Shown one piece after another: positions 1 to 64,000 of a stretch of DNA of 64,000 nt (position 1 is its first letter; each line of letters starts with the position of its first letter). Under the pieces are notes generated by a model. The model was not told where the DNA came from. It ran no database searches and worked only from the letters and a program-made list of their open reading frames with translations. Source of the stretch: Macrostomum lignano (Eukaryota). The position numbers were made by a program, and so were the translations under genes. The stretch lies in NCBI GenBank assembly GCA_002269645.1, contig NIVC01000046.1, positions 205,306-269,305 on the forward strand, written 5' to 3'.

Positions 1-1007
1 GTTGTTAGTGAAAACCGTTGCATAAGCTAACACAATAAAAATCTGTGATGGGAGATTTGATTATTGTAATGGTTTTGGGTAGTGTTGTATTTTATGATGT
101 GCTTCTAAGCTATTATGTCTTACGCATAGAAACTAATGTTGCAGAGCTGGTCCTTTAGTATAGCTAAAACAGTTCTGAGAATTGTTAGACTAAGTTTTTA
201 AGCTCGTTGTCTCGTACCGATTTGAATATTCGACAAATGTTTATATAACTCTTAGAGACACTCTTTTTAATTTGTTAGAAGTGTAAGCCATCATTTTTAA
301 TCGAATGATGTTATAAAATCTGTGCGTTTTATAGTATCTCGATGTTGTCTATCAAAAAATGATCTCCAAACTAGCTCTAGTAATATTTGTGCCAAAATGT
401 TTTAAAATACATGCAGGACGACGACGATAAGAGACGAGAAGGTTTGTTGGCACTCAAAAACTTTTTTTAGCATGAAACGAATAAATAGAGCGCGCATTTC
501 TTTCTCACAGAAGAAAACACGAATTTTCTTTTAAATCGACTGACTTTAAACGATTTTTATTAGGCTCTAGCTGTAACAAAATTGAAGTGTGATAAATTGT
601 TGTCGATTTCTTAAGTAACCATTTTAACTTATACATGTCGAGCGATGCATGTCGAAAAATCGGAAAATCATGTCGAATCGATCGCTGCATAGAAGATTCA
701 AACTTTCGCCATAAATAGGATTTTTGGAAAAAGTTTGAAACATGATGAACTTCCTATAATCTGGTATGGCCGATCGAAAACTGCTGTTCATTAAAATCTC
801 AGAAGTCGAAGGACTCTACCACTCGATTTTCTAAGATATGTGTCGAAGGCCGGTAACGAATGTGCATTTGTTGTTTCGCTGGTGCATTTCTAGAACAGCA
901 TGCTTTCAGGAATGAGATTTCTTTTTGGCGAAAAAGAAATTCTAAGCATCCTAAAATACACTAGCAATACGACACATAATTTGGACTAACTACCGCTCTC
1001 CAGCTCA

Positions 1008-1138
1008 CCCCAGCAGCAATCCGACGTCGGCCGACGTTCCATACTCATGACTTTGTTATCCATCGATGAAATAAAAATTAGATATTTCAAAGACATCGGG
1101 AACGTCTGCCGAAGTCGAAGGTCGCATTGCTGTTCGGG
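1008..1138. mobile_element. Small MITE, CCC...GGG termini, 3-bp TSD (CMC/EnSpm-like)
   Basis: Left end CCCCAGCAGCAAT versus reverse complement of right end CCCGAACAGCAAT (11/13). TCA flanks both sides (1005-1007, 1139-1141). Internal GACGTCGG motifs. Confidence 0.65.
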
Positions 1139-1720
1139 TCATTTCTAAGAAAATCGAGTGCAGCGTTCTACGGCAGTAGTCGCTGTAAATGCATCTAAGC
1201 ATGCAACGGTAGAACGCTTACGATAAGAATTAAACAGAAGTAGGAAAATTTCACTACTTTTGGCAACCATCATATGTAAACGACGAATAGAGCGATTTTT
1301 ACGCGCGCTTTATTTAAGTGAGCTTTATAAACGAATTGAGTGATTGAAAAACTCTATGTAATCGTGTAATAATATACCTAATTTATTTTTGACTGAGCTA
1401 ACAAATCTTCCAATAAATAATTATTAAGTGAATTATTACAGAATTGAAAGGCTTTGATTCACTTAATTCAGTACCTTGAAGTGTTGTGATGTGATGTTTT
1501 ATGTAATTGTGAACGTTTTGATTCAAAATTCATACAGTCATTTCTGCTTTTTGCGTCACGATCTCTAACTTGTTTTTTCCTTCACTAACTCGCGTGTGAT
1601 ACTAATGGATAAAAAAATTTTATTTTCCAAATTAAATTAAACAAAATAGGACTATTTGTCTGCATGTTTACAGCAATTTTGCTCATTATCAGCCTTTGGT
1701 CGGACAGTTCAAGACTCAGA

Positions 1721-1905
1721 CCCTTACAGCAATCCGACGTCGGCCAGTGGGCCAACATTGCCGACGCCTATCGACATCTATGACAAACATGTACTTTTAC
1801 ATCGACGTTCAGATAATGTAAACTGTAAAAGCACATATTTGTCATGGACGTCGAGAGACGTCGAGAACGTCGGCTAGACGTCGCCAACGACATATTGTTG
1901 TACGG
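1721..1905. mobile_element. Second MITE of the same family
   Basis: Shares CAGCAATCCGACGTCGGCC with the 1008 element. Imperfect inverted end ATTGTTGTACGG. AGA flanks both sides. Confidence 0.6.
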
Positions 1906-2099
1906 AGAAGCTACACTACCTAGATTTCGGTTACACTTTAGTTAAATTTACCTGATTTTCCCAATATCGAGGACACTTTTTAGGGCACCTGAAGCTCACC
2001 ATTTTTTAAACAAGAAACTAAGAAAACTGAATATAAGAAAACAGAAAGTTCTACAATCGATTTAATTAATGAAAAACAACCGATTGATCAAATCTTTAG

Positions 2100-2231
2100 G
2101 AACGATTTGAAGATGACGACGACAAAGCAGTAGAACTGAGTGACGGAGAGCAGCAACTTCAGCGAAAAGTTACAGCTGGCAAGAGAGCCGCCGTCCTAAC
2201 CAGGCAGGCTACAAAGGAGACGGTCGGATGA
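2100..2231 (+). other. Possible terminal exon of a gene starting outside the window
   Basis: Acceptor TCTTTAG, then an open GC-richer frame ERFEDDDDKAVELSDGEQ...ETVG* in AT-rich surroundings. No recognised homology. Confidence 0.25.
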
Positions 2232-5200
2232 AGCTCCAAGTGTACTTGTTTATCTAATTTAGTAATCTGTTTAGTAAAAAATATTTGCAACCCATGTCGT
2301 TCTGTTTCTTTCAAAATGTATCTGTTGCTCTTTTGTTGTTTCTATATTTTTCGATTATCTATCATGCAGTTTTTGTAATTTTGCGTAGCTACCGATCGAC
2401 TTTATTTGAAAAGACGACTTGATATCCATTCTCGTTTTCGTGAGCCGACATGCAGATTTTGTTGAATTATTAATTGAATTGAGGTTTAAAAGTAGAAAAA
2501 TGAAAACAACTTTATTCTCTAAAAGTTTTTGTTGAAAACCATAAAGCCTAAAAAGCGTTTTAATATTATTACGTTTGTTTTACGCATACATGCACAAAAT
2601 TACAGCGATTAGATGTATGATTTAATAACTGTACCTTTTTGTACACACTGCGTTTTTGTACTCAAAAAGTTGCCTTTGAAATATATTTTGTTTCATTTGG
2701 TTTCGGTTATTGACATAAATATCGCTTGTACTTTTACGAACTAAACATATTGTGCACATTTTTCAGCTTTATGACGGTGTCTAGTAAACAAATTAAATGT
2801 ACTATATTGAGCAAAGTATAATAGATTGTCTCATCATAATCGTTTCTCAACGTCACCGTCAATGTCTTTAAAAACCTTGTAGAATTAATTCTGTTGTAAT
2901 ATAATCAATCTATATTAAGCTGCCATCATTACTGTACATGTGCTAAGTAATTTGTATTATCTCATGATACAGACGAAAAAGAGTATGCGGGAAAAAATTA
3001 AGAGCTACAACATTTGTTAATTACAACACTTAAAAATAAGTACATAAAGTGTATTTTGGTTCGAATTGGGTGGGCTCGGCTGTATATAAGCCTTTGATTG
3101 AATCTTTATTGGCTTATAATGTAGTTACATCAATGAAATATATCGTTGATATATCAAAAAAATTGATGGAAGACATCAATGAACGCTTTGCTGCACCCTA
3201 GTCCTTGCTAAAGCTTAAAGTACATGAATGGTTGATGACAAGAGTAGCTCGTTCACTCTGAATTAGATTAAGTGTAGGTGCTTGCGAGCACAGTGAGAAG
3301 GAAAATCCAATCGAATACTTCATATATTGTTTGTTTTCTTTGATTCGCATTGCAAGCTCGTCAGATAAACAGCTATAAGCTAAAAGGCTTGCCGCCCACC
3401 GAAAGATCGATAATTGAACACCATTTCAATTGCGAACCTTTTTGTCTTACGAGTATAAGAGAACCACAAATGTAGCATTCCATTTGATACTACGCTCGTA
3501 TTAGCTCACACAATCAAGAAGTTCAAGGACGTTTCAAATGTTGAGATTCGACGTTGATGCAGTCCAATCGGAGACTTCCAATAGGTCGAAGTATATAATT
3601 TTAAGGCGCTGCTAAATGAAACCCCTATATGTAAGTCACTGCGAAGCACTGTCATCTTTTGTCTTAAAAATGAAGGGCTACCGCCAAATTTGAACTCCAT
3701 CTTTCCAGAAAACGTAATTGTCCTTTTTGGACCTGTAAAAGCGTCTTGCAAAGTAGTTGGATGAAGCAGAATTTACACTTTTATTATGAAACTGGTCCTC
3801 CAAAGTTTGGAGCAGTGGGACTGCTGCTTGTCAAAGGAGAATACATTTTTTGCCATGACAACAGCGTCTATCCAACTTTTCGACGGATGCCTTAGCCGAA
3901 GAAGAGCGCATTGGTCCTGTTTGTGCCTTGCTGCGTCAGTGAGGGCTTCCCCGGCCTTTTCTCTCATCGGGTTGGCCGGTCGGACTGGGGTTTGGGGGCT
4001 TTATAGGCCTCGCTCTAGTCTGGCTACGGCCTGCCCAGGCCCGGTCAGCTCGTGCGCGGGCCAGCTCTGTTGCCCCACCCTTCCCGCGGCAGCTTGTGAT
4101 TGGCTAGCCAGTTGGGTTGGGTGTACTTGCTTTGTCTGTCGGTTTAACCCTCACCCTTTTTGCTTTGCTATTTATGCGCGCGCCTGTGTCCCACTGACGG
4201 TAGTGAAGTGAATAGCAAAATATACGCAACAGTTAGCGGTGCATTCAGGCGCGTTGTTGGATTTCGACAAACTGCAGGTGCGAGTCTCTTTACTTACCGG
4301 GGTGCCGCGCGTGGAAACGAGTTATGCAGTGAACTCTCGCAGTATTAGAGTAGGAATAGACGGGTTCGCAGCTCCCGGTTCATCCCTGGGGGGGAGGGGG
4401 GGGTACACAGTCCTTTAGTCGAGTTACTGCTGCTTACCGGCAATTGCTCAATGAAGCGATGCACGAAAGACACGTAAAAAACTGACTGTTGGCAAAAATT
4501 TGTTGATTGTAAAGATTGCACTTTTGGACGATATCCCAGTCTTTGCAGGAGATCACTCGAAAGCATTGCTTGTTGGATCCTGCCCTGCTTAGATCGTAAT
4601 TTCTGTCATCAGCAGCAGGACGGTCATCTCAAGTTCAATGCCTACAAAGTCCAGCGACCATGGTCGGATGCATTTATACACTGTGGTGACCACAGCATCC
4701 AAAACTGAGCAGCCGTGCTCCATCGCTAACTACATTACAAATGAGCACAATTTAGCTTCAATACCAACTTTCATTCGATGAAATATCAACTTTCATGCCA
4801 ATGCTCAGGTCACCGCTTTCTCGTAGGCGCTGATTCACAGCTGTTTGGAATTTCACTAGTATGACTTGGAAACGCATCTTGGATTATATTTTAATTATTT
4901 TGACAAGTCCCGAACGTATGAGGATACATTCTGCTTATTTCGAATATTTGTGGATACCGATGATATCGATGGTGAATAAAACTAAATATTTATTTGTTGC
5001 ACGGCATGGTTCGCTGAACCCACAGCATGAGCAGTATTTATTAATGTAGTAATTACTAAATAAAGAGATCGATCAATCTAAGTTTCCAATTGGTTGAAGC
5101 TGAAGTTGGCGAAATATAACTGAATTTTACACATAATAAACTAATTAAGTCTTCGCTTAAAGAGGTTGTCTTACGGCACAGGACAAAAGCCATGCGCAGA

Positions 5201-5492
5201 GGGAGTAAACAGCGGACGGAGAAAAACCGAGAGTATATGAACTCAATTTTTTTAATTTTTCGATGTACAAGTAAAACAAACTTATAAGATCGTATTAGAA
5301 AATGAGTGTCGTCAACGCACATCAAAGATTTCAAACCCTCCCTAAACGTTCAACTAGCAGGGAGAGGCAGCAGTGTGCACCTCAGAATCTTCTAGTTCCA
5401 TCGACTATGTAAATTATGTTTGCGCATTTATAGCTAATCTGTACACCGTGCTCAAATTTATATTTTGCGTCCGTGTTGGTTCTCACTAATTT

Positions 5493-7177
5493 ACTCAGCA
5501 ACATTGAAAAGTCGTCACTCTATGTGCCAGTGAGCAATTTCTCTTGGACTATTCTGAACTAAACGATACGAGAAAACTGATCGGGGTAGCTTTAATCCGT
5601 CTTTAACTTTCGCACACCGCTCCCACACTTCATTTCTCAACTCAAGTCTGCCACGGTGTAGCTATGTTCTGTCACTCGCAGAGATTGAGAGACTTTACCT
5701 GCGCTCTCAAAAGTGGCGACCACAGGTAGAATCTTCTGTGATGGCGAATTTTCGATGTTTCTGAGTATACCTGACGATACTGCGTGTTCAGCGAAACATG
5801 TCGTGCAACAAAGAAAGTTTTAGTTGTATTCGCCATTGGTATCATCGGTTTTCACAATTCCTCGGGAACAAAGATCTGCCCCCCATAGCTTTTACTGAGG
5901 GACATGTCCCCCCCCCCTCGGTGGCGACGCCCCTGCAGATAAGAGAAGCGCACTCAGGATCCGAGCTTTAGTGGAACATCAGTATTGCTGTCGGATCACA
6001 CTCCTTGCTGGCCTAATTTTCCATTGCTCCATCCATTTCCAGACTAACTTTTGAAATCGATCGAAGCTTATAGGGGGTCTATAGTGAAGCGAAAGTCTAA
6101 TGCAATTGTTCTGGTAGCCACAGACTTTAGCCATGCCATGCAGGCGCGTGTCATTAAAAATGAGATCTTTCGGGTATATCTGAATGCGTTAAACAACGGC
6201 TCAATGCTCCGCAGACTTCCATAGTTCTACAGTTGGAATTGCGGAAACTATTTCCACTATTGTGACTTTGTCAAGGAGATGCCGAAGAAAAGCTTTTCTA
6301 ATGTTTTGCATCGTCTTTTAAGCCATGCATCTTTTGCTTTCGGTTGCTGCCCTAAAGATGGTAAAAGTTAGCCCGCACATCCTTGACGGAAGTTAAGCCT
6401 GGGCGGTCTAAAGGAAATCAAGCAAAAATCCCACCAGGAAGCGAGCAACAATTGATCTATTGTTAAGCGTCATGGACTGTTTCCGCAGCTGCAACGTTGC
6501 TTATAGCAGAAGAACCCGCACCTGACTCGATCGCGCCACTAGTTCGATAATTCGATTCCAGATTCCAGCTGCATCAATTTGGGTCTTGTATACGACAATT
6601 AGCAACATGTGTTGTCGTATGATTCCCACGAACGTACACGCATCAGGTCCAACCCCCAGGACAGTGTATATGCCTGATGGTCATAAATTCAGTTTCGCTG
6701 TGTACCCTATGTGAGAGTGTGCATGATTGCGTGCCTGTATACAGTATTTGCGAGCTGGTATGTGTTTAGGAATCAGCTGAATTGGCAGAATTGCCGTTGG
6801 TTGTGTGGGATGATTAATTACAGAGTTGCTTGAGTCCATAGGCAAACAAACTACAGTCATGGAAGAACATAGAGGTGAGAAAGCTACCGTATATTAGTGT
6901 ATACTCAACAACATTGAAAAGTCGCCACTCTATGCGCCAGTGAGTAATTTCTCTTGGACTATTCTGAAATAAAATATACGAGAAAACTGATCGGGGTAGC
7001 TTTAATCCGTACAACCCTCGCACACCGCTCCCCCCACTTCATTCCTCAACTCAAGTCTGCCGCTGTGTAGCTGAGTTGCGTCACTCGCAAAGATTGAGAG
7101 ACTTTACCTGCAATCTGAAAAGTGGCGACCACAGGTGGAATTTTCTGTGATGGCGACTTTTCAATGTTGCTGAGTAT
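5493..7177. repeat. Dispersed direct duplication (~275 bp; 5493-5768 and 6903-7177)
   Basis: Both copies run from CAACATTGAAAAGTCG.CACTCTATG to AAAGTGGCGACCACAGGT.GAAT with scattered substitutions. Confidence 0.85.
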
Positions 7178-7680
7178 TATGTAAAAAGTCAACTTGGGAA
7201 TTAAAAAATTGCAAACGAAGCAAGCGTATGTTTTGTCCAAGGTTGATTCTCATAGTAATTTCAAGCTACAAAGTACCTAGAAGAGTAATGCCGAAATGCG
7301 ATTCCACAAAGCAGCCGTCTCTTTGAAAGCAAAAGCATCCAGAAAAATATAAATAAAAGCGAAAATCCGTACTTTTGAAATGATTCTGTTTTGTTTTACC
7401 ACTCAATGATACTTTTTGAATTTAATCAAATAGAAAAAAATCCGGAAAGTTTAAAATCCATTACTAATGATTTTTCAAGAGGAAGTTATTAAGCGCCAAA
7501 AACAGTACAGAAACGAACGGAACCCTTCAGTTAGATTTTCTGCAATAAAACCAACAGAGCTTTTTAGGTTGAACCTTTATTTGTCTCGAAGATGTGGGAT
7601 TGCGCATCAAGGACGGGTTGATACAGTCTGCTTCAGTCCATGCTCAACTAAGCCAGTCGGTCACCGCACCACTCGCGAGC

Positions 7681-8419
7681 TCAGCCACGTACGAACAGAG
7701 TCCACTCGGGTCCGCTCAGGTGGCCAGGCGGGTACACGAACTCCAGCAGGTGGCAGGCGAGCTCCTGTCGGGAGAAAACGGCGGCCTGGCAGTCGGCTCT
7801 GGCGCTGCACCGGAGCAGGCAGTCCTCGACGGACTGGGCAGCGACAGGCCAGACGGAAGTCGTACCGGATGTCACGGGAGGGCTGGACTGCTTCACTACC
7901 GTGTAGATGTTGTTGTCAGAAACTGAAGTTGAACGAAGATGCAACTTTTCAATAATTAGCATGCTTTCATTCTGGCTATAGGTACTAAGACTTGGAAATC
8001 AAAACAGTACCTGGGTAGCTCAGGGAGAACACGGAGTTTTTGTAGCCGCCGCCACATTTCTGCATTGCGTTTCCCGCGCAATCCCTGCTGCAGTCGGCTT
8101 CGCTCACCAAGCCATGGGATCCGTATGAGTGGCCACAGAAGCACTCTTTTTCGTACTGCACTCCGAAGTACGGGAAGCTGCCTATCGAGCAGATGCCGCT
8201 GCACAGCTCGTGCGACATTTCCGTAGTACTTTTGACTTGTCCATTATCGATATCAAATCCACCAATCTTGCTGATTCCACTGAGCCCGTTCAGGTCTCTG
8301 GGTGACGATCGGTCTCTATAGCATCCCAGGTAGGAGAAGCGGACGAACCTGCAGGTGACGCAAGTTAACAGGAAGGCAGTGCAGAACAGAACGCAGAGAG
8401 TCGCTTCTGGGCGGAACAT
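7681..8419 (-). CDS. Secreted WSC-domain protein with C-terminal PAN/apple-like domain (2 exons: 8419-8011, 7922-7681)
   Basis: Signal-peptide-like MFRPEATLCVLFCTAFLLTCVTC. WSC motifs YLGCYRD, CSGIC, YFGVQYEKECFCG, CSRDCAG...CGG. 88-nt GT-AG phase-1 intron. Exon 2 has SVEDCLLRCSARADCQAAVF...CHL. Confidence 0.85.
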
Positions 8420-8625
8420 TTCACTGCTCGGAGAGATGTTTTTGAGCAGCTGAGTTTGTGGTAAGCAGTTTGGCATCTCCAGTCAGATAGGACTCATTTA
8501 TAGTTATAGCAACTCTGACAGGCAAACATAAAATCGGCCCTATTGGCCCAATCGGGTCTGTTACGAGCGTAGCAATTTTTTTAATAGGTTTATACAGTCA
8601 GTGTACTTTCGGACATTACTCTTTC

Positions 8626-9253
8626 AAAGGGGATGTGTACTTAAGAGTCAAAATGGAGCCTGAAGCATTGGGTCCAGATTTCTCTACGGGACTACGGGAA
8701 TGCGGCAGGGTCAGCGCCGTTGATTGTCGGGAGACGAACCTTCAAAAGGACAGTGGAGCGGATGAGAGCGGCCGGAGCTGATTCTGCTGCATCATTGCAG
8801 TCATGGGGGTAAGGAGGGCGTTGACGTCATGAAGCAGATGACGAGGCAGTAACTGGGGATGAGACGGGAGGATCCTTAGTCGGGGCGGCTGAAGTTGCCG
8901 GCGGCGGGCGATGTTCGACGTGCAGCTGTCCCTCTTCAGCAGAGCCTGTGGTGTGGTCGTTCTGGGACTGATTGATCTGGTCGCCAGATGGGTCGCCAGA
9001 TGACTATGCTAATGCTCTGGTCATATGGTCGTCTTGGTCATCTTGTCATTTAAGTATTTCAAGCTCATAGAGCTTTAAGTTCACATGAAATCCCTATTTA
9101 TCCCATTTCTCCCCATAGAGATCCCCAAATGCTAAAGTGGTCGGGTTTTTGGCATAACGGGAGCTATTGGGCTCCAAATGAAGGGATTGGCTTAGAGAAA
9201 TCTGGACCCAATGCTTCAGGCTCCATTTAGACTCTTAAGTACACATCCCCTTT
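8626..9253. mobile_element. Inverted-repeat (MITE-like) element, ~61-bp arms 8626-8686 / 9193-9253
   Basis: AAAGGGGATGTGTACTTAAGAGTC...CCAGATTTCTCTA is matched by its reverse complement. Weaker outer similarity at ~8530 and ~9290. Confidence 0.7.
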
Positions 9254-9754
9254 TGAGACAATTTTTGACCTTACAGACAATCAAGTCGGCCGATTTTTGC
9301 ATCGCGATCGAGACTCTGCATGAGAGTTCAACTATCAGGTGGAAGCTACTTGTGTCATCGAGGACTTTTAAGGCCTTCGCTTCGCGCTTGGGGGCAACAC
9401 GACAGAGCATGTTCAATTTGTGAAAAGTTATTGATGCTGAACAGTGCCTGGAAGTGACAGTCGGGCTTCATTAATTTAAACGATCAGCTTGCACAAAAGA
9501 ATCTTTGACATTTAATAGTAGGAATAAGTTTCTACTGTTTTATATACTAGGAAATGGTTTCCAGCGTCAAGGCTTGATAAACGACATTACAGTAATTCGA
9601 AGCCGGATGTCCATAGTCACCGATTGAAGGTCCAAAACATCTGCCTAGCTAAAGAACGGTTGCCATTGTCACTAAAGTGCTCATTTTGTCACCCTCTGGG
9701 AACTCAAGAGAAGACACAAGGACTACTTTAGAAGACTACCTAACGAAGTGACTT

Positions 9755-10890
9755 CAGTGGTCCTTGAGAGGACAATGTCTGCTCACTCTAGGTACTCAAG
9801 GGTGGACAATCGGTGCTCATTTGTCACAGATTCTGAGTACTCAATAATAGACAATCTGTCTTCAAAGGTGGGACGATGGTTTATTATTTGCTTATTATTG
9901 TTTATGGCTATGACATCTATTTATTTAACCTAAATTGAGAGCTAAAAAGCCCCCCACACCCCTGGCATTAGTTAGTCTAGTGGTATAGTGGGGGGCTGGC
10001 CGCCCCCAATAGACAATAGACAATAAACTGAGCAAATGCTCTTGAGCAAATGCTCGCACTCTGAGCTGGAGCATTTTCTCGAGGCTGAGTAAATGCTCTG
10101 AGTCCAAGCAAATGCAACAATTCAGTATGAATAAACAAAAAACTCAGACTCAGAGTAATTGCTCAGCCGCTTGAGCAGCAGCCTGGCTACTTTAGGCTTG
10201 AGTTCACTTGAATCTTGACCATAGACTAGGACTTCCATGTGAAAAGAAGAGCCTGATTAAAGAAATAGCAAGAGATTTTTACAAGAGAAAAAATTGAAAC
10301 ACAGTGGCTTTTACCGGCTGAGTCAGCTTTAGAGCGGCCTCAACGTTTTTTGAGCAAATGCTCCGCTCTTTTGTCTATGACCATGTTTTTATTCTTACTG
10401 ACTGGAGCAATTGCTCTGCAGCCGAGAACTTTCTCATGAATCTGAGAAAATACTCTGGAGTATTTACTACTGAGTATTTGCTCCTGAGTAAGAGCTCAGC
10501 TTATTCTTACTGACCTGAGCATTTGCTTGAGTTTGAGCATTTGCTCAGTTTATTCATACGGCCTAATATGTGCCCTCTGTGACAGATTCTGAGTACTCAA
10601 TGGTGGACAATGTGTGCTCACTGACACAGATTCTGAGTACTCAATGGTGGACAATGTGTGCTCACTGTCACAGATTCTGAGTACTCAATGTTGGACAATG
10701 TGTGCTCACTGTCACAGATTCTGAGTACTCAATAATAGACAATATGTGCTCACTGTCACAAATTCTGAGTACTCAATAATAGACAATATGTGCTCACTGT
10801 CACAAATTCTGAGTGCTCAATGATGGATACGAGCGTAATATGTACTCACTGTGCCACGGTTTTCGGGTACTCAATGGTGGACAGTGCTAC
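9755..10890. repeat. 44-bp minisatellite containing palindrome TGAGTACTCA, split by an insertion
   Basis: Unit CTGTCACAGATTCTGAGTACTCAATGGTGGACAATGTGTGCTCA. About 7 copies at 10577-10890 and degenerate copies at 9755-9870. Confidence 0.9.
10023..10562. mobile_element. MITE with GAGCAAATGCTC subterminal repeats (Harbinger-like right end GGCC|TAA)
   Basis: AATAAACTGAGCAAATGCTC (10023) is inverted to GAGCATTTGCTCAGTTTATT (~10537). The left terminus is eroded. Confidence 0.55.
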
Positions 10891-11639
10891 ACTTATTTGC
10901 ACTAAATAGTGCAAAATGAAAAGGCAATCGCATTAAGGATAAAATTTGTAAACCTCAAAAAATCAGTTCAACTTCTGTTAAGGTGTTTATTTTCAACGCG
11001 CCGTGCGTATTAACAGGCGCGACAATTAAACAATCAATCAAACAACAATCCGAGCTGAAATTTCAGACTCGGAGCAGCCTCAAGAGAACTTGAGACCCAT
11101 CCAGAACTACTACTGGAACGACGCTACATCTCTGAGAGAAGTTTACACCAATCGGTAAGCCTTTGTTGAAGTCTTTGTTATTTGGTTAGTTAGAGCTAAG
11201 GGATTAGTAATTACTAAGGGATTGGATACGATCCATTGGACCAATTCCGATACTCTTAAACGATTATCGGTTTATTGATTTGGTACCCTAGAGTAACAGA
11301 TAAGAGCACGCGACTCTGATTCTGTTTTTTCTAGAAGAAGACGCCCTTCCTCGAGGACCTCGTTACTGTCATAGAGTTTATTTTATTAAGAGGGAGCATC
11401 CCTGATTCTGATCACTGAATACGAAGAAGAAACTAATGTCGACGGATTAAAGCGTTACGATTACTAAAACTGCTCTTATACTCGCCCGACTTCAGAATTC
11501 AACCCCTGCGCGCCGTTGGAATCTGACCTACAAGAAGAGGAGCCCGTGAAAAGTAAGTGATCATTCAATTCCGTGCCCAGACAATTGGTCCGGAAGTGCG
11601 AGTTGGTGCATTTAGACACACCGTAATTCCCCCCTCTCT

Positions 11640-13320
11640 CTCTCTATCTATCTATCTACCTCTCTTTCTCTGTCTGAAGCGAACTTTTCACCCGCTTAGC
11701 CACAAGCTCCTCCTGGTCTCCTGGTCCCGTCAGCCGCAACCGCTTCACCACAAGCTCCTCTCGGTCCGTGCACGGCATCCAAAAGCGCACAGACGGCACC
11801 GGATTCACAGCCAGCCTGGGTCTGTCGGACGCTTTGATGAGGCGTGATGTGGCGCTATCCGCTCGATAGTTTCATCAACGTTGGTCTTTAGAAGCTGCGC
11901 ATTCCTTCCTTCGAGGCCGACCCTCTCCATGGCAGTAAGCAAGGCGGACGGGGCGGGACGCGGAAGCGTCCGAGGCGGAGGCGGGAGCTGCTGAGGGCGG
12001 AGGCGACCAACACCCAGCGCACAGCACCAGACGGCCGAGCAGATGAAGCGGTCCGCATTGCCAAAATCAGCCAGCTGAGGCGAGAGGTCGACCGGACGTC
12101 CAGACGCACCAGTTTGTCCAGGGACGTCCCAGCTGGGCCCAAACCCTTCGAAGCATGGCCGACCTGAGACGGACCCGCCTGCCCAGGTGGCTGGCTGCTC
12201 CAGGGCATTTGACCAATCCCAGGTAGAGGACCCTGCAGCCGATGGACGAAGGCTGCCTTCCTGCTGGTCAGGGGGCCCTTTTCGTTGAAGAGGAGCCCAT
12301 GGACACTGGTGATCCCCACCCGAAGCTGGTGGAGCGCCGAGGAGGAGGAGAAACTCCTGACGGCTGCAACGCCCGATCTGCAATGATGCCAGTGTCTACA
12401 CCTGATGTCTGCAGACTAATACCCAGCAATGCGTGGTGGCGTCAGTTAACCTGGTGCGCATGACAGAGCAGTAGCTCCCTGGATGACTAAAGGTAAGCCA
12501 ATTAATGTACCGTCCGGCTACCACGCACTGTTTTTGCATGGCAGACTCCCAGCCTCGCTCAAGATCTTTGGTTTTTGCTGCAAAAGCTTTTGAGGCATGA
12601 ATTAGACCTGACCCTTGGACTGTAGGGACATCTGTGTTTTTGAATCAATAACCTACTTCCCAATAAATATGCGCTGGTATAGCATCCGTCTACTTTTCGC
12701 GCGACAGTGTTCTGCGACGCGCTAGCTTGACTACGCCGTGTCCCATCAGTTCGAGCTGCTCATTGAAAGGAAATTAAATGCGCACCACATGCATTGGGGG
12801 TAGCAAGAACACCAACAACAGAGGCGAAGAACTGCTGGTCTAAGTCAAAAGCAACGTGGACAGTGTACTCACGTCATCGAAGTCATCGACACCACCATCG
12901 CCTCACCCGGACTACTACATGTATTCGCAGTTACATGTCGGGTTAGCGAAATTGTAGGACGAAGACTCGCTCTCGGACCACCGTTTTATCCGCTTTTGCA
13001 TCGGGCTGACCAAGCAAAAGCCAAAGGTCACATGTAGTCAGAATGTCATAAATATCAACTGTGCCGTTTTTGTCTCAAAGCTGAGCTATGGCCCCCCAGG
13101 GACCTCTGACTGCCAGGACGTGGCTGATCTCGCCTCCTCCCTGGACGCCGGGCGATCACCACTACCTACGAGGCAGCCTGCCCTCTAAAAGCCTATGAGT
13201 ACAAATTAGGCAAGGAATCCGCTCCCTGGTGGAGCTCGGGGGGCGGCCCTTTGAGATGAGACAAAAGTGAAGAGTTTACGGGAGTGGTGACCACTTCCCA
13301 GCAAGCATGGGAACAGAATT
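11640..13320 (+). mobile_element. Decayed non-LTR retrotransposon fragment (ORF1 remnant + APE endonuclease), R1/LOA-like
   Basis: Interrupted + frames give NAHHMHWGSKNTNNRGEELL (~12775-12840) and EDSLSDHRFIRF (~12960-12995), which are APE motifs. Stops and frameshifts present. Confidence 0.75.
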
Positions 13321-13399
13321 TAGCGATCACTTACTTTTGCGGGCTCCTCTTCTTCGTCGTGCAGGTCCGCAGAGCTCGTTTCCACAATGTAGTTGTCCT

Positions 13400-13760
13400 C
13401 AATGAGAGGAGATGAGAGAGGAGAGTAGAGGATGGAAGAGAAAAGAGAGACGAAAGGAGAGAGAAGACAGCTGAGAAGAGACACCAACCTTGATCGGGCC
13501 AGATTGCTATTGTAAAGTTTCACAGCACCCGAGGGCCGGATTGAGCGGGCCGGAGTCTGCCGACCCCTGCATCTGCAATAAAGCAATCTTCTCTTTGCTT
13601 TTAATCGTTATTTAATCGATGATCTCAAAATCAGTTTTTTGGTCAGTTAATAAATTAAATTTGACTCGACGATAGAAAGTTTAAATATTCGCTGAAGTAG
13701 GTCACTTTTGTTAAAGTTACTGACGATCGCTTTAAATGTTTGAATATCCACCCTACCGGC
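13400..13760. repeat. Interspersed repeat, second copy at ~25800-26185
   Basis: Shared GA-rich tract, GAAGACAGCTGAGAAGAGACACCAACCTTGATCGGGCCAGATTGCTA and downstream AT-rich block in both copies. Confidence 0.85.
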
Positions 13761-14619
13761 TATCGAGAAGATTCATAAACTCATAAATAATCTTCCTCCA
13801 CAACCAACATGAAAAATTGGACAACGCCGTGTGTGCCATGCTGTTACTACAGGTCTTACACCAATCGAATCCGTATCGAATCGAATCCTTTGGGTATCAA
13901 AGCTAGATACCCACCTTTTGCTATATCTCCTTTTTGCATGTTTCCTGCGAGTATCTATTTCCATTTACAAATACCGGTGCGATCGCGTCTATCAGTATAC
14001 CGTAAATACTTTAACTGCAAACAATTAATGCCTACCTAAATCTTTGTTTTAAACGCCCTTTTTCGGTTGTTACGTTTTTATAAAAAATAATATCTTTCAT
14101 TTTTAAATGCCTAATATTTTAAATGACTGAATACATATTTTAATCACCTACTGGAAGAATTGCTCTCCATCAAGTTCATACAGTACCTGTTTTATAATTC
14201 CATATTTAAATACTTTTCGTCTTGTTAGCCGTTGAATTTCGTTCGAAGATTCATAGAAAATTGTTTAGCCGCTCTTTCAAATACTATATATTTTTTACTA
14301 AATTTTACTATCTACCATCCATATCAAAGCAAAGTGAAATTAAGGACAAAACGTTATCTGACCCAGCTTTCACAGTCGAAATAATTTCTGTATATTTCTT
14401 CCTAGTTCATCCATCAAATTTTCTGCATCACTGTCGCTAGAGCTAGTGCAATTCTGGTCGTCGTCCGGGTCATTGTGGGACTGCTGGGAATAGGCGAAGC
14501 GTTGCATCGACTGACGCTGATTCTTGTTTGATCCTTGCCCACCTGCAGCACATGATAAATGCTGTCCACGGGTGCTGCAGTTGCGCTGGACGCCTGGTGA
14601 GCAGTGGCGTGGATCCGAT

Positions 14620-15080
14620 GTCGAGTTGGGGTCGCTGGTGCAGATAGATGCGGTGAAAATGCACCAGCAGCTAGTGTCATTACCGTTGAAGCTGGAGAGA
14701 CATATGCCGCTGTCGAGTTGGGGTCGCTGGTGCAGATAGATGCGGTGAAAATGCACCAGCAGCTGGTGTCATTACCGTTGAAGCTGGAGAGACATATGCC
14801 GCTGTCGAGTTGGGGTCGCTGGTGCAGATAGATGCGGTGAAAATGCACCAGCAGCTAGTGTCATTACCGTTGAAGCTGGAGAGACATATGCCGCTGTCGA
14901 GTTGGGGTCGCTGGTGCAGATAGATGCGGTGAAAATGCACCAGCAGCTGGTGTCATTACCGTTGAAGCTGGAGAGACATATGCCGCTGTCGAGTTGGGGT
15001 CGCTGGTGCAGATAGATGCGGTGAAAATGCACCAGCAGCGGGTGTCATTACATTTGAAGCTGGAGAGACATATGCCGCTG
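14620..15080. repeat. 92-bp tandem repeat, ~5 copies
   Basis: TGTCGAGTTGGGGTCGCTGGTGCAG... recurs at 14620, 14712, 14804, 14896 and 14988. Confidence 0.95.
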
Positions 15081-16304
15081 GAGCCGCTGCAGATGTGCCC
15101 GCTGGGTCTCTGGCCAGGCTAATTGCTCGGTGACGCCGCTTTTTTAAGCGGTCCGTACCGCGATGCAACAGGTCTTTTCACCTTATCATGCACCTTAGCC
15201 GTTGTTGGCTTGGCTTCGTCCAAAGCATAGAAGCTCGTGATGGCATTTGCGTGCGTTATAGATTTATAGCTAGAGATGTAGGAATAATTTCAACACTTAA
15301 TGTATTAGATAATATTACATTTCTACTTACAGTAGCTGACTTACGTCAATTCATGTTTGAGTTTCTTTCAGATTCATTTGCGAAAAATTGCAGCATGAAA
15401 ATTCTGCAAAGTTATTTGAGACTTATTTGAATGCCGCTTGAGCGGACTCATAAAGCTCGTTATATTGCATAATGAAATGATTCTCACCTTGAAAATAATT
15501 CAGGAATGTTACTTTGAAGCCCAGATGCTGATCAGTCAAAGATGTTTTAGATCCTGCCAGACAAGCTCGACTCTGCATATCTCTTCTATTGAATCTGACA
15601 GCTACTTGTAGGTCGGGAGTCAAACGGGAGTCCATTATCGTCCGAACTGTCTCTGACACTGTCGACCGCTTAGCGAGAAGAAGCAGAGTTTTCTATAATG
15701 ACAGAAACAACGCATATGATTGACAAGTAATAGTTGAATCCGTGATTATCTAAGATTGTGTTGTCACTTGTCGTCAGGAAGAGTGCAAAGAGAATGAAAC
15801 AGACGAGTTTAACATAGAGGGATGCAGAAATAGCAAAAAATGAGACAAAAATGAGGTACGATAATTTAGCTAAATTGAGGTTGAGCTTAAAAAGATGTAA
15901 TTAATACGCTCGTAGAGGGTGAGATAAGTATTGAACACTGGAATGGAGTCTAAGATTTAAGTTTACTTGAAATATCTGGCTCCAAACTGACCATTTCTGA
16001 AAGCATCTCTGTTGGCTGCAACTCAACGAACTCCACACACACTTGCTCAGCGCGAATTGACGCCAGTTCTTCTAGGGAGCTTTGTTGGGTTTCAAATTTA
16101 CTGTTCTTCATCATTTGTTCGCGGAGAAGTGATTCCACGAATACTTTCCAAAGGAAGTCGACCACTGACTGAATCTGCCGCTGAAGCACGTGTACCAGAC
16201 TTGGCCCGAAGCCAAATACTGAAGGCTTTGAGGCAGTTGAGATGTCTGCGGCTGCTGCCTCTTCGACCCTTGGAGCCATCACTGCAGCTTCAATTTTTGT
16301 GATG

Positions 16305-17095
16305 GCTTCCGCTTTCGCTTCCGCTTTCGCTTCCGCTTTCGCTTCCGCTTTCGCTTCCGCTTTCGCTTCCGCTTTCGCTTCCGCTTTCGCTTCCGCTTTC
16401 GCTTCCGCTTTCGCTTCCGCTTTCGCTTCCGCTTTCGCTTCCGCTTTCGCTTCCGCTTTCGCTTCCGCTTTCGCTTCCGCTTTCGCTTCCGCTTTCGCTT
16501 CCGCTTTCGCTTCCGCTTTCGCTTCCGCTTTCGCTTCCGCTTTCGCTTCCGCTTTCGCTTCCGCTTTCGCTTCCGCTTTCGCTTCCGCTTTCGCTTCCGC
16601 TTTCGCTTCCGCTTTCGCTTCCGCTTTCGCTTCCGCTTTCGCTTCCGCTTTCGCTTCCGCTTTCGCTTCCGCTTTCGCTTCCGCTTTCGCTTCCGCTTTC
16701 GCTTCCGCTTTCGCTTCCGCTTTCGCTTCCGCTTTCGCTTCCGCTTTCGCTTCCGCTTTCGCTTCCGCTTTCGCTTCCGCTTTCGCTTCCGCTTTCGCTT
16801 CCGCTTTCGCTTCCGCTTTCGCTTCCGCTTTCGCTTCCGCTTTCGCTTCCGCTTTCGCTTCCGCTTTCGCTTCCGCTTTCGCTTCCGCTTTCGCTTCCGC
16901 TTTCGCTTCCGCTTTCGCTTCCGCTTTCGCTTCCGCTTTCGCTTCCGCTTTCGCTTCCGCTTTCGCTTCCGCTTTCGCTTCCGCTTTCGCTTCCGCTTTC
17001 GCTTCCGCTTTCGCTTCCGCTTTCGCTTCCGCTTTCGCTTCCGCTTTCGCTTCCGCTTTCGCTTCCGCTTTCGCTTCCGCTTTCGCTTCCGCTTC
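16305..17095. repeat. Homogeneous 12-bp array (GCTTCCGCTTTC)n, ~66 copies
   Basis: Seen directly; encodes (AEAK)n on the minus strand. Confidence 0.98.
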
Positions 17096-17655
17096 AGGCA
17101 CTCAAAGTTACCAAGACGCTTCAGACACTTAAGTTACCAAGACACTTCAGGCACTCAAAGTTACCAAGACACTTCAGGCACTCAAAGTTACCAAGACGCT
17201 TCAGGCACTCAAGTTACCAAGACACTTCAGGCACTCAAAGTTACCAAGACACTTCAGGCACTCAAAGTTACCAAGACACTTCAGGCACTCAAAGTCACCA
17301 AGACGCTTCAGGCACTCAAAGTTACCAAGACACTTCAGGCACTCAAAGTTAGCAAGACGCTTCAGGCACTCAAGCTACCAAGACACTTCAGGCACTCAAA
17401 GTTACCAAGACACTTCAGGCACTCAAAGTTACCAAGACACTTCAGGCACTCAAAGTCACCAAGACGCTTCAGGCACTCAAAGTTACCAAGATGCTTCAGG
17501 CACTCAAAGTTACCAAGACACTTCAGGCACTCAAAGTTACCAAGACGCTTCAGGCACTCAAAGTTACCAAGACGCTTCAGTCACTCAAAGTAACAAAGAT
17601 GCTTCAGTCACTCAAAGTAACAAAGATGCTTCAGTCACCCAAAGTAACAAAGATG
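17091..17655. repeat. 27-bp minisatellite, ~21 copies
   Basis: Unit ACTTCAGGCACTCAAAGTTACCAAGAC, with a variant at the 3' end and again at 17943-17995. Confidence 0.95.
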
Positions 17656-18229
17656 CTGTTAGTCTAGGCTAAACTGAGTCAGGTCATGTTTGCAAGCGAA
17701 GGAGAATACCATTAAAAGAACTCTACCGAAGTGACGAAAGTATTTATTTGACTTCATAACACGAAACCACGTACATTAATAGACAAACGCGATCTAATTG
17801 GCTGGGGGTTAAAACCATGCACACTGGCAAGCGCAAATGTACCAACGGGTAGGGGTAAAACGATAGCGCGCAAGAATGATCAGTCACGGGAGGGAGAGAG
17901 AGAGAGACAGTGAAACAACGTGAAAACCAAAGTACAACCCCAACAGATGCTTCAGTCACTCAAAGTAACAACGATGCTTCAGTCACTCAAATATTCTACA
18001 AAGTGTATATTTTAGCAACTCGTTGAAACCAAAGTATTCTTTTATTTGTCTTTTCTCGTAGCATCGTTAAGAAAAATAATATGCTTTAATGCTTCCTAGT
18101 AAAAGACAACTTAATTAAAAATCCAGTAAGTGAGTAAATCTTTGTGTCGATCATGCAAAACTACTTTTTAGGAAATTCTTTTTTGATAAAAAATGAAATG
18201 CAGCTACTATCAGTGAAGAATACTTTTTC

Positions 18230-22900
<4,671 letters not shown>

Positions 22901-23479
22901 CGCACCTTAGAGCTGAGCGTACTTATTACTGTCTCTCTCGTGAGAGTTATGTGTGGACCGAAAAACGCACACGAAATCCACGCACGCCTCCTTCTTGTAA
23001 TATTTGATATATTGCGATACGGCAAATAGGTTTAGGCCCTAGACAAACCTTTTGGAGCGATTGGAGATTCAAAAAATATTAATTCTATTGCCTATTGCCG
23101 GTTGCCGAGTCCTACATATAAGTTCTTTCCGCTTCTTCCCTTCTTTGGCAAGAATTCCTCGACTGAGAGCGCGTTTCTTGGCCGAGGCGCAGCCGAGTCC
23201 TAGAAGCGAGCTCGAAGCCGGGGACTATGGGACATAGACAGAAAGAAACGGAAACGGCAATAGACTAACTTCCTTTTACAGTTCTTTCTCGTGGTTAAGT
23301 TTTTCGCCCCAATCCTTTTCATTGTTAACTCATAAAATATAATGGCTATTCAACTCTTAAGTTTTCGTGTAGTTCACTATAGTGTAGTTCGTGTAGATTA
23401 CTACAATCTCTTGAGGTCGTTCCGAGTATTCGATTAAAGCTTGGATTTTTCACCTGCATTTATGTGATGGGTTTCGACC

Positions 23480-24900
23480 TTCCGGCCCCCTTTTGGGGAA
23501 GCCTTCGGGCCTTAGGTCTCAGAAATAAATCAATTAGTCCTGGCTCCCCACTCCTGTCAGATGGTCAGCCCCATGGTAGCTTGATCGTGTGGCGAGCAGT
23601 CTAGGTCCTATAGCTAAGAGAGGGACAGCGAGAGACAAGCAGGGAGAATTTTGAAGGTAGAAATTAGTTAATCCGCAGACTAAGCTAACTCGCTGCCACC
23701 AGCCCGTACGTCCTGGCTCACCACACCGGGACTCTCGAAATCGGGCTTCCGACTAGGAGGGGCTTTGCACTTACCTGCCAACTAGTGTCTTTTTGCTGTC
23801 TATCTCGAAGTCATAGCCGATGTTAAGGGACACTGCTGGGACTAGATCGCATTGGCCATGCAGGTACAGAGGGGACTTGTGCAGGGGATTCTTGCAGTGG
23901 CGAGTCTATGGGGTAGCTACATGTACTATTACATTGCTAAATACGAGGAATTCTACTTTTGGCCTTCAAAGCGCCAACCAGCCTCTCCTAGCGCTGATGA
24001 TAGGCTAACTCGAACTTCAGAGACCGCATGATTCATCACCCGAGCCGCTTGGCGAACCTAGAGTGCACAAAGTACATCTCTGGCGCCGATTCTGCACTAC
24101 TGGCAGTTTCGCTAACTGATTCGATAGATTGATCGACTGAGAACTGCATTGCCATTGGTCCACTGTGACCGGCGCCTACTAGCTTAGCTACTCGTCTGAG
24201 CTATCGGCGAACAAAGAAATAAAACCGATAAAAATAACTGTTAGATTTAACCTTCTCCTCAAATCACTTCACACTTCAGATTGAATTGGAGTTATTAGAC
24301 TACTAGTAGTATTATTAAATGACTTCTGCCTCGATTACAGCACTACTGAACAAAACGAGCAAAAGTGTGCGCCTAATCCAGCTACTGAAACAAGGGACAG
24401 ATAAGGAATCACCCAATCAAGCAAGTCTAGGCAGCCTCTCACCCAACCAATCAAAAAATCAACAGCCGGAGACCAGGTAATCCACAGTGACCGAATCGGC
24501 TTAGTGCTTCGCAGCTGTAGGCCCGGGATGATGCTGATGTCACAATCTTCGCTGATAGCTAGTAAGTGATGCTCTTCACTTTGATGTTCACTGCTGATGA
24601 CCGGGGGGATTCGTCCTTGATGATGACGGGGGGAAGTCGCAATCCGGGGATCAAGAAACGACGGTCAGTCCCTGGCCGGTGGAGCCAAGGGTAGCACCCG
24701 GTCGCAAGAAGGTTGTCTTCTGAACGGGCCAAAAACACCGGTTTAAATAGCCGCCAACTGGACCGTAGTTTGTTATAATGGAACACGTCAATTCTGATTG
24801 GCTGAGCCGATTTGTTAAAATGAGCGTCGCGAATTTTCTGTTTGGATGAGGTAGTTGCCACCCAAAATCACGTGACCGGGAGATCCTATCAGTTCCCACA
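23480..24900 (-). mobile_element. Possible decayed LTR-element 5' region
   Basis: PBS-like TAGGCGCC (~24175, minus) followed by a broken gag-like frame. No diagnostic motif. Confidence 0.25.
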
Positions 24901-26830
24901 GGGTCGTAAAAACATGACAGGTGCGGCCATAAATCACTCAAAATCGCAACAAAATTATTTATGACTTTTCGCGTAGACTTGACAAAAATGAATGAAAAAA
25001 TATACATTAGAAAGCTCTTATTAAATAGAAAGTGAAGATAATGAAGAGAAATCGCTAATCGCTAATCCCAAAGTACTTTTATTGGTAAAACGCGCATAGC
25101 TGTCGAAGCTGTCACACGCTCGAGTGAACACGAACAATAGGCTCTGACCTCAGAAGTCTTGATGGCCTGTCAAAATGATGAGAAAAAAGCTACCGCCCGC
25201 ATCCTCTCAGACCATCTGGCGCCTGCCTCAACACTGAGTGAGGCGCAGGTGGCTGTCAGACCATGCAGCTACGAAAGCGATGATATGACCCAAAAAGCTG
25301 CGTCTATGTTTACTACTATAAGTATGACCAAATATTAAATCTAGTATAGATTCTATGACAATTCGCAGAAAAAGGATAAAAATGCCCACTGCCCACTGTT
25401 AGTAGGCTAGTAAGTTTAGAGCCCATGTGCTAGCGCGGGATTTGGAAAAAAGTGCATCCTCGAGCTCATCATATTCATAATTTAGGGTCGACCTTCGTTG
25501 AACTAAAACCGGTGATCAGGTCAAGAAGGAACTTTATCATTTGACAGGTCGGGGTTTTGGATAGAAAAGGGGAAAACTTACGTCGCATTCAGGTTAACAT
25601 TTACCATATTTGGAAAATCTAGCATAGATCGATGTTGCGAGTCTTTTTTTGAACTATAGAGAACTCGCTGTTTTCGTGATATTGCTGGTATTACTAAAAG
25701 TATGGCGCATGCTGTTTTTAAATTTGTATTCGTACCTTTATCGAAAGACCACTGGTCCTTGATTTTATCTTACTACTTCTAGTAGTCTACTTTGTTTTGA
25801 AAATCTCTACAAGAGAAGAGACGAGATGAGAGGAGAGAGGAGAGAGATGGAATGAGACATCGATGAGAGAGGAGAGTGAGAGAAAAGAGAGAGAAGACAG
25901 CTGAGAAGAGACACCAACCTTGATCGGGCCAGATTGCTAATTGTAAAGTTTCAAAGCAAGACGGCCGAATTGAGCGGGCTGGAATTTGCCGACGCGACCC
26001 CTCCTTGCACCAATTATAAAGCAATCTTGGAATTGTTAATTTCAAAATCAGTTTTCAGTTAATAAATTAAATCTTACTCGACGCTAAAAAGAGTGTATAT
26101 ATTCACTAAAAAGATAGCTGACGTCGGTCAATTTTGTTGAAGTTACTGACAATTGTTTTAAATTTTGAATATTATCCACCCTGCCAAAATTAAATTAATT
26201 AAATTAAACATTATAGGGTCGGAAAAACGTATTCATTTCCCGATTGACATTCAGATTCACATTCAAATTTTAACAAAGCCGCTGTAACTTTTCTTTACTT
26301 GAACGAAACGCTTTAAAATTTTACAAAAACTTTGACGCAATCAAGAAAAAAAACTACGTAAAATATCTCGGCATTTAAAAATAGACTGTACAAATTATTC
26401 ACATATAAAGTTTGTTCCTATCTCCTTAGTGTATTATTATGCAACTCAACAAAACGGCTTAAAATACACGCAGAGCTACGAAACTTTATTTTTCTCTTGA
26501 CGCACGCGAGATGCGTTGGCAAGTGAAAAATCAGCACCCTAGCTTAAAGCCTGTACGAGTTATTCACCTGCAAACTGTGTTCCTATCTCCGTAGTGTATT
26601 TTGGGGGTCCAGCTTGACATTCGCTGACAGACACTTCTACTCAACGCAGAGCTACGAAACTTTATTTTTCTCTTGACGCACGCGAGATGCGTTGGCAAGT
26701 GAAAAATCAGCACCCTAGCTTAAAGCCTGTACGAGTTATTCACCTGCAAACTGTGTTCCTATCTCCGTAGTGTATTTTGGGGGTCCAGCTTGACATTCGC
26801 TGACAGCCATGCAGCCATGCAGAAGACTTT

Positions 26831-28249
26831 TTAAACAGTGGATCCTCTTTCTGTGAATGATGAAGAGGTGACCGGACATTTTTTCAACCAGCATTTCGTC
26901 AACCGGCAGTTCGTCAACCAGACATTACGGCAACTCAGCAAATTGTAGCTGATAATTATATAGCTCTGCACCAGCCAGAGAATGTGAGAATGGCCGCTAT
27001 TAGCAACCGAGAGAGTCAAAAGCAGGGCTTCCAAGAACTCCAGAAAGCAGAGCTTCTCACCAGCAGCAAATCTGCCGGGCCAGATGCGCCTGATAATTCC
27101 TTGTACTTCTGCGGCAGAAGTATTTTTTAGAGCTAGCATTTGATGAAAAAGCAGCGGTAGAGATCTTTGCAAGTCGCTAGCTATGTCCCGTCTCATTAAT
27201 GGGCCGTTCTGCTCCATCCAGTAAAGAAGCTGAATGGCAGAATTGGCATAGCAGTCTGCTCCGCTATTTCTTAGTCCACAGAGAGGCTGCGGCTCTGAAC
27301 TTCTTGATGATGTTTGTTTGGCAGCCTTTGCCCCTGAACTATGCTCTTGACGAGGCTCTGTTCTAACATTTTCCTCAGCAGGTAGAGATGTGTAAAGATT
27401 AGCGTTGAGGCTTTTAGGAAGCTGTGTATCAACGAAGCGGCGCTCAGGATATCGTTGGCGAAAGCAATCTGGGTCGTAGGCATAATGACCTAGGAGCAAA
27501 AGAACTGCCATTACATGGCAGTCACAGCCAGCTGTTCGGCTACCAACTTTGGACGAGGAGTAGTGGGCATGTAGCCTCCTTAGACCGGCATCGTGGAATC
27601 CAAAAGGGTTTCCATTCGGTAAATCGCTGAGGCGAAGAAGGACTCGATATGTTCGAGATGTGTGCCTCGAAAACACAACGGACAAAAATATCCACGACGG
27701 TTGCCAGTTGCCGAATTTCTTTTGCCAGTTCCTTGCCTGCTGTTCTTGCCGGAATTTCCAGCAGCGCATCGATTGAGGCAGCTGCGATGCAAGGTCTTCA
27801 AGCTCTAACCACGTATCACCGTCGAAATACTCAAGCGTGTGTTCCACCTGGATGTTTTGGATATAGCTTTCAGACTGCTGTACATGAAATGGTCCCACAC
27901 TTACTTCGTGAAGGTTGTCTATCTCAATTCGAGGAAAGCCTGTGGACTCTGGATCTAGCACATCGACTGGTGACCAGCGCCTCGACCCTTCGATAGGAAT
28001 TCGGGTCACGTCACACAGGTAGTTCACACCTTCAATCGGATCGAATTCGTTGCTGAGAAACATGCGCCTATTAAAATTCTGACCAAACTCAAAAAGTGAG
28101 CTGTCATTCCATGACTTTGGCAGCGTTTTATTCAATGGGAATCCAATGTGCGATCGGTTGTATTTGGCAATACAGTTGTCGATAATGACATCTAGCCGAC
28201 TCGACAGAAAAGCGGAAAAGCGTAGCCAGCCTACTGGTATTTGACTCAA
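26831..28249 (-). CDS. 472-aa ORF: C-terminal part of DDE_Tnp_4/ISL2EU-like transposase with degenerate SWIM, fused to N-half of a USP (peptidase C19) domain
   Basis: GPFHVQQSESY, FSRHTSRTYRV and YSSSKVGSRTAGCDCHVMAVLLLLG recall that transposase family. GLRNSGADCYANSAIQLL is a USP Cys box. GEKLCFLEFLEALL resembles the QD..EF box. No DDE core and no His box. Confidence 0.65.
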   Translation of the reverse strand: MSQIPVGWLRFSAFLSSRLDVIIDNCIAKYNRSHIGFPLNKTLPKSWNDSSLFEFGQNFNRRMFLSNEFDPIEGVNYLCDVTRIPIEGSRRWSPVDVLDPESTGFPRIEIDNLHEVSVGPFHVQQSESYIQNIQVEHTLEYFDGDTWLELEDLASQLPQSMRCWKFRQEQQARNWQKKFGNWQPSWIFLSVVFSRHTSRTYRVLLRLSDLPNGNPFGFHDAGLRRLHAHYSSSKVGSRTAGCDCHVMAVLLLLGHYAYDPDCFRQRYPERRFVDTQLPKSLNANLYTSLPAEENVRTEPRQEHSSGAKAAKQTSSRSSEPQPLCGLRNSGADCYANSAIQLLYWMEQNGPLMRRDIASDLQRSLPLLFHQMLALKNTSAAEVQGIIRRIWPGRFAAGEKLCFLEFLEALLLTLSVANSGHSHILWLVQSYIIISYNLLSCRNVWLTNCRLTKCWLKKCPVTSSSFTERGSTV

Positions 28250-28545
28250 TAGCAGTCAGTTTTCCGTGAAGGGGGCGATCCTCAGCCGATACTGGATTCT
28301 TTGAGCCTTAGGTTCACATGAAATCCGGTCCGGTCACCGGATCGGAAATAAGTCCGGTCACCTCTTCATCATTCACAGAAAGAGGATCCACTGTTTAAAA
28401 AGTCTTCTGCATGGCTGCATGGTGTAGCAGACTCCCAATGAGTCCCGTTTTCGACTTCCGGGCTTCACCAGATGGCTCAAACAACTCCCGATCATGAGGA
28501 CCCCACTAAAGCAGCGTAAAAATGATGCGATGCGTGCTCATCAGC

Positions 28546-29765
28546 GTCAGCGAATGTCAAGCTGGACCCCCAAAATACACTACGGAGATAGGAACACAGT
28601 TTGCAGGTGAATAACTCGTACAGGCTTTAAGCTAGGGTGCTGATTTTTCACTTGCCAACGCATCTCGCATGCGTCAAGAGAAAAATAAAGTTTTGTAGCT
28701 CTGCGTTGAGTAGAAGTGTCTGTCAGCGAATGTCAAGCTGGACCCCCAAAATACACTACGGAGATAGGAACACAGTTTGCAGGTGAATAACTCGTACAGG
28801 CTTTAAGCTAGGGTGCTGATTTTTCACTTGCCAACGCATCTCGCGTGCGTCAAGAGAAAAATAAAGTTTCGTAGCTCTGCGTTGAGTAGAAGTGTCTGTC
28901 AGCGAATGTCAAGCTGGACCCCCAAAATATACACTGCGGAGATAGGAACACAGTTTGCAGGTGAATAACTCGTACAGGCTTTAAGCTAGGGTGCTGATTT
29001 TTCACTTGCCAACGCATCTCGCATGCGTCAAGAGAAAAATAAAGTTTCGTAGCTCTGCGTTGAGTAGAAGTGTCTGTCAGCGAATGTCAAGCTGGACCCC
29101 CAAAATACACTGCGGAGATAGGAACACAGTTTGCAGGTGAATAACTCGTACAGGCTTTAAGCTAGGGTGCTGATTTTTGACTTGCCAACGCATCTCGCGT
29201 GCGTCAAGAGAAAAATAAAGTTTCGTAGCTCTGCGTTGAGTAGAAGTGTCTGTCAGCGAATGTCAAGCTGGACCCCCAAAATACACTACGGAGATAGGAA
29301 CACAGTTTGCAGGTGAATAACTCGTACAGGCTTTAAGCTAGGGTGCTGATTTTTCACTTGCCAACGCATCTCGCATGCGTCAAGAGAAAAATAAAGTTTT
29401 GTAGCTCTGCGTTGAGTAGAAGTGTCTGTCAGCGAATGTCAAGCTGGACCCCCAAAATACACTACGGAGATAGGAACACAGTTTGCAGGTGAATAACTCG
29501 TACAGGCTTTAAGCTAGGGTGCTGATTTTTCACTTGCCAACGCATCTCGCGTGCGTCAAGAGAAAAATAAAGTTTCGTAGCTCTGCGTTGAGTAGAAGTG
29601 TCTGTCAGCGAATGTCAAGCTGGACCCCCAAAATACACTACGGAGATAGGAACACAGTTTGCAGGTGAATAACTCGTACAGGCTTTAAGCTAGGGTGCTG
29701 ATTTTTCACTTGCCAACGCATCTCGCGTGCGTCAAGAGAAAAATAAAGTTTCGTAGCTCTGCGTG
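28546..29765. repeat. 176-bp tandem array (~7 copies) within right TIR; ~2 inverted copies at 26470-26807
   Basis: GTCAGCGAATGTCAAGCTGGACCCCC at 28546, 28722, 28898 and onward. Confidence 0.95.
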
Positions 29766-30099
29766 TATTTTAAGCCGTTTTGTTGAGTTGCATAATAATA
29801 CACTAAGGAGATAGGAACAAACTTTATATGTGAATAATTTGTACAGTCTATTTTTAAATGCCGAGATATTTTACGTAGTTTTTTTTCTTGATTGCGTCAA
29901 AGTTTTTGTAAAATTTTAAAGCGTTTCGTTCAAGTAAAGAAAAGTTACAGCGGCTTTGTTAAAATTTGAATGTGAATCTGAATGTCAATCGGGAAATGAA
30001 TACGTTCGGAAAAACGGAAACCCAACTCCCCCTGATGGCTGCGATGGAGAAGAATGAAGTATTCTTTCAATGACAATAAAATAAAATGATTTTATTTTA

Positions 30100-33000
30100 T
30101 TTTAGACTTTATTACCTAATAAAATAAGAATACATAAGAATAAGACACATTCGACACTTATAATAGTATAGACACCTAATTGTTTTTATAAATTTATTGT
30201 TTTTAGGCTTTAGAAAAAAAGCATTGATGCTTACATTATTCTACTCTCCTTATGCTACTCTTATCTTTTAACAACATATTTCTGTGGCTAGCTGGAAATT
30301 ATTGATTGTTGATATTGATATTTATCAAAGCCATAGGCCATAGGCCTAGAGTTTTTTATTTTTAACTCTTTTGTTTTCTAAATTTACACATATTTCTTGC
30401 AACCTCTGCAATACATTTGCCTGTTGGTGAACTAGGAACGTTAGAGCAGCGGAGCGTTAGCTACTCTAGCTTGCCACTTAGAGCAATGAAGTGTACAACA
30501 AGCCCCATGACTTCAAATTAACTGCAAGCCTGTCTAGCCATCTATGCTAAGGCCATAAGAGTGAAAGATATATGATCTTTTAGCATATTCTTAACTGATT
30601 GGCAAACAGAATTGTATAGTTAATAGCTGTGGTACAGCAACCTTCACCATATTGATATAGTTGGCAAAAGAATAAGCCTAGAGTAATATAGGATAGGAAA
30701 TGCTTTGCCAATAGGCCCCCAAATCTTAAGAATCTAAATCACTCAATTAGACTAAATGACTTCCTATCAAATGTAATCAATAAGCTTAGCTATAAAAAAG
30801 GTAGGTGGGAAAGGGTAGGCCTATTTTATAAGTCAATTTGAATTTATAAGATAATTTATAGTAAATTTTTAGACCAAGTCTTTTGACAAAAAATTATTAG
30901 TCAGATTAGAGACTAGTAATAGATTTACCAAGGTTGCTTTGTAACTCTGGCCTTTAGTTCAAGGTCATTTGCTAGCCATTTTTTATTTGGCCTTAGATTG
31001 GCCTAGAAACAATGTAGATATAAGCTGCTGCTAGTGTTACTGCAGTGGTATTTCTTGGGTATAACTAAAGTTGGCCTTGCACTTTGGTATTATAAAGCAA
31101 GTAAGTTAGTGACAAAGCTAATTAAAAAGTTTTTAATGTTAGCCCTATCTTATTGGTAAATAGCAACATAGCTTCAGTTTTAGCAATGGCATTGTTCTGT
31201 TATTTATTTTGCTTGTTATCAACTTTTTTTATTTGTTTGAGCAAGTTAAAGGCTTCAATATAATAGCTCCTCAAATGAGACCATACTTCTATTAATAGTA
31301 AGGTGGGGGTGGGGAAAAAATGGGGGAGGGTCACAATGGGCAGTTTCTAATGTTTGAATTGCCGCCTGCATTGTCTTGGTACTCGTAAAACTGGAATTAT
31401 TACCATAAAACTTGAATTACTTTCTCCATTGGATACTCCGTCTGCTGGGTCCTCAATTCCAAGGGGGAGGATAGTTTTAATCGTAGTCAAGCAGTCTTTA
31501 GCAAGCATAGTCATTCAGATAGTAGACTCAATGGTCTAGACACCACAATTCTCTTTTCTGAGTTTTCTGAATTGATTACTTTTAGTAGAGTAACATTGCT
31601 ACCACCGTAATTTACATATTATGGAACATTGAGATCTCAGGGCTCGTTTGAAGTTGAGACTAAGTCAGTTGTTTTTTATGCCCCAAAGGCAAATAACTCA
31701 AGATAAACTATTAAGGGCTTTAATAGATTAGTGAAATTAAGTAGAAAGCAGGTCACCAAATTATTTATTATTTTGCCAACAGATGTTTTAGCTACAACAA
31801 AGGGTAATCTAGCTATGCCAAGATGTAGAATAATTAGTAAATTTAATTAACAGCGGTCGCTATTAACGGTTTAAACAAAATGCTAGAAAGAGAGTACAAA
31901 ACACAACCAAAGAGCCACAAAAAAACAAGGAGAAAGGAAAAGGAGGAAAAGAAAACGATGACAATGTATGCCATAAAGGTGGCCAGGACAGCTATATAAA
32001 TAATAACAACAAGCGGCGCCAAGCAAGCAGGGCAACCAGCAGGTCAACCAAGGGAAAAGGTGCCTATGGGAGGGGTCAACCCAAGGATTCTCATAGAAAA
32101 ACGGTAAAAAACAGAAAAAAACACAGGATGGGGCAGCAAGGGGAATAGCCTCAGGAACAAGGACAAGACAGGGAGAGACAAATGATAGGACAGGCGATGA
32201 CGACAAAATTTTGTTATCAAAAAGGGAAAGAAATGGTTTCGTGGAAAATTAATGCCAAAAATAAACAGTCAAAAGACTTAGTGGTAGACTGCACTACCAC
32301 AATAGCCTTAGCTTATTGGGTCTTGGGTGCCACAGTTAATAGTCACTTTGGAAACTACTTTTATCAAGAAAAGCAAATATAGTGCTCAATTTATAATAAA
32401 AAAGGCAATCATAAAAGCCAAAGGCATATTTCTATACAGTATATAAAGAAAAAATGTTTATGGCATATGCTATTGATGAAATTGTTTCTTAGGCACATTA
32501 TAATTGAAAGGAAAAAGAAAAGTAATATGGTAATAGTAAATTAAATGCTATAGATATGAAGCAAATAATAAGCAAAATTCTACAAAAATAATGTCAATAA
32601 TAAAGTATTATTACAAATGTCAATATAAAACCTTAGTTCAGAAATGGTAGTTTTGTGAGAGATCTCAATATTCTAACTAGCCCAGTTAGGGAAATACCTA
32701 GGTGCACCTCAATGTTGATGAGTTTTTGCTGGATTGGCTTATTGGCTAGCATCAAGATCATCTTGAAATTGATCAATGGCATACTATAGCATGGCACTAG
32801 CTTCCTCTTGTGATAGCCATGTTTTTAGTTGCCATAGGCTTGGCTAGAGATAGGCCTACTATGGCAGAGCCTGATTGAGACAAAGATAGGTGATTCTTTT
32901 AAGTACTCTCAAATGCTGTGCACTATTTTGAGTATGACACTGCATATTAATGAGAGCTAGTGCTATCTTATGATAATCTCGGGTTATGGTTTTCTTCACT

Positions 33001-33258
33001 ATGCAACTTTGGGTTGTTAATAATGCAAGGCATCTAAAACTAACTTGGCAATAAATAGTCAATGAAGCACAGCAGTTAGAAAATAAAATTAGATAATATA
33101 ATAAAAATCAAATTGGTGGTAAAGGCAAAAAATGAGCATCTGAATAAGTCATATAAATAGTCATAAGCAGTGCACCATGCCTTTCAAATATAATATTTCT
33201 TTCATGCTAAACAATTTTCCTATCATATCAATAAGCAACAACTTTATCTAATTGCTGC
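30100..33258. other. CpG-depleted, TA/TAG-rich tract (probably old mutated repeats)
   Basis: Roughly 20 CpG in 3.1 kb by eye; no intact ORF. Confidence 0.7.
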
Positions 33259-34340
33259 TGAAATAGATGCTGATTTCTTCCCGGATTAGGCCCTTGTGGA
33301 TTACCTTAAATCTCGAGCCTCTTCAGAGGGAAGTTCTCTTAAATCTCTCAGTAGCGTAGGTAGTGCTGCCACCAGTTCCTTCAGGTCTCAGCCTTCGGTG
33401 AGGTGAGCTTCCCGTCGGAACAAAATAATGAAGTCAACAAACACAGCACTGCGTGCAGATTTAGAGTGCAACAAATAGGGCATCTTGTCAGCAGTACCTG
33501 CCAGGCTAGGATGGTAGAGGGAGGGCTGAGTTAGCCTCTCATAGACTTGGGTTGACTTGGTCGGGTTTCAGTCGGAGCAATAGGAATAGAATCGATATGC
33601 GCAAAGGCTTGGACACTTGGGATTTAGTTACACGCAGACGTAGAACTCGAGGTTGAACAGAAAGAAGCCTCCTTGACAGAAACAAGGGGGAGAGAGCTCT
33701 TATTTATAGCTGGGAAACTCCCGCGCTCAAGACCTCGTGACTTGTTCTATTTTTAGAACTGACGTCACTCGAGAATCTCAGGCAGGGTACAAGCGCACGG
33801 AAGACCTCGTGACTTGTTCTATTTTTAGAAATGACGTCACTCGAGAATCTCGGGCAGGGTACAAGCGCACGGAAGACCTCGTGACTTGTTCTATTTTTAG
33901 AACTGATGTCACTTGAGGGTCCCCCAGAAGAGTGCACATGGCTGTGACTCAGTTGCTATTTTTAGCAACATGAGTCACTCCTCTCCTTAGAAAAGGGAGG
34001 GGTCCGAAAGCATGTGACTTATCCGGTAAACAGAGCCAGCAAGTGCAGTAAACATGTTTACTGCACTTTGAGACTCAGAGAACGCAGAAACTGTCATGTG
34101 ACCAGCTCACAAGACAGGGAGACAGAGACTGACGAAACAAGGACAGCCCGCAACAGAGAAGTTGCGGGCTGAGAAACGCAGGGCAACACGGGCAGAAGAA
34201 AGGGAGGGGGCAGCAACAGACAGCCAAGAGGAGGGAAGCGGGAAGCTGCCCAGCGGCAGACAGCAACCCAGGGCAAGGGCGAGGGCAAGGGCAACTGCTA
34301 ACAAAGTGGGACGCCTAACATTAACTAGTAGATCACTACA
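33259..34340 (-). repeat. 3' LTR (1082 bp)
   Basis: Near-identical to 42221-43298; PPT GGGGAGAG adjoins at 34341-34348. Confidence 0.97.
33701..34068 (-). promoter_or_regulatory. LTR U3: TATA box, ~3 x 72-bp repeats with CRE (TGACGTCA), 28-bp palindrome with two forkhead sites
   Basis: Minus-strand GCTATAAATA at 33710-33701. 72-bp repeats 33729-33920. AAGTGCAGTAAACATGTTTACTGCACTT at 34041-34068. Same layout in the 5' LTR. Confidence 0.6.
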
Positions 34341-34849
34341 CTCTCCCCATTCAAATGAAGAGGCGGAGTGAAAGCGAAGTGCGCTTTATTTAAGAAAATA
34401 GAAATCATTCATTTACTAAAAAAAATTAAAAGTGTGGCAAAAAGATGGCGAATTTCACACGGCTGGCAATGGCTGGGCTAGGGCCGGGATTGCAGCCCAA
34501 AATTTGGTGAATGCGAGTGGGGGGTGCCAGCCCCTGAGAAAAGGCGCCTAAATAGGCAGGTTGCACTCAAATAATGGCAGAGCCCGGCCAAAGATGAAAA
34601 TTAGAGATTTATCAGGCTGCATAAAAGAGGGCCACACAGGCCAAATGTCGAGCGGCTGGGCGAGGGCCAGTGTGTCACCCTAATGCATGTGGGGCGCCGG
34701 CCGCGAAATGCAAGGCGCCTAAATATGATTAAACGCAGAAGAAAAGGGGGGGGGCAATAGCACCAAATGGGGACGGAACAATCCGCGGACCCCTAAAGGG
34801 TATTGGGATTGGTCTTAGATTGTCCCGGACTACAGTTCGTCCTTAAATT

Positions 34850-36043
34850 TCAGAAATTTGGCCCGCGCTGGGCGAACACCCCCGGCAATTCCGGTGTACG
34901 GCCGGCGATCTCCTGGGCAATGGCCAGAGCGACATCGCGGGCAGCAGGCCTGTGCCTCGATTGCACTAGCTCCGGGCCGGCGATTACCGCGGCCTGGTCG
35001 AGGACGGCCTGTCGCTCCTCGTCAGCAAACGCACGCAGCCAGCGCAGCTCTGGCCAGTCAGCGGGTCTCGGTTGCGTGCCATCCCGGGCCGCTGCGATCA
35101 ACCAGGCGGCCACTCGGGAGGTCGCTTCTTCGATCATCCGCCGCCGCTCGTAAACGTCCGTGGAGCCGCCTACCAGCTCAAAGCCAGTCCCGGTCGTCTG
35201 GACGGCCGCGTCCGTCGTGCCTGCCCGAGCCGATGCTAGTGGGAAAGCTGCCTGCAGTTCAGCAGCCAGGTGGCTCCACGAGTATTCCGGCAGGCTGCTG
35301 GCACCTTCCGAGGCGATGCTGACTGGAGAGTTGGGCGGAGCAGGCGGATATGCGGCCTGCAACTCGCTCGCCAGGTTCTGCCATCCATGGAGTGGCAGGC
35401 TGTCCTCCTCCACGTGGGTGTAGTCGGTCTGAATGCCAGCCTCCAGCGACTCCGGCCACAGGTCCTCGGCCAACGTAGGCAGCAAGGGCGTGCTGATGCT
35501 ATTGGGCGGAGAAGCCGGGACCAGCAGCAAGTCCGGGCCAACGAAGCGCCAAGCCGTAGCCTCCGTAGCCTCCGTAGCCTCCGTCGGCGGCGTCGGTTCA
35601 GCCTTGACCTCCCGCTTGATGACCTGCGGGTAGAAGGGGGCTGCCGACGGCTGAGCCGTCAGCTGCTGTCGTGCGCGGGCCAGGCCGCTGTCGATCTCTT
35701 GGCGGATGGCCGCGCTCCCAGCGTTGAAGCTGCGGGGAGAGGCGACCTGAAGCCGCCGGACAGGTGTTGGCTCTCGCCGCTCAGGCGGCGGAGAGCGTCG
35801 GCGCGGCATTGGAGCTGACAGTCGGCTCGCCGGGCGGCTGCCCAACCGCAGGTGCACAGGCACGCGAGCCGCGTCTGAAGGGCCGCCAAAGGGCTCAAAC
35901 TGGCCGGCTGCTGCCCCGATCGGCCGGAGAGTAGCAGATGGCACCGGCATATTACCCGAGCGAGGTCGGCGGATATCGCGGCGTTCTTCGCTGTCACTAG
36001 GCGGCGAGCGCTCAATGCGTTTGGTTGGTTTGCGCGGGTGCAT
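34850..36043 (-). CDS. Accessory ORF3 of the Gypsy element (397 aa, no TM segment)
   Basis: ATG-initiated and uninterrupted, between integrase and PPT. Arg/Pro-rich N-terminus and helical C-terminal domain. Confidence 0.6.
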   Translation of the reverse strand: MHPRKPTKRIERSPPSDSEERRDIRRPRSGNMPVPSATLRPIGAAAGQFEPFGGPSDAARVPVHLRLGSRPASRLSAPMPRRRSPPPERREPTPVRRLQVASPRSFNAGSAAIRQEIDSGLARARQQLTAQPSAAPFYPQVIKREVKAEPTPPTEATEATEATAWRFVGPDLLLVPASPPNSISTPLLPTLAEDLWPESLEAGIQTDYTHVEEDSLPLHGWQNLASELQAAYPPAPPNSPVSIASEGASSLPEYSWSHLAAELQAAFPLASARAGTTDAAVQTTGTGFELVGGSTDVYERRRMIEEATSRVAAWLIAAARDGTQPRPADWPELRWLRAFADEERQAVLDQAAVIAGPELVQSRHRPAARDVALAIAQEIAGRTPELPGVFAQRGPNF

Positions 36044-39000
36044 TTCTGCGCTGGAATGCGTTTTAATCTGCGAGCGGATGCGGGCGATGCGGCTAGCATA
36101 AGTCTTGGCCCTAGGATTAATAACCAGCTCATTGTATCTGCTCGCACTGGCTCACGCCGAAGTGCACTTGCCTGGTTCGCTGGTGTCGTGACCGGTCCAC
36201 CTCCTGGCAGCACCCCCGGGATCGCCAAAGGCCGGAAGTGCCATCGGAAGGCCGGCCTTGCGTCGTAGCCGTCATCATCGTCATCATCGGCGTCGTCCTG
36301 GTCGTCCTCGGGGATCGGCGTCAGGGTCGCGGGTCCTGCGCCGTCGGGAACGTCAGGCGGTCGTTGACGCGTCCTTGGCTTGTCGACTTCAGGATCGGAA
36401 GTCCTCGTGTAGTCAGCGTCAGGCACGAGCAGAAGGTTCCGGCGATGGACGACTAGTTCGTCTCGTCTAGCTTTCGGGTTTGGCAGTCTCCGTCGAATCT
36501 TGTAGACGACCTCGCCCTTGGGCTCGACGACTTCATACAGTGCTTTGCGCGGTCGGTGAAACTTCGCCGCCTCGTCCGGTTCAAGCGCCGGATTGTTGAG
36601 GAAGACCAGGTCGCCAGGTTGAAGCCTCTTGGCGGCGGGCAGGTTCGAGTAGTGCTCGTCTCGCAGTTGCTGGTGCAGATGCAAGCGCTCCTTGGCTAGC
36701 TCAGTCGCTTCGTCCAGGCGACGTTGGAAGTCCTTGACGTAGTCGGGCAGGTCGGCATACTCGGGCAGCTTCTTCAGCGCGTTGTCGATCGGGAGTCGGA
36801 AGTCACGGCCGAACACCAGGTAGTGAGGCGTGAAACCGGTCACCGGGTGCACGCTGGAGCGGAGAGCCATCAGACAGGCCGGGAGGAAGGTGTCCCAGTC
36901 GTTGTGGTTGCGCTCGAGCAGACAGGTGAGGACACTCTTCAGCTGCTTGTTGAGGTTCTCGACTTGTCCATTGGAAGCTGGATTGTACGGTGTTGTTGTC
37001 GTATGCCGAATGCCAAACAGGTCGCAGAACTTCTTGAAGGCCGAACCGGTGAAGTTGGTGCCTTGGTCGGTGTGGATCCAGCATGGTACACCGAACTCAG
37101 GGATGAAGCGCTCCTGCAGAAGCTTGATGACTGTCTTGGCTTTCTGGTTTCTCATCGGGTAGGCGAATGGATACTTCGACGTCGCATCGCACAAGGTCAG
37201 GATGTAGCGGTTGCCGCTCTTGCTCTTCTGCGCGATTGGTCCTACTACATCACAGTGGATTCTACCCAGAACTTCGCAAACTGGGAAGCTCTGGACCGGA
37301 ACTCTCTCTCGCCGTCGCGATTTACTTTCAAGGCAGGTGCGGCACTTACTGATGAAGGTTTTGGTAGCACGGGCTAATCCGGGTCTCCAGAACCGTTCTC
37401 GTAGCCGCAGTAACGTCTTCGTCTCGCCGAGGTGTCCACACAGTGGCGAACTGTGGAGCTCCTGGAGCACCTGGGCGTCAAGGGCCTCAGGCAGAACAAC
37501 CTTTGGCGGCTGCTGGCCATCGGACAGGTCAATCAGCAGCAGGCCGTTGTCCTCCTGCAGGTTCTCGTAGTATCCGAGCAGGTTCCGCTGCTCCTTCGTC
37601 AGGCGCAACCGGGCGTCGAACTCAGGCTTCGGGGCTTCGTCCTTGACCAGGTTGAGCACGTAGCTAATGGCTCGGTCAGCGCGCTGGGCTTCAACGAACT
37701 GTTGGCGAGTCATCGGCAGCTTCAGAAAATCAGTGAGCACGTCGCGGCATGGCTGAGGGGTCATGACTACCGCAGTCTCCGCTTTAATGGCTCCAGGTCG
37801 ATCACACGGCACCGTCTTGTCGGCGTCAGGATTAGGTCGCTCCGAGGGACTTTGTCTCACAACGTCGGCGTACGTCCGTTGATCTCGTTTCGAAGTTCTC
37901 ATCGTCGCTCTCGTGACAGAAAATTCCGCAGATGGAGCAGCGCGCATGCCTCCACTGCCTAGCCCAGGCGACTCTTGGCTGTAGGGCGGGACGCAACACG
38001 TGAAGCACGCCTCGTCGCTAGCAGCCGTAGCCGTCGGCTCAGTCGTCGTCAATTCTGGGTGAGTCTTCTCCTGCACTGGGCGGTGTCGCAAAGGGGGACT
38101 CGACTTTCCGCACAGGCGATGAGCAGCTGTCTGTCGGCCCGGGGGACAGAGCTTCGACCTTGCAGCTGGCGCGAGATTCTGGCCTCTGTCAACACGGCGA
38201 GAAATCTCAGCGAAAGGCTCGGAGGGGTTGTAGTTAAATTGCTTGCCTGGAGTTGCGTTGCGGGCCGTCATCAGAAGGGCTGCTGGTGCGGTGGCCTTTG
38301 AATCTTGGTCCGTGGGCGTCTCCAGAGTCCGAGACCTGTAGTCTTGGGCATCGTCAAGGAGGTCTGTGTTCACAGTGGCCTCAAGGTCTTCGTCCAGGTT
38401 GGGACAAATTGCAGCGGGCGGCATGGGCATCGCGGCAGAGGGCTGTTGTCGCAGTGGCCTCTGGGTTGTCGTCCAAGCCGGTCTCCAGGCGTTGACTACA
38501 GCGGTGGGCGTCGTGCTGGAAGGCTGCTGGCGCGGTGGCTTCCAGGTCTTCGTCCAGGTCAGTCTCGGCCTCCAAGCAGCGAGAGTGGACTGTCTTCAGG
38601 AGGGCTGCTCTAGCAGTGGCCTCGGGTGTCGGGTCCAAATCCGGTTCCAGGTCGTGGTCGTCACCGGGTCGGGCTGTAGAACCAGGTTGCTCTAGCAGTC
38701 GGCCATGCTCGAAGGAGATCGGCGGCGCCTCCGGTCTTCTTGACAGGGCATCAGCGTTGGCGTGGTCCTTGCCTTTGCGGTGGTTGAGCTGGAAGCGGAA
38801 CTCGCTTAGGCGTTCGATCCAGCGGTCTAAAATACCTGTGGCCTGAGTCTGGTTCAGTAACCACAGTAAGGCCCGATGATCGGATCGAACTTCAAACTTC
38901 TTGCCAATTAAATAATGACGAAAATGTCGCATAGCGTCCACAATTGCAAGCAGCTCTTTCTTCGTGACCGTGTAGCGCTTCTCAGGATCGCGAAGTTTAC

Positions 39001-40951
39001 GGCTAAAGAATGCAATTGGACGTTCGACACCGTCGGATTGCAGTTGTCCAAGGCAAGCGCCTATTCGAATATCAGAGGCATCCGTGTCGAGGACAAACTT
39101 CACAGCAGGATCAGAATTAAATTCAGGCAGAGCGAGAACTTCAGTAGAACACAATTTCTTCTTCAGAGTGTCGAACGCTACCTGATGCTCGGGAGTCCAA
39201 TGCTGCCGCAGGCTGCCAATGTCCTTTCGCGTCAGGGCATGCAGCGGCGCAGCCACTCCAGCGTAGCCGTCGACAAACTTGTGGTAGTAATTGGCGAGGC
39301 CTAGGAATTGTCTCAGTTGAGTAACGGACTGTGGCACGGGCCAATCACGGATCTGCGCAATCTTGTCCTCACAGGTCTTCAGGCCGTCGGGAGTCACGAC
39401 GTGACCTAAATAATGCAGCTCCTTGAGGAACAATGACACTTCTTCGGCTTCACTTTGAGGTTTGCTGCGATGATGCGCTGGAGCACGGTCCGCAAATTAT
39501 CCAGCTGTTCCTCAAAGGTCACTGAGTGCACCACGATGTCGTCCATGTAGCCAAGCGCAGTCTTTGGCGTCAGGCGGTCCAGGAGCTTATTGATGCAACG
39601 CTGAAAGCTGCCGGGACTATCGTGGAGACCCATCGGTAGAACTTTAAAACAGAATTGGCCGCGGTCGATCACTGAGAATGCCGTCAAGTGCTGGTCGCAG
39701 TCGCGCAGCGGGATCTGCCAGAAACCTTGAGCAAGGTCCAAGCTAGAATACCACTGAGCACCACGAAGCTTCGCGAAGGTCTCTTGGATGTGCGGGAGCG
39801 GATACGGGTGATACACACACCTGTCGTTGAGAGCTCTGAAGTCGTGGACTAGTCGGATGTTGCCGTCCTTCTTGGGCACGATGAGCATTGGCGAATTGTA
39901 GCTCGAGTAGGCAGGGCGAATGATGTGCTTCGCCAGCATCTCGTCTAGCAGGGCGTCGAGCTTGTCCTTCAGATGAGGCGGGATTCTGCGCGGTGGTAGC
40001 GCAACTGGTGTCCGATCTTTCAGGACGATCTCGTGGGTCACCAGGTGAGTCAGGCCGGCGTCTAGCAGGTGCTTGGAGAAGGCCGCTTGACATTCAACTA
40101 GTAGATCTCGCACTCGCTGATGTTGTTCTTTGGACAATTCGCTGTTGATCTCGACTTCATCTAGCCATGCTATGCTTGACTCTTCAGGACTCTTCGACAG
40201 CTGTCGCACTTCAGGTTCGGGCGTCTCGCTCAAGTACATCAGGTCGGCAGTTCGGAGTGGCGTCGCAACACCAACACGGATACCGGCCTGCAGGAACACC
40301 TCGCTGTCGGCGGTGTTGACGACCTCAATGTAGCCGCGACCTTCAGGCATCGTCATCAGAGCAGGCGCTGCTTCCAGAGCGTTGCAGCTGGGATGCAGCC
40401 TCGACTTAACCAGCTCGACAATTGATGGCGATCCTCGATTCTCAGGGTGGCCGTCATCCAGTCTGACGGCAAGCAGCGCTGAACTTCTAGGCGGCAGGGT
40501 GCACTTCTCGGAGGTGTACACTCGGCGGGTCTGAAGCTCACGGCGCGAATAACGAACGGGGATGCACGTGCCGTTGTTGAACGTCAGCATTCCTTGAGCG
40601 AAGTCCAAGTTCTGGCAGTGCTCTCGCATAAACGATACGCCAAGCAATTTTTCACAATCGGAGACCGTCCGCGACGACATCACCGAACTCCACCGGAATG
40701 GTCACCTTACAAGCAAGTGGGAGCTGCGTCCCATCATACATAGTTACGCAATCGGGAATAGCATGCGATATAATACAACGAGGCATCCGACGTCTAATAG
40801 CGGCCCAGGTTGACGAACCAAGAAAGTTTTTCCGGCTGCCGCTGTCTAGCAAGAAAGGGACCTCTCGACTCGCAACTCGACCTGTGACGTACGGATCGGC
40901 CTCACGCGCATGGATTTTTTGATTCGGGAGGTGTCCACGAAACCTCCGCAC
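35659..40951 (-). CDS. pol: Gypsy pol (protease, RT, RNase H, long linker, integrase), broken by ~4 frameshifts
   Basis: FLLDSGS (PR); LDLAQGFWQ, LPMGL, YMDD (RT); LDTDAS...KKELLAI (RH); H-H-C-C zinc finger, HCDVVGP, HTDQGTNF, GQVENLNK (IN). Confidence 0.95.
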
Positions 40952-40961
40952 TCCGCGTCAC

Positions 40962-42217
40962 TTACTGGCGAGTGACTGTCGGACTGGGCATTGGCGCCTG
41001 CACAGCCGACATCCTCTTCTTCTGGTGACCTCTCGGAGTCTGCCAAGTAACCTGGGCTTGGACCTCGCGGAGGGCGGTGCCGTTGTCGCTCTCCGCCTGG
41101 CCGTTTCCCTGGTTCTGGCGCATCGGGCACTGGGTGTTGCGATGACCGGGCTGTCCGCAGCTATAGCAGATTATAGCTCTCTTCGGCGGACTGGCTATCT
41201 GCTGTTGGTCACGCTGCACCAGGTGATCAAGCAGTCGCTGCTGCTTCTCGATCAAGTCGGTTAGAGTTAGCAAGGCTTGGGCGGTGACGTCGGGCTTCGG
41301 GTCGCCGTCCTGCTCCCCGTCCAACATCCTAACCGGGGGTTGAGCGGTTCGCTGCGCCAATTCTTTGGCGCCTTCTAGTCGTCGTAGTTCTCGAATCGCA
41401 GCAAGAAGATTATTTGGGCGAACCCAGTACAGCCGTTCACGCAGATCTGGAGTCCGGATGCCAGCAAGAAATTGATCAGCGATCTCCTTCTCGCGGTCTT
41501 CAGGATGCATTCGAGGATACGCACGTTCACCAAGAGTTCTCAGGGCGTCAGCAAACTCTTCTGCTGACTCATTCTTGCCTTGTTGACGACGCCTCAACAG
41601 CTCTCTGTACTCATCAGCACCACCATGACGGGCAAATCGCTCAATCAGACGCTGCTTGACCTCCTCGTAGCTGGCAAAACGCGGAAGATTCATACCAAGC
41701 AAGGCAGGATACGCAGTCGCTAAGTCAAGACTCGCGATGAGGTGTTGTTCATCTCGAACGGGTCGACGATGCGCTCCATCTCGCAACGCTGCTCGAACGC
41801 GGCAAGCCAGACATGAATGTCCTGACTTGGAGTAAATTTCACAGTTTTAACTTGTTTACTCACGGGCCGCTCCATCTGCTGCTGCAGAGCTGCCATCATG
41901 GTCCTCACGTCCTGGTGCGTGATGTTCCGGCCGATGTTGTCCAGGCCTTGCAGAAGCTCGTCTGGCGGGTCGTCGGACACGTCGCTTCTGGCACCTCGCC
42001 TCGGCGTCGGCTGCTGACCAAAGTCGTTGATCGCTGCTGCTGCTGCGGCGTCCGCTGCCGCAGGCCTCGAACTGCTGATGTGCTGATCCAGCCGGCTGCT
42101 GCACCGGCTCTCGTCTCGCTCGTTGAACATGTTGAACTCGTCGTAGTCGCTGGCCGATGTCGTTCTCGAAAGAGCGGTTGGCTTGGGTGTGTCGTAGTCG
42201 GATCCCACCGCTGCCAC
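40962..42217 (-). CDS. gag: Gypsy gag with CCHC zinc knuckle (one internal frameshift ~41780)
   Basis: CYSCGQPGHRNTQC; capsid-like LRRRQQGKNESAEEFADAL. Confidence 0.9.
41103..41109 (-). promoter_or_regulatory. Putative -1 ribosomal frameshift slippery site G GGA AAC
   Basis: Correct phase in gag. The -1 frame is open downstream to 40846. A GCGGAG/CTCCGC stem follows. Confidence 0.65.
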
Positions 42218-42219
42218 CA
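42202..42219 (-). other. Primer-binding site complementary to tRNA-Leu(AAG/TAG) 3' end
   Basis: Plus strand ATCCCACCGCTGCCACCA equals the canonical eukaryotic tRNA-Leu 3' end plus CCA, 1 nt from the LTR. Confidence 0.9.
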
Positions 42220-42220
42220 G

Positions 42221-43298
42221 TGAAATAGATGCTGATTTCTTCCCGGATTAGGCCCTTGTGGATTACCTTAAATCTCGAGCCTCTTCAGAGGGAAGTTCTC
42301 TTAAATCTCTCAGTAGCGTAGGTAGTGCTGCCACCAGTTCCTTCAGGTCTCAGCCTTCGGTGAGGTGAGCTTCCCGTCGAACAAAATAATGAAGTCAACA
42401 AACACAGCACTGCGTGCAGATTTAGAGCGCAACGAATAGGGCGTCTTGTCAGCAGTACCTGCCAGGCTAGGATGGTAGAGGGAGGGCTGAGTTAGCCTCT
42501 CATAGACTTGGGTTGACTTGGTCGGGTTTCAGTCGGAGCAATAGGAATAGAATCGATATGCGCAAAGGCTTGGACACTTGGGATTTAGTTACACGCAGAC
42601 GTAGAACTCGAGGTTGAACAGAAAGAAGCCTCCTTGACGGAAACAAGGGGAGAGAGCTCTTATTTATAGCTGGGAAACTCCCGCGCTCAAGACCTCGTGA
42701 CTTGTTCTATTTTTAGAACTGACGTCACTCGAGAATCTCGGGCAGGGTACAAGCGCACGGAAGACCTCGTGACTTGTTCTATTTTTAGAAATGACGTCAC
42801 TCGAGAATCTCGGGCAGGGTACAAGCGCACGGAAGACCTCGTGACTTGTTCTATTTTTAGAACTGACGTCACTTGAGGGTCCCCCGGCAGAGTGCACATG
42901 GCTGTGACTTAGTTGCTATTTTTAGCAACATGAGTCACTCCTCTCCTTAGAAAAGGGAGGGGTCCGAAAGCATGTGACTCATCCGGTAAACAGGGCCAGC
43001 AAGTGCAGTAAACATGTTTACTGCACTTTGAGACTCAGAGAACGCAGAAACTGTCATGTGACCAGCTCACAAGACAGGGAGACAAAGACTGACGAAACAA
43101 GGACAGCCCGCAACAGAGAAGTTGCGGGCTGAGAAACGCAGGGCAACACGGGCAGAAGAAAGGGAGGGGCAGCAACAGACAGCCAAGAGGAGGAAGCGGG
43201 AAGCTGCCCAGCGGCAGACAGCAACCCAGGGCAAGGGCGAGGGCAAGGGCAACTGCTAACAAAGTGGGACGCCTAACATTAACTAGCGGATCACTACA
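42221..43298 (-). repeat. 5' LTR (1078 bp)
   Basis: Direct repeat of 33259-34340. Confidence 0.97.
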
Positions 43299-43302
43299 CT
43301 GC

Positions 43303-45070
43303 TCTAATTAGTTTCCCATTCTCACCCTTTTCTCTGGTAGTTTTAGTTATAATAATATTAGTTTTTATTATATATTGCAATGATATTAGAACTCAGTAAA
43401 ATACAATAGCCTAATATCAAGAAATGATATCCTATCTTTGCCTCTAACTATATTTTGATTTTCCTAGATCTACTAGTTACATTTTAAGATTTAATTTTCC
43501 AAAAGGTCTAGAAATTCAATTGTTAGATATTGTTAGAAGATCTAGAAGTCAGCTAACAAAGACCATTGACTAGCAAGGTAGCCAGTTTTCTATATATTGC
43601 AGATCACTTTTATAATTGCACAAGGGCTTCAATAGCTTTAAGAAATGCTTCTAGCTTAAGTAGATGCTGCAAATTAAAAGCAATAAAAAAGCAGACAAGT
43701 ACAATGATGGTATCCATCATATAAATATAAATCATTTAAATCTTTAACCAAAGATGCTAAGAAAAAGTTAATACGTGCCTTTTTGAACATATTATTAGTA
43801 CAAATAAAATAAAAAATAAGCTCTTTTGATGACTTCCAATATTCAGGAATAATAAGAATAATAAAAATAAATAACATAATTTATGCTTTGTTTTGCTAAA
43901 CAAATAGGATAGCAAATTTCTGATTCATTTTAATATAATATTTAATAAATTGCATGATTACATAGACACACATACGCACATGGACAAACCATTTTTAGTA
44001 TATGGATCTCACTAGTTTAGTCTATTTGAATTTGACTTGGCTCATTACTATTTTTACTTCATCTATTTAGTAGTATTAACAAATGAATGAAAATGATCAG
44101 AATTAATTGTTTTTCAACTGATTCTAATTCACTGTTCTTCTTTTTTCATTGACATTAATATTAGGAAATTGAATATTTGACTTTAAGTGCTTCCTTTAAG
44201 CATGTTGCCTAAGAGCCTCTATAGTACATCTAATCAAAAGTACTTTTGCTACTTTACACTAACTTTTTGACTTACTATATATAATTAGTCTATGGTTGAG
44301 TTCCTACTATATTTATTTATAAGTTTTGTTTCCATTTTCTGTTTTAAAAGATGTTAAATTTAATATAAAAGAGAGAGTTGATACTGCAAAATTGTGCTAA
44401 ATGATATTATTTGGATCAGAATGAGAAATACAATAAAGATAAAATTACTTTTGGGACAGCAATTATAGTTACTATTAATTAATGTCTGAAAAAACTATGA
44501 AGTATAGTAGTACCTTACAAAGACTAAAGAAATGAAGTGTAGCCACTGAACTTTGGTGGTAATTAAGGGCATTCTACAGGCCATTAGTGCACTTGCACTG
44601 GGGTTCTTGCTGCCACCAATGTTTAAGAACAAAAACTTAGAGTCAAATCACATAGTACATTTGCCAATGTGCAATGGCTGACAAGCAATTATATATAGCC
44701 AGTGAAAGGTTAAAATGACTCACCCAACTGGGGGTGGCAGGTGGCATGCACAGAGTAAAGCAAGATGTAAGTAATTAGAGAACAGCTCCCACATCTGAAC
44801 AGCTCCAAAATAATACACAGTGTCAAAACATGGAAAAAACATTTTCTACTTAAAATAGATTTTAAAAGTTTCTTTTGAAAATTTCACTAGTTGCTTTTTA
44901 ACCCCTTAGGTTAGTTGTTTCTTAGCTACTGAAGAAGCTGTGAATATTAGTTAATAACTAATTCAGTACATTCAGTACTTTTTAAGTTTGCCAGTCTTGA
45001 TTTTTGCCACAATTAAAACAAAATAAAAAGTTTCCTGTAAAACAAACTTCTTCTGCTCCAGACCAGTTGG
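43303..45070. other. Nearly CpG-free AT-rich tract
   Basis: Only 2 CpG found by eye in ~1.77 kb. Confidence 0.75.
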
Positions 45071-45078
45071 CCGTTGCC

Positions 45079-48000
45079 ATGCCGCTGCCAGCCTCATCAC
45101 TGAGCCTGCTGCTCTTGTCTCCCAGGAGACTAGCAATCCCAGCCTCCATCTGTTGCTATCGCCAATTTCAAACAAGCCAATCGCTGAATAAAAACAGCGG
45201 CAAGCCCCGATTGAAAACCATCCCAGTGTCCAACGCTTCTCAACGAGTTGCCCGCGGCTCCGCGGCCGCCTCAGCTCAGGCTCTGCTCAACCTCACGCCT
45301 GAGGCTTTGAAGAAGAAAATTGAAGAGCGCAACGCGGCTGAGGCTGCCGATCCCAGACGGGGTCGCCAGCCGGAAGCGGAGTGCCACCTCCGCGACCTGT
45401 TCGAGCCGAGACGCCTGCCATTGGTGGAGATTCTACGAAGGCATCGAGAGTTTGCCTGTCCAGAGATGCTGGACAATCCGAGCGGTCAGCTGTATGCCAC
45501 TTGCTTGTTCGACATGACCTCTGTTAAGCAGGGCAAGTTTATGGCTCCGTTCTCTAAGGTGAGATACTGTTAGAGATCCCTATATTATCTTCATCTTCAT
45601 AGATTTAAGAGTGAGTTGTAGCCTAGTGAGAAGAGCCTCGGACTCACGACTGGAAGATCTTGGACTGGAAGTCCTTGGACTGAACAGCCGTAGGCAGCCT
45701 TTAGATGCGCCGCGCAATAGCTGCGGCTGAGCTGTCGGTTGCACATCTAGCTATTGGGGTAGATGTAATCAATTATTATTATTATTTGTGTCGTCGTGAC
45801 TCAGCACGACAATTTTGGCATCCTGATTTTTTGTGTTTTTTTCCAAGCTGGATACGTACGGTTAAAGATGCTGGTGTTTTATTTGATTTTGAGCTTTTTG
45901 ACTGACGTCAGCTAACAATCCTTAGTTTGGACCTTGGATGCCAAGCAATGCTGTGGTTCTGACGCTTAAAAGTTCAAGAAAGATCTAAAGATTTACATCT
46001 CTTAAGGTTGAGATTTAGACTCTTAAATCAATGTCCATCGGTGAGATTTAGGGGCCCTTAAGAGGTAGTAGGCTATACAAAGCCGGTTGGTATTTAAACA
46101 AAAGATAATTTGAATATCGATTTTTAAGATCGATTTTTATGTTGTAACTTTAAGTTCGAACTTCAAGATCACCTGGCGTTGCCTCAGGTGCTTGCAGCCG
46201 CCCCTGAAATTATTATAGAATTTTCCAAGCGATTTAATCCTCAGTGGGAAAATCAAGCTATTGAAGACTTGTTTTTCATTGTCTATGGCCCAAAAGGGGG
46301 TCTACGGAGCAGCCAATTTGAGAATCTGGGCGCGCAATTAATCCTTTCCTTAGTACTCGTATATCCTTCACGAATAACTTCATTGAAATAACGTCTGCAA
46401 ATGGATGTCATATCAAGAAACGATTTAACGTTAACACTTTGATTTTAGAAAAACAATCAAAACAGGCAAAGGCAAAACCATGCCATACAGTATAAGCCGA
46501 AAACAATCGTGTCTCTCAAAACAGTGTTGGACAGATTGAAATCAAACCCGATCAATGTTCAGAGAATTTCTTCCTCGTTTAAACAGCGTGGTATGAAGCG
46601 AAGCATCTGCCAAAACCAGCCACCGCATTTGGCTATTGTAATTTCATAGCGACGCCTGATCGAATACACTGTTTTTCTCTTTACGTCCAGCCATCGCGAA
46701 ATGTGCTCAGCACTACCACGATGGCAGCGACAATGAGGTCGTACTTTTCGTTGCTTATCTTGCGATAGGGTTCTCGCCCTGCAGGATTCTGCTCATCCAT
46801 CGCATCTTGTGCTGTAGCAAAACTTTCGTCACTGCTTTGCTCGCTAAATTCTTCGTTTGCCATATCTATGTCTAATGGAATCTGTTATTCTCTATGGTCT
46901 AAGGCTTGCACAACTGTTAAAAGGATTAATAGCGCGCCCAAATTCTCGAATTGGCTGCTCCGTAGACCCCCTTTCGGGCCATAGACAATGAAAAACAAGT
47001 CTTCAACAGGTTGATTTTCCCACTAAGGATTAAATCGCTTGCTCCTAGGCCTTAATTGGCTTAGAAAATGCTATACCCGATGCGCCACATACCAGGGAAC
47101 ACTAGTAAAAACTGACAAAGCATGGCGTACTTCAGAATATGTTTAAGACAGCGACTTGAAACTGCAGTATATTTGACTTTAGCATATTGCTGTACTTTAC
47201 TCAAAATATGAACCACCAGCCTCAATCACTTTGCTCAGGCGACCTCTGAATGCAGCACATGTGCGCTGAACAAAGACTCGGGGCATTGCATGCCACTCCC
47301 GCTGAACAGAGCGCCGCAGAGCTGCGACATTCGAATGACGCTTAGCACAGGCCCTGGCCTTCAGACGCGGCCATATGCCGTAGTCAAGGGGCGAGAGATC
47401 TGGTGAGTGCGCAGGCCACAAATCCTTCGGCCAGAAGTCAGGGGCCTCTGAGCTCAGGAACTCCTGGGTCAGGCGGGCAGTGTGTGCTGGTGCTCCATCC
47501 TGCTGCCAGATCCACGCATCGCCGAACGTTTGCCGAGCCCACGGGAAGATGTGCTGACGCAGGATGTCCACGTACTTGGCAGCATTGAGGCGTTCTCCAC
47601 GATCGAGGAAAATTGGTGGAGCAACTTGGCCATCGCTAGCCACCACACCAAGGAGCTGCAGGCCACCGCAGTACTTGGTCTTTTCGACAGCCTTGACGCT
47701 CCAGCTGACCATCTTGGAACTCTTAGCGATGTACCTGGAGTTCTCTGGGCCCAGGAACTCGTCCAGGTGAAGTGGAGTCTCGTCGCTGAACAACACGACG
47801 GTGTCAGGCCTCTTCGACTTCAGACGCGACAGCAAAGCTCTCGCTCTTCGCTGACGCTCTTCAACAGCTCCTTCTGGAAGGTGGTGACGTACCTGCCGCT
47901 TGAAGCACTTTGCGCCAATGTCTTCGTGAACGAGTCGACGCATTGTTGTCGCCGAAACACCACTCTGGGCTGCCAGACTGCGAAGAGATCTTCTTGCATT

Positions 48001-51000
48001 GGACGCTATCTTCCGCTTCACTGATGTGATCAGCGTCTTCGTCCTTGCAGTCTTTGTCCGCTTACGGGAAACCTTCACATCGCCAGTTGCTTCCCACAGA
48101 CGTTTTGTGGCGTAAACAGTCTTTCTGGTGACTCCAAGACACTTTGAGATTTGAGTTGGTGTGCTTCCGCGTTTGAGCAACTCAACTACAGCACGACGCT
48201 TGTGCTCCATTGGGAAATTACAACTGATTAGAGGGCCACAAGCAAGAGACAAGTGATTGAAAATGAAGCTTAGAAAATTTAGAACATTTAAATATGTTCC
48301 TTTTTTCGTTTTTCGGTTTCAGTGCGTTAATAACGTCAGTCTAAAAAAGTGTTCCTTGGTATCTGGCGCACCGGGTATTACTATTTGTTTTGACAATCAA
48401 TATGAGAAAATGGACAATCAAAATGAAAACAGCCGTAGATCTGCATGCAGCAGCTCAGCTCAGCTTCGCAGCAGCTGCGGCTTAGGCCATAGACTTTTTG
48501 ACGATCGAAATGAAAATTGGACAATCAAAATGGCAACGGGAGCAGTGTGCGCGTTTATTTGAATGAAATTTTAACAATAGAAACGAGAAATTGACAACAG
48601 AAATGGCAACACAGTCAGAAAAATGATGGAAACACAGCAGTCCAGCAGCATAGGTTCAGAACTCCTGCCCAGCAAGGCAGCGTTCAAGCTGACGGAAGTA
48701 GCGCAATTCCCACGCAGCTGCCTTGTCCGGAGTCACGGCTTCAGGCAATGGCTCACGCGCCACTCTCTCCAGCAGCATGTAACGCCACTCTTCCTGGTTC
48801 ACGCCTTCTGGGGCAACTGCCTCTTCCCCAACGATGTCAGGCTGCGCCAGTCTGCTTTTGATCTTGGCCTTGAGGCAACTGTTGGCGAATTCCGAAGGGT
48901 TCAGAAAAGGTGAATATCCCGGAAGAATGCGGATGGACACAGCGTGCTGCAAACTGGAGAGATGGCTGAGAAAGATGGCTGGCTAATGCTTAAATGTGCT
49001 GCCTCGCTAAACTAACCGCGCGTTGCCATTTTGATTGTCCAATTCTCATTTCGATCGTCAAAAAGTCTATGGCCTAAGCCGCAGCTGCTGCGAAGCTGAG
49101 CTGAGCTGCTGCATGCAGATCTACGGCTGTTTTCATTTTGATTGTCCATTTTCTCATATTGATTGTCAAAACCAAACCAAATATTATCATTAAATCTGCC
49201 ATATTGCCGCAGGTGATCCGGCTTCCCCACGCTCTCCCGGAGTCCTTGGTCCGCCAGCACACGGTCATCGCTTTCTGCTCATCGCCCGAGCTAGCCGAAG
49301 ATCTCAAAGCCAAAGGCGCTATGGATGCTGGCGGAGCCGACCTGCTTGGCAAACTGGAGACTGGCGTCTACATTCAAGAGAACTTTGATTACGTCATCTG
49401 TCATCCAGACTTTTGGCCCAGTCTGTTGAAAGCTAGAAAACTATTGAAGGACGCGATGCCTGCCCAGAAATCGCCTCAGATATCTGAAGATATGGAGTCT
49501 GCTTTGATGCTGTACAAGTAGGTTAATAATCGCTTCTGTGTGTTCTTAAATTTTGAAGTAGTCACCCGTTACAAAAGTATATGCCAAGGCTTTAGTTACA
49601 ATATATACTTGATTTGTAACCAAAAGGAACAGAAATAAGTAAATTAATTATTTTTTCTAGGGGTACATCAATGCAATATTTTTGTTATTCGGGACCAAAG
49701 CGATATACGATATTATACAAATCTCAAGCTTTTTCTCAAGTTTTATAAGAACGTATTAAATAATATTTAACATTACTTGTCTGAGGTTAACAGAGCATTT
49801 TCAAAACTCAAGTTCCACTTTACGATTTTGATTTCTAACTCATTAGAAATTAGCTAAATTAGCTCTGCTGACTTAATATAAGAATTTTTGTTTTAATATT
49901 CACAACCTGCTACTTACAGTAAACCGTACATCGATACTACGAGTATCAACGAAACCCACTGGCTACCAGGGAGTTCTGTGTTTGGGAAGGTGGAAATCAA
50001 TTGTATCAGCACTCTCTGGCCCAGGTGCTTGGCAGATGCCTCAAGGACCGAATTAGGCACTGTGTTGATAGTTTTTACTGGCAATAATTACTGTGCAACT
50101 TGCACAGAAAACGGCACAGAAGTCTGCGCCGTTGAGGTGGTTGTCGTTCGGGTACAGCTTGGTACATGCAGGCGGCCTTCATGGTGTAGTTCAGGCTTCG
50201 GAAGTTTTACTCGTTGCAGTCCAGTACGCAAGCAGAGTGTTTTCTTGTCCCGCAGTGACCGTCGTAGCATCTCCACAGCTCTCGGAACAACTGCTCGTGG
50301 TGTCCTCCACCAGAAAGTGGCCACGCAGCCGATAGCACCCCCCTCCTCGGCTACGTTCCTTGCCGGATAGGCACAAGTTTAACCACTTCTGAGACTCTTT
50401 AAGACGAGTTTTTCGTGGGCAATGATGTGCTTTTTTAATTCAGTTAAAAGATCATGGCAAGGAAAGAATTAAAAAAAATATTTATTTAAAAAAATGGACT
50501 TAAATTCAACTAATAAATGAATATTTTATTCAGTTTGTAGTACTACTTTTTATAGAGCGGACCTACTAGGTTTTTGAATAGTAAATACGTTGAAAATCAT
50601 ACAGAATTACTTCTGATTTTGCTCCCAACCAGGACAGAATTAACTTCACTTTGCTCCCAACTACAAAAATATACGCCACAAAAAAGTAACGAGTCATTAA
50701 GTACATAAATATTTAATACTTTTTGAGGTAGAATATTTATTCCATTGTATTTAATTGTATTTAAAAAGAAATAGCAGAGAGAACAAAACATACAAAAGCG
50801 CGATGGTAGACGCAAAATAAGAAATAGATTCAAAATTTAAACACAAAAAAGTAATGCAAAATAAAGATAATTAAGTCACAACAAAGATAATATTCGATTC
50901 GAATGGTCTTTAATATTTAGATTGTCAAAAGTTGATCAAGATGCTCGGGTGGCGCCATGTATTTCGCGGCAATAAGTTGTTCTGCCACAAATCTGTACTC

Positions 51001-54000
51001 GACGGTGACTTTTGAGCTGTTGTCTCTCATCTTGGCCAGGGATAAGTCTGTCAACAGCCGGAACTTTCTTATCCAGCCGAGGCTTGATGTTCGGCCAAAA
51101 AACTAAACATAAAGGGAGGCTTCACGACGAAAGGATTTCCCTTTGGTGGAAAGCAGACCATAGCTGGCCGCCATGAAATGGCACTATTGCCTTTAGCCAG
51201 AAGGCGAACACTAGTTTTACAGCCATGGTTTGCTTGCTCGTAGCAGAAGAGGCGATGCGGTCGTGCCGTTTCGCCGTAGAAACGGCTGCCACTGCGGTAG
51301 AGGCAGCCGAAGCGTGCTGTTTTGCCGTCGCCCTGGAAGCGGCGGCCGGGGTCTCTTTCTGGTCACTCTCCGGCTTTCTTCAACTGCTGCGGCTGCGGCC
51401 GCTCGGATATTCTCGGCAGCCTCGGCAGCTCACTGTTGGTCCTCTTTTGTGAGCCCTTAATTGAGCAACAATTCACTGCGCTCTTCGTAGTCAGCGACTG
51501 CCACGTCGTCGGTATTTAACGCAGAAGCTGGTACAGCCGGATTCCTTCTAACGTTTTTTTTCATATGAAATGGTTTGTCGGTAGGTAGGTATGTGGGTAT
51601 GTGATCGTTTTAAGTCTAAAAATGAGTATGCGATTACAATCTGTCATTTTTGGCAGATTAAAAAGGGGCAGAGAACAGGCGCATACATGCACGACCTTGG
51701 GAATTACTCGGCCGTTTCTATTGGCAACACACGCATGTAAGTCGCTATTGGCTGAGAGCAGTCACGTGACTACTATTCCGTCCACTAGCGACTTACGTGT
51801 GTGTGTTGCCAATGGAAACGGCCGGGTGAATCCCTAGGTTGCGCCCAAGCATGAACAGGCGGACAAAGGGGGGTAAAGGGGATGGGAGGCTCCCCAACAG
51901 CAGACAGCGACCTGGGGCGAGGGCGAGGGAAGCTGCCGACAGTAGGGCGACGCCTAACACAAAACTAGCGACTTATTACAATATTATTACTAACTCATTT
52001 TTGAAAATTAGCTAAATTAGCTCTGCTGACGGTACTGTATAAAAATTTTTGTTCCAATATCCACTACCTGCTACTGACAGTAAATCGTATATGAATACTA
52101 TCAAACAAACCCACGGGCTGCCAAACGGTTCTGTGTGTTTGGGAAGGCGGAAATCAATTGTATCAGCACTCTCTGGCCCAGAGGCTTGGCAGATGCCTCA
52201 AGGGCGAATCAGGCACTGTGTTGATATTCTCGGTTTTTACTGGCAATAATTACTGTGCACCCTTGCGCAGAGGTGGTTGTCGTTCAGGTACAACCTGGTA
52301 CATGCAGGCGGCCCTGAACACGGTCTTCAGGGTGTAGTTCAGGCTTCGGAAGTTTTACTCGTTGCAGTCCAGTACGCCAGCAAAGTGTCTGGCAAGCAGT
52401 TTCCTTGTCCCGCAGTGACCGTCGTAGCGTCTGCACAGCTCTCGGACTAATTGCTCGTGGTGACAACCACCACAAAGTGGCCACGCAGCCGATAGAACCC
52501 CCCTCAGCAGCGTTCCTTGCCGGAAAGAAAGCATACATTTTTTTAAAAAAATTGTCTAAAATTTAACTAAAAATGAACACTTTATGAAGTTTGTAATACT
52601 ACTTTTTAGAGCGGATGTACTAGCTTTTTTTAGTAGTAAATACGTTGAAAATCGGACAGAATTACCTTCACCAAAACAAAAGTAATGCACAATAAAGATA
52701 ATTAAGTCACAACAAATATAATATTCGATTCGAATAGTCTTTATTATTTAGATTGTCAAAAGTTGATCAAGATGCTCGGTTGGCGCCATGCTTTTCGCAG
52801 CAATGGGTTGTTATTCCGCCGCAAATCTGTACTCGACGGTGACTTTTGAGCTATTGTCTCTTATCGTGGCCAGCGATGAGTCTGTTGTTCGGTTGAAAAA
52901 ACTGAGCAGGAAAGGAGTCTCCACGACGAAAGGATTTGTCCTTTGGTGGAAAGCAGACCATGGCTGGCCACTATGAAATGGCACTATTGCCTTCAGGCCA
53001 GAAAGCGAACACTAGTGTTACAGCCATGGTTTGCTTGCTCGTAGCAGAAGAGGCGACGGGGGCGTGCTGTTTCGCTGTCGCCGTGGAAGCGGCAGCCGGG
53101 GCGGGGGCGGTAGAGGTGCTTTCGCGGGAGCCTGGCAATCAGTTCCGTCCGGAAGCTCCGGCTGAACGAGTTCGGAGTTCGCGGCGAGCCAGTCAGGCAG
53201 CCCTCTCGATTAGGGCCTGGCAGTCACCATCGGCCAAGCCTCGGAGACGGCCCTAGTGCGGCCATTCGACGAAGTCTGGCCAGTCACCGTGCTGGTTGGC
53301 CAGGTCTTATTACTGCCGGGTGAACAGTCCCGTCCTCGAGCAGATATTGTCGACTGGGTTCGACGGCGGGGTCCTGGCTAAAGAACTGCTCTGATACAGT
53401 CGTGTGCTTCAGAAAAATTTAGAAAAAATGATACTAAGCAGATCAAGGAATGACACGAAATCGACAGATGACCTAGATGACCTAGCATTTAATTGGCAAA
53501 ATGAAGAATAAAAAGACGGCAAAAACACCAACACAAGATAAAATACAAAATTAAGCATCCAAGTAAAAAAATTATAACCAGCATGAAAAATATACGTAAT
53601 GTTTATAATGTTCTTTAAATCTATATAAACCGATAACAGCTTCACAATTTTTTTAAGATAAAGGCGCTTTTCTTATTAAGAAAAGACATTTCTTATTACT
53701 ATAAGTACAGCAAAGCTAGAAATGAAAAAAGGGTAGCAAAGCGTGGTGCGGGGACTTCAAATTAGGATTTTAAAGATTCAAAACATTTTCTGTGGAAAAA
53801 GTTAACAGAGTATACAGCTAGAGCTGTTTAATGACGTGAATTTGTTTATTGAAGATAGTTAAAGTCACTTCAATAGTTTATTACATATAAGCACTGCTGC
53901 ACGCAGACTCTGACGTCTCATCTATGTCCAGCCTCGGTCGCTTCTGTCGTCTTTTTGCAGCATGCTGTTTTTTCGAGCCTAGCTTTGGCTGACACTCGGC

Positions 54001-57000
54001 AAATTCTCGTTCTTTGCGCCATGTGCAGAAGCGCTGGAATCAATCATGCTGAGACGCTTAAAAGCAGTTCGCGGAACTCTTGCAGCTGAAATAGAGCTGG
54101 CAGCTGCTGGGCCAGAATCACCTACGCCAGCACTCCTTCTATAAGGAGATAATAATATTTAAAATGCACATTTATTCAACTCACTAAATCTGAAACGTGC
54201 TCAGATGACTGGTACTGCGCAAAAATCGCATAATCAGCACAGCAGCTAATGGGCCAGAAGGTTGATGTTGGTCTCTGGCTTCAGGATTCATCAGTGCAAG
54301 CAGCCGCTACAATTTAGAAGCGACTCCGTTCATCTGATCAGTTAAGTGACTCTGATGATCCTCAAGGCGGCTGCACCTTATAGCCAGTTCACTAAGAGTT
54401 GTAAGCTAAACAAATAAAATGCCTCGAAGAGAGTCCAGTGGGACATCCACAACTGCCTGGAATTGCTCCCCTATTTTTTTTGCAGCTGGTCTGAGCGGGT
54501 ATGCCGGCTCTGGAGCAACAACAGCCGCAGTGGCGACTTTCTCTGCCACAGCGGCTCTGCTCAGCGTTGGCTTTGGTGTTGGCATTTTGTCGCTGAGCGC
54601 GACAGTTGAAGCCCTTTCCACTGCCACTGAGGTCTTAGGTATAGTAGAATCATTGGTAGCTAAAGCATCTAACGCAGGAGCAGCCGCTGGCGTCGCTGGA
54701 TCATTCACCGACGTCGCAGGACTCGCAGGTGCAGCCTTCTGAATCTTGGTCAATGGCGTCGGATATTTGTTACTCGGTAGTGGCAACAACTGATTTTTAG
54801 TGTCCGGTAAAACTGTGTCCGAGAGCAAAAAGCGGAATTGTGGTTCTCCTCGAAATCGGCTGTCTGCTCAGAGTAGAAGCCGTCTGTGTATGAGGCTGAA
54901 GCCAGTTGCGCATGCTGTGGTTGTAATAACAAAATAGACGTAAAACTTACTTACTTACTCTTACTCGTAGACGTAAAACCTTAGGGTTACTTGGATTTCG
55001 AAAACATCTCAAATCAAACTCTTGCTCCACTTACTCGTAATTTAGATTGGTACGCACGGCGCACCTGTAGAACGTCAAATTAGGTTAAAACTCTTGGCTG
55101 CACGAGATTGAGAATCAGTGAGGTGCAAGGTGGCGTGATCAGTGTACGCACTGATTAAAAAAAACTTGAAGTGGGGCAGACTGGAAAGGTTGAGGCTGGG
55201 TGCGAGAGAAAAAAGGCACGATTACACAAGTACAAATTGTACGTTAAAATCGATTAAAATCAGTAGGGTTTTAATTAGACAGTGAATTAAATAAAAAACC
55301 GGTAGGTTTAAGATGCCTTAAGGCGAATCAGGTGCTTGACAATGGGTACTGGTAATGCTTGCTGTGCACCGTAAGTGGAAAATGGCTCAGAAGTCTGCGC
55401 CCTTGAGGTGGTTGTCATTCAGGTACTAGTACATGCATGCAGCCCTGACTACGGCCTTCGGGGTGTGGCTTCAGAAGTTAGACTTTGCAGTCCAGTTCGC
55501 GGCAGAGCTTCTGACAAGCAGTTTCCTTGTCCTGCAGTGAACGTCGTAGAAGTTCAAGTAGCTTCGGCGCTTTGAGCCTCATAGGCTTCCATTCTCGTCC
55601 TGTATGGGAGCATACAAGTCGGCCGAGTTGACAGTGATGTATGCCTCTTCTGTGGGTTTCTGCCTAGCCCGGCTGGCGATAGGATCCGGCAGTGTGTGGT
55701 TCACAATGTGCAGACCCCACTTTTCGTGGTGACGCTTGCCGTACGCTGGATGTTATTTGGGTGTGCGCGTCGCTGCCTACTCGCGGAATGCGCGCATAGC
55801 GCTCTTTTTCAGAAGATACACGGCTGATGCGAAATTAGCAGCTTTGTCCACTATCATGTGACTATCATTTGGCACCTCTCCCTTGAGGCAATTAGGTATA
55901 CGTGTACTAGTGATCTCAATCAGGTTCTCAATCAGTGATTATTGTGTCGTATGCAATTTGAAAGCTCGGCTGGTATGGCAGGGTTCCACTGGCATTCGTG
56001 CAGGATGTGCTCAGAAACAGCGGCCGATGCTTCAGAGAAGTAGATCTCGAAGGCCCGTTTGAATTCAGGAGCCTTGGCCCCTCGCTTCAGTGCACGAGCC
56101 AAGGCCAAGTCACGACCGTGTGAAGACACTCTAGCAACTGCCGCGCCGCGTAGAAGTTAAAAATGCTGCGGGTCTGTTACTCTGTTCATGGAGGCTGGTG
56201 ATTCTGCGGCTAAACTTACAATCCGCTTTGGCATACACCTTCATTGGGACCATAACGTCGCTCCCGTCTACGAAGTGGCGGTTTAGGTAGATGAAGTTTA
56301 TGCCGCTGTAGATGGTTTTTGACACCTCCACTGCGTAGTCCGACCTTGCGTAGACGTCGACAGTGGCCTGTAGAATGGGTCAGTCACCCGTTGCGCCTCT
56401 GCTTTTGACCGCAGGAGTGGAACGGCTAGGAGCGCAAAGTCTATCATACACAGGGCTAGTGCATTCTCCTGCGGCAGGAGAAGGCCCTTGTCTTTGGCAG
56501 TCCGGACTATGTAGCTTAGCATGTTTGCGTGGTACATTGTGTCACATGTCGGTGTCCAGCCCTGGAAGGTGCTATAGTTCTGTTTACTAGCCATGCTTGG
56601 TAATATTGAGAGTGATGTCGCGCCAGAACCTTTCCAGGTCCCAGCCAGAGCCGAGCTTTGTTATACATGGTTGATCCCCCGATTGTGGGACAGAATCACT
56701 TAGCAGTCTGCAACCAAGTCACACAACAGTATGACAGTGTATCTGCAGGTGGGTACCGGGTCGAAACCGGCAGGCGGCACGTAGTCTTGTCCTCGAGAGC
56801 TGCGTGAACGCTGCTATCTCGTGGAACGTCCGCTCCATGAACTCTGGCGTCCTGGTCCTCTTTATGCTGGAGGCTCACTGGTGCAGATGGTGATCAGTCT
56901 GGGTGTTCAGCTCACGAGTGATATCGTCGTGACTGAAAGTCTCCCTGGCCTTGTCTTCCGGCTTCGTGTTCTCTGCTTTAGCAGCCATTAGAGCGATGTT

Positions 57001-59072
57001 GAGCTTGCCAAGACGGTGGCCGATGTCTGCTGCGGGCTGTATCTGTTATATTGTGCACTTCTTAGATAGGATGTTTCCGTACGTCAGGCAATAGTTCAGC
57101 TCGCACCAAACTTCTCGGGGTAGCACTTGGATTTTTGAGAGGTTAGAATAGGCGTCAGTGTCTGCCAGGGCAGGCGTCACATCCTGGTAGGTCTCGGCCC
57201 AATTGCTCGTGTCCTCCACCAAAAAGTTGCCACGCAGCCGATAGCGCCCCCACTCGGCTGCGTCTGGCAACATCAGCTTTGAGACTAAGTCGTAGCCTTT
57301 GTTTGTCTCGTAAGATTGGTAGTCCGTGGGCAGTGACATGTGCTAGGCTCGGCATCTGCACATATCACATAAAGCACACAAGCTCCTTAGGTTTTTAGAA
57401 CATTTTGGCCATCGTCTTGTCGAACATTACCTCTGGGTCGATGTCTGGCGCAGGAAACACAAACACGTAGAATATGTAGGCCAAGTCAAGCTTTTCGCGG
57501 TCGGACAGGTCTAGCTAGCTGGGCCTGTTCGGGCGCCATGTAGAAATATAGCATTGAATTATTTGATACACTTGGATTAAAATTAATTAATTGGAATTGG
57601 AAGGAACAGTGAGTAGCACGGGGTCTAAACGAGTGTATTTATAATACACTAAAGGAAAAAAGAAGTTGAGCGCGCAATGGAGGAATGAGGTGAGATTGAA
57701 GAGCCAATTAGAAAACAGCAAGTGATAGATAAAGTTCTGAAGTGGACTGAAGAGTGGAACTTAGCTTTCCTTGTCCTTGTAAGTAATATTAATGGATAGT
57801 AAAATAAAATATCCATCCTAAAAACTAAAAAACTTAAAGATTAAAAGTGAGCAATAACTTGTATGCTTTAAAAATTGTCTATAAAATAATAATTTAATTT
57901 ACCAAATTAGGTTAAACTGCCAAATGCCTACAAATGACCTTTTAAATTTCAAAAGTAAAGGATAAAAATACAATTGACAACAAATCTCGTACAGCCATGA
58001 ACTGTGCAACAAAGAGGCCATAATATAGCTGGGGGCTGCCACACCTAACCGAAGTTTTTCTGAAGCTTACACTGGTATAACCCCTTTATAGCTTAATAAA
58101 AAAGAAATTTAGTGTCATATAGAAATTTAGTATAGTTGAATTTGATGTAAATTATTGTATTAGGTCAAGAACCAAAGAGTAGAGACCTCTTGTTTAAGAG
58201 TCCAATACTCTAACCACCATGCTCTAGGCTAGGCCCACAAGTCCCTTAAATTTTATACACAGTATAGTAGACAATATATTGTGCGAATATTGCTATATAA
58301 TGCACAAATATGGCCTTATAATCCAGACATATGCCTAGCATAGTAAAATACTTGAAAGAAAATAATCTTACATTGATAAAAGTCTGATATTGTACCCTCA
58401 ATGCTGCGTAGAGCCATACTACTGCGTGACAGGTAGTGGTATGTTAAGGACATGTTTTCATATTGTATATTTTGTGTCTGCATTCGGCCATCCACAAAAA
58501 TCTTCCAGATAATCTATCTGCATTATCTATCCATTCCAATCGGTCAGTCATCTATTGGCAAACGCATAAATCATAATAAAACAAAGAGCGCTAACATATA
58601 CATGTTTCATAATTGACTTTTTCAACAGAAGTCAAAATGGAGGTTGCACTTTTGAAATTAATGGGAATTGGAACACTACTATCTAACATTTATCTCTAAT
58701 ATGAGGATTTATATATCTACAAGTTTTGAGCACTTTGTCATCCCACACCGCAGATATGGCATACCCGCTAAGCTGACCCAGGCCGGGGACCTGCCAGACC
58801 GAGCCCAGTGCCGCGTGCCCTTCGGTCTGCTGGACTGGCCCGACTACAACTTGAACGAGAACCTCTCAGCCATTGTAACCGGCCTGTTGAATGAGAAACC
58901 AAAGAAATCCAATCGTGAATTCATCATGTCAGTCTCGGTCGCGTGTCCTCCGTCTGACGAGCTGTTCCTACTGGATTGGAAACCGTACACCATTGCGGCA
59001 GATTCTTCAAGCACTGCTGCTCACACGGTAGCACCGGATACGGCTGATGCTGTTGCGGCTTCTGCTAGTTAA
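45079..59072 (+). CDS. MRPL1: Mitochondrial 39S ribosomal protein L1 (uL1m); exons 45079-45558, 49213-49517, 58754-59072 (~367 aa)
   Basis: Basic presequence. EILRRHREFACPEMLDNP, VIAF...GAMDAGGADL, FDYVICHPDF and GLLDW...ENLSAIV match uL1m. Phase 0 and phase 2 GT-AG introns close the frame. Confidence 0.88.
46226..47041. mobile_element. Non-autonomous inverted-repeat element (~120-bp arms) with IS630/Tc1-like N-terminal remnant
   Basis: 46226-46348 is inverted to 46920-47041. Internal minus frame GREPYRKISNEKYDLIVAA. Confidence 0.7.
47076..48375 (-). mobile_element. Full-length Tc1/mariner DD37D (maT) transposon, TA TSD
   Basis: 27-bp TIRs CCCG(A/G)TGCGCCA(C/G)ATACCA(G/A)GGAACAC with 3 mismatches, flanked by TA at 47074-47075 and 48376-48377. 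Confidence 0.92.
47197..48252 (-). CDS. Intact DD37D transposase (probable start MEHKRR)
   Basis: HTH N-terminus; FSDET, WQQDGAPAH and SPDLSPLDY with 37 residues between the 2nd and 3rd Asp. Confidence 0.93.
   Translation of the reverse strand: MSLACGPLISCNFPMEHKRRAVVELLKRGSTPTQISKCLGVTRKTVYATKRLWEATGDVKVSRKRTKTARTKTLITSVKRKIASNARRSLRSLAAQSGVSATTMRRLVHEDIGAKCFKRQVRHHLPEGAVEERQRRARALLSRLKSKRPDTVVLFSDETPLHLDEFLGPENSRYIAKSSKMVSWSVKAVEKTKYCGGLQLLGVVASDGQVAPPIFLDRGERLNAAKYVDILRQHIFPWARQTFGDAWIWQQDGAPAHTARLTQEFLSSEAPDFWPKDLWPAHSPDLSPLDYGIWPRLKARACAKRHSNVAALRRSVQREWHAMPRVFVQRTCAAFRGRLSKVIEAGGSYFE
48387..49172. mobile_element. Non-autonomous element with ~155-bp inverted arms and IS630/Tc1 (DDE_3) C-terminal remnant
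   Basis: 48387-48540 is inverted to 49020-49172. Internal LPGYSPFLNPSEF motif at 48656-48952 (-). Confidence 0.8.
49900..51540 (-). pseudogene. Endogenous viral element copy A (rearranged RdRp fragments)
   Basis: CTATCGGCTGCGTGGC.ACTTT and CTACGACG.TCACTGC.GGACAAG are shared with 55320-57545. The minus strand also encodes VTVEYRFVAEQLIAAKYMAPPEHL. Confidence 0.7.
51566..51980 (-). mobile_element. Probable solo LTR related to the 33-43 kb Gypsy family
   Basis: Starts TGAAAT and ends GACGCCTAACACAAAACTAGCGACTTATTACA, similar to the big LTR end. Internal ~45-bp hairpin. The TSD is not exact. Confidence 0.5.
51995..53410 (-). pseudogene. Endogenous viral element copy B (local duplicate of copy A, extends further 5')
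   Basis: 51995-53100 is colinear with 49835-51350, including AT-rich inserts. Confidence 0.7.
54406..54828 (-). pseudogene. Orphan Ala/Pro/Thr-rich ORF fragment, ends in ELM2-like KIGEQFQAVV
   Basis: 140-codon GC-rich ORF; the motif resemblance is weak. Confidence 0.25.
55320..57545 (-). pseudogene. Endogenous viral element: Qinviridae (Yingvirus)-like RNA-dependent RNA polymerase core, with stops and frameshifts
   Basis: Ordered motifs LDLAYIFY...PAPDIDP; ELNYCLTYGNILSKK; AAKAENTKPEDKARETFSHDDITREL; motif B FQGWTPTCDTMYH; motif C ALCMID(F); VSKTIYSGINFIYLNRHFVDGSDVMVPMKVYAK...RRITSLHEQ. Confidence 0.78.
58160..58236 (-). mobile_element. Degenerate tRNA-derived SINE head
   Basis: Minus strand GCATGGTGGTTAGAGTATTGGACTCTTAA...GGTTC gives an A-box-like and weak B-box-like pattern. 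CpG-eroded. Confidence 0.3.
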
Positions 59073-59149
59073 TCATTTACTTATAATGTAGTATGGATTT
59101 CACTGCTTTTAAAGGTTTTGTTAATGTACTTAGTTAATAAATTAAAATC

Positions 59150-59710
59150 TCAGGTGAGATTTGAGAATAGACTCAGATAGATCTCGCAATTGAGATTTGA
59201 GAATTGAATCAGATAAATCTCAGGTGAGATTTGAGAGTAGTCTCAGATAAATCTCACTGTTAAGATCTCACTGTTGAGATTTGAGAATAGACCTAGATTA
59301 ATCTCAGTTGAGATTTGAGAACAGACTCAAATTAATCTCAGTTGAGATTTGAGAATAGACTCAGATAAATCTCGCAGTTGAGATTTGAGAATAGACTCAG
59401 ATAAGTCTCAGGTGAGATTTGAGAATAGACTTAGATTAATCTTAGTTGAGATTTGAGAATAGACTTAGATTAATCTTAGTTGAGATTTGAGAATAGACTC
59501 AGATAAATCTCGCAGTTAAGCTTTGAGAAGAGACTCAGATTAATCTTAGTTGAGATTTGAGAATAGACTCAGATAAATCTCGCAGTTAAGCTTTGAGAAC
59601 AGACTCAGATTAATCTCAGGTGAGATTTGAGAATAGACTCAGATAAGTCTCAGGTGAGATTTGAGAATGAACTCGGATAAATCTCAGGTGAGATTTAAGA
59701 ATAGACTTTG
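59150..59710. repeat. 33-35-bp tandem array with self-complementary unit ends
   Basis: TGAGATTTGAGAATAGACTCAGATAAATCTCAGG, about 16 copies. Confidence 0.92.
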
Positions 59711-60096
59711 ATAAATAAACTCGTACAATTAGCTCAATAAACTCAGCAACATATTAAGATTGTCCACTAATTTGCAATGAAACAGAGTCTGTTTTTTCAA
59801 GTGAGCATTTCTCATGCGCTTCAATACAAAAGTGAATTTGTCCGCATCAAAGCCATTGGCGATGGAAGTTGTTATAATGTTTCTATTTCTTTATTGGCCA
59901 GTCACCTACCAGCTAAAAGTATTTATTGAGCATCGTTGTTTGTGTCTGTAAATTAAAACAATAATACGTTTTTCCTGGATAATTCAAATTAGACTACTCA
60001 TACTTCGAGTAAATTAGTAGGGTAGTGAGCTTTTAGCGTAATTTTTAAACAAGTTAGAAAACAGCATCAAGAATCTATAAAATTTCCAGCTTGTCT

Positions 60097-60696
60097 ATGG
60101 CTTCCCCGGTTGATTCCGAAGAGCAAAGAAATCCCACTGAGGCGTCTTCTTCAACTCGGAGTCCCGACACCGAGTGTCAAGATCCCGCTGCTACATCATT
60201 CCCGTTGGATGCCGAGTTCAGTTTAGGCAATGCTCCAAGCGTTAGTTGGGCCAACTTTCTTGCTGACTGGCGCGCGGCCGATGCTCCAGCAGACAGAAAT
60301 CGAGTAGTGCGACTGCATTTGGATCATTTTTTACACACTCGCCGGTTTCAGGTAGTTTTTTTAGTATTTTTCTATTATTGTTTCGGTCTTTGTTTGAAAG
60401 CTAAAGTCTTTGTAGCTTAAATGGTGTCAGACTGTCAGTCTTTGTAGCTTAAATGGTGTCAGACTGTCAGTCTTTGTAGCTTGATGAAGTTTTAGATTGT
60501 CAGTCTTTGTAGCTGAATGGTGTCAGATCGTCAGTCTTTGTAAATAAATTATGTCAAACGGGGACAGTCTGTAACTAAATTATGTCAGACAGTAATTCAG
60601 TCAGTCTTTGTAGCTGATGATGTCATATTGTTAGTCTTGTTTTCTCACAAGAAAAAGCAAGTCTAATCATATGACGAATCATTTAGTGCGCAATTT

Positions 60697-60727
<31 letters not shown>

Positions 60728-62057
60728 AGATCGCGGTCATAGTCCTGGTGCTACTTGATGCAATAATTGTGGTCGCTGAGTTGGCCATCGATCTCGGCCT
60801 GCTCAGCTCCTCCGGTCGCGAGGGCCACGAGTCCAGCGCCTGGCCCCACGTACTGCACTCGTTGAGTCTGACAATTCTAAGTCTGTTTCTACTAGAAGCA
60901 ATGCTGAAATTGTACGCTATGGGTTGGAAAATTTTCCACCACAAGATGGAACTGTTCGATATGTTTGTCATTGTGGTGTCCTTCGGTCTGGATGTGGCCA
61001 GCGCCGTGCCCGGGTCGCAGCTCACCGCCCTGTTCGGCCTGGTGGTGCTGCTCAGGCTGTGGCGTATTGTCCGCATTGTGAATAGTGAGCTAGAGTTCCT
61101 TGTTTAAGTGGGGGGGGGGAATTCTTTCTTTTTTAATCGCATAGTAGCCGCCTACACGACTCTCCTTAAAAGAATCGTCCTTAAAAAATCGCCCTTTTAA
61201 AGAGTCGACTTTATAAAAAATCGCCCCTATAAAAATCGCCCCTATAAAAATCGCCCCTATAAAAATCGCCTCTATTTAAATTGCCCTCCATAAAGAATCA
61301 CCCCATAAAGAATCACCCCTCAAAAGAATCGCCCCTCAAATAAATCGCCCTTCAAAGAATTGCCCTTCATAAAATCGCCCTTCAAAGAATCGCCATCAAA
61401 AGAATCGCCCCTCAAAAGAATCGCCCCTCAAAAGAATCGCCCCTCAAATAAATCGCCCTTCAAAGAATTGCCCTTCATAAAATCGCCCTTCAAAGAATCG
61501 CCATCAAAAGAATCGCCCCTCAAAAGAATCGCGCTTCAAAAGAATCGCCCCTCAAAAGAATCGCGCTTCAAAAGAATCGCCCCTCAAAAGAATCGCGCTT
61601 CAAAAGAATCGCCCCACAAAAGAATTGCTCCGCAAAAGAATTGCTCCGCAAAAGAATCGCCCCTCAAAAGAATCGCCCCACAAAATAATCGCCCTCAAAA
61701 AAATCGCCCCTCAAAGAATCGCCCTTTAAAGAATCGCCCCCCCCCAAAGAATCGCCCCAACCCGGCGCACCCGCAGGCATCGCCCTCTCCATCCGGCTGC
61801 AGGGCAAGAAGGCCCTGGTCAGGCAGTCGGAGCTGCTGGAAGCTGCCGAGAGTCGCTGTCAGGAACTCAATAATCGAATCGCTGAACTCAACGCTGGCCT
61901 TAGCGATGCTCTAGACCTGCTGCAGTCAGTCGGCAAGGATCCATCCATAGCATCGGGGCTTGTGGACGCTAAAAAGTTACAACAGTTGCAGGAACTGCTG
62001 GAGCTGACTGCTCCCGATGCTGAAACAGAAGTCTTGGGGCGAAATGACTGTGAATAA
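60097..62057 (+). CDS. HVCN1: Voltage-gated proton channel Hv1 (exons 60097-60351, 60730-61084, 61777-62057; 296 aa)
   Basis: S1 selectivity Asp (LLDAII), S3 ELFD and S4 LLRLWRIVRIVN. No pore domain. C-terminal coiled coil. Splice phases 0 and 1 are consistent. Confidence 0.93.
60405..60625. repeat. 32-bp degenerate tandem repeat (Hv1 intron 1)
   Basis: GTCTTTGTAGCTTAAATGGTGTCAGACTGTCA units. Confidence 0.8.
61150..61760. repeat. ~15-16-bp AAGAATCGCCCC array (Hv1 intron 2)
   Basis: About 38 units seen directly. Confidence 0.92.
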
Positions 62058-62639
62058 AATTTACTGGTAGCTACTTGTGAGACCAATCTCTACTTGTGAT
62101 GCGCTGATCTTTTTTCTAGTGAATCGGTTTTTCATTTCTCTGATATTTGCACACGAGAATAATTGAGTTGTGTGAGACAATTTCGCATTGATTCTCAAAA
62201 TGCTCAACAATCTACTTGATCCTGCCTTTGTTGCCTTCCAATTACTATGATTTGTTTTACACAATTTTACAAATATTTTAATCCAAATTATCCTGATTTT
62301 TCAATCTGTGCAATGAATATATTTTTAATAAATCATGTTTTATATATTCTTCTATTTTCGTTTTCAGATTAAATATATGCAATTGTGCTTATCTTTACAA
62401 GCATATTTTACTGATAATATTATTTATTATTGAGTAGATGAATGAAACCAACAAGCTAAACAGTTTTTGTGTCTTTTGATTTATCGATTGTATTAATTGA
62501 GCAGATTGAGTAACACTGTATACATGTAATTAGAAATTCAAATATATAGTTAATTGTAAATGTCAATGATATTATTTAGTTATTGTTAATTTCGAATAAA
62601 TTCCAAGTAAAAAAAAAACGGAATTCGCAGCTTTCTGTT

Positions 62640-62735
62640 ACTGGAGACTGGCGTCTACATTCAGGAGAACTTTGATTACGTCATCTGTCATCCAGACTTT
62701 TGGCCCAGTCTGTTGAAAGCTAGGAAACTATTGAA
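62640..62735 (+). pseudogene. 96-bp duplicate of MRPL1 exon 2 interior
   Basis: Matches 49353-49448. Confidence 0.9.
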
Positions 62736-62759
62736 AACTATACAAAAGTTACAATACAA

Positions 62760-63790
62760 TAGTTACCAAACTATATGCCAGAGCTGTAGTTACTACCAGG
62801 ATGTAACCACGTTTTGGTCGCGGGATCATGTGGGGAATTTTTCGAAATGTCCCAGATCCCCTTTGACCCACTGGGCAGAGCTGTCGGGACTGGGCCGGGT
62901 CCCTGCCTGACCAGACCGACTGACTCCTGACTCAGCCACACTTGCCTTTCCGGAGCCCCTTTTTGTGCAACTCCGCCTGCCTTCCCGTTTCTCATGTTCC
63001 CCACCCCATTTATCATGTATTTCTCTTGACTTACTTTGACTTAGCTGCAGGGCTGTCCCGGAGGGGACACAGTGGGAAGGCGCGAGCGCCCATTCCGCTA
63101 GTCCCTGAACGGCCGACGCGTCGCTATGGACGGAGGGTTGGCGCCGCCCAGGGAGGTCCCCCAGTGTCGCCAGCAGCTATAATGCTCTCTGGAAAGGAGA
63201 GTTCAGCCCTGCGGGTGGCCCGAAGGTAGCGCATGAGCTGATTAAAGTTTTCGGGTTTGCACGCTTCAGTAATAGATGTGTGTGGCCCGAGGTAAGTGAG
63301 TCTGGCCCGCGTGAAGGCGGGACAGATGCTGACGAAATGCTCAGCGGTTTCGTCACCTGAGTTGCAGAAACTGCAGGTGGCGTTGGTGGCGTTGCCCTGC
63401 AGGTACTGGTGCCTGGAGAAGCAGCCGTGACCAGAGAGGGTCATGGTGGCAGCCCGGATGTCTCTGCGCGAGAGGCGCAAGAGAAGCTTCCGGAGCTGGT
63501 GAGAGGGCTGAGGGACAGCGCCTCTGGATTGCCTGCAGTTCGTGCGGTTCGCCCAAGTCGAGCGGTGCTGAGTCCTGATCCACGCTTTGATGCGCGAGTC
63601 GATGACACAGCCAGGAATCGGGACAAGAGGTTCGGGGCCGAGAGAGGAGCCGGAGGCACCAACTTTTGCAAGGGTGTCAGCCAACTCATTTCCTCGGATC
63701 CCCACATGCCCCGGAACCCACTTAAGGGTAATTTTGTTGGCGGAACCCAACACGTTGAGGAGTTTGATACAGTCGAGGATGTATTTCTCA
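62760..63790 (-). mobile_element. 5'-truncated LOA/Lian-like LINE (RNase H + C-terminal CCHC + 3' UTR)
   Basis: LKWVPGHVGIRGNELADTLAK (RNase H); LSGHGCFSRH...CSFCNSGDETAEHFVSIC; uninterrupted 209 codons. Confidence 0.88.
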
Positions 63791-64000
63791 CGTTCCCCAT
63801 CTTTTAATCGTGCATTAGCGAGTTTTCTTGCGCTTTCCCCTCCTCATCCCGTGCCTACTTAGAGTATTGTTTGTGCTCAGCGTCACCCCATCTCCTTTTA
63901 GGATCCCAATTTGTGACGCACGGTAGGTTCCTGACCCTGACACGATGACTCAAGTGATTTTCGGCGTGAGAACCAAAAATTTCTCGTCCTATCTTTGGAC

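What the first reader, a model, noticed from the sequence alone, without database searches (positions are those of the whole stretch)
26831..28249. Transposase-like/SWIM region fused in frame to a USP (C19) deubiquitinase Cys box
One ORF carries the C-terminal motifs of a DDE_Tnp_4/ISL2EU-like transposase, followed by GLRNSGADCYANSAIQLL and an EFL..LL box. Ulp1 (C48) and OTU proteases are known cargo of MULE, Ginger, Zisupton, Helitron and Dada elements. I do not know of a described DNA transposon family carrying a C19 USP. The autonomous parent could use deubiquitination to stabilise its transposase or counter chromatin silencing (inference). This copy lacks both the DDE core and the USP His box.
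Basis: partly seen in the sequence, partly recalled or inferred. Interest (0 to 1): 0.8.

Follow-up and report, generated by a model that had tools for sequence, protein, structure and literature searches.

The report
Dead transposon copy with deubiquitinase remnant
This is a recently inserted, internally deleted copy of a cut-and-paste DNA transposon whose intact relatives encode a transposase fused to a complete ubiquitin-specific protease, so the fusion is a real and conserved transposon feature, although this copy is non-functional.

Summary
The 472-codon ORF (26831-28249, minus strand) is real. It sits inside a 3.78-kb transposon copy (26226-30006). The copy has 584-nt arms that are essentially identical, 176-bp tandem subrepeats within the arms, and an 8-bp (or 6-bp) target-site duplication.

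ORF residues 5-174 are 62% identical to the C-terminus of a metagenomic transposase (P0001: C2H2, HTH_Tnp_4, weak DDE_Tnp_4). Residues 252-416 align without gaps (42% identity) to P0003, which continues into a complete C19 USP domain with Cys and His boxes (Pfam UCH 1e-14).

A second lineage about 32% identical (P0005; at least 11 intact 1048-1050-aa copies) has HTH, DDE, SWIM and a full USP in one ORF. Three other lineages end after the SWIM finger and have no USP. The fusion is therefore not a one-off capture.

The window copy is a deletion derivative. It lacks both catalytic Asp residues, the catalytic Glu is out of frame, and the USP is cut after its EFL box.

The ISL2EU label fails on TSD, termini and domains. 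C19 cargo is not wholly new: a Trichomonas IS5-like transposase-C19 fusion and UCH in Helitron-like elements are published. I rate it a new variant of a known kind. The role of the deubiquitinase in transposition is inference only.

The parts
26219..26226 (.). Left target-site duplication TCGGAAAA (8-bp reading; the 6-bp reading is CGGAAA at 26220-25). Position 26226 is counted both here and in the left-arm row, because the two readings place the boundary one base apart.
   Evidence: The sequence directly abuts the inverted repeat and is identical to 30006-30013.
30006..30013 (.). Right target-site duplication TCGGAAAA (6-bp reading: 30007-30012). Position 30006 is counted both here and in the right-arm row, for the same reason as on the left.
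26226..26883 (+). Left (gene-distal, 3') terminal inverted repeat arm. It consists of an outer unique part (26226-26467), 1.9 copies of the 176-bp subrepeat (26468-26806) and an inner 77-nt part (26807-26883).
   Evidence: I1 is 584 nt and 100% complementary; I10 is 77 nt and 97%. (TRF)..
28346..30006 (-). Right (gene-proximal, 5') terminal inverted repeat arm. It consists of an inner 77 nt (28346-28422), a 123-bp segment absent from the left arm (28423-28545), 6.9 copies of the 176-bp subrepeat (28546-29764) and an outer unique part (29765-30006).
28200..28307 (-). Out-of-frame remnant of the catalytic-Glu segment of the DDE domain (..GKLTAIESNTSRLATLFRFSVE), followed by a frame-breaking deletion of about 87 bp.
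   Evidence: It matches P0001 at about residues 339-372 (RFAVEC motif).
26831..28249 (-). The 472-codon ORF of the finding. It is a gene remnant, not an intact gene.
27350..28201 (-). Conserved C-terminal transposase domain (ORF residues 17-300), family-specific.
   Evidence: 62% identity to P0001. (about 45 relatives at 25-35%). (pLDDT >90 for residues 40-290).
27482..27559 (-). SWIM-like element SSSKVGSRTAGCDCHVMAVLLLLGHY. It is degenerate: the first Cys pair found in relatives (CxC) is SSS here.
   Evidence: alignment shows the GCC[S/A]H motif in relatives. (Pfam SWIM in only 1 of 12 members, E=0.041)..
27002..27283 (-). N-terminal ~94 residues of a C19 USP domain. Cys box at 27224-27277 (catalytic Cys codon 27251-27253); QQD/EFL box at 27002-27058.
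26975..27001 (-). Deletion breakpoint region. Homology to the USP of P0003/L003 ends here; the rest of the USP, including the His box, is missing.
26884..26940 (.). 15-bp minisatellite (3.7 copies) between the USP remnant and the inner inverted repeat. The ORF reads through it.

Best explanation
The locus is a young, non-autonomous copy of a TIR cut-and-paste DNA transposon, produced by several internal deletions.

Full-length relatives encode one long polypeptide. In order it has N-terminal C2H2 finger(s), an HTH_Tnp_4-like helix-turn-helix, a DDE catalytic core of the DDE_Tnp_4 (IS5/PIF-Harbinger-like) type, a ~300-aa family-specific C-terminal domain ending in a SWIM-type zinc finger, and a low-complexity linker. 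In at least two lineages this is followed by a complete C19 ubiquitin-specific protease.

The window copy keeps only the 3' part of that gene, between very long inverted repeats built partly of 176-bp tandem subrepeats. It cannot make an active transposase or deubiquitinase. If it moves at all, an autonomous copy must mobilise it in trans (inferred).

Shown: the element anatomy, the homology, the conservation of the fusion, and the conservation of the catalytic residues in relatives.

Inferred: in the parent element the USP works in cis as a deubiquitinase or Ubl protease. It would act on the transposase itself, or on ubiquitylated chromatin or repair factors at the donor or target site. This would be analogous to the Ulp1 and OTU domains fused to MULE, Ginger1 and Zisupton transposases and carried by some Helitrons.
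For: Element anatomy:
- Arms 26226-26809 and 29423-30006 are 584 nt and 100% complementary, and an inner 77-nt pair is 97% complementary.
- The 176-bp arrays lie in inverted orientation in both arms.
- A direct repeat TCGGAAAA abuts both ends.

Homology:
- ORF residues 5-174 are 62% identical to P0001 residues 390-560.
- The L001 contig continues through the SWIM-like region.
- ORF residues 252-416 are 42% identical, without gaps, to P0003, which spans SWIM tail, linker and full USP.
- P0003 has catalytic Cys, His and Asp aligned to USP2 and USP15.

Second lineage:
- P0005 has HTH, DDE, SWIM and UCH (Pfam 2.8e-12, profile positions 2-253 of 254) in one 1048-aa ORF.
- At least 11 cluster members of 1048-1050 aa keep the DDE motifs and both USP boxes.
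- dN/dS between copies is 0.16 for the core and 0.43-0.48 for the USP.

Family assignment:
- The alignment shows D..D..E motifs (D[H/G]TY, [F/C]D[R/K]GY, RxxVE).
- DDE_Tnp_4 matches 4 of 12 members, best 8.6e-8, above the gathering score.

Degenerate relatives, as expected for a transposon family: L001 has a stop and a frameshift, and L003 has a 137-bp deletion.
Against: - No autonomous copy with the same TIRs was available, so it is not proven that these TIRs are the native ends of the transposase family.
- The 8/6-bp TSD disagrees with the 0-3-bp TSDs of all described PHIS groups.
- The USP domains of the two USP-bearing lineages are barely similar to each other (26% over the His box only). 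One ancient acquisition versus two captures is unresolved.
- USP dN/dS of about 0.45 is not significantly below 1 on the 48 differences available (my estimate, chi-square about 2.3, from the counts).
- Three lineages lack a USP altogether, so it is dispensable for at least part of the family.
- No biochemical evidence exists for any function.
Confidence: 0.85

Rival explanations
1. The long-TIR element belongs to a different superfamily with 8-bp TSDs and long, repeat-rich arms (foldback-like, MULE-like or P/Galileo-like). It merely picked up a fragment of a transposase-USP gene from another transposon as passenger DNA, as Pack-type elements do or by nested insertion followed by deletion.
For: - The TSD of 8 (or 6) bp does not fit the 0-3 bp of PHIS groups.
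- The gene fragment is truncated at both ends and has a third internal deletion.
- No relative contig shows TIRs that could be compared.
Against: - The P0005 lineage also has copy-number-variable tandem repeats just downstream of its gene, a similar subterminal architecture.
- The family is so divergent from PHIS (only partial DDE_Tnp_4 matches) that a different TSD length is plausible.
- No trace of another transposase lies between the arms.
Confidence: 0.15
2. Chance capture: the USP piece is a host USP exon that became joined to a transposase remnant in this copy only.
For: The window fragment alone scores below the Pfam gathering threshold. Only one copy is present in the window.
Against: - The same junction (SWIM tail, linker, Cys box) is collinear and gap-free in P0003/L003 from another source.
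- The same architecture is present in the distant P0005 lineage.
- The closest solved USPs are very weak matches: E=5e-7 (32.6 bits) to USP2 for P0003 and E=8e-4 to USP15 for the P0005 USP.
- The multi-UCH proteins are only about 21-28% identical, so the USP is not a recent host copy.
Confidence: 0.02
3. The relatives are domesticated host genes (a transposase-derived protein fused to a USP) rather than mobile elements, and the window holds a pseudogene of such a gene.
For: Many P0005-cluster members are intact and under purifying selection. No TIRs were seen on their contigs.
Against: - The window copy has TIRs plus a TSD.
- P0005-type copies occur as multiple 94-98% identical contigs in different samples, with variable tandem-repeat numbers.
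- The L001/L003 copies carry stops, frameshifts and deletions.
- The catalytic DDE motifs are retained.
Confidence: 0.05
4. The USP was acquired twice independently, once in the window/L001 lineage and once in the P0005 lineage, rather than once in a common ancestor with later losses.
For: - The two USP domains share only 26% identity over the His box. Their match (28.5 bits, BLASTP) is no stronger than the match of P0003 to human USP2 (32.6 bits, phmmer).
- In the NJ tree of the C-terminal domain the two USP-bearing clades are not sisters. The P0008/10/11 clade contains USP-less members and so does P0013/14/16 (USP absence was shown for P0008, P0010 and P0013 only).
Against: - The USP sits at the same position (after SWIM plus a low-complexity linker) in both lineages.
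- Deep nodes of the tree are unsupported.
- USP domains may simply evolve fast (dN/dS 0.45 against 0.16).
Confidence: 0.4

Closest known systems
PHIS superfamily (PIF/Harbinger, ISL2EU, Spy, Pangu, Nuwa; prokaryotic IS5) - Pfam DDE_Tnp_4 / HTH_Tnp_4
   Same: - The only transposase profiles that match the family are DDE_Tnp_4 (best 8.6e-8, above gathering) and, weakly, HTH_Tnp_4, in the right order.
- D..D..E motifs of the DxGY / RxxVE type are present.
- In the P0005 model the two Asp residues lie on or beside strands and the Glu lies in a helix.
   Different: - The TSD is 8 (or 6) bp, against 0-3 bp.
- The termini are ACGT/AACGT, not GG/GGG.
- There is no Myb/SANT or YqaJ second ORF on the contigs seen.
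- The transposase has N-terminal C2H2 fingers rather than THAP.
- It has an extra ~300-aa C-terminal domain with a SWIM-type finger, and a USP in some lineages.
Protease-bearing DNA transposons: Ulp1 (C48) in KI-MULEs, Ginger1 and Zisupton; OTU in Ginger1 and Helitrons
   Same: A ubiquitin/Ubl-specific cysteine protease is fused to the C-terminus of the transposase or carried by the element. It is present in some but not all lineages of a family (PMC2836005).
   Different: The protease here is clan CA family C19 (USP/UCH, PF00443), not C48 or OTU. The transposase core is DDE_Tnp_4-like, not MULE, integrase-like or KDZ.
Trichomonas vaginalis XP_001314237.1 (Transposase_11 / IS5-like plus Peptidase C19), cited by Bao et al. 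2010 from Gladyshev and Arkhipova 2009
   Same: An IS5-clan DDE transposase joined to a C19 peptidase domain. This is the closest published precedent.
   Different: - The Pfam transposase family differs (PF01609, not PF13359).
- It is in a protist.
- No C2H2 or SWIM was reported in the text I could read.
- It did not appear among the 50 hits of the exhaustive search with the window ORF.
- I could not read the primary paper.
HLE2 Helitron-like elements carrying a UCH domain (HELIANO, PMC11417382)
   Same: A Pfam UCH domain is reported as stably included cargo of a DNA transposon group.
   Different: Those are rolling-circle Rep/helicase elements, not DDE cut-and-paste elements, and a fusion with a transposase DDE domain is not involved.
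Zisupton (KDZ) transposons
   Same: From my own knowledge of Bohne et al. 2012, which I could not read here: an 8-bp TSD, a SWIM finger and a C-terminal Ubl protease.
   Different: No KDZ transposase or CxC-cluster Pfam match was found in any of 12 members. The protease is C19, not Ulp1.

Membership tests
Peptidase C19 / USP (Pfam UCH PF00443) | Cys box with catalytic Cys (N-x-G-x-x-C-[YF]-x-N-S) | tested here: met
   Window residues 325-342, GLRNSGADCYANSAIQLL. It aligns to the USP15 Cys box and to the P0003 Cys box.
Peptidase C19 / USP (Pfam UCH PF00443) | Score at or above the Pfam gathering threshold (23.9 bits) | tested here: not met
   The window ORF scores 17.6 bits, E=0.0031. The relatives pass: P0003 55.2 bits and P0005 47.2 bits.
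Peptidase C19 / USP (Pfam UCH PF00443) | His box with catalytic His and Asp/Asn | tested here: not met
   Deleted in the window; homology ends at about 27001. Present in P0003 (GGHYTA..DDSRV) and in the P0005 cluster (SGHYCC..NDNSV).
Peptidase C19 / USP (Pfam UCH PF00443) | Isopeptidase activity on ubiquitin or a Ubl | not testable with these tools
   Needs a biochemical assay of an intact relative.
PHIS / DDE_Tnp_4 transposases | DDE_Tnp_4 catalytic domain match | tested here: inconclusive
   - The window copy lacks this region.
- Among relatives, P0016 scores 32.4 bits, above the gathering score of 24.8, but covers only profile positions 1-51 of 158.
- Three other members are sub-threshold.
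- Foldseek with the P0005 model gives only non-significant transposase hits (Mos1, Tn5, ISCth4).
PHIS / DDE_Tnp_4 transposases | Target-site duplication of 0-3 bp (TWA, AT, none, ANT, CWG and similar) | tested here: not met
   TCGGAAAA (8 bp) or CGGAAA (6 bp) flanks the element. PHIS values are from PMC4482050 and PMC12730594. This rests on one insertion only.
ISL2EU | AT dinucleotide TSD in an A|AT|T target, with TIRs starting GG | tested here: not met
   The flanks are ..GGTCGGAAA|AACGTATTC and GAATACGTT|CGGAAAAAC.
ISL2EU | Transposase with THAP, HTH and DDE; a second ORF with a YqaJ exonuclease | tested here: inconclusive
   - Relatives carry C2H2 fingers, not THAP.
- Only the chimeric gene model P0009 has a THAP domain.
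- No Pfam family is on record for the other fully contained genes called on L004-L009.
- The contigs do not cover whole elements.
Zisupton / KDZ | KDZ transposase domain and CxC cysteine clusters | tested here: not met
   No such Pfam match at E<=1 in 12 family members.
SWIM zinc finger (PF04434) | CxCxnCxH signature | tested here: inconclusive
   - Relatives have C-x-C ... G-C-C-[S/A]-H, but Pfam SWIM matches only 1 of 12 members, at E=0.041.
- The window and L001 lineage has SSS in place of the first CxC, and GCDCH.
Non-autonomous deletion derivative of a TIR transposon | TIRs, a TSD, and an internal region that is a subset of a longer coding relative | tested here: met
   (TIRs and TSD). 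(three deletions relative to L001/L003).
Non-autonomous deletion derivative of a TIR transposon | An autonomous partner with the same termini in the same genome | not testable with these tools
   The host genome is not available. There is no other copy in the window, and the TIR pattern was absent from metagenome contigs.

The most novel reading that the evidence does not exclude
The window copy and its metagenomic relatives represent a not-yet-catalogued, superfamily-level lineage of eukaryotic cut-and-paste transposons. The lineage would have an IS5/PHIS-related DDE core but 8-bp TSDs, very long TIRs built of tandem subrepeats, and a ~250-aa C-terminal domain with no match among solved structures, ending in a SWIM finger. 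In it, a C19 deubiquitinase has become a selected, integral module of the transposase, so that deubiquitylation is part of the transposition mechanism.
Probability: 0.3. Interest if true: 0.7.

Novelty: new variant of a known kind. Interest (0 to 1): 0.55.

Why it matters
Ulp1 and OTU proteases have been picked up repeatedly by unrelated DNA transposons, yet nobody has shown what they do for the element. A third, unrelated ubiquitin-protease fold (C19), fused at the same C-terminal position of a DDE transposase, strengthens the case that removing ubiquitin or a Ubl helps transposition. It could do so by protecting the transposase from degradation or by acting on ubiquitin-dependent DNA-repair or silencing marks.

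The P0005 lineage has many intact 1048-1050-aa copies, which gives a directly testable system: wild-type versus Cys-to-Ala transposase. The family may also extend the IS5/PHIS assemblage to a group with a different TSD length and an extra domain of unknown fold.

For genome annotation, the window ORF should be masked as a transposon remnant and not called as a USP gene.

Tried and rejected
- Word-indexed protein searches with P0005 and with a 43-sequence family alignment returned nothing new. The candidate cap was filled, probably by low-complexity words.
- The metagenome scan with the TIR terminus found nothing. The scan with a composite L001/L003 protein found patterns but no confirmed relative. 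No extra DNA copies were obtained.
- A search for TIRs on the relatives' contigs L004, L006 and L009 found no flanking inverted repeats, so family-level TSD and TIR could not be checked.
- The search for a paralogous empty site in the window found only that part of the left flank is repeated at 13497-13757, ending before the insertion point.
- Foldseek with the window ORF model against the PDB gave no match with E<1e-3. With the P0005 model, only non-significant transposase hits appeared, and the USP part was poorly modelled because the alignment is shallow there.
- I tested whether the multi-UCH proteins P0020, P0022 and P0031 could be the source of the transposon USP. They are only about 21-28% identical, so I rejected this.
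- The resemblance between the L001 5' tandem repeat and the window 15-bp repeat is too weak to use.
- The primary paper on the Trichomonas fusion (Gladyshev and Arkhipova 2009) is not held. One literature search was wasted on 'Novosib'.
- Rfam found nothing in the window.
- The organism could not be identified with the tools allowed.
Full report
**1. Observation**

The listed start is TTG and the first ATG is codon 63. GLRNSGADCYANSAIQLL is at residues 325-342, with the Cys codon at 27251-27253. FLEFLEALLL is at residues 402-411.

Alone, the ORF gives only weak USP support. Pfam UCH scores E=0.0031 and 17.6 bits, below the gathering score of 23.9. USP15 in the PDB is hit at E=1e-4 over residues 305-395. 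No transposase profile matches the ORF itself.

**2. The ORF lies inside a transposon copy**

- Arms 26226-26809 and 29423-30006 are 584 nt and 100% complementary. A further inner pair, 26807-26883 and 28346-28422, is 97% complementary.
- Both arms contain a 176-bp tandem subrepeat in mutually inverted orientation: 1.9 copies on the left and 6.9 on the right (sequence).
- The right arm has an extra 123 bp (28423-28545).
- The inverted repeat ends exactly at AACGTATTC../..GAATACGTT. It is flanked by a direct repeat that reads either TCGGAAAA (8 bp, termini ACGT) or CGGAAA (6 bp).
- No second copy exists in the window.
- The near-identity of the arms and the open 474-codon frame point to a recent insertion or to arm homogenisation (inference).

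**3. What the ORF is a remnant of**

The exhaustive HMMER search found 50 relatives, all from metagenome, SRA or UniParc sources.

*P0001 and contig L001.* P0001 (560 aa) is 62% identical to ORF residues 5-174. It carries zf-C2H2, HTH_Tnp_4 and a weak DDE_Tnp_4 match. L001 continues, after a stop and a frameshift, through the SWIM-like region, and ends just before the position of the Cys box.

*P0003 and contig L003.* L003 comes from the same metagenome and is 89-95% identical in nucleotides to the 3' part of L001, with a 137-bp deletion. P0003 spans the SWIM tail, the linker and a complete USP (Pfam UCH 1.1e-14). Its Cys, His and Asp residues align to USP2 and USP15. Window residues 252-416 align to P0003 residues 22-186 with 42% identity and no gap. 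Homology stops at about 27001.

*Upstream of the ORF.* A different frame (28307-28200) encodes ..GKLTAIESNTSRLATLFRFSVE, the catalytic-Glu segment of P0001 (RFAVEC). About 87 bp are then missing, which shifts the frame.

The window copy therefore differs from a full-length element by at least three deletions:
- the whole 5' part, including both catalytic Asp residues;
- about 87 bp after the Glu;
- the 3' two-thirds of the USP.

**4. The fusion is conserved**

A lineage only about 32% identical (P0005, 1048 aa) has HTH, D..D..E, SWIM, a basic/acidic linker and a full UCH domain (profile positions 2-253 of 254, E=2.8e-12) in one ORF.
- Its 90% cluster has 20 members. At least 11 of them, at 1048-1050 aa, keep the DDE motifs, the Cys box and the His box.
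- They come from several ENA and Tara assemblies.
- Between copies, dN/dS is 0.16 for the transposase core and 0.43-0.48 for the USP. The USP value alone is not significantly below 1.

Three other lineages (P0008, P0010, P0013; 1043-1075 aa) stop a few residues after the SWIM finger and have no USP in the 0.4-0.8 kb that follow.

In an NJ tree of the shared C-terminal domain:
- window plus L001 group at 100%;
- P0005, P0006 and P0012 group at 100%;
- P0008, P0010 and P0011 group at 92%, and P0013, P0014 and P0016 at 76%. USP absence was shown for one member of each clade pair tested (P0008, P0010, P0013);
- deep nodes are unresolved.

The two USP domains are very dissimilar (26% over the His box only). 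Their match (28.5 bits, BLASTP) is no stronger than the match of P0003 to human USP2 (32.6 bits, phmmer). One ancient gain with losses and two independent gains both remain possible.

**5. Classification**

The family alignment shows D[H/G]TY, GDGNL, [F/C]D[R/K]GY and RxxVE motifs.

Pfam results across 12 members:
- DDE_Tnp_4 matches 4 (best 8.6e-8, above gathering, but only the first third of the profile);
- HTH_Tnp_4 matches 2, sub-threshold;
- zf-C2H2 matches 4;
- SWIM matches 1, at E=0.041;
- no KDZ or MULE transposase profile matches.

In the AF2 model of P0005 the two Asp residues sit on or beside strands and the Glu sits in a helix, as described for PHIS transposases.

The structural hallmarks of ISL2EU are AT TSDs, GG termini, THAP and a YqaJ ORF2. 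All PHIS groups have 0-3-bp TSDs. Neither set of hallmarks is met.

The ~250-aa C-terminal domain is predicted with pLDDT >90 but has no PDB fold match.

I therefore describe the family as DDE_Tnp_4-related but outside the described PHIS groups. Two caveats apply: the TSD comes from one insertion, and I could not query Repbase or Dfam.

**6. Mechanism**

Shown: the window ORF cannot encode an active transposase or deubiquitinase.

Inferred: the copy is mobilised, if at all, in trans through its TIRs and subterminal repeats.

Also inferred: in autonomous relatives the USP acts as a cis-fused deubiquitinase or Ubl protease. This is by analogy with the Ulp1 and OTU domains of MULE, Ginger1, Zisupton and Helitron elements. 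It is supported here only by retention of the catalytic residues in two lineages and in many intact copies.

**7. Novelty**

I found no paper describing this family or a DDE_Tnp_4-USP fusion.

C19 cargo is not unprecedented, however. Bao et al. 2010 cite a Transposase_11 plus Peptidase C19 protein of Trichomonas vaginalis. HELIANO lists UCH among the domains stably carried by HLE2 Helitron-like elements.

**8. Verdict**

The fusion is real and conserved. The ISL2EU label and the strength of the novelty claim are not supported. The function is untested.
- I rate it a new variant of a known kind, with moderate interest.
- The window copy itself is a dead remnant.

Noticed in passing
L004 1942-2010; also L005 and L002: In the P0005 lineage, ORF1 (580-592 aa: two C2H2 fingers plus an acidic low-complexity region) and ORF2 (the transposase-USP) are in the same frame. 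They are separated by a single TAG and 21 sense codons in three copies that are 94-98% identical. This could be readthrough, a two-protein strategy, or a shared defect.
   Followed up: partly
window ORF residues 40-290 (27380-28132, minus strand): The family-specific C-terminal transposase domain is predicted with pLDDT >90 but has no Foldseek match in the PDB at E<1e-3. It may be an undescribed fold.
   Followed up: partly
window 34850-42217, minus strand: A Gypsy-type LTR retrotransposon coding region (zf-CCHC gag, RVT_1, RT_RNaseH, Integrase_H2C2 plus rve). It has long open frames and GC of 0.57-0.61, against 0.40-0.45 around it.
   Followed up: partly
window 47197-48252, minus strand: An uninterrupted 351-aa Tc1/mariner-type transposase ORF (HTH_23/HTH_29 plus DDE_3).
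   Followed up: partly
window 18230-20117, minus strand: An exon-like ORF with a GWT1 (PIG-W) domain (19110-20117). It runs directly into a long microsatellite that translates as (SVCL)n.
   Followed up: no
window 15950-17132: A microsatellite of about 1.1 kb that is open in both strands and reads as (AEAK)n or (ASAF)n. Strong GC and AT skews are seen in this region.
   Followed up: no
window 7985-8476 (minus strand) and 63124-63753 (minus strand): A WSC-domain exon-like ORF, and an RNase H C-terminal fragment typical of a non-LTR retrotransposon remnant.
   Followed up: no
window 25927-26185 versus 13497-13757: The sequence just left of the transposon is about 70% identical to another stretch of the window, so the element landed in or next to an older repeat.
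   Followed up: no
P0020, P0022, P0031 (database proteins): Proteins of 1918-2916 aa made of 6-8 tandem complete UCH domains. They matched the query through the Cys box and are only about 21-28% identical to the transposon USP over longer stretches.
   Followed up: partly
window 22520-22764: A tandem array with nested 15-, 30- and 45-bp periods (GGGCGATTCTC..).
   Followed up: no
P0009 (UniParc UPI0007A1D47C, 2393 aa): A gene model combining a THAP domain, a fragment of this transposase family (39% identity overall, up to 51% in the best stretch, to window residues 5-183) and a PRP4 motif. It is probably a chimeric annotation that swallowed a transposon fragment.
   Followed up: no

Follow-up and report, generated by a model that had tools for sequence, protein, structure and literature searches.

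The locus described here raises the question of why one of the two LTRs of a retrotransposon should lose CpG sites that its twin has kept. An initial annotation of a 64,000-nucleotide stretch of Macrostomum lignano DNA (in the following, this whole stretch is called the window) had reported eight CpG sites intact in the 5' LTR and changed in the 3' LTR, no change the other way and about five non-CpG substitutions. As LTRs are identical at insertion, it proposed a directional, locus-specific C-to-T process that had acted on one LTR only.

Anatomy of the element and its LTR pair

The element shows gag followed by reverse transcriptase (RT), RNase H and integrase between direct TG...CA LTRs, which is the organization of a Ty3/Gypsy retrotransposon, and a primer binding site, a polypurine tract and a target site duplication are all present. 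The Pfam matches (zinc knuckle, RT, RNase H, integrase) all lie on the minus strand. Given this orientation, with the primer binding site (42202..42219, minus strand, presumably tRNA-Leu-like) beside the right LTR and the polypurine tract (34341..34356, minus strand) beside the left one, both recognized by their sequence, the left LTR is the 3' LTR. The insertion is flanked by the 4-bp duplication CTGC (33255..33258 and 43299..43302), and a 4-bp duplication is also found at other copies. The interior (34341..42220, minus strand) contains the gag zinc knuckle, RT, RNase H, integrase and a 433-aa frame at a CpG O/E of about 1, and pol is broken across several frames in this assembly. Between 34850 and 38595, an integrase frame with a C-terminal extension of more than 400 aa is followed by the 433-aa frame, which is rich in proline and alanine and gave no Pfam match; the 3' region holding both varies between subfamilies. 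In the 5' LTR, the U3 carries three 72-bp repeats, each with TGACGTCA, which we take to be a CRE-like site, and TATAAA at LTR position 631 is presumably the TATA box.

Alignment of the CpG-eroded 3' LTR (33259..34340, minus strand) with the largely spared 5' LTR (42221..43298, minus strand) gave 14 substitutions and four one-base gaps. Nine of these substitutions are CpG transitions at eight sites (33467, 33473, 33482, 33678, 33780, 33907, 33926 and a double change at 34329-34330), all of them CG in the 5' LTR and lost in the 3' LTR. The remaining five, four transitions and one transversion, are non-CpG. Overall, 40 CpGs are counted in the 3' LTR and 48 in the 5' LTR. With 96 CpG positions out of 1078, at least nine of 14 substitutions would fall on them by chance with p=4.6e-7, and the 8:0 direction of the sites has p=0.008. 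All eight sites quoted in the initial annotation were therefore recovered, the aligned window LTRs hold no CpG change in the opposite direction, and the figure of about five other substitutions was exact. One further CpG (33540-1 / 42501-2) is gone from the 3' as well as the 5' LTR of the window and is hidden in a pairwise comparison. The four one-base gaps occur in the window 5' LTR only, are absent from the five other LTR copies of the three haplotypes described below, and are likely assembly errors. Read in element orientation, the CpG changes are six C>T and three G>A, so both strands were hit.

Sister haplotypes and timing of the losses

The same insertion with the same flanks was found on C321 and C4188, so that the locus is present three times in the genome. 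Eight of the nine window CpG changes are private to the window 3' LTR in this comparison and are therefore post-insertion changes. The loss at 33473 is common to all three 3' LTRs and to the C321 5' LTR, and is therefore older than the split of the haplotypes. The sisters have lost CpGs of their own in the 3' LTR (five in C321, one in C4188). At positions covered in all three haplotypes, CpG losses amount to 14/42 in the 3' LTR, 7/692 in the interior and 3/49 in the 5' LTR (Fisher, 3.6e-14 and 0.001). Five of the seven interior losses are at most 750 bp away from the 3' LTR, in an inner tail of the eroded zone (34341..35075), and the three-haplotype comparison showed no interior CpG loss between 35100 and 40200. 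Altogether, CpG loss at this locus postdates the insertion, occurred repeatedly and extends beyond the limits of the LTR.

The initial annotation had named two findings that would speak against it, 3' LTR alleles shared with other family copies and a chimeric assembly, and had called for an alignment to family states. In such an alignment the other family copies carry CG at all nine positions; sharing was seen at site 33473 and not at the other eight changes, and the directional C-to-T process at CpG stands. An origin of the two LTRs from different family members, by template switch or recombination, or a chimeric assembly is largely refuted, and we give it next to no credence. It could draw on the common site 33473, on the likely one-base assembly errors of the window and on contigs of four public runs that carry sister alleles at most window-private flank sites. 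However, the sisters keep CG at 8/9 positions, the 4-bp target duplication is intact, and the bias recurs at seven other insertions; in addition, a contig of run X3 (34526-36066), with three differing letters that are all accounted for elsewhere, supports two of the private CpG losses.

Further differences between the haplotypes were seen around the element. Between 30006 and 47075, dense and sparse blocks of divergence alternate between the pairs formed by the window, C321 and C4188 (the window differs at 30000-31550, C321 at 32860-33100 and 44560-45010), which suggests recombination or conversion among haplotypes. The C4188 5' LTR (L003) has three private A>G changes and zero CpG loss. An insertion at 26230-30005, with 176-bp tandem repeats and a 474-aa frame without Pfam match, is absent from C321 and C4188.

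LTR pairs across the family

In each of the family searches, the best 40 candidates were scored (of 115-117 for the leader region), and the sample therefore favours close relatives. Among the matches listed, about 42 independent insertions have both LTRs within the DNA examined (allelic duplicates were checked in part), and 14 of them differ at one CpG at least. CpG losses in these 14, again among the matches listed, stand at 77:24 for 3' versus 5' LTRs, and at 68:24 without the window (p=5e-6). All eight of the listed insertions with at least five CpG differences lean towards the 3' LTR (p=0.008), while the sign test over all 14 listed insertions (10/14) is not significant (p=0.18). The individual 3':5' ratios are 9:0 in the window, 15:2 in C1035, 14:6 in C997 (11:7 in its sister C353), 8:2 in both C4285 and C543, 8:1 in C3260, 8:4 in C382, 5:0 in C922 and 1:0 in C176 and C2457. 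The four that lean 5' are C890 (0:2, antisense to its host gene), C199 and C1718 (0:2 each) and C163 (0:1). Extended beyond the locus, the LTR-pair test thus gave a family-wide 3' bias that four of the 14 listed insertions do not follow. The process cannot be called locus-specific, with the same bias in seven other insertions with at least five CpG differences. Nor did it act on one LTR only, given the 24 losses in 5' LTRs and a zone that reaches past the 3' LTR into the interior. One-sided CpG erosion in the window is confirmed as real, and it is reproducible across the family.

The count of 77:24 leaves out duplicates (C224, C2549, C353, C321, C4188), adjacent LTR duplicates (C1069, C2766), copies with no partner LTR in the DNA examined (C475, C732, C832, C976, C4442, C4935, C2433, C2003, C208, C2761) and one C221 mismatch beside a gap. 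A GpC control is inflated, as it overlaps CpG in GCG/CGC. A second LTR family was kept out of the counts because it is too young to test the bias: its 14 pairs hold five CpG differences in all, four in 3' and one in 5' LTRs as oriented by PBS and PPT. The tandem array at C3668 (L189-L191; LTR-interior-LTR-interior-LTR, with slightly different interiors) was tried as a comparison of middle and outer LTRs and dropped, all three LTRs being identical. Private-allele counts on solo and truncated LTRs were likewise set aside as too strict a measure, since they did not tell 5' from 3' LTRs. C13 is an empty-site homologue of C382.

Regarding direction, family states in 12 insertions place the derived CpG change in the 3' LTR in 57 cases and in the 5' LTR in 12, with 10 ambiguous. 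In the 3' LTRs, 31 of 61 losses lie in U3, one of them in a CRE-like site in the case of the window; the 5'-LTR losses comprise seven in U3 and four in R/U5. The oldest insertion, C353/C997, has lost 6-7 CpGs from its 5' LTR and kept the TATA box.

Derived non-CpG changes also lean 3' (26:14, p=0.08). As the difference from the CpG skew is not significant (p=0.12), a general sparing of the 5' LTR is possible in part. It is also what would be seen if both LTRs mutated alike and 5' LTRs were restored to the family state by gene conversion or held there by selection. Of the three CpG losses in 5' LTRs at the window locus, two match 3'-LTR alleles, as conversion predicts, and 3' LTRs of primate ERVs evolve slightly faster according to the available text of PMC3048862. 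We nevertheless consider this account improbable: it leaves unexplained the dependence on flanking CpG content, the smooth fading inside the 3' end and the intact interior beside the 5' LTR, to which we now turn.

Flanks and shape of the eroded zone

The window element lies in a sharply bounded CpG-poor stretch (30045-45070), the host part of which has a CpG O/E of 0.18 against 0.94 outside. Its left part (30045..33258) is on what would be the host-promoter side, and its right part (43299..45070) ends at a first coding exon. Among the insertions compared, erosion is almost confined to copies within such stretches: copies with CpG-rich flanks show 1 CpG difference against 21 others, and those with CpG-poor flanks 77 against 53 (p=7.5e-7). 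The flank groups were assigned manually, before C997 and C1718 joined the sample; C1718 would give the rich group two more CpG differences. Erosion along the whole length irrespective of site, the pattern of transposon-targeted methylation, was not found, in a comparison limited by the youth of the copies with CpG-rich flanks.

Starting at the 3' end, erosion dies away towards the interior, within about 2 kb in the window and C922 and within 3-4 kb in C3260. Losses per 500 bp from the 3' end are 2/14, 4/20, 3/24 and 1/27 in C922, then 1 in 119, and 3/17, 4/16, 5/24, 14/54, 15/50, 8/41, 3/40, 5/49 and 0/26 in C3260. CpG density as the sole shield of the interior was considered and rejected, as C3260 is eroded at 45-53 CpG per 500 bp. 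Private CpG losses leave gag-pol nearly untouched in the window (3/446), C922 (0/434), C543 (5/440) and C3260 (5/446). In C382 (42/444), C4285 (21/444) and C1035 (12/432) gag-pol is eroded, most strongly just inside the 5' LTR (7/40, 4/42 and 5/42, respectively). The 5'-side erosion in these three and in C353/C997 implies that methylation also enters from the exon side. At the window, the stretch before insertion (the empty site) measures 4985 bp, and erosion presently reaches 5030 bp from the left border; this is a comparison at one locus. In short, the erosion is a positional gradient governed by the host neighbourhood, and no property of one LTR.

TAG and CTA abound in the CpG-poor stretch (28 and 21 per kb, against 13 and 11 outside), CAG/CTG is scarce there, and TG and CA are not raised, unlike in plain CpG decay. 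CpA (non-CpG) methylation as the source of the TAG/CTA excess finds no support in the mutation spectrum of C382, where interior change is 5.7% at CG and 0.7-1.4% at CA, CC and CT. The C382 interior looks older than its LTR pair, carrying about four times more non-CpG change. The same spectrum bears on a strand-specific, APOBEC-like deaminase or a RIP-like repeat mutator, to which the TAG and CTA excess and the one CG>TA double change could be ascribed. We judge such a mutator barely plausible, because the context is CpG, both strands are hit and young repeats in CpG-rich flanks are untouched; a repeat-induced process would moreover be expected to strike both LTRs.

Host genes and orientation

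The exon at which the CpG-poor stretch ends (45058..45561, plus strand, ATG at 45079) is the first coding one of an MRPL1-like gene (mitochondrial ribosomal protein L1). It is preceded by an acceptor-like CTCCAG; further MRPL1-like exons lie at 49210-49518 and 58713-59069, and an exon in the window matches Macrostomum lignano proteins at 99%. CpG O/E in the window is low before the first coding exon and near 1 after it. With values of 0.6-1.2 over 45001-57000, and patchy values past the exon at other loci, the coding body is not CpG-depleted; young intronic transposons may mask such a depletion. The first intron holds a Tc1/mariner-type transposase (47197-48318) that is absent from the alignments of the sister haplotypes. 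A WSC-domain frame lies at 7985-8482 on the minus strand.

Flanking genes were sought by Pfam scans of 143, 108 and 57 frames, picked by length and composition from 218, 227 and 57 candidates. A host gene was found at 12 loci, and in 11 of these it is antisense to the element (p=0.006). The genes are MRPL1 (window), MBF1 (C922), clathrin light chain (C4285), WD40 (C543), SNARE (C1035), thioredoxin-reductase-like (C382), Misato (C890), NAP (C142), Cpn60 (C361, a solo LTR), poly(A) polymerase-like (C629, an LTR with PBS), deaminase (C3668) and cytidylyltransferase-like (C163); in C1035 and C163 the match is not a first exon. Most antisense copies lie upstream of an N-terminal exon with acceptor-like sequence before the ATG. 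For C3260, C199 and C353/C997 the scans gave no flanking gene to fix the orientation.

CpG-poor stretches adjoin the MRPL1, MBF1, clathrin light chain, WD40, thioredoxin-reductase-like, Misato, NAP, Cpn60 and poly(A) polymerase-like genes. At L108, L088, L148, L150, L156, L157, L159 and L189, CpG-poor stretches end at or near housekeeping first coding exons, and such stretches harbour numerous young LTR insertions from two families. Because 30% of the genes of this species are SL trans-spliced, according to the accessible part of PMC8629364, the CpG-poor stretches are plausibly outrons of trans-spliced genes. Contigs of public runs over 29800-36500 contain no splice joints, such contigs being prone to drop rare variants.

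Just one copy, C163, lies in sense orientation, and its LTRs differ at one CpG; orientation and LTR identity are consequently confounded. A rival explanation therefore fits most of the same data. Here, host methylation would enter from both flanks, activity as a promoter (that of the element, or an antisense one of the host gene) would shield the 5' LTR together with the beginning of gag, and the 3' LTR would be occluded. The 5' LTR is indeed spared though its flank is as CpG-poor as the 3' flank (0.11 versus 0.04 in the window, 0.05 versus 0.05 in C4285). According to the part of PMC3491417 available, methylation of the two identical LTRs of a mouse element depends on how near each is to an active promoter. 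C382, whose 5' LTR has an altered TATA box and lacks one repeat, has the weakest bias among the younger copies and deep 5' erosion; it is, however, a poor test in view of the excess of non-CpG change in its interior. Other observations run against a shield: 5' losses fall in U3 too, C353/C997 kept the TATA box and yet lost CpGs from the 5' LTR, and the solo LTR of C361, in a CpG-poor stretch, is eroded (6/59), by a measure that did not separate 5' from 3' LTRs. On balance, we regard the shielded promoter as a rather unlikely explanation.

A reading by cytosine methylation

Genes for C5 DNA methyltransferases are present in the genome (12 PF00145 matches above the cut-off), and the available portions of two reviews describe 5mC as low yet present, and DNMT genes, in Macrostomum lignano (PMC11292947; PMC10658182). 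The changes have the signature of CpG decay, with CpG hit by C>T as well as G>A, well above other contexts. Deamination of 5mC laid down in a host domain, be it with or without a promoter shield, very probably underlies the erosion.

As to why it is one-sided, we lean towards a reading in which 5mC deamination removed CpGs from the 3' LTR once the element was in place, because it had inserted backwards and a methylation zone entered it from the side of the host promoter. The insertion is antisense to a housekeeping gene (MRPL1) and lies in the CpG-poor host DNA that precedes its first coding exon; this stretch would be methylated in the germ line and transcribed towards the exon, likely as an outron. 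If methylation were laid down with host transcription and over a limited distance, a 10-kb insert would have its promoter-side end covered and its far end pushed beyond range. Sense insertions would be purged by selection, so that the 3' LTR would nearly always come to lie inside the zone. This reading is backed by losses that are post-insertion, two-stranded, linked to CpG-poor flanks, graded from the 3' end and found in antisense copies.

A wider proposal, which we put forward as a doubtful one, is that CpG methylation would be confined to the outrons of housekeeping genes, in a promoter-anchored zone of a few kb, and would mark neither coding bodies nor transposons as such. With antisense Gypsy copies surviving there, the host would mutate the very LTR that templates U3 and destroy its CRE-like sites, which would amount to a heritable brake on the family and to a mutational reporter of methylation polarity.

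Comparison with known systems

Several systems resemble this one in part, as judged from the accessible portions of the papers cited. In cnidarian gene-body methylation (PMC8857917, PMC13345969), methylated transposons likewise lie inside transcribed housekeeping genes and the marks follow the host unit. There, however, single transposons are unmethylated or hypermethylated, whereas the flatworm footprint is one-sided and fades over 2-4 kb; the flatworm CpG-poor zone is also upstream of the first coding exon and not in the coding body, and the flatworm evidence is mutational only. In mouse ETn/IAP elements (PMC3491417), it is again the host neighbourhood and not the LTR sequence that decides which LTR is methylated. 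That work concerns three copies, direct measurement and a globally methylated genome in which the promoter-near 3' LTR is spared, whereas in the flatworm the 5' LTR is spared, over many insertions, and the outcome is fixed as germ-line mutation. In primate ERVs (PMC3048862), 3' LTRs evolve faster and single-rate LTR dating is biased, as here; the effect is slight and the available text brings in neither CpG nor methylation, unlike the ratio of about 3:1 overall at CpG, linked to flank type, in the flatworm. In SERV proviruses (PMC8775094), two-stranded CpG transitions also dominate post-insertion change, but the whole provirus decays and 5' and 3' LTRs are under comparable pressure. Searches of a mainly open-access literature listed no paper on CpG decay confined to one side of invertebrate LTR pairs, or on outron methylation in flatworms. 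The chemistry of the erosion is ordinary; its one-sided, orientation-linked form is new, and so is the hint that it suggests of where Macrostomum lignano methylates its genome.

Conclusions

For a model flatworm in which 5mC is reported only as low, the LTR pairs would provide a sequence-only readout of where germ-line methylation is located, and the regions indicated are those that precede first coding exons. Copies in CpG-poor stretches would have their LTR-divergence ages inflated two- to threefold (nine of the 14 differences in the window are CpG changes). As for the family itself, daughter elements take the U3 of both their LTRs from the 3' LTR of the parent, and for this reason one-sided erosion could wear down the family promoter.

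What the first reader, a model, noticed from the sequence alone, without database searches (positions are those of the whole stretch)
55320..57545. Endogenised RdRp of a Qinviridae-like negative-strand RNA virus
Stitching broken minus-strand frames gives, in order, PAPDIDP, ELNYCL.YG.ILS, pre-motif A AAKAENTKP..K.RET.S.DD..RE, motif B FQGWT.T.DT..H, motif C MID and the K-T..S..F.YLNR...G..V..PMK block. From recall, this set is characteristic of Qinviridae (Muvirales) L proteins, whose motif C is IDD. Motif A appears deleted and IDD reads IDF, so the copy is catalytically dead. A germline fossil of this poorly sampled virus family would be direct evidence of host range and age in a probable flatworm.
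Basis: partly seen in the sequence, partly recalled or inferred. Interest (0 to 1): 0.9.

Follow-up and report, generated by a model that had tools for sequence, protein, structure and literature searches.

The report
Decayed qinvirus polymerase fossil in genome
A roughly 2.2 kb stretch of this eukaryotic genome is a broken, non-functional copy of part of the polymerase (L) gene of a qinvirus-like negative-strand RNA virus, which shows that such a virus once entered this host's germ line.

Summary
On the minus strand of 55311-57545, pieces in three reading frames line up in the right order with positions ~360-1135 of the ~1800-aa L proteins of qin-like viruses. Six blocks are significant (E 3e-6 to 1e-19 against a five-L-protein profile). 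Nothing else in the 64 kb matches. In a search of 1.84 billion proteins, the only genuine hits to the motif B-C piece were qin-like L proteins, including the RdRp of Beihai sesarmid crab virus 4 (Qinviridae), plus three short fragments.

At the motif C column, 16 of 19 relatives read IDD, the Qinviridae signature, and the window reads IDF. The copy is dead:
- at least 7 in-frame stops;
- at least 3 frameshifts (5 if a weak block counts);
- a net loss of ~114 codons;
- no recognisable motif A;
- both ends missing.

The motif A interval has normal length, so it decayed rather than being deleted. The stretch 49900-55300 holds only two ~300 bp internally deleted derivatives. The host could not be identified, so "flatworm" is untested. 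This is a new member of a known kind (a non-retroviral endogenous viral element) from a family with few documented hosts.

The parts
55311..57545 (-). Main endogenous viral element: a broken fragment of a qin-like L (RdRp) gene covering L positions ~357 to ~1135 (weakly to ~1160), truncated at both ends.
   Evidence: tblastn with five L proteins. Profile search of six-frame fragments. Break counts. G+C island. The lower ~230 bp (55311 to ~55540) is included because it is shared with the two mini-copies; its viral origin is not shown.
56180..57010 (-). RdRp core domain within the element, from pre-motif A through motifs B, C (reads IDF), D and E. Motif A is not recognisable.
   Evidence: The strongest profile blocks lie here (E 1e-13, 7e-18, 1e-19). 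49% identity over 45 aa to P0004 across motifs B-C. Motif C column. Motif A test.
50034..50356 (-). Mini-copy A: an internally deleted derivative of the element. It joins the piece matching L ~460-485 directly to the sequence that follows the main copy's last L block.
   Evidence: blastn: 82.5% identity to 57189-57263 and 68.6% to 55311-55549. Alignment A1.
52238..52513 (-). Mini-copy B: the same structure as A, in the second unit of a ~2.15 kb tandem duplication (49820-51300 / 51976-53080).
   Evidence: blastn: 79.5% and 79.7% identity to the two ends of the main copy, and 78% between units A and B.

Best explanation
The stretch is a non-retroviral endogenous viral element. It is a DNA copy of about 45% of the L (RNA-dependent RNA polymerase) gene of a qinvirus-like, bisegmented negative-strand RNA virus, fixed in a eukaryotic chromosome and since decayed into a pseudogene.

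**Shown:**
- collinear homology to qin-like L proteins, from upstream of the polymerase core to just beyond it;
- the family's unusual Ile-Asp start of the motif C triplet;
- many stops and frameshifts, loss of motif A and of the second catalytic Asp, and truncation at both ends;
- a location among transposons and tandem repeats;
- two old, internally deleted paralogous copies 3-5 kb away.

**Inferred from established knowledge of such elements:** viral L mRNA was reverse-transcribed by a host retroelement enzyme in a germ-line cell and inserted. The locus was later partly duplicated, and all copies drifted neutrally. The three copies differ by ~20-30% at the DNA level, which suggests the integration is old.

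It encodes no working protein. The only plausible present activity is as a source of small RNAs, which was not tested.
For: - phmmer of the 120-aa motif B-C piece against 1.84e9 proteins: the genuine hits are L-sized proteins matched at residues ~680-760, E 7e-7 to 9e-4. One is the RdRp of Beihai sesarmid crab virus 4, YP_009330273.1.
- BLASTP to P0004: 49% identity over 45 aa across motifs B-C.
- tblastn of five L proteins: collinear matches from L ~357 to ~1146, only at 57514-55543 on the minus strand.
- Profile search: six significant blocks, E 3e-6 to 1e-19.
- The motif C column is IDD or MDD in all 19 relatives and IDF in the window. IDD is specific to Qinviridae-type RdRps (PMC10101049, PMC9927876).
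- 38 of 46 family-invariant columns are kept.
- The block-wise NJ tree nests the element inside the IDD group.
- Break counts.
- Flanks and neighbours are host-type repeats and transposons: Ty3/gypsy and Tc1/mariner.
- A G+C island coincides with the element.
- Paralogous mini-copies at 68-82% identity.
Against: - No curated family model recognises the pieces: Pfam found nothing and PDB sequences gave nothing.
- The word-indexed protein search found nothing.
- Identity to every relative is only ~31-34% over matched blocks.
- No named outgroup (Yueviridae, Chuviridae, Mononegavirales) was in the tree, so family-level placement is not fully secured.
- No integration junction signature was established. 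One 14-nt direct repeat brackets the locus but may be chance.
- The assembly and host could not be identified, so read-level support for the junctions is unknown.
Confidence: 0.9

Rival explanations
1. The element derives from a related but distinct lineage of Haploviricotina, an unnamed sister group that also has Ile in motif C, rather than from Qinviridae proper.
For: - The element is about equally distant (31-34% identity, Kimura distance 1.1-1.4) from all IDD-type L proteins, with no close exogenous relative.
- Most comparators are unnamed metatranscriptome contigs.
- A virus with IDD falling between Qinviridae and Yueviridae has been described (PMC9927876).
Against: In the block-wise NJ tree rooted on the MDD group, the element falls between the Beihai sesarmid crab virus 4 clade and a second IDD clade. 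That places it inside the span of a recognised qinvirus. It is sister to the second clade in 149 of 200 resamplings.
Confidence: 0.2
2. The locus is not inert. It is retained as a template for small RNAs (piRNA or siRNA) against related viruses, as described for viral fossils in arthropods.
For: - It lies in a repeat-rich and transposon-rich stretch of the kind that often forms small-RNA clusters.
- piRNAs mapping to qin-like sequences were reported in a sea louse (PMC10287012).
- Three copies of the element are kept in the same orientation.
Against: - No expression data were available.
- The amount of decay is what neutral drift would give.
- The copies differ by 20-30%, which shows no sign of conservation.
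- The host, and therefore its small-RNA pathways, are unknown.
Confidence: 0.15
3. The similarity is chance, or the pieces belong to a host or transposon gene.
For: Pfam and PDB sequence searches of the pieces gave only noise. The top four phmmer hits were unrelated tandem-repeat proteins.
Against: - Six collinear blocks score E down to 1e-19 against an L profile.
- Hits to L proteins come out of 1.84e9 sequences.
- 38 of 46 invariant columns are kept.
- There is no reverse transcriptase, integrase or transposase signal in the pieces.
Confidence: 0.01
4. Viral cDNA or an exogenous virus contig was mis-assembled into the genome sequence.
For: The source assembly could not be inspected. None of the window proteins looked up is on record in the gene-position collection.
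Against: - The copy has at least 7 stops and at least 3 frameshifts and lacks both ends of the gene.
- Diverged, internally deleted paralogues lie 3-5 kb away inside a tandem duplication.
- An RNA virus leaves no DNA unless it is integrated.
Confidence: 0.02

Closest known systems
L protein (RdRp) of Beihai sesarmid crab virus 4, Qinviridae, genus Yingvirus (YP_009330273.1 = P0010; L segment = L003)
   Same: Collinear homology over L ~357-1135. The same conserved blocks are present: the PAPD-type block, pre-motif A, and motifs B, C, D and E. Ile-Asp begins the motif C triplet.
   Different: The window copy is chromosomal DNA covering only ~45% of the gene, and it is broken by stops, frameshifts and a deletion. 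Motif C reads IDF and motif A is unrecognisable. Identity is ~31% over matched blocks.
Qin-like fossil in a Trichuris genome (L001: GCA_964197005.1 / OZ077899.1; Trichuris muris UniRef A0A5S6R637 = P0012, annotated 'Reverse transcriptase domain-containing protein')
   Same: It is also a genome-embedded, frameshifted fragment of a qin-like L gene covering the polymerase core, and it sits next to host-type genes.
   Different: It lies in a different host and locus. It is only 31-58% identical to the window copy in the short matching blocks, so it is an independent integration. Its source names it as a reverse-transcriptase-domain protein, not as a viral fossil.
IDD-type RdRp-like element in the Bigelowiella natans genome (PMC9927876)
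   Same: It is a genome-integrated RdRp-like sequence with an IDD motif C, interpreted as an ancient endogenous viral element.
   Different: The host is a protist, detection was only by a generic RdRp profile, and no sequence was available here for comparison (not tested).
Endogenous fragments of L genes of other negative-strand RNA viruses in animal genomes (bornavirus-, rhabdovirus- and chuvirus-like elements; established knowledge)
   Same: The same kind of object with the same presumed origin: reverse transcription of viral mRNA by host retroelements, germ-line fixation and neutral decay.
   Different: They derive from a different virus class. The pieces do not match Pfam Mononeg_RNA_pol. 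The relatives match it only weakly, and their profile matches solved mononegaviral L structures only weakly.

Membership tests
Qinviridae-derived sequence (L gene) | Significant collinear homology to the L protein of a recognised qinvirus | tested here: met
   Beihai sesarmid crab virus 4 RdRp: phmmer E 6e-4 in 1.84e9 proteins for one 120-aa piece. tblastn gives collinear matches from L ~357 to 1127. The profile of five L proteins gives six blocks with E 3e-6 to 1e-19.
Qinviridae-derived sequence (L gene) | Ile in place of Gly/Ser at the first position of the motif C triplet (IDD, reported as unique to Qinviridae-type RdRps: PMC10101049, PMC9927876) | tested here: met
   At the aligned column, 16 of 19 relatives read IDD and 3 read MDD. 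The window reads I-D-F, so the diagnostic Ile and the first Asp are kept.
Qinviridae-derived sequence (L gene) | Phylogenetic placement inside Qinviridae relative to named outgroups (Yueviridae, Chuviridae, Mononegavirales) | tested here: inconclusive
   The block-wise NJ tree nests the element within the IDD group, between the BSCV4 clade and a second clade (149 of 200 resamplings). The tools yielded no named outgroup sequences, and most comparators are unnamed contigs.
Qinviridae-derived sequence (L gene) | Bisegmented genome with an S segment encoding a nucleocapsid protein (ICTV profile, PMC10721934) | not testable with these tools
   A fossil of one gene cannot show genome organisation. 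No qinvirus N protein was obtained as a comparator, so N-derived fossils in the window were not searched for.
Active viral RdRp | Intact open reading frame with catalytic motifs A and C | tested here: not met
   At least 7 in-frame stops, at least 3 frameshifts and a net loss of ~114 codons. Motif A is not recognisable. The second Asp of motif C is replaced by Phe. About 356 N-terminal and at least 570 C-terminal residues are absent.
Non-retroviral endogenous viral element | Virus-derived sequence contiguous with host-type DNA on both sides | tested here: met
   The element lies within a 64 kb eukaryotic window that also holds a Ty3/gypsy element, a Tc1/mariner-like gene, tandem arrays and AT-rich flanks.
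Non-retroviral endogenous viral element | Germ-line fixation: junction-spanning reads and an orthologous locus in related species | not testable with these tools
   The source assembly and species could not be identified. Diverged paralogous copies argue indirectly for long residence in the genome.
Mononegavirales L (Pfam PF00946) | Match to the Mononeg_RNA_pol model above its cut-off | tested here: not met
   None of the ten pieces matched, even at E <= 10. Full-length relatives match weakly: 31.6 bits for P0004, and 23.6 bits for P0013, below the cut-off of 27.

The most novel reading that the evidence does not exclude
The fossil, together with the unrecognised one in Trichuris, is direct genomic evidence that qin-like viruses infected germ-line cells of multicellular animals. 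That would mean they are not only viruses of the protists that live with those animals. If so, this locus extends the family's proven host range to a phylum where no qinvirus has been reported, and it gives a minimum age for the association. The internally deleted mini-copies could also descend from a deletion-type defective viral genome rather than from a later chromosomal deletion.
Probability: 0.4. Interest if true: 0.65.

Novelty: new member of a known kind. Interest (0 to 1): 0.5.

Why it matters
Qinviridae is known almost only from metatranscriptomes. Its virion and replication are unknown (PMC10721934), and the only confirmed hosts are two trypanosomatids (PMC11108086). A chromosomal fossil ties a qin-like virus to a definite host lineage and gives a lower bound on the age of that association.

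The full-text searches run here found no paper that describes a Qinviridae-derived fossil in an animal genome. There are only hints:
- an IDD-type element in Bigelowiella (PMC9927876);
- piRNAs mapping to qin-like sequences in a sea louse (PMC10287012).

The Trichuris case also shows that such fossils can sit in annotated genomes under misleading names, and may be counted as exogenous viruses in transcriptome surveys.

Tried and rejected
- **Pfam scan of ten pieces and PDB sequence search.** Only noise.
- **Word-indexed protein search with the 120-aa piece.** Nothing.
- **The same tool with the crab-virus L protein and with the five-L alignment.** Only three proteins each, so it gave no named outgroups, and all three searches are now used.
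- **Walking outwards in IMG/VR with a second alignment.** More IDD-type relatives only, because the search patterns are specific to this group.
- **The top four phmmer hits (P0001-3, P0006).** Checked and rejected as tandem-repeat proteins whose weak repeated matches add up.
- **Rfam and tRNA scans.** Nothing in the window.
- **'Viral sequence inserted into a host repeat'.** Considered because a ~330 bp repeat is split around 1.6 kb of the element. Rejected because L collinearity runs without a gap through the upstream repeat half and continues upstream of it. The short copies are therefore deletion derivatives.
- **Viral origin of the lower ~230 bp (55311 to ~55540).** The test scored no better than a reversed control.
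- **Motif A.** A sub-profile search gave only non-significant flanking matches.
- **Target-site duplication.** One 14-nt exact repeat brackets the locus, but a second repeat pair lies in the opposite order, so nothing is established.
- **Host identification.** Exact-protein look-ups of three window ORFs found no record, and a literature search for the Trichuris-like assembly accession found nothing.

Full report
**What is in the sequence.** The window is eukaryotic and rich in repeats. It holds a Ty3/gypsy LTR retrotransposon (33259-43300), a Tc1/mariner-like transposase gene (47197-48252), a long-TIR element and many tandem arrays. It has no Rfam family or tRNA.

A G+C island of 0.51-0.57 spans about 55400-57400, against 0.24-0.45 in the flanks.

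**Is it more than chance?** Curated libraries did not help:
- Pfam gave only noise for ten pieces.
- PDB sequences gave only noise.
- The word-indexed protein search of the 120-aa motif B-C piece found nothing.

An exhaustive phmmer search of that piece against 1.84 billion representative proteins found eleven hits.
- Four are tandem-repeat proteins whose weak repeated matches add up. I checked and rejected them.
- Four are proteins of 1671-1878 aa, all matched at residues ~680-760.
- Three are short fragments.

One of the long proteins is the RdRp of Beihai sesarmid crab virus 4 (YP_009330273.1), which the literature uses as a Qinviridae reference (PMC9927876). The other three come from ~5.6 kb contigs, the size of a qinvirus L segment (PMC10721934). 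BLASTP of the piece against P0004 gives 49% identity over 45 residues across motifs B and C.

**Extent and order.** tblastn of five full-length L proteins against the whole window gives matches only at 57514-55543 on the minus strand. They are strictly collinear, from L ~357 to ~1146.

A profile of the five proteins, searched against all 2008 six-frame fragments of the window, finds six significant blocks (E 3e-6 to 1e-19). These cover roughly L 360-400, 455-585, 685-820 and 1090-1135. Two further weak collinear blocks also appear. Nothing else in the window matches.

The window keeps 38 of 46 columns that are invariant across sixteen relatives.

**Which virus group.**
- IMG/VR yielded fourteen more relatives.
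- At the motif C column, 16 of 19 relatives read IDD and 3 read MDD. The window reads I-D-F.
- IDD is reported as unique to sequences matching the Qinviridae profile (PMC10101049; also PMC9927876).
- Identity over matched blocks is 31-34% to the IDD-type proteins and 22-24% to the MDD group and L011.
- Relatives share a median of 37% identity with each other over the same columns.

It places the element inside the IDD group, between the crab-virus clade and a second clade. It is sister to the second clade in 149 of 200 resamplings.

The L profile matches only mononegaviral L proteins among solved structures. Two relatives match Pfam Mononeg_RNA_pol weakly. Both results fit the ICTV description of the family (PMC10721934).

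No named outgroups could be obtained. 'Qinviridae-like' is therefore secure, but 'inside genus Yingvirus' is not.

**State of the gene.** Within the matched stretches there are:
- at least 7 in-frame stops;
- at least 3 frameshifts, or 5 if the weak block is accepted;
- one net loss of about 114 codons downstream of motif E.

About 356 N-terminal residues and at least 570 C-terminal residues of the L protein are absent. The second catalytic Asp of motif C is replaced by Phe.

Motif A cannot be recognised. The interval between pre-motif A and motif B nevertheless has normal length (103 codons for 101 positions), and it shows faint collinear matches on either side of where the motif should be. 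No working polymerase can be encoded.

**The neighbouring mini-copies.** A ~330 bp sequence occurs at 50034-50356 and at 52238-52513, inside the two units of a ~2.15 kb tandem duplication. It matches two separate parts of the main element:
- 57189-57263, at 80-83% identity;
- 55311-55549, at 69-80% identity.

I considered that viral sequence had been inserted into a host repeat. I rejected this because the L alignment runs without a gap through the upstream half and continues upstream of it. The short copies are therefore derivatives of the locus that have lost about 1.6 kb internally.

Whether the lower half (55311 to ~55540) is viral or flanking sequence cannot be decided. That part of L is poorly conserved, and the test did no better than a reversed control.

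The three copies differ by about 20-30%. The locus was therefore duplicated long ago and has drifted since (inference).

**How it got there, and what it does.**
- *Inferred, not shown.* As for other non-retroviral viral fossils, viral L mRNA was probably copied into DNA by a host retroelement enzyme and inserted in a germ-line cell. The window does hold a retrotransposon with reverse transcriptase. No chimeric junction, poly(A) tract or convincing target-site duplication was found. One 14-nt exact repeat brackets the locus but may be chance.
- *Present function.* Most likely none. Small-RNA production is a possible but untested rival.

**Comparison with what is known.**
- The closest named virus is Beihai sesarmid crab virus 4.
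- The closest object of the same kind found here is a frameshifted qin-like fragment in assembly GCA_964197005.1 (L001). It is ~87-100% identical to a Trichuris muris protein that UniRef names 'Reverse transcriptase domain-containing protein'.
- A second frameshifted qin-like fragment comes from a public sequencing run (L002).
- Both are only distantly related to the window copy, so these are independent events.
- The full-text searches run here found no paper describing a Qinviridae fossil in an animal genome. Related hints exist (PMC9927876, PMC10287012).
- Confirmed hosts of the family are so far two trypanosomatids (PMC11108086).

**What remains open.** The host species is unknown. Exact-protein look-ups of three window ORFs found no record, so 'flatworm' is untested. 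Read-level support for the junctions, orthologous loci, expression, and a tree with named outgroups are also missing.

**Verdict.** This is a real, ordinary-in-kind but taxonomically uncommon viral fossil: a new member of a known kind. Interest is moderate. It would be higher if the host proves to belong to a phylum with no known qinvirus.

**Note on method.** I compared the frame pieces only as they stand, block by block. Some tools print consensus lines on their own, and I did not reuse them. My early notes and the output contain coordinates of open stretches that I used to read the frames.

Noticed in passing
window 50034-50356 and 52238-52513 (within tandem units 49820-51300 / 51976-53080): Two ~300 bp internally deleted derivatives of the viral fossil lie in a ~2.15 kb tandem duplication, at 68-82% identity to the main copy. 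The deletion joins L ~485 to the sequence after the last L block, and a short stretch of similarity sits at the two deletion edges.
   Followed up: partly
window 55076-55089 and 57903-57916: An exact 14-nt direct repeat (CAAATTAGGTTAAA) brackets the fossil and ~600 bp of flank. It may be a target-site duplication or chance. A second, 13-nt pair lies in the opposite order.
   Followed up: no
L001 4139-5506 (GCA_964197005.1, OZ077899.1) and protein P0012: A frameshifted qin-like L fragment sits next to a Sushi-domain gene in what is probably a Trichuris genome. The matching Trichuris muris UniRef entry A0A5S6R637 is named 'Reverse transcriptase domain-containing protein'. A transcriptome survey lists two Qinviridae for T. 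muris (PMC11445058), and some of these could be transcripts of such fossils.
   Followed up: partly
L002 260-2777 (Logan SRR9875064 contig): A 2.8 kb contig carries a qin-like L homologue (L ~1-836) split over three frames. It is either another fossil transcript or an error-rich assembly.
   Followed up: no
L017 (IMG/VR UViG_2773857837_000001, 6585 nt): A qin-like L homologue reads in a single frame but with a few in-frame stops (9 in that frame, against 83-96 in the other two). Possible explanations are sequencing errors, read-through, an unusual genetic code or a fossil transcript.
   Followed up: no
window 33259-43300: A Ty3/gypsy LTR retrotransposon has 1.08 kb LTRs at 98.3% identity and long ORFs for gag (zinc knuckle), reverse transcriptase, RNase H and integrase. 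Its G+C of 0.57-0.61 is far above the ~0.45 of the surroundings. It is probably a young insertion.
   Followed up: partly
window 26226-30006: An element with 584 bp terminal inverted repeats at 99.8% identity holds ~176 bp internal tandem repeats and a 472-aa ORF (26831-28249, minus strand) with no Pfam match.
   Followed up: no
window 47197-48252 (minus), with inverted repeats 46226-46347/46920-47041 and 48384-48538/49021-49175: A Tc1/mariner-like transposase ORF (HTH plus DDE_3 domains) looks intact. Nearby inverted repeat pairs are 94-99% identical.
   Followed up: partly
window 16305-17094, 14615-15080, 17090-17657, 18497-19472, 20205-20869, 59145-59716, 61164-61758: Several tandem arrays are present. 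One has a 60 bp period with copies 100% identical over 790 bp (16305-17094), and long ORFs run through the arrays on both strands.
   Followed up: no
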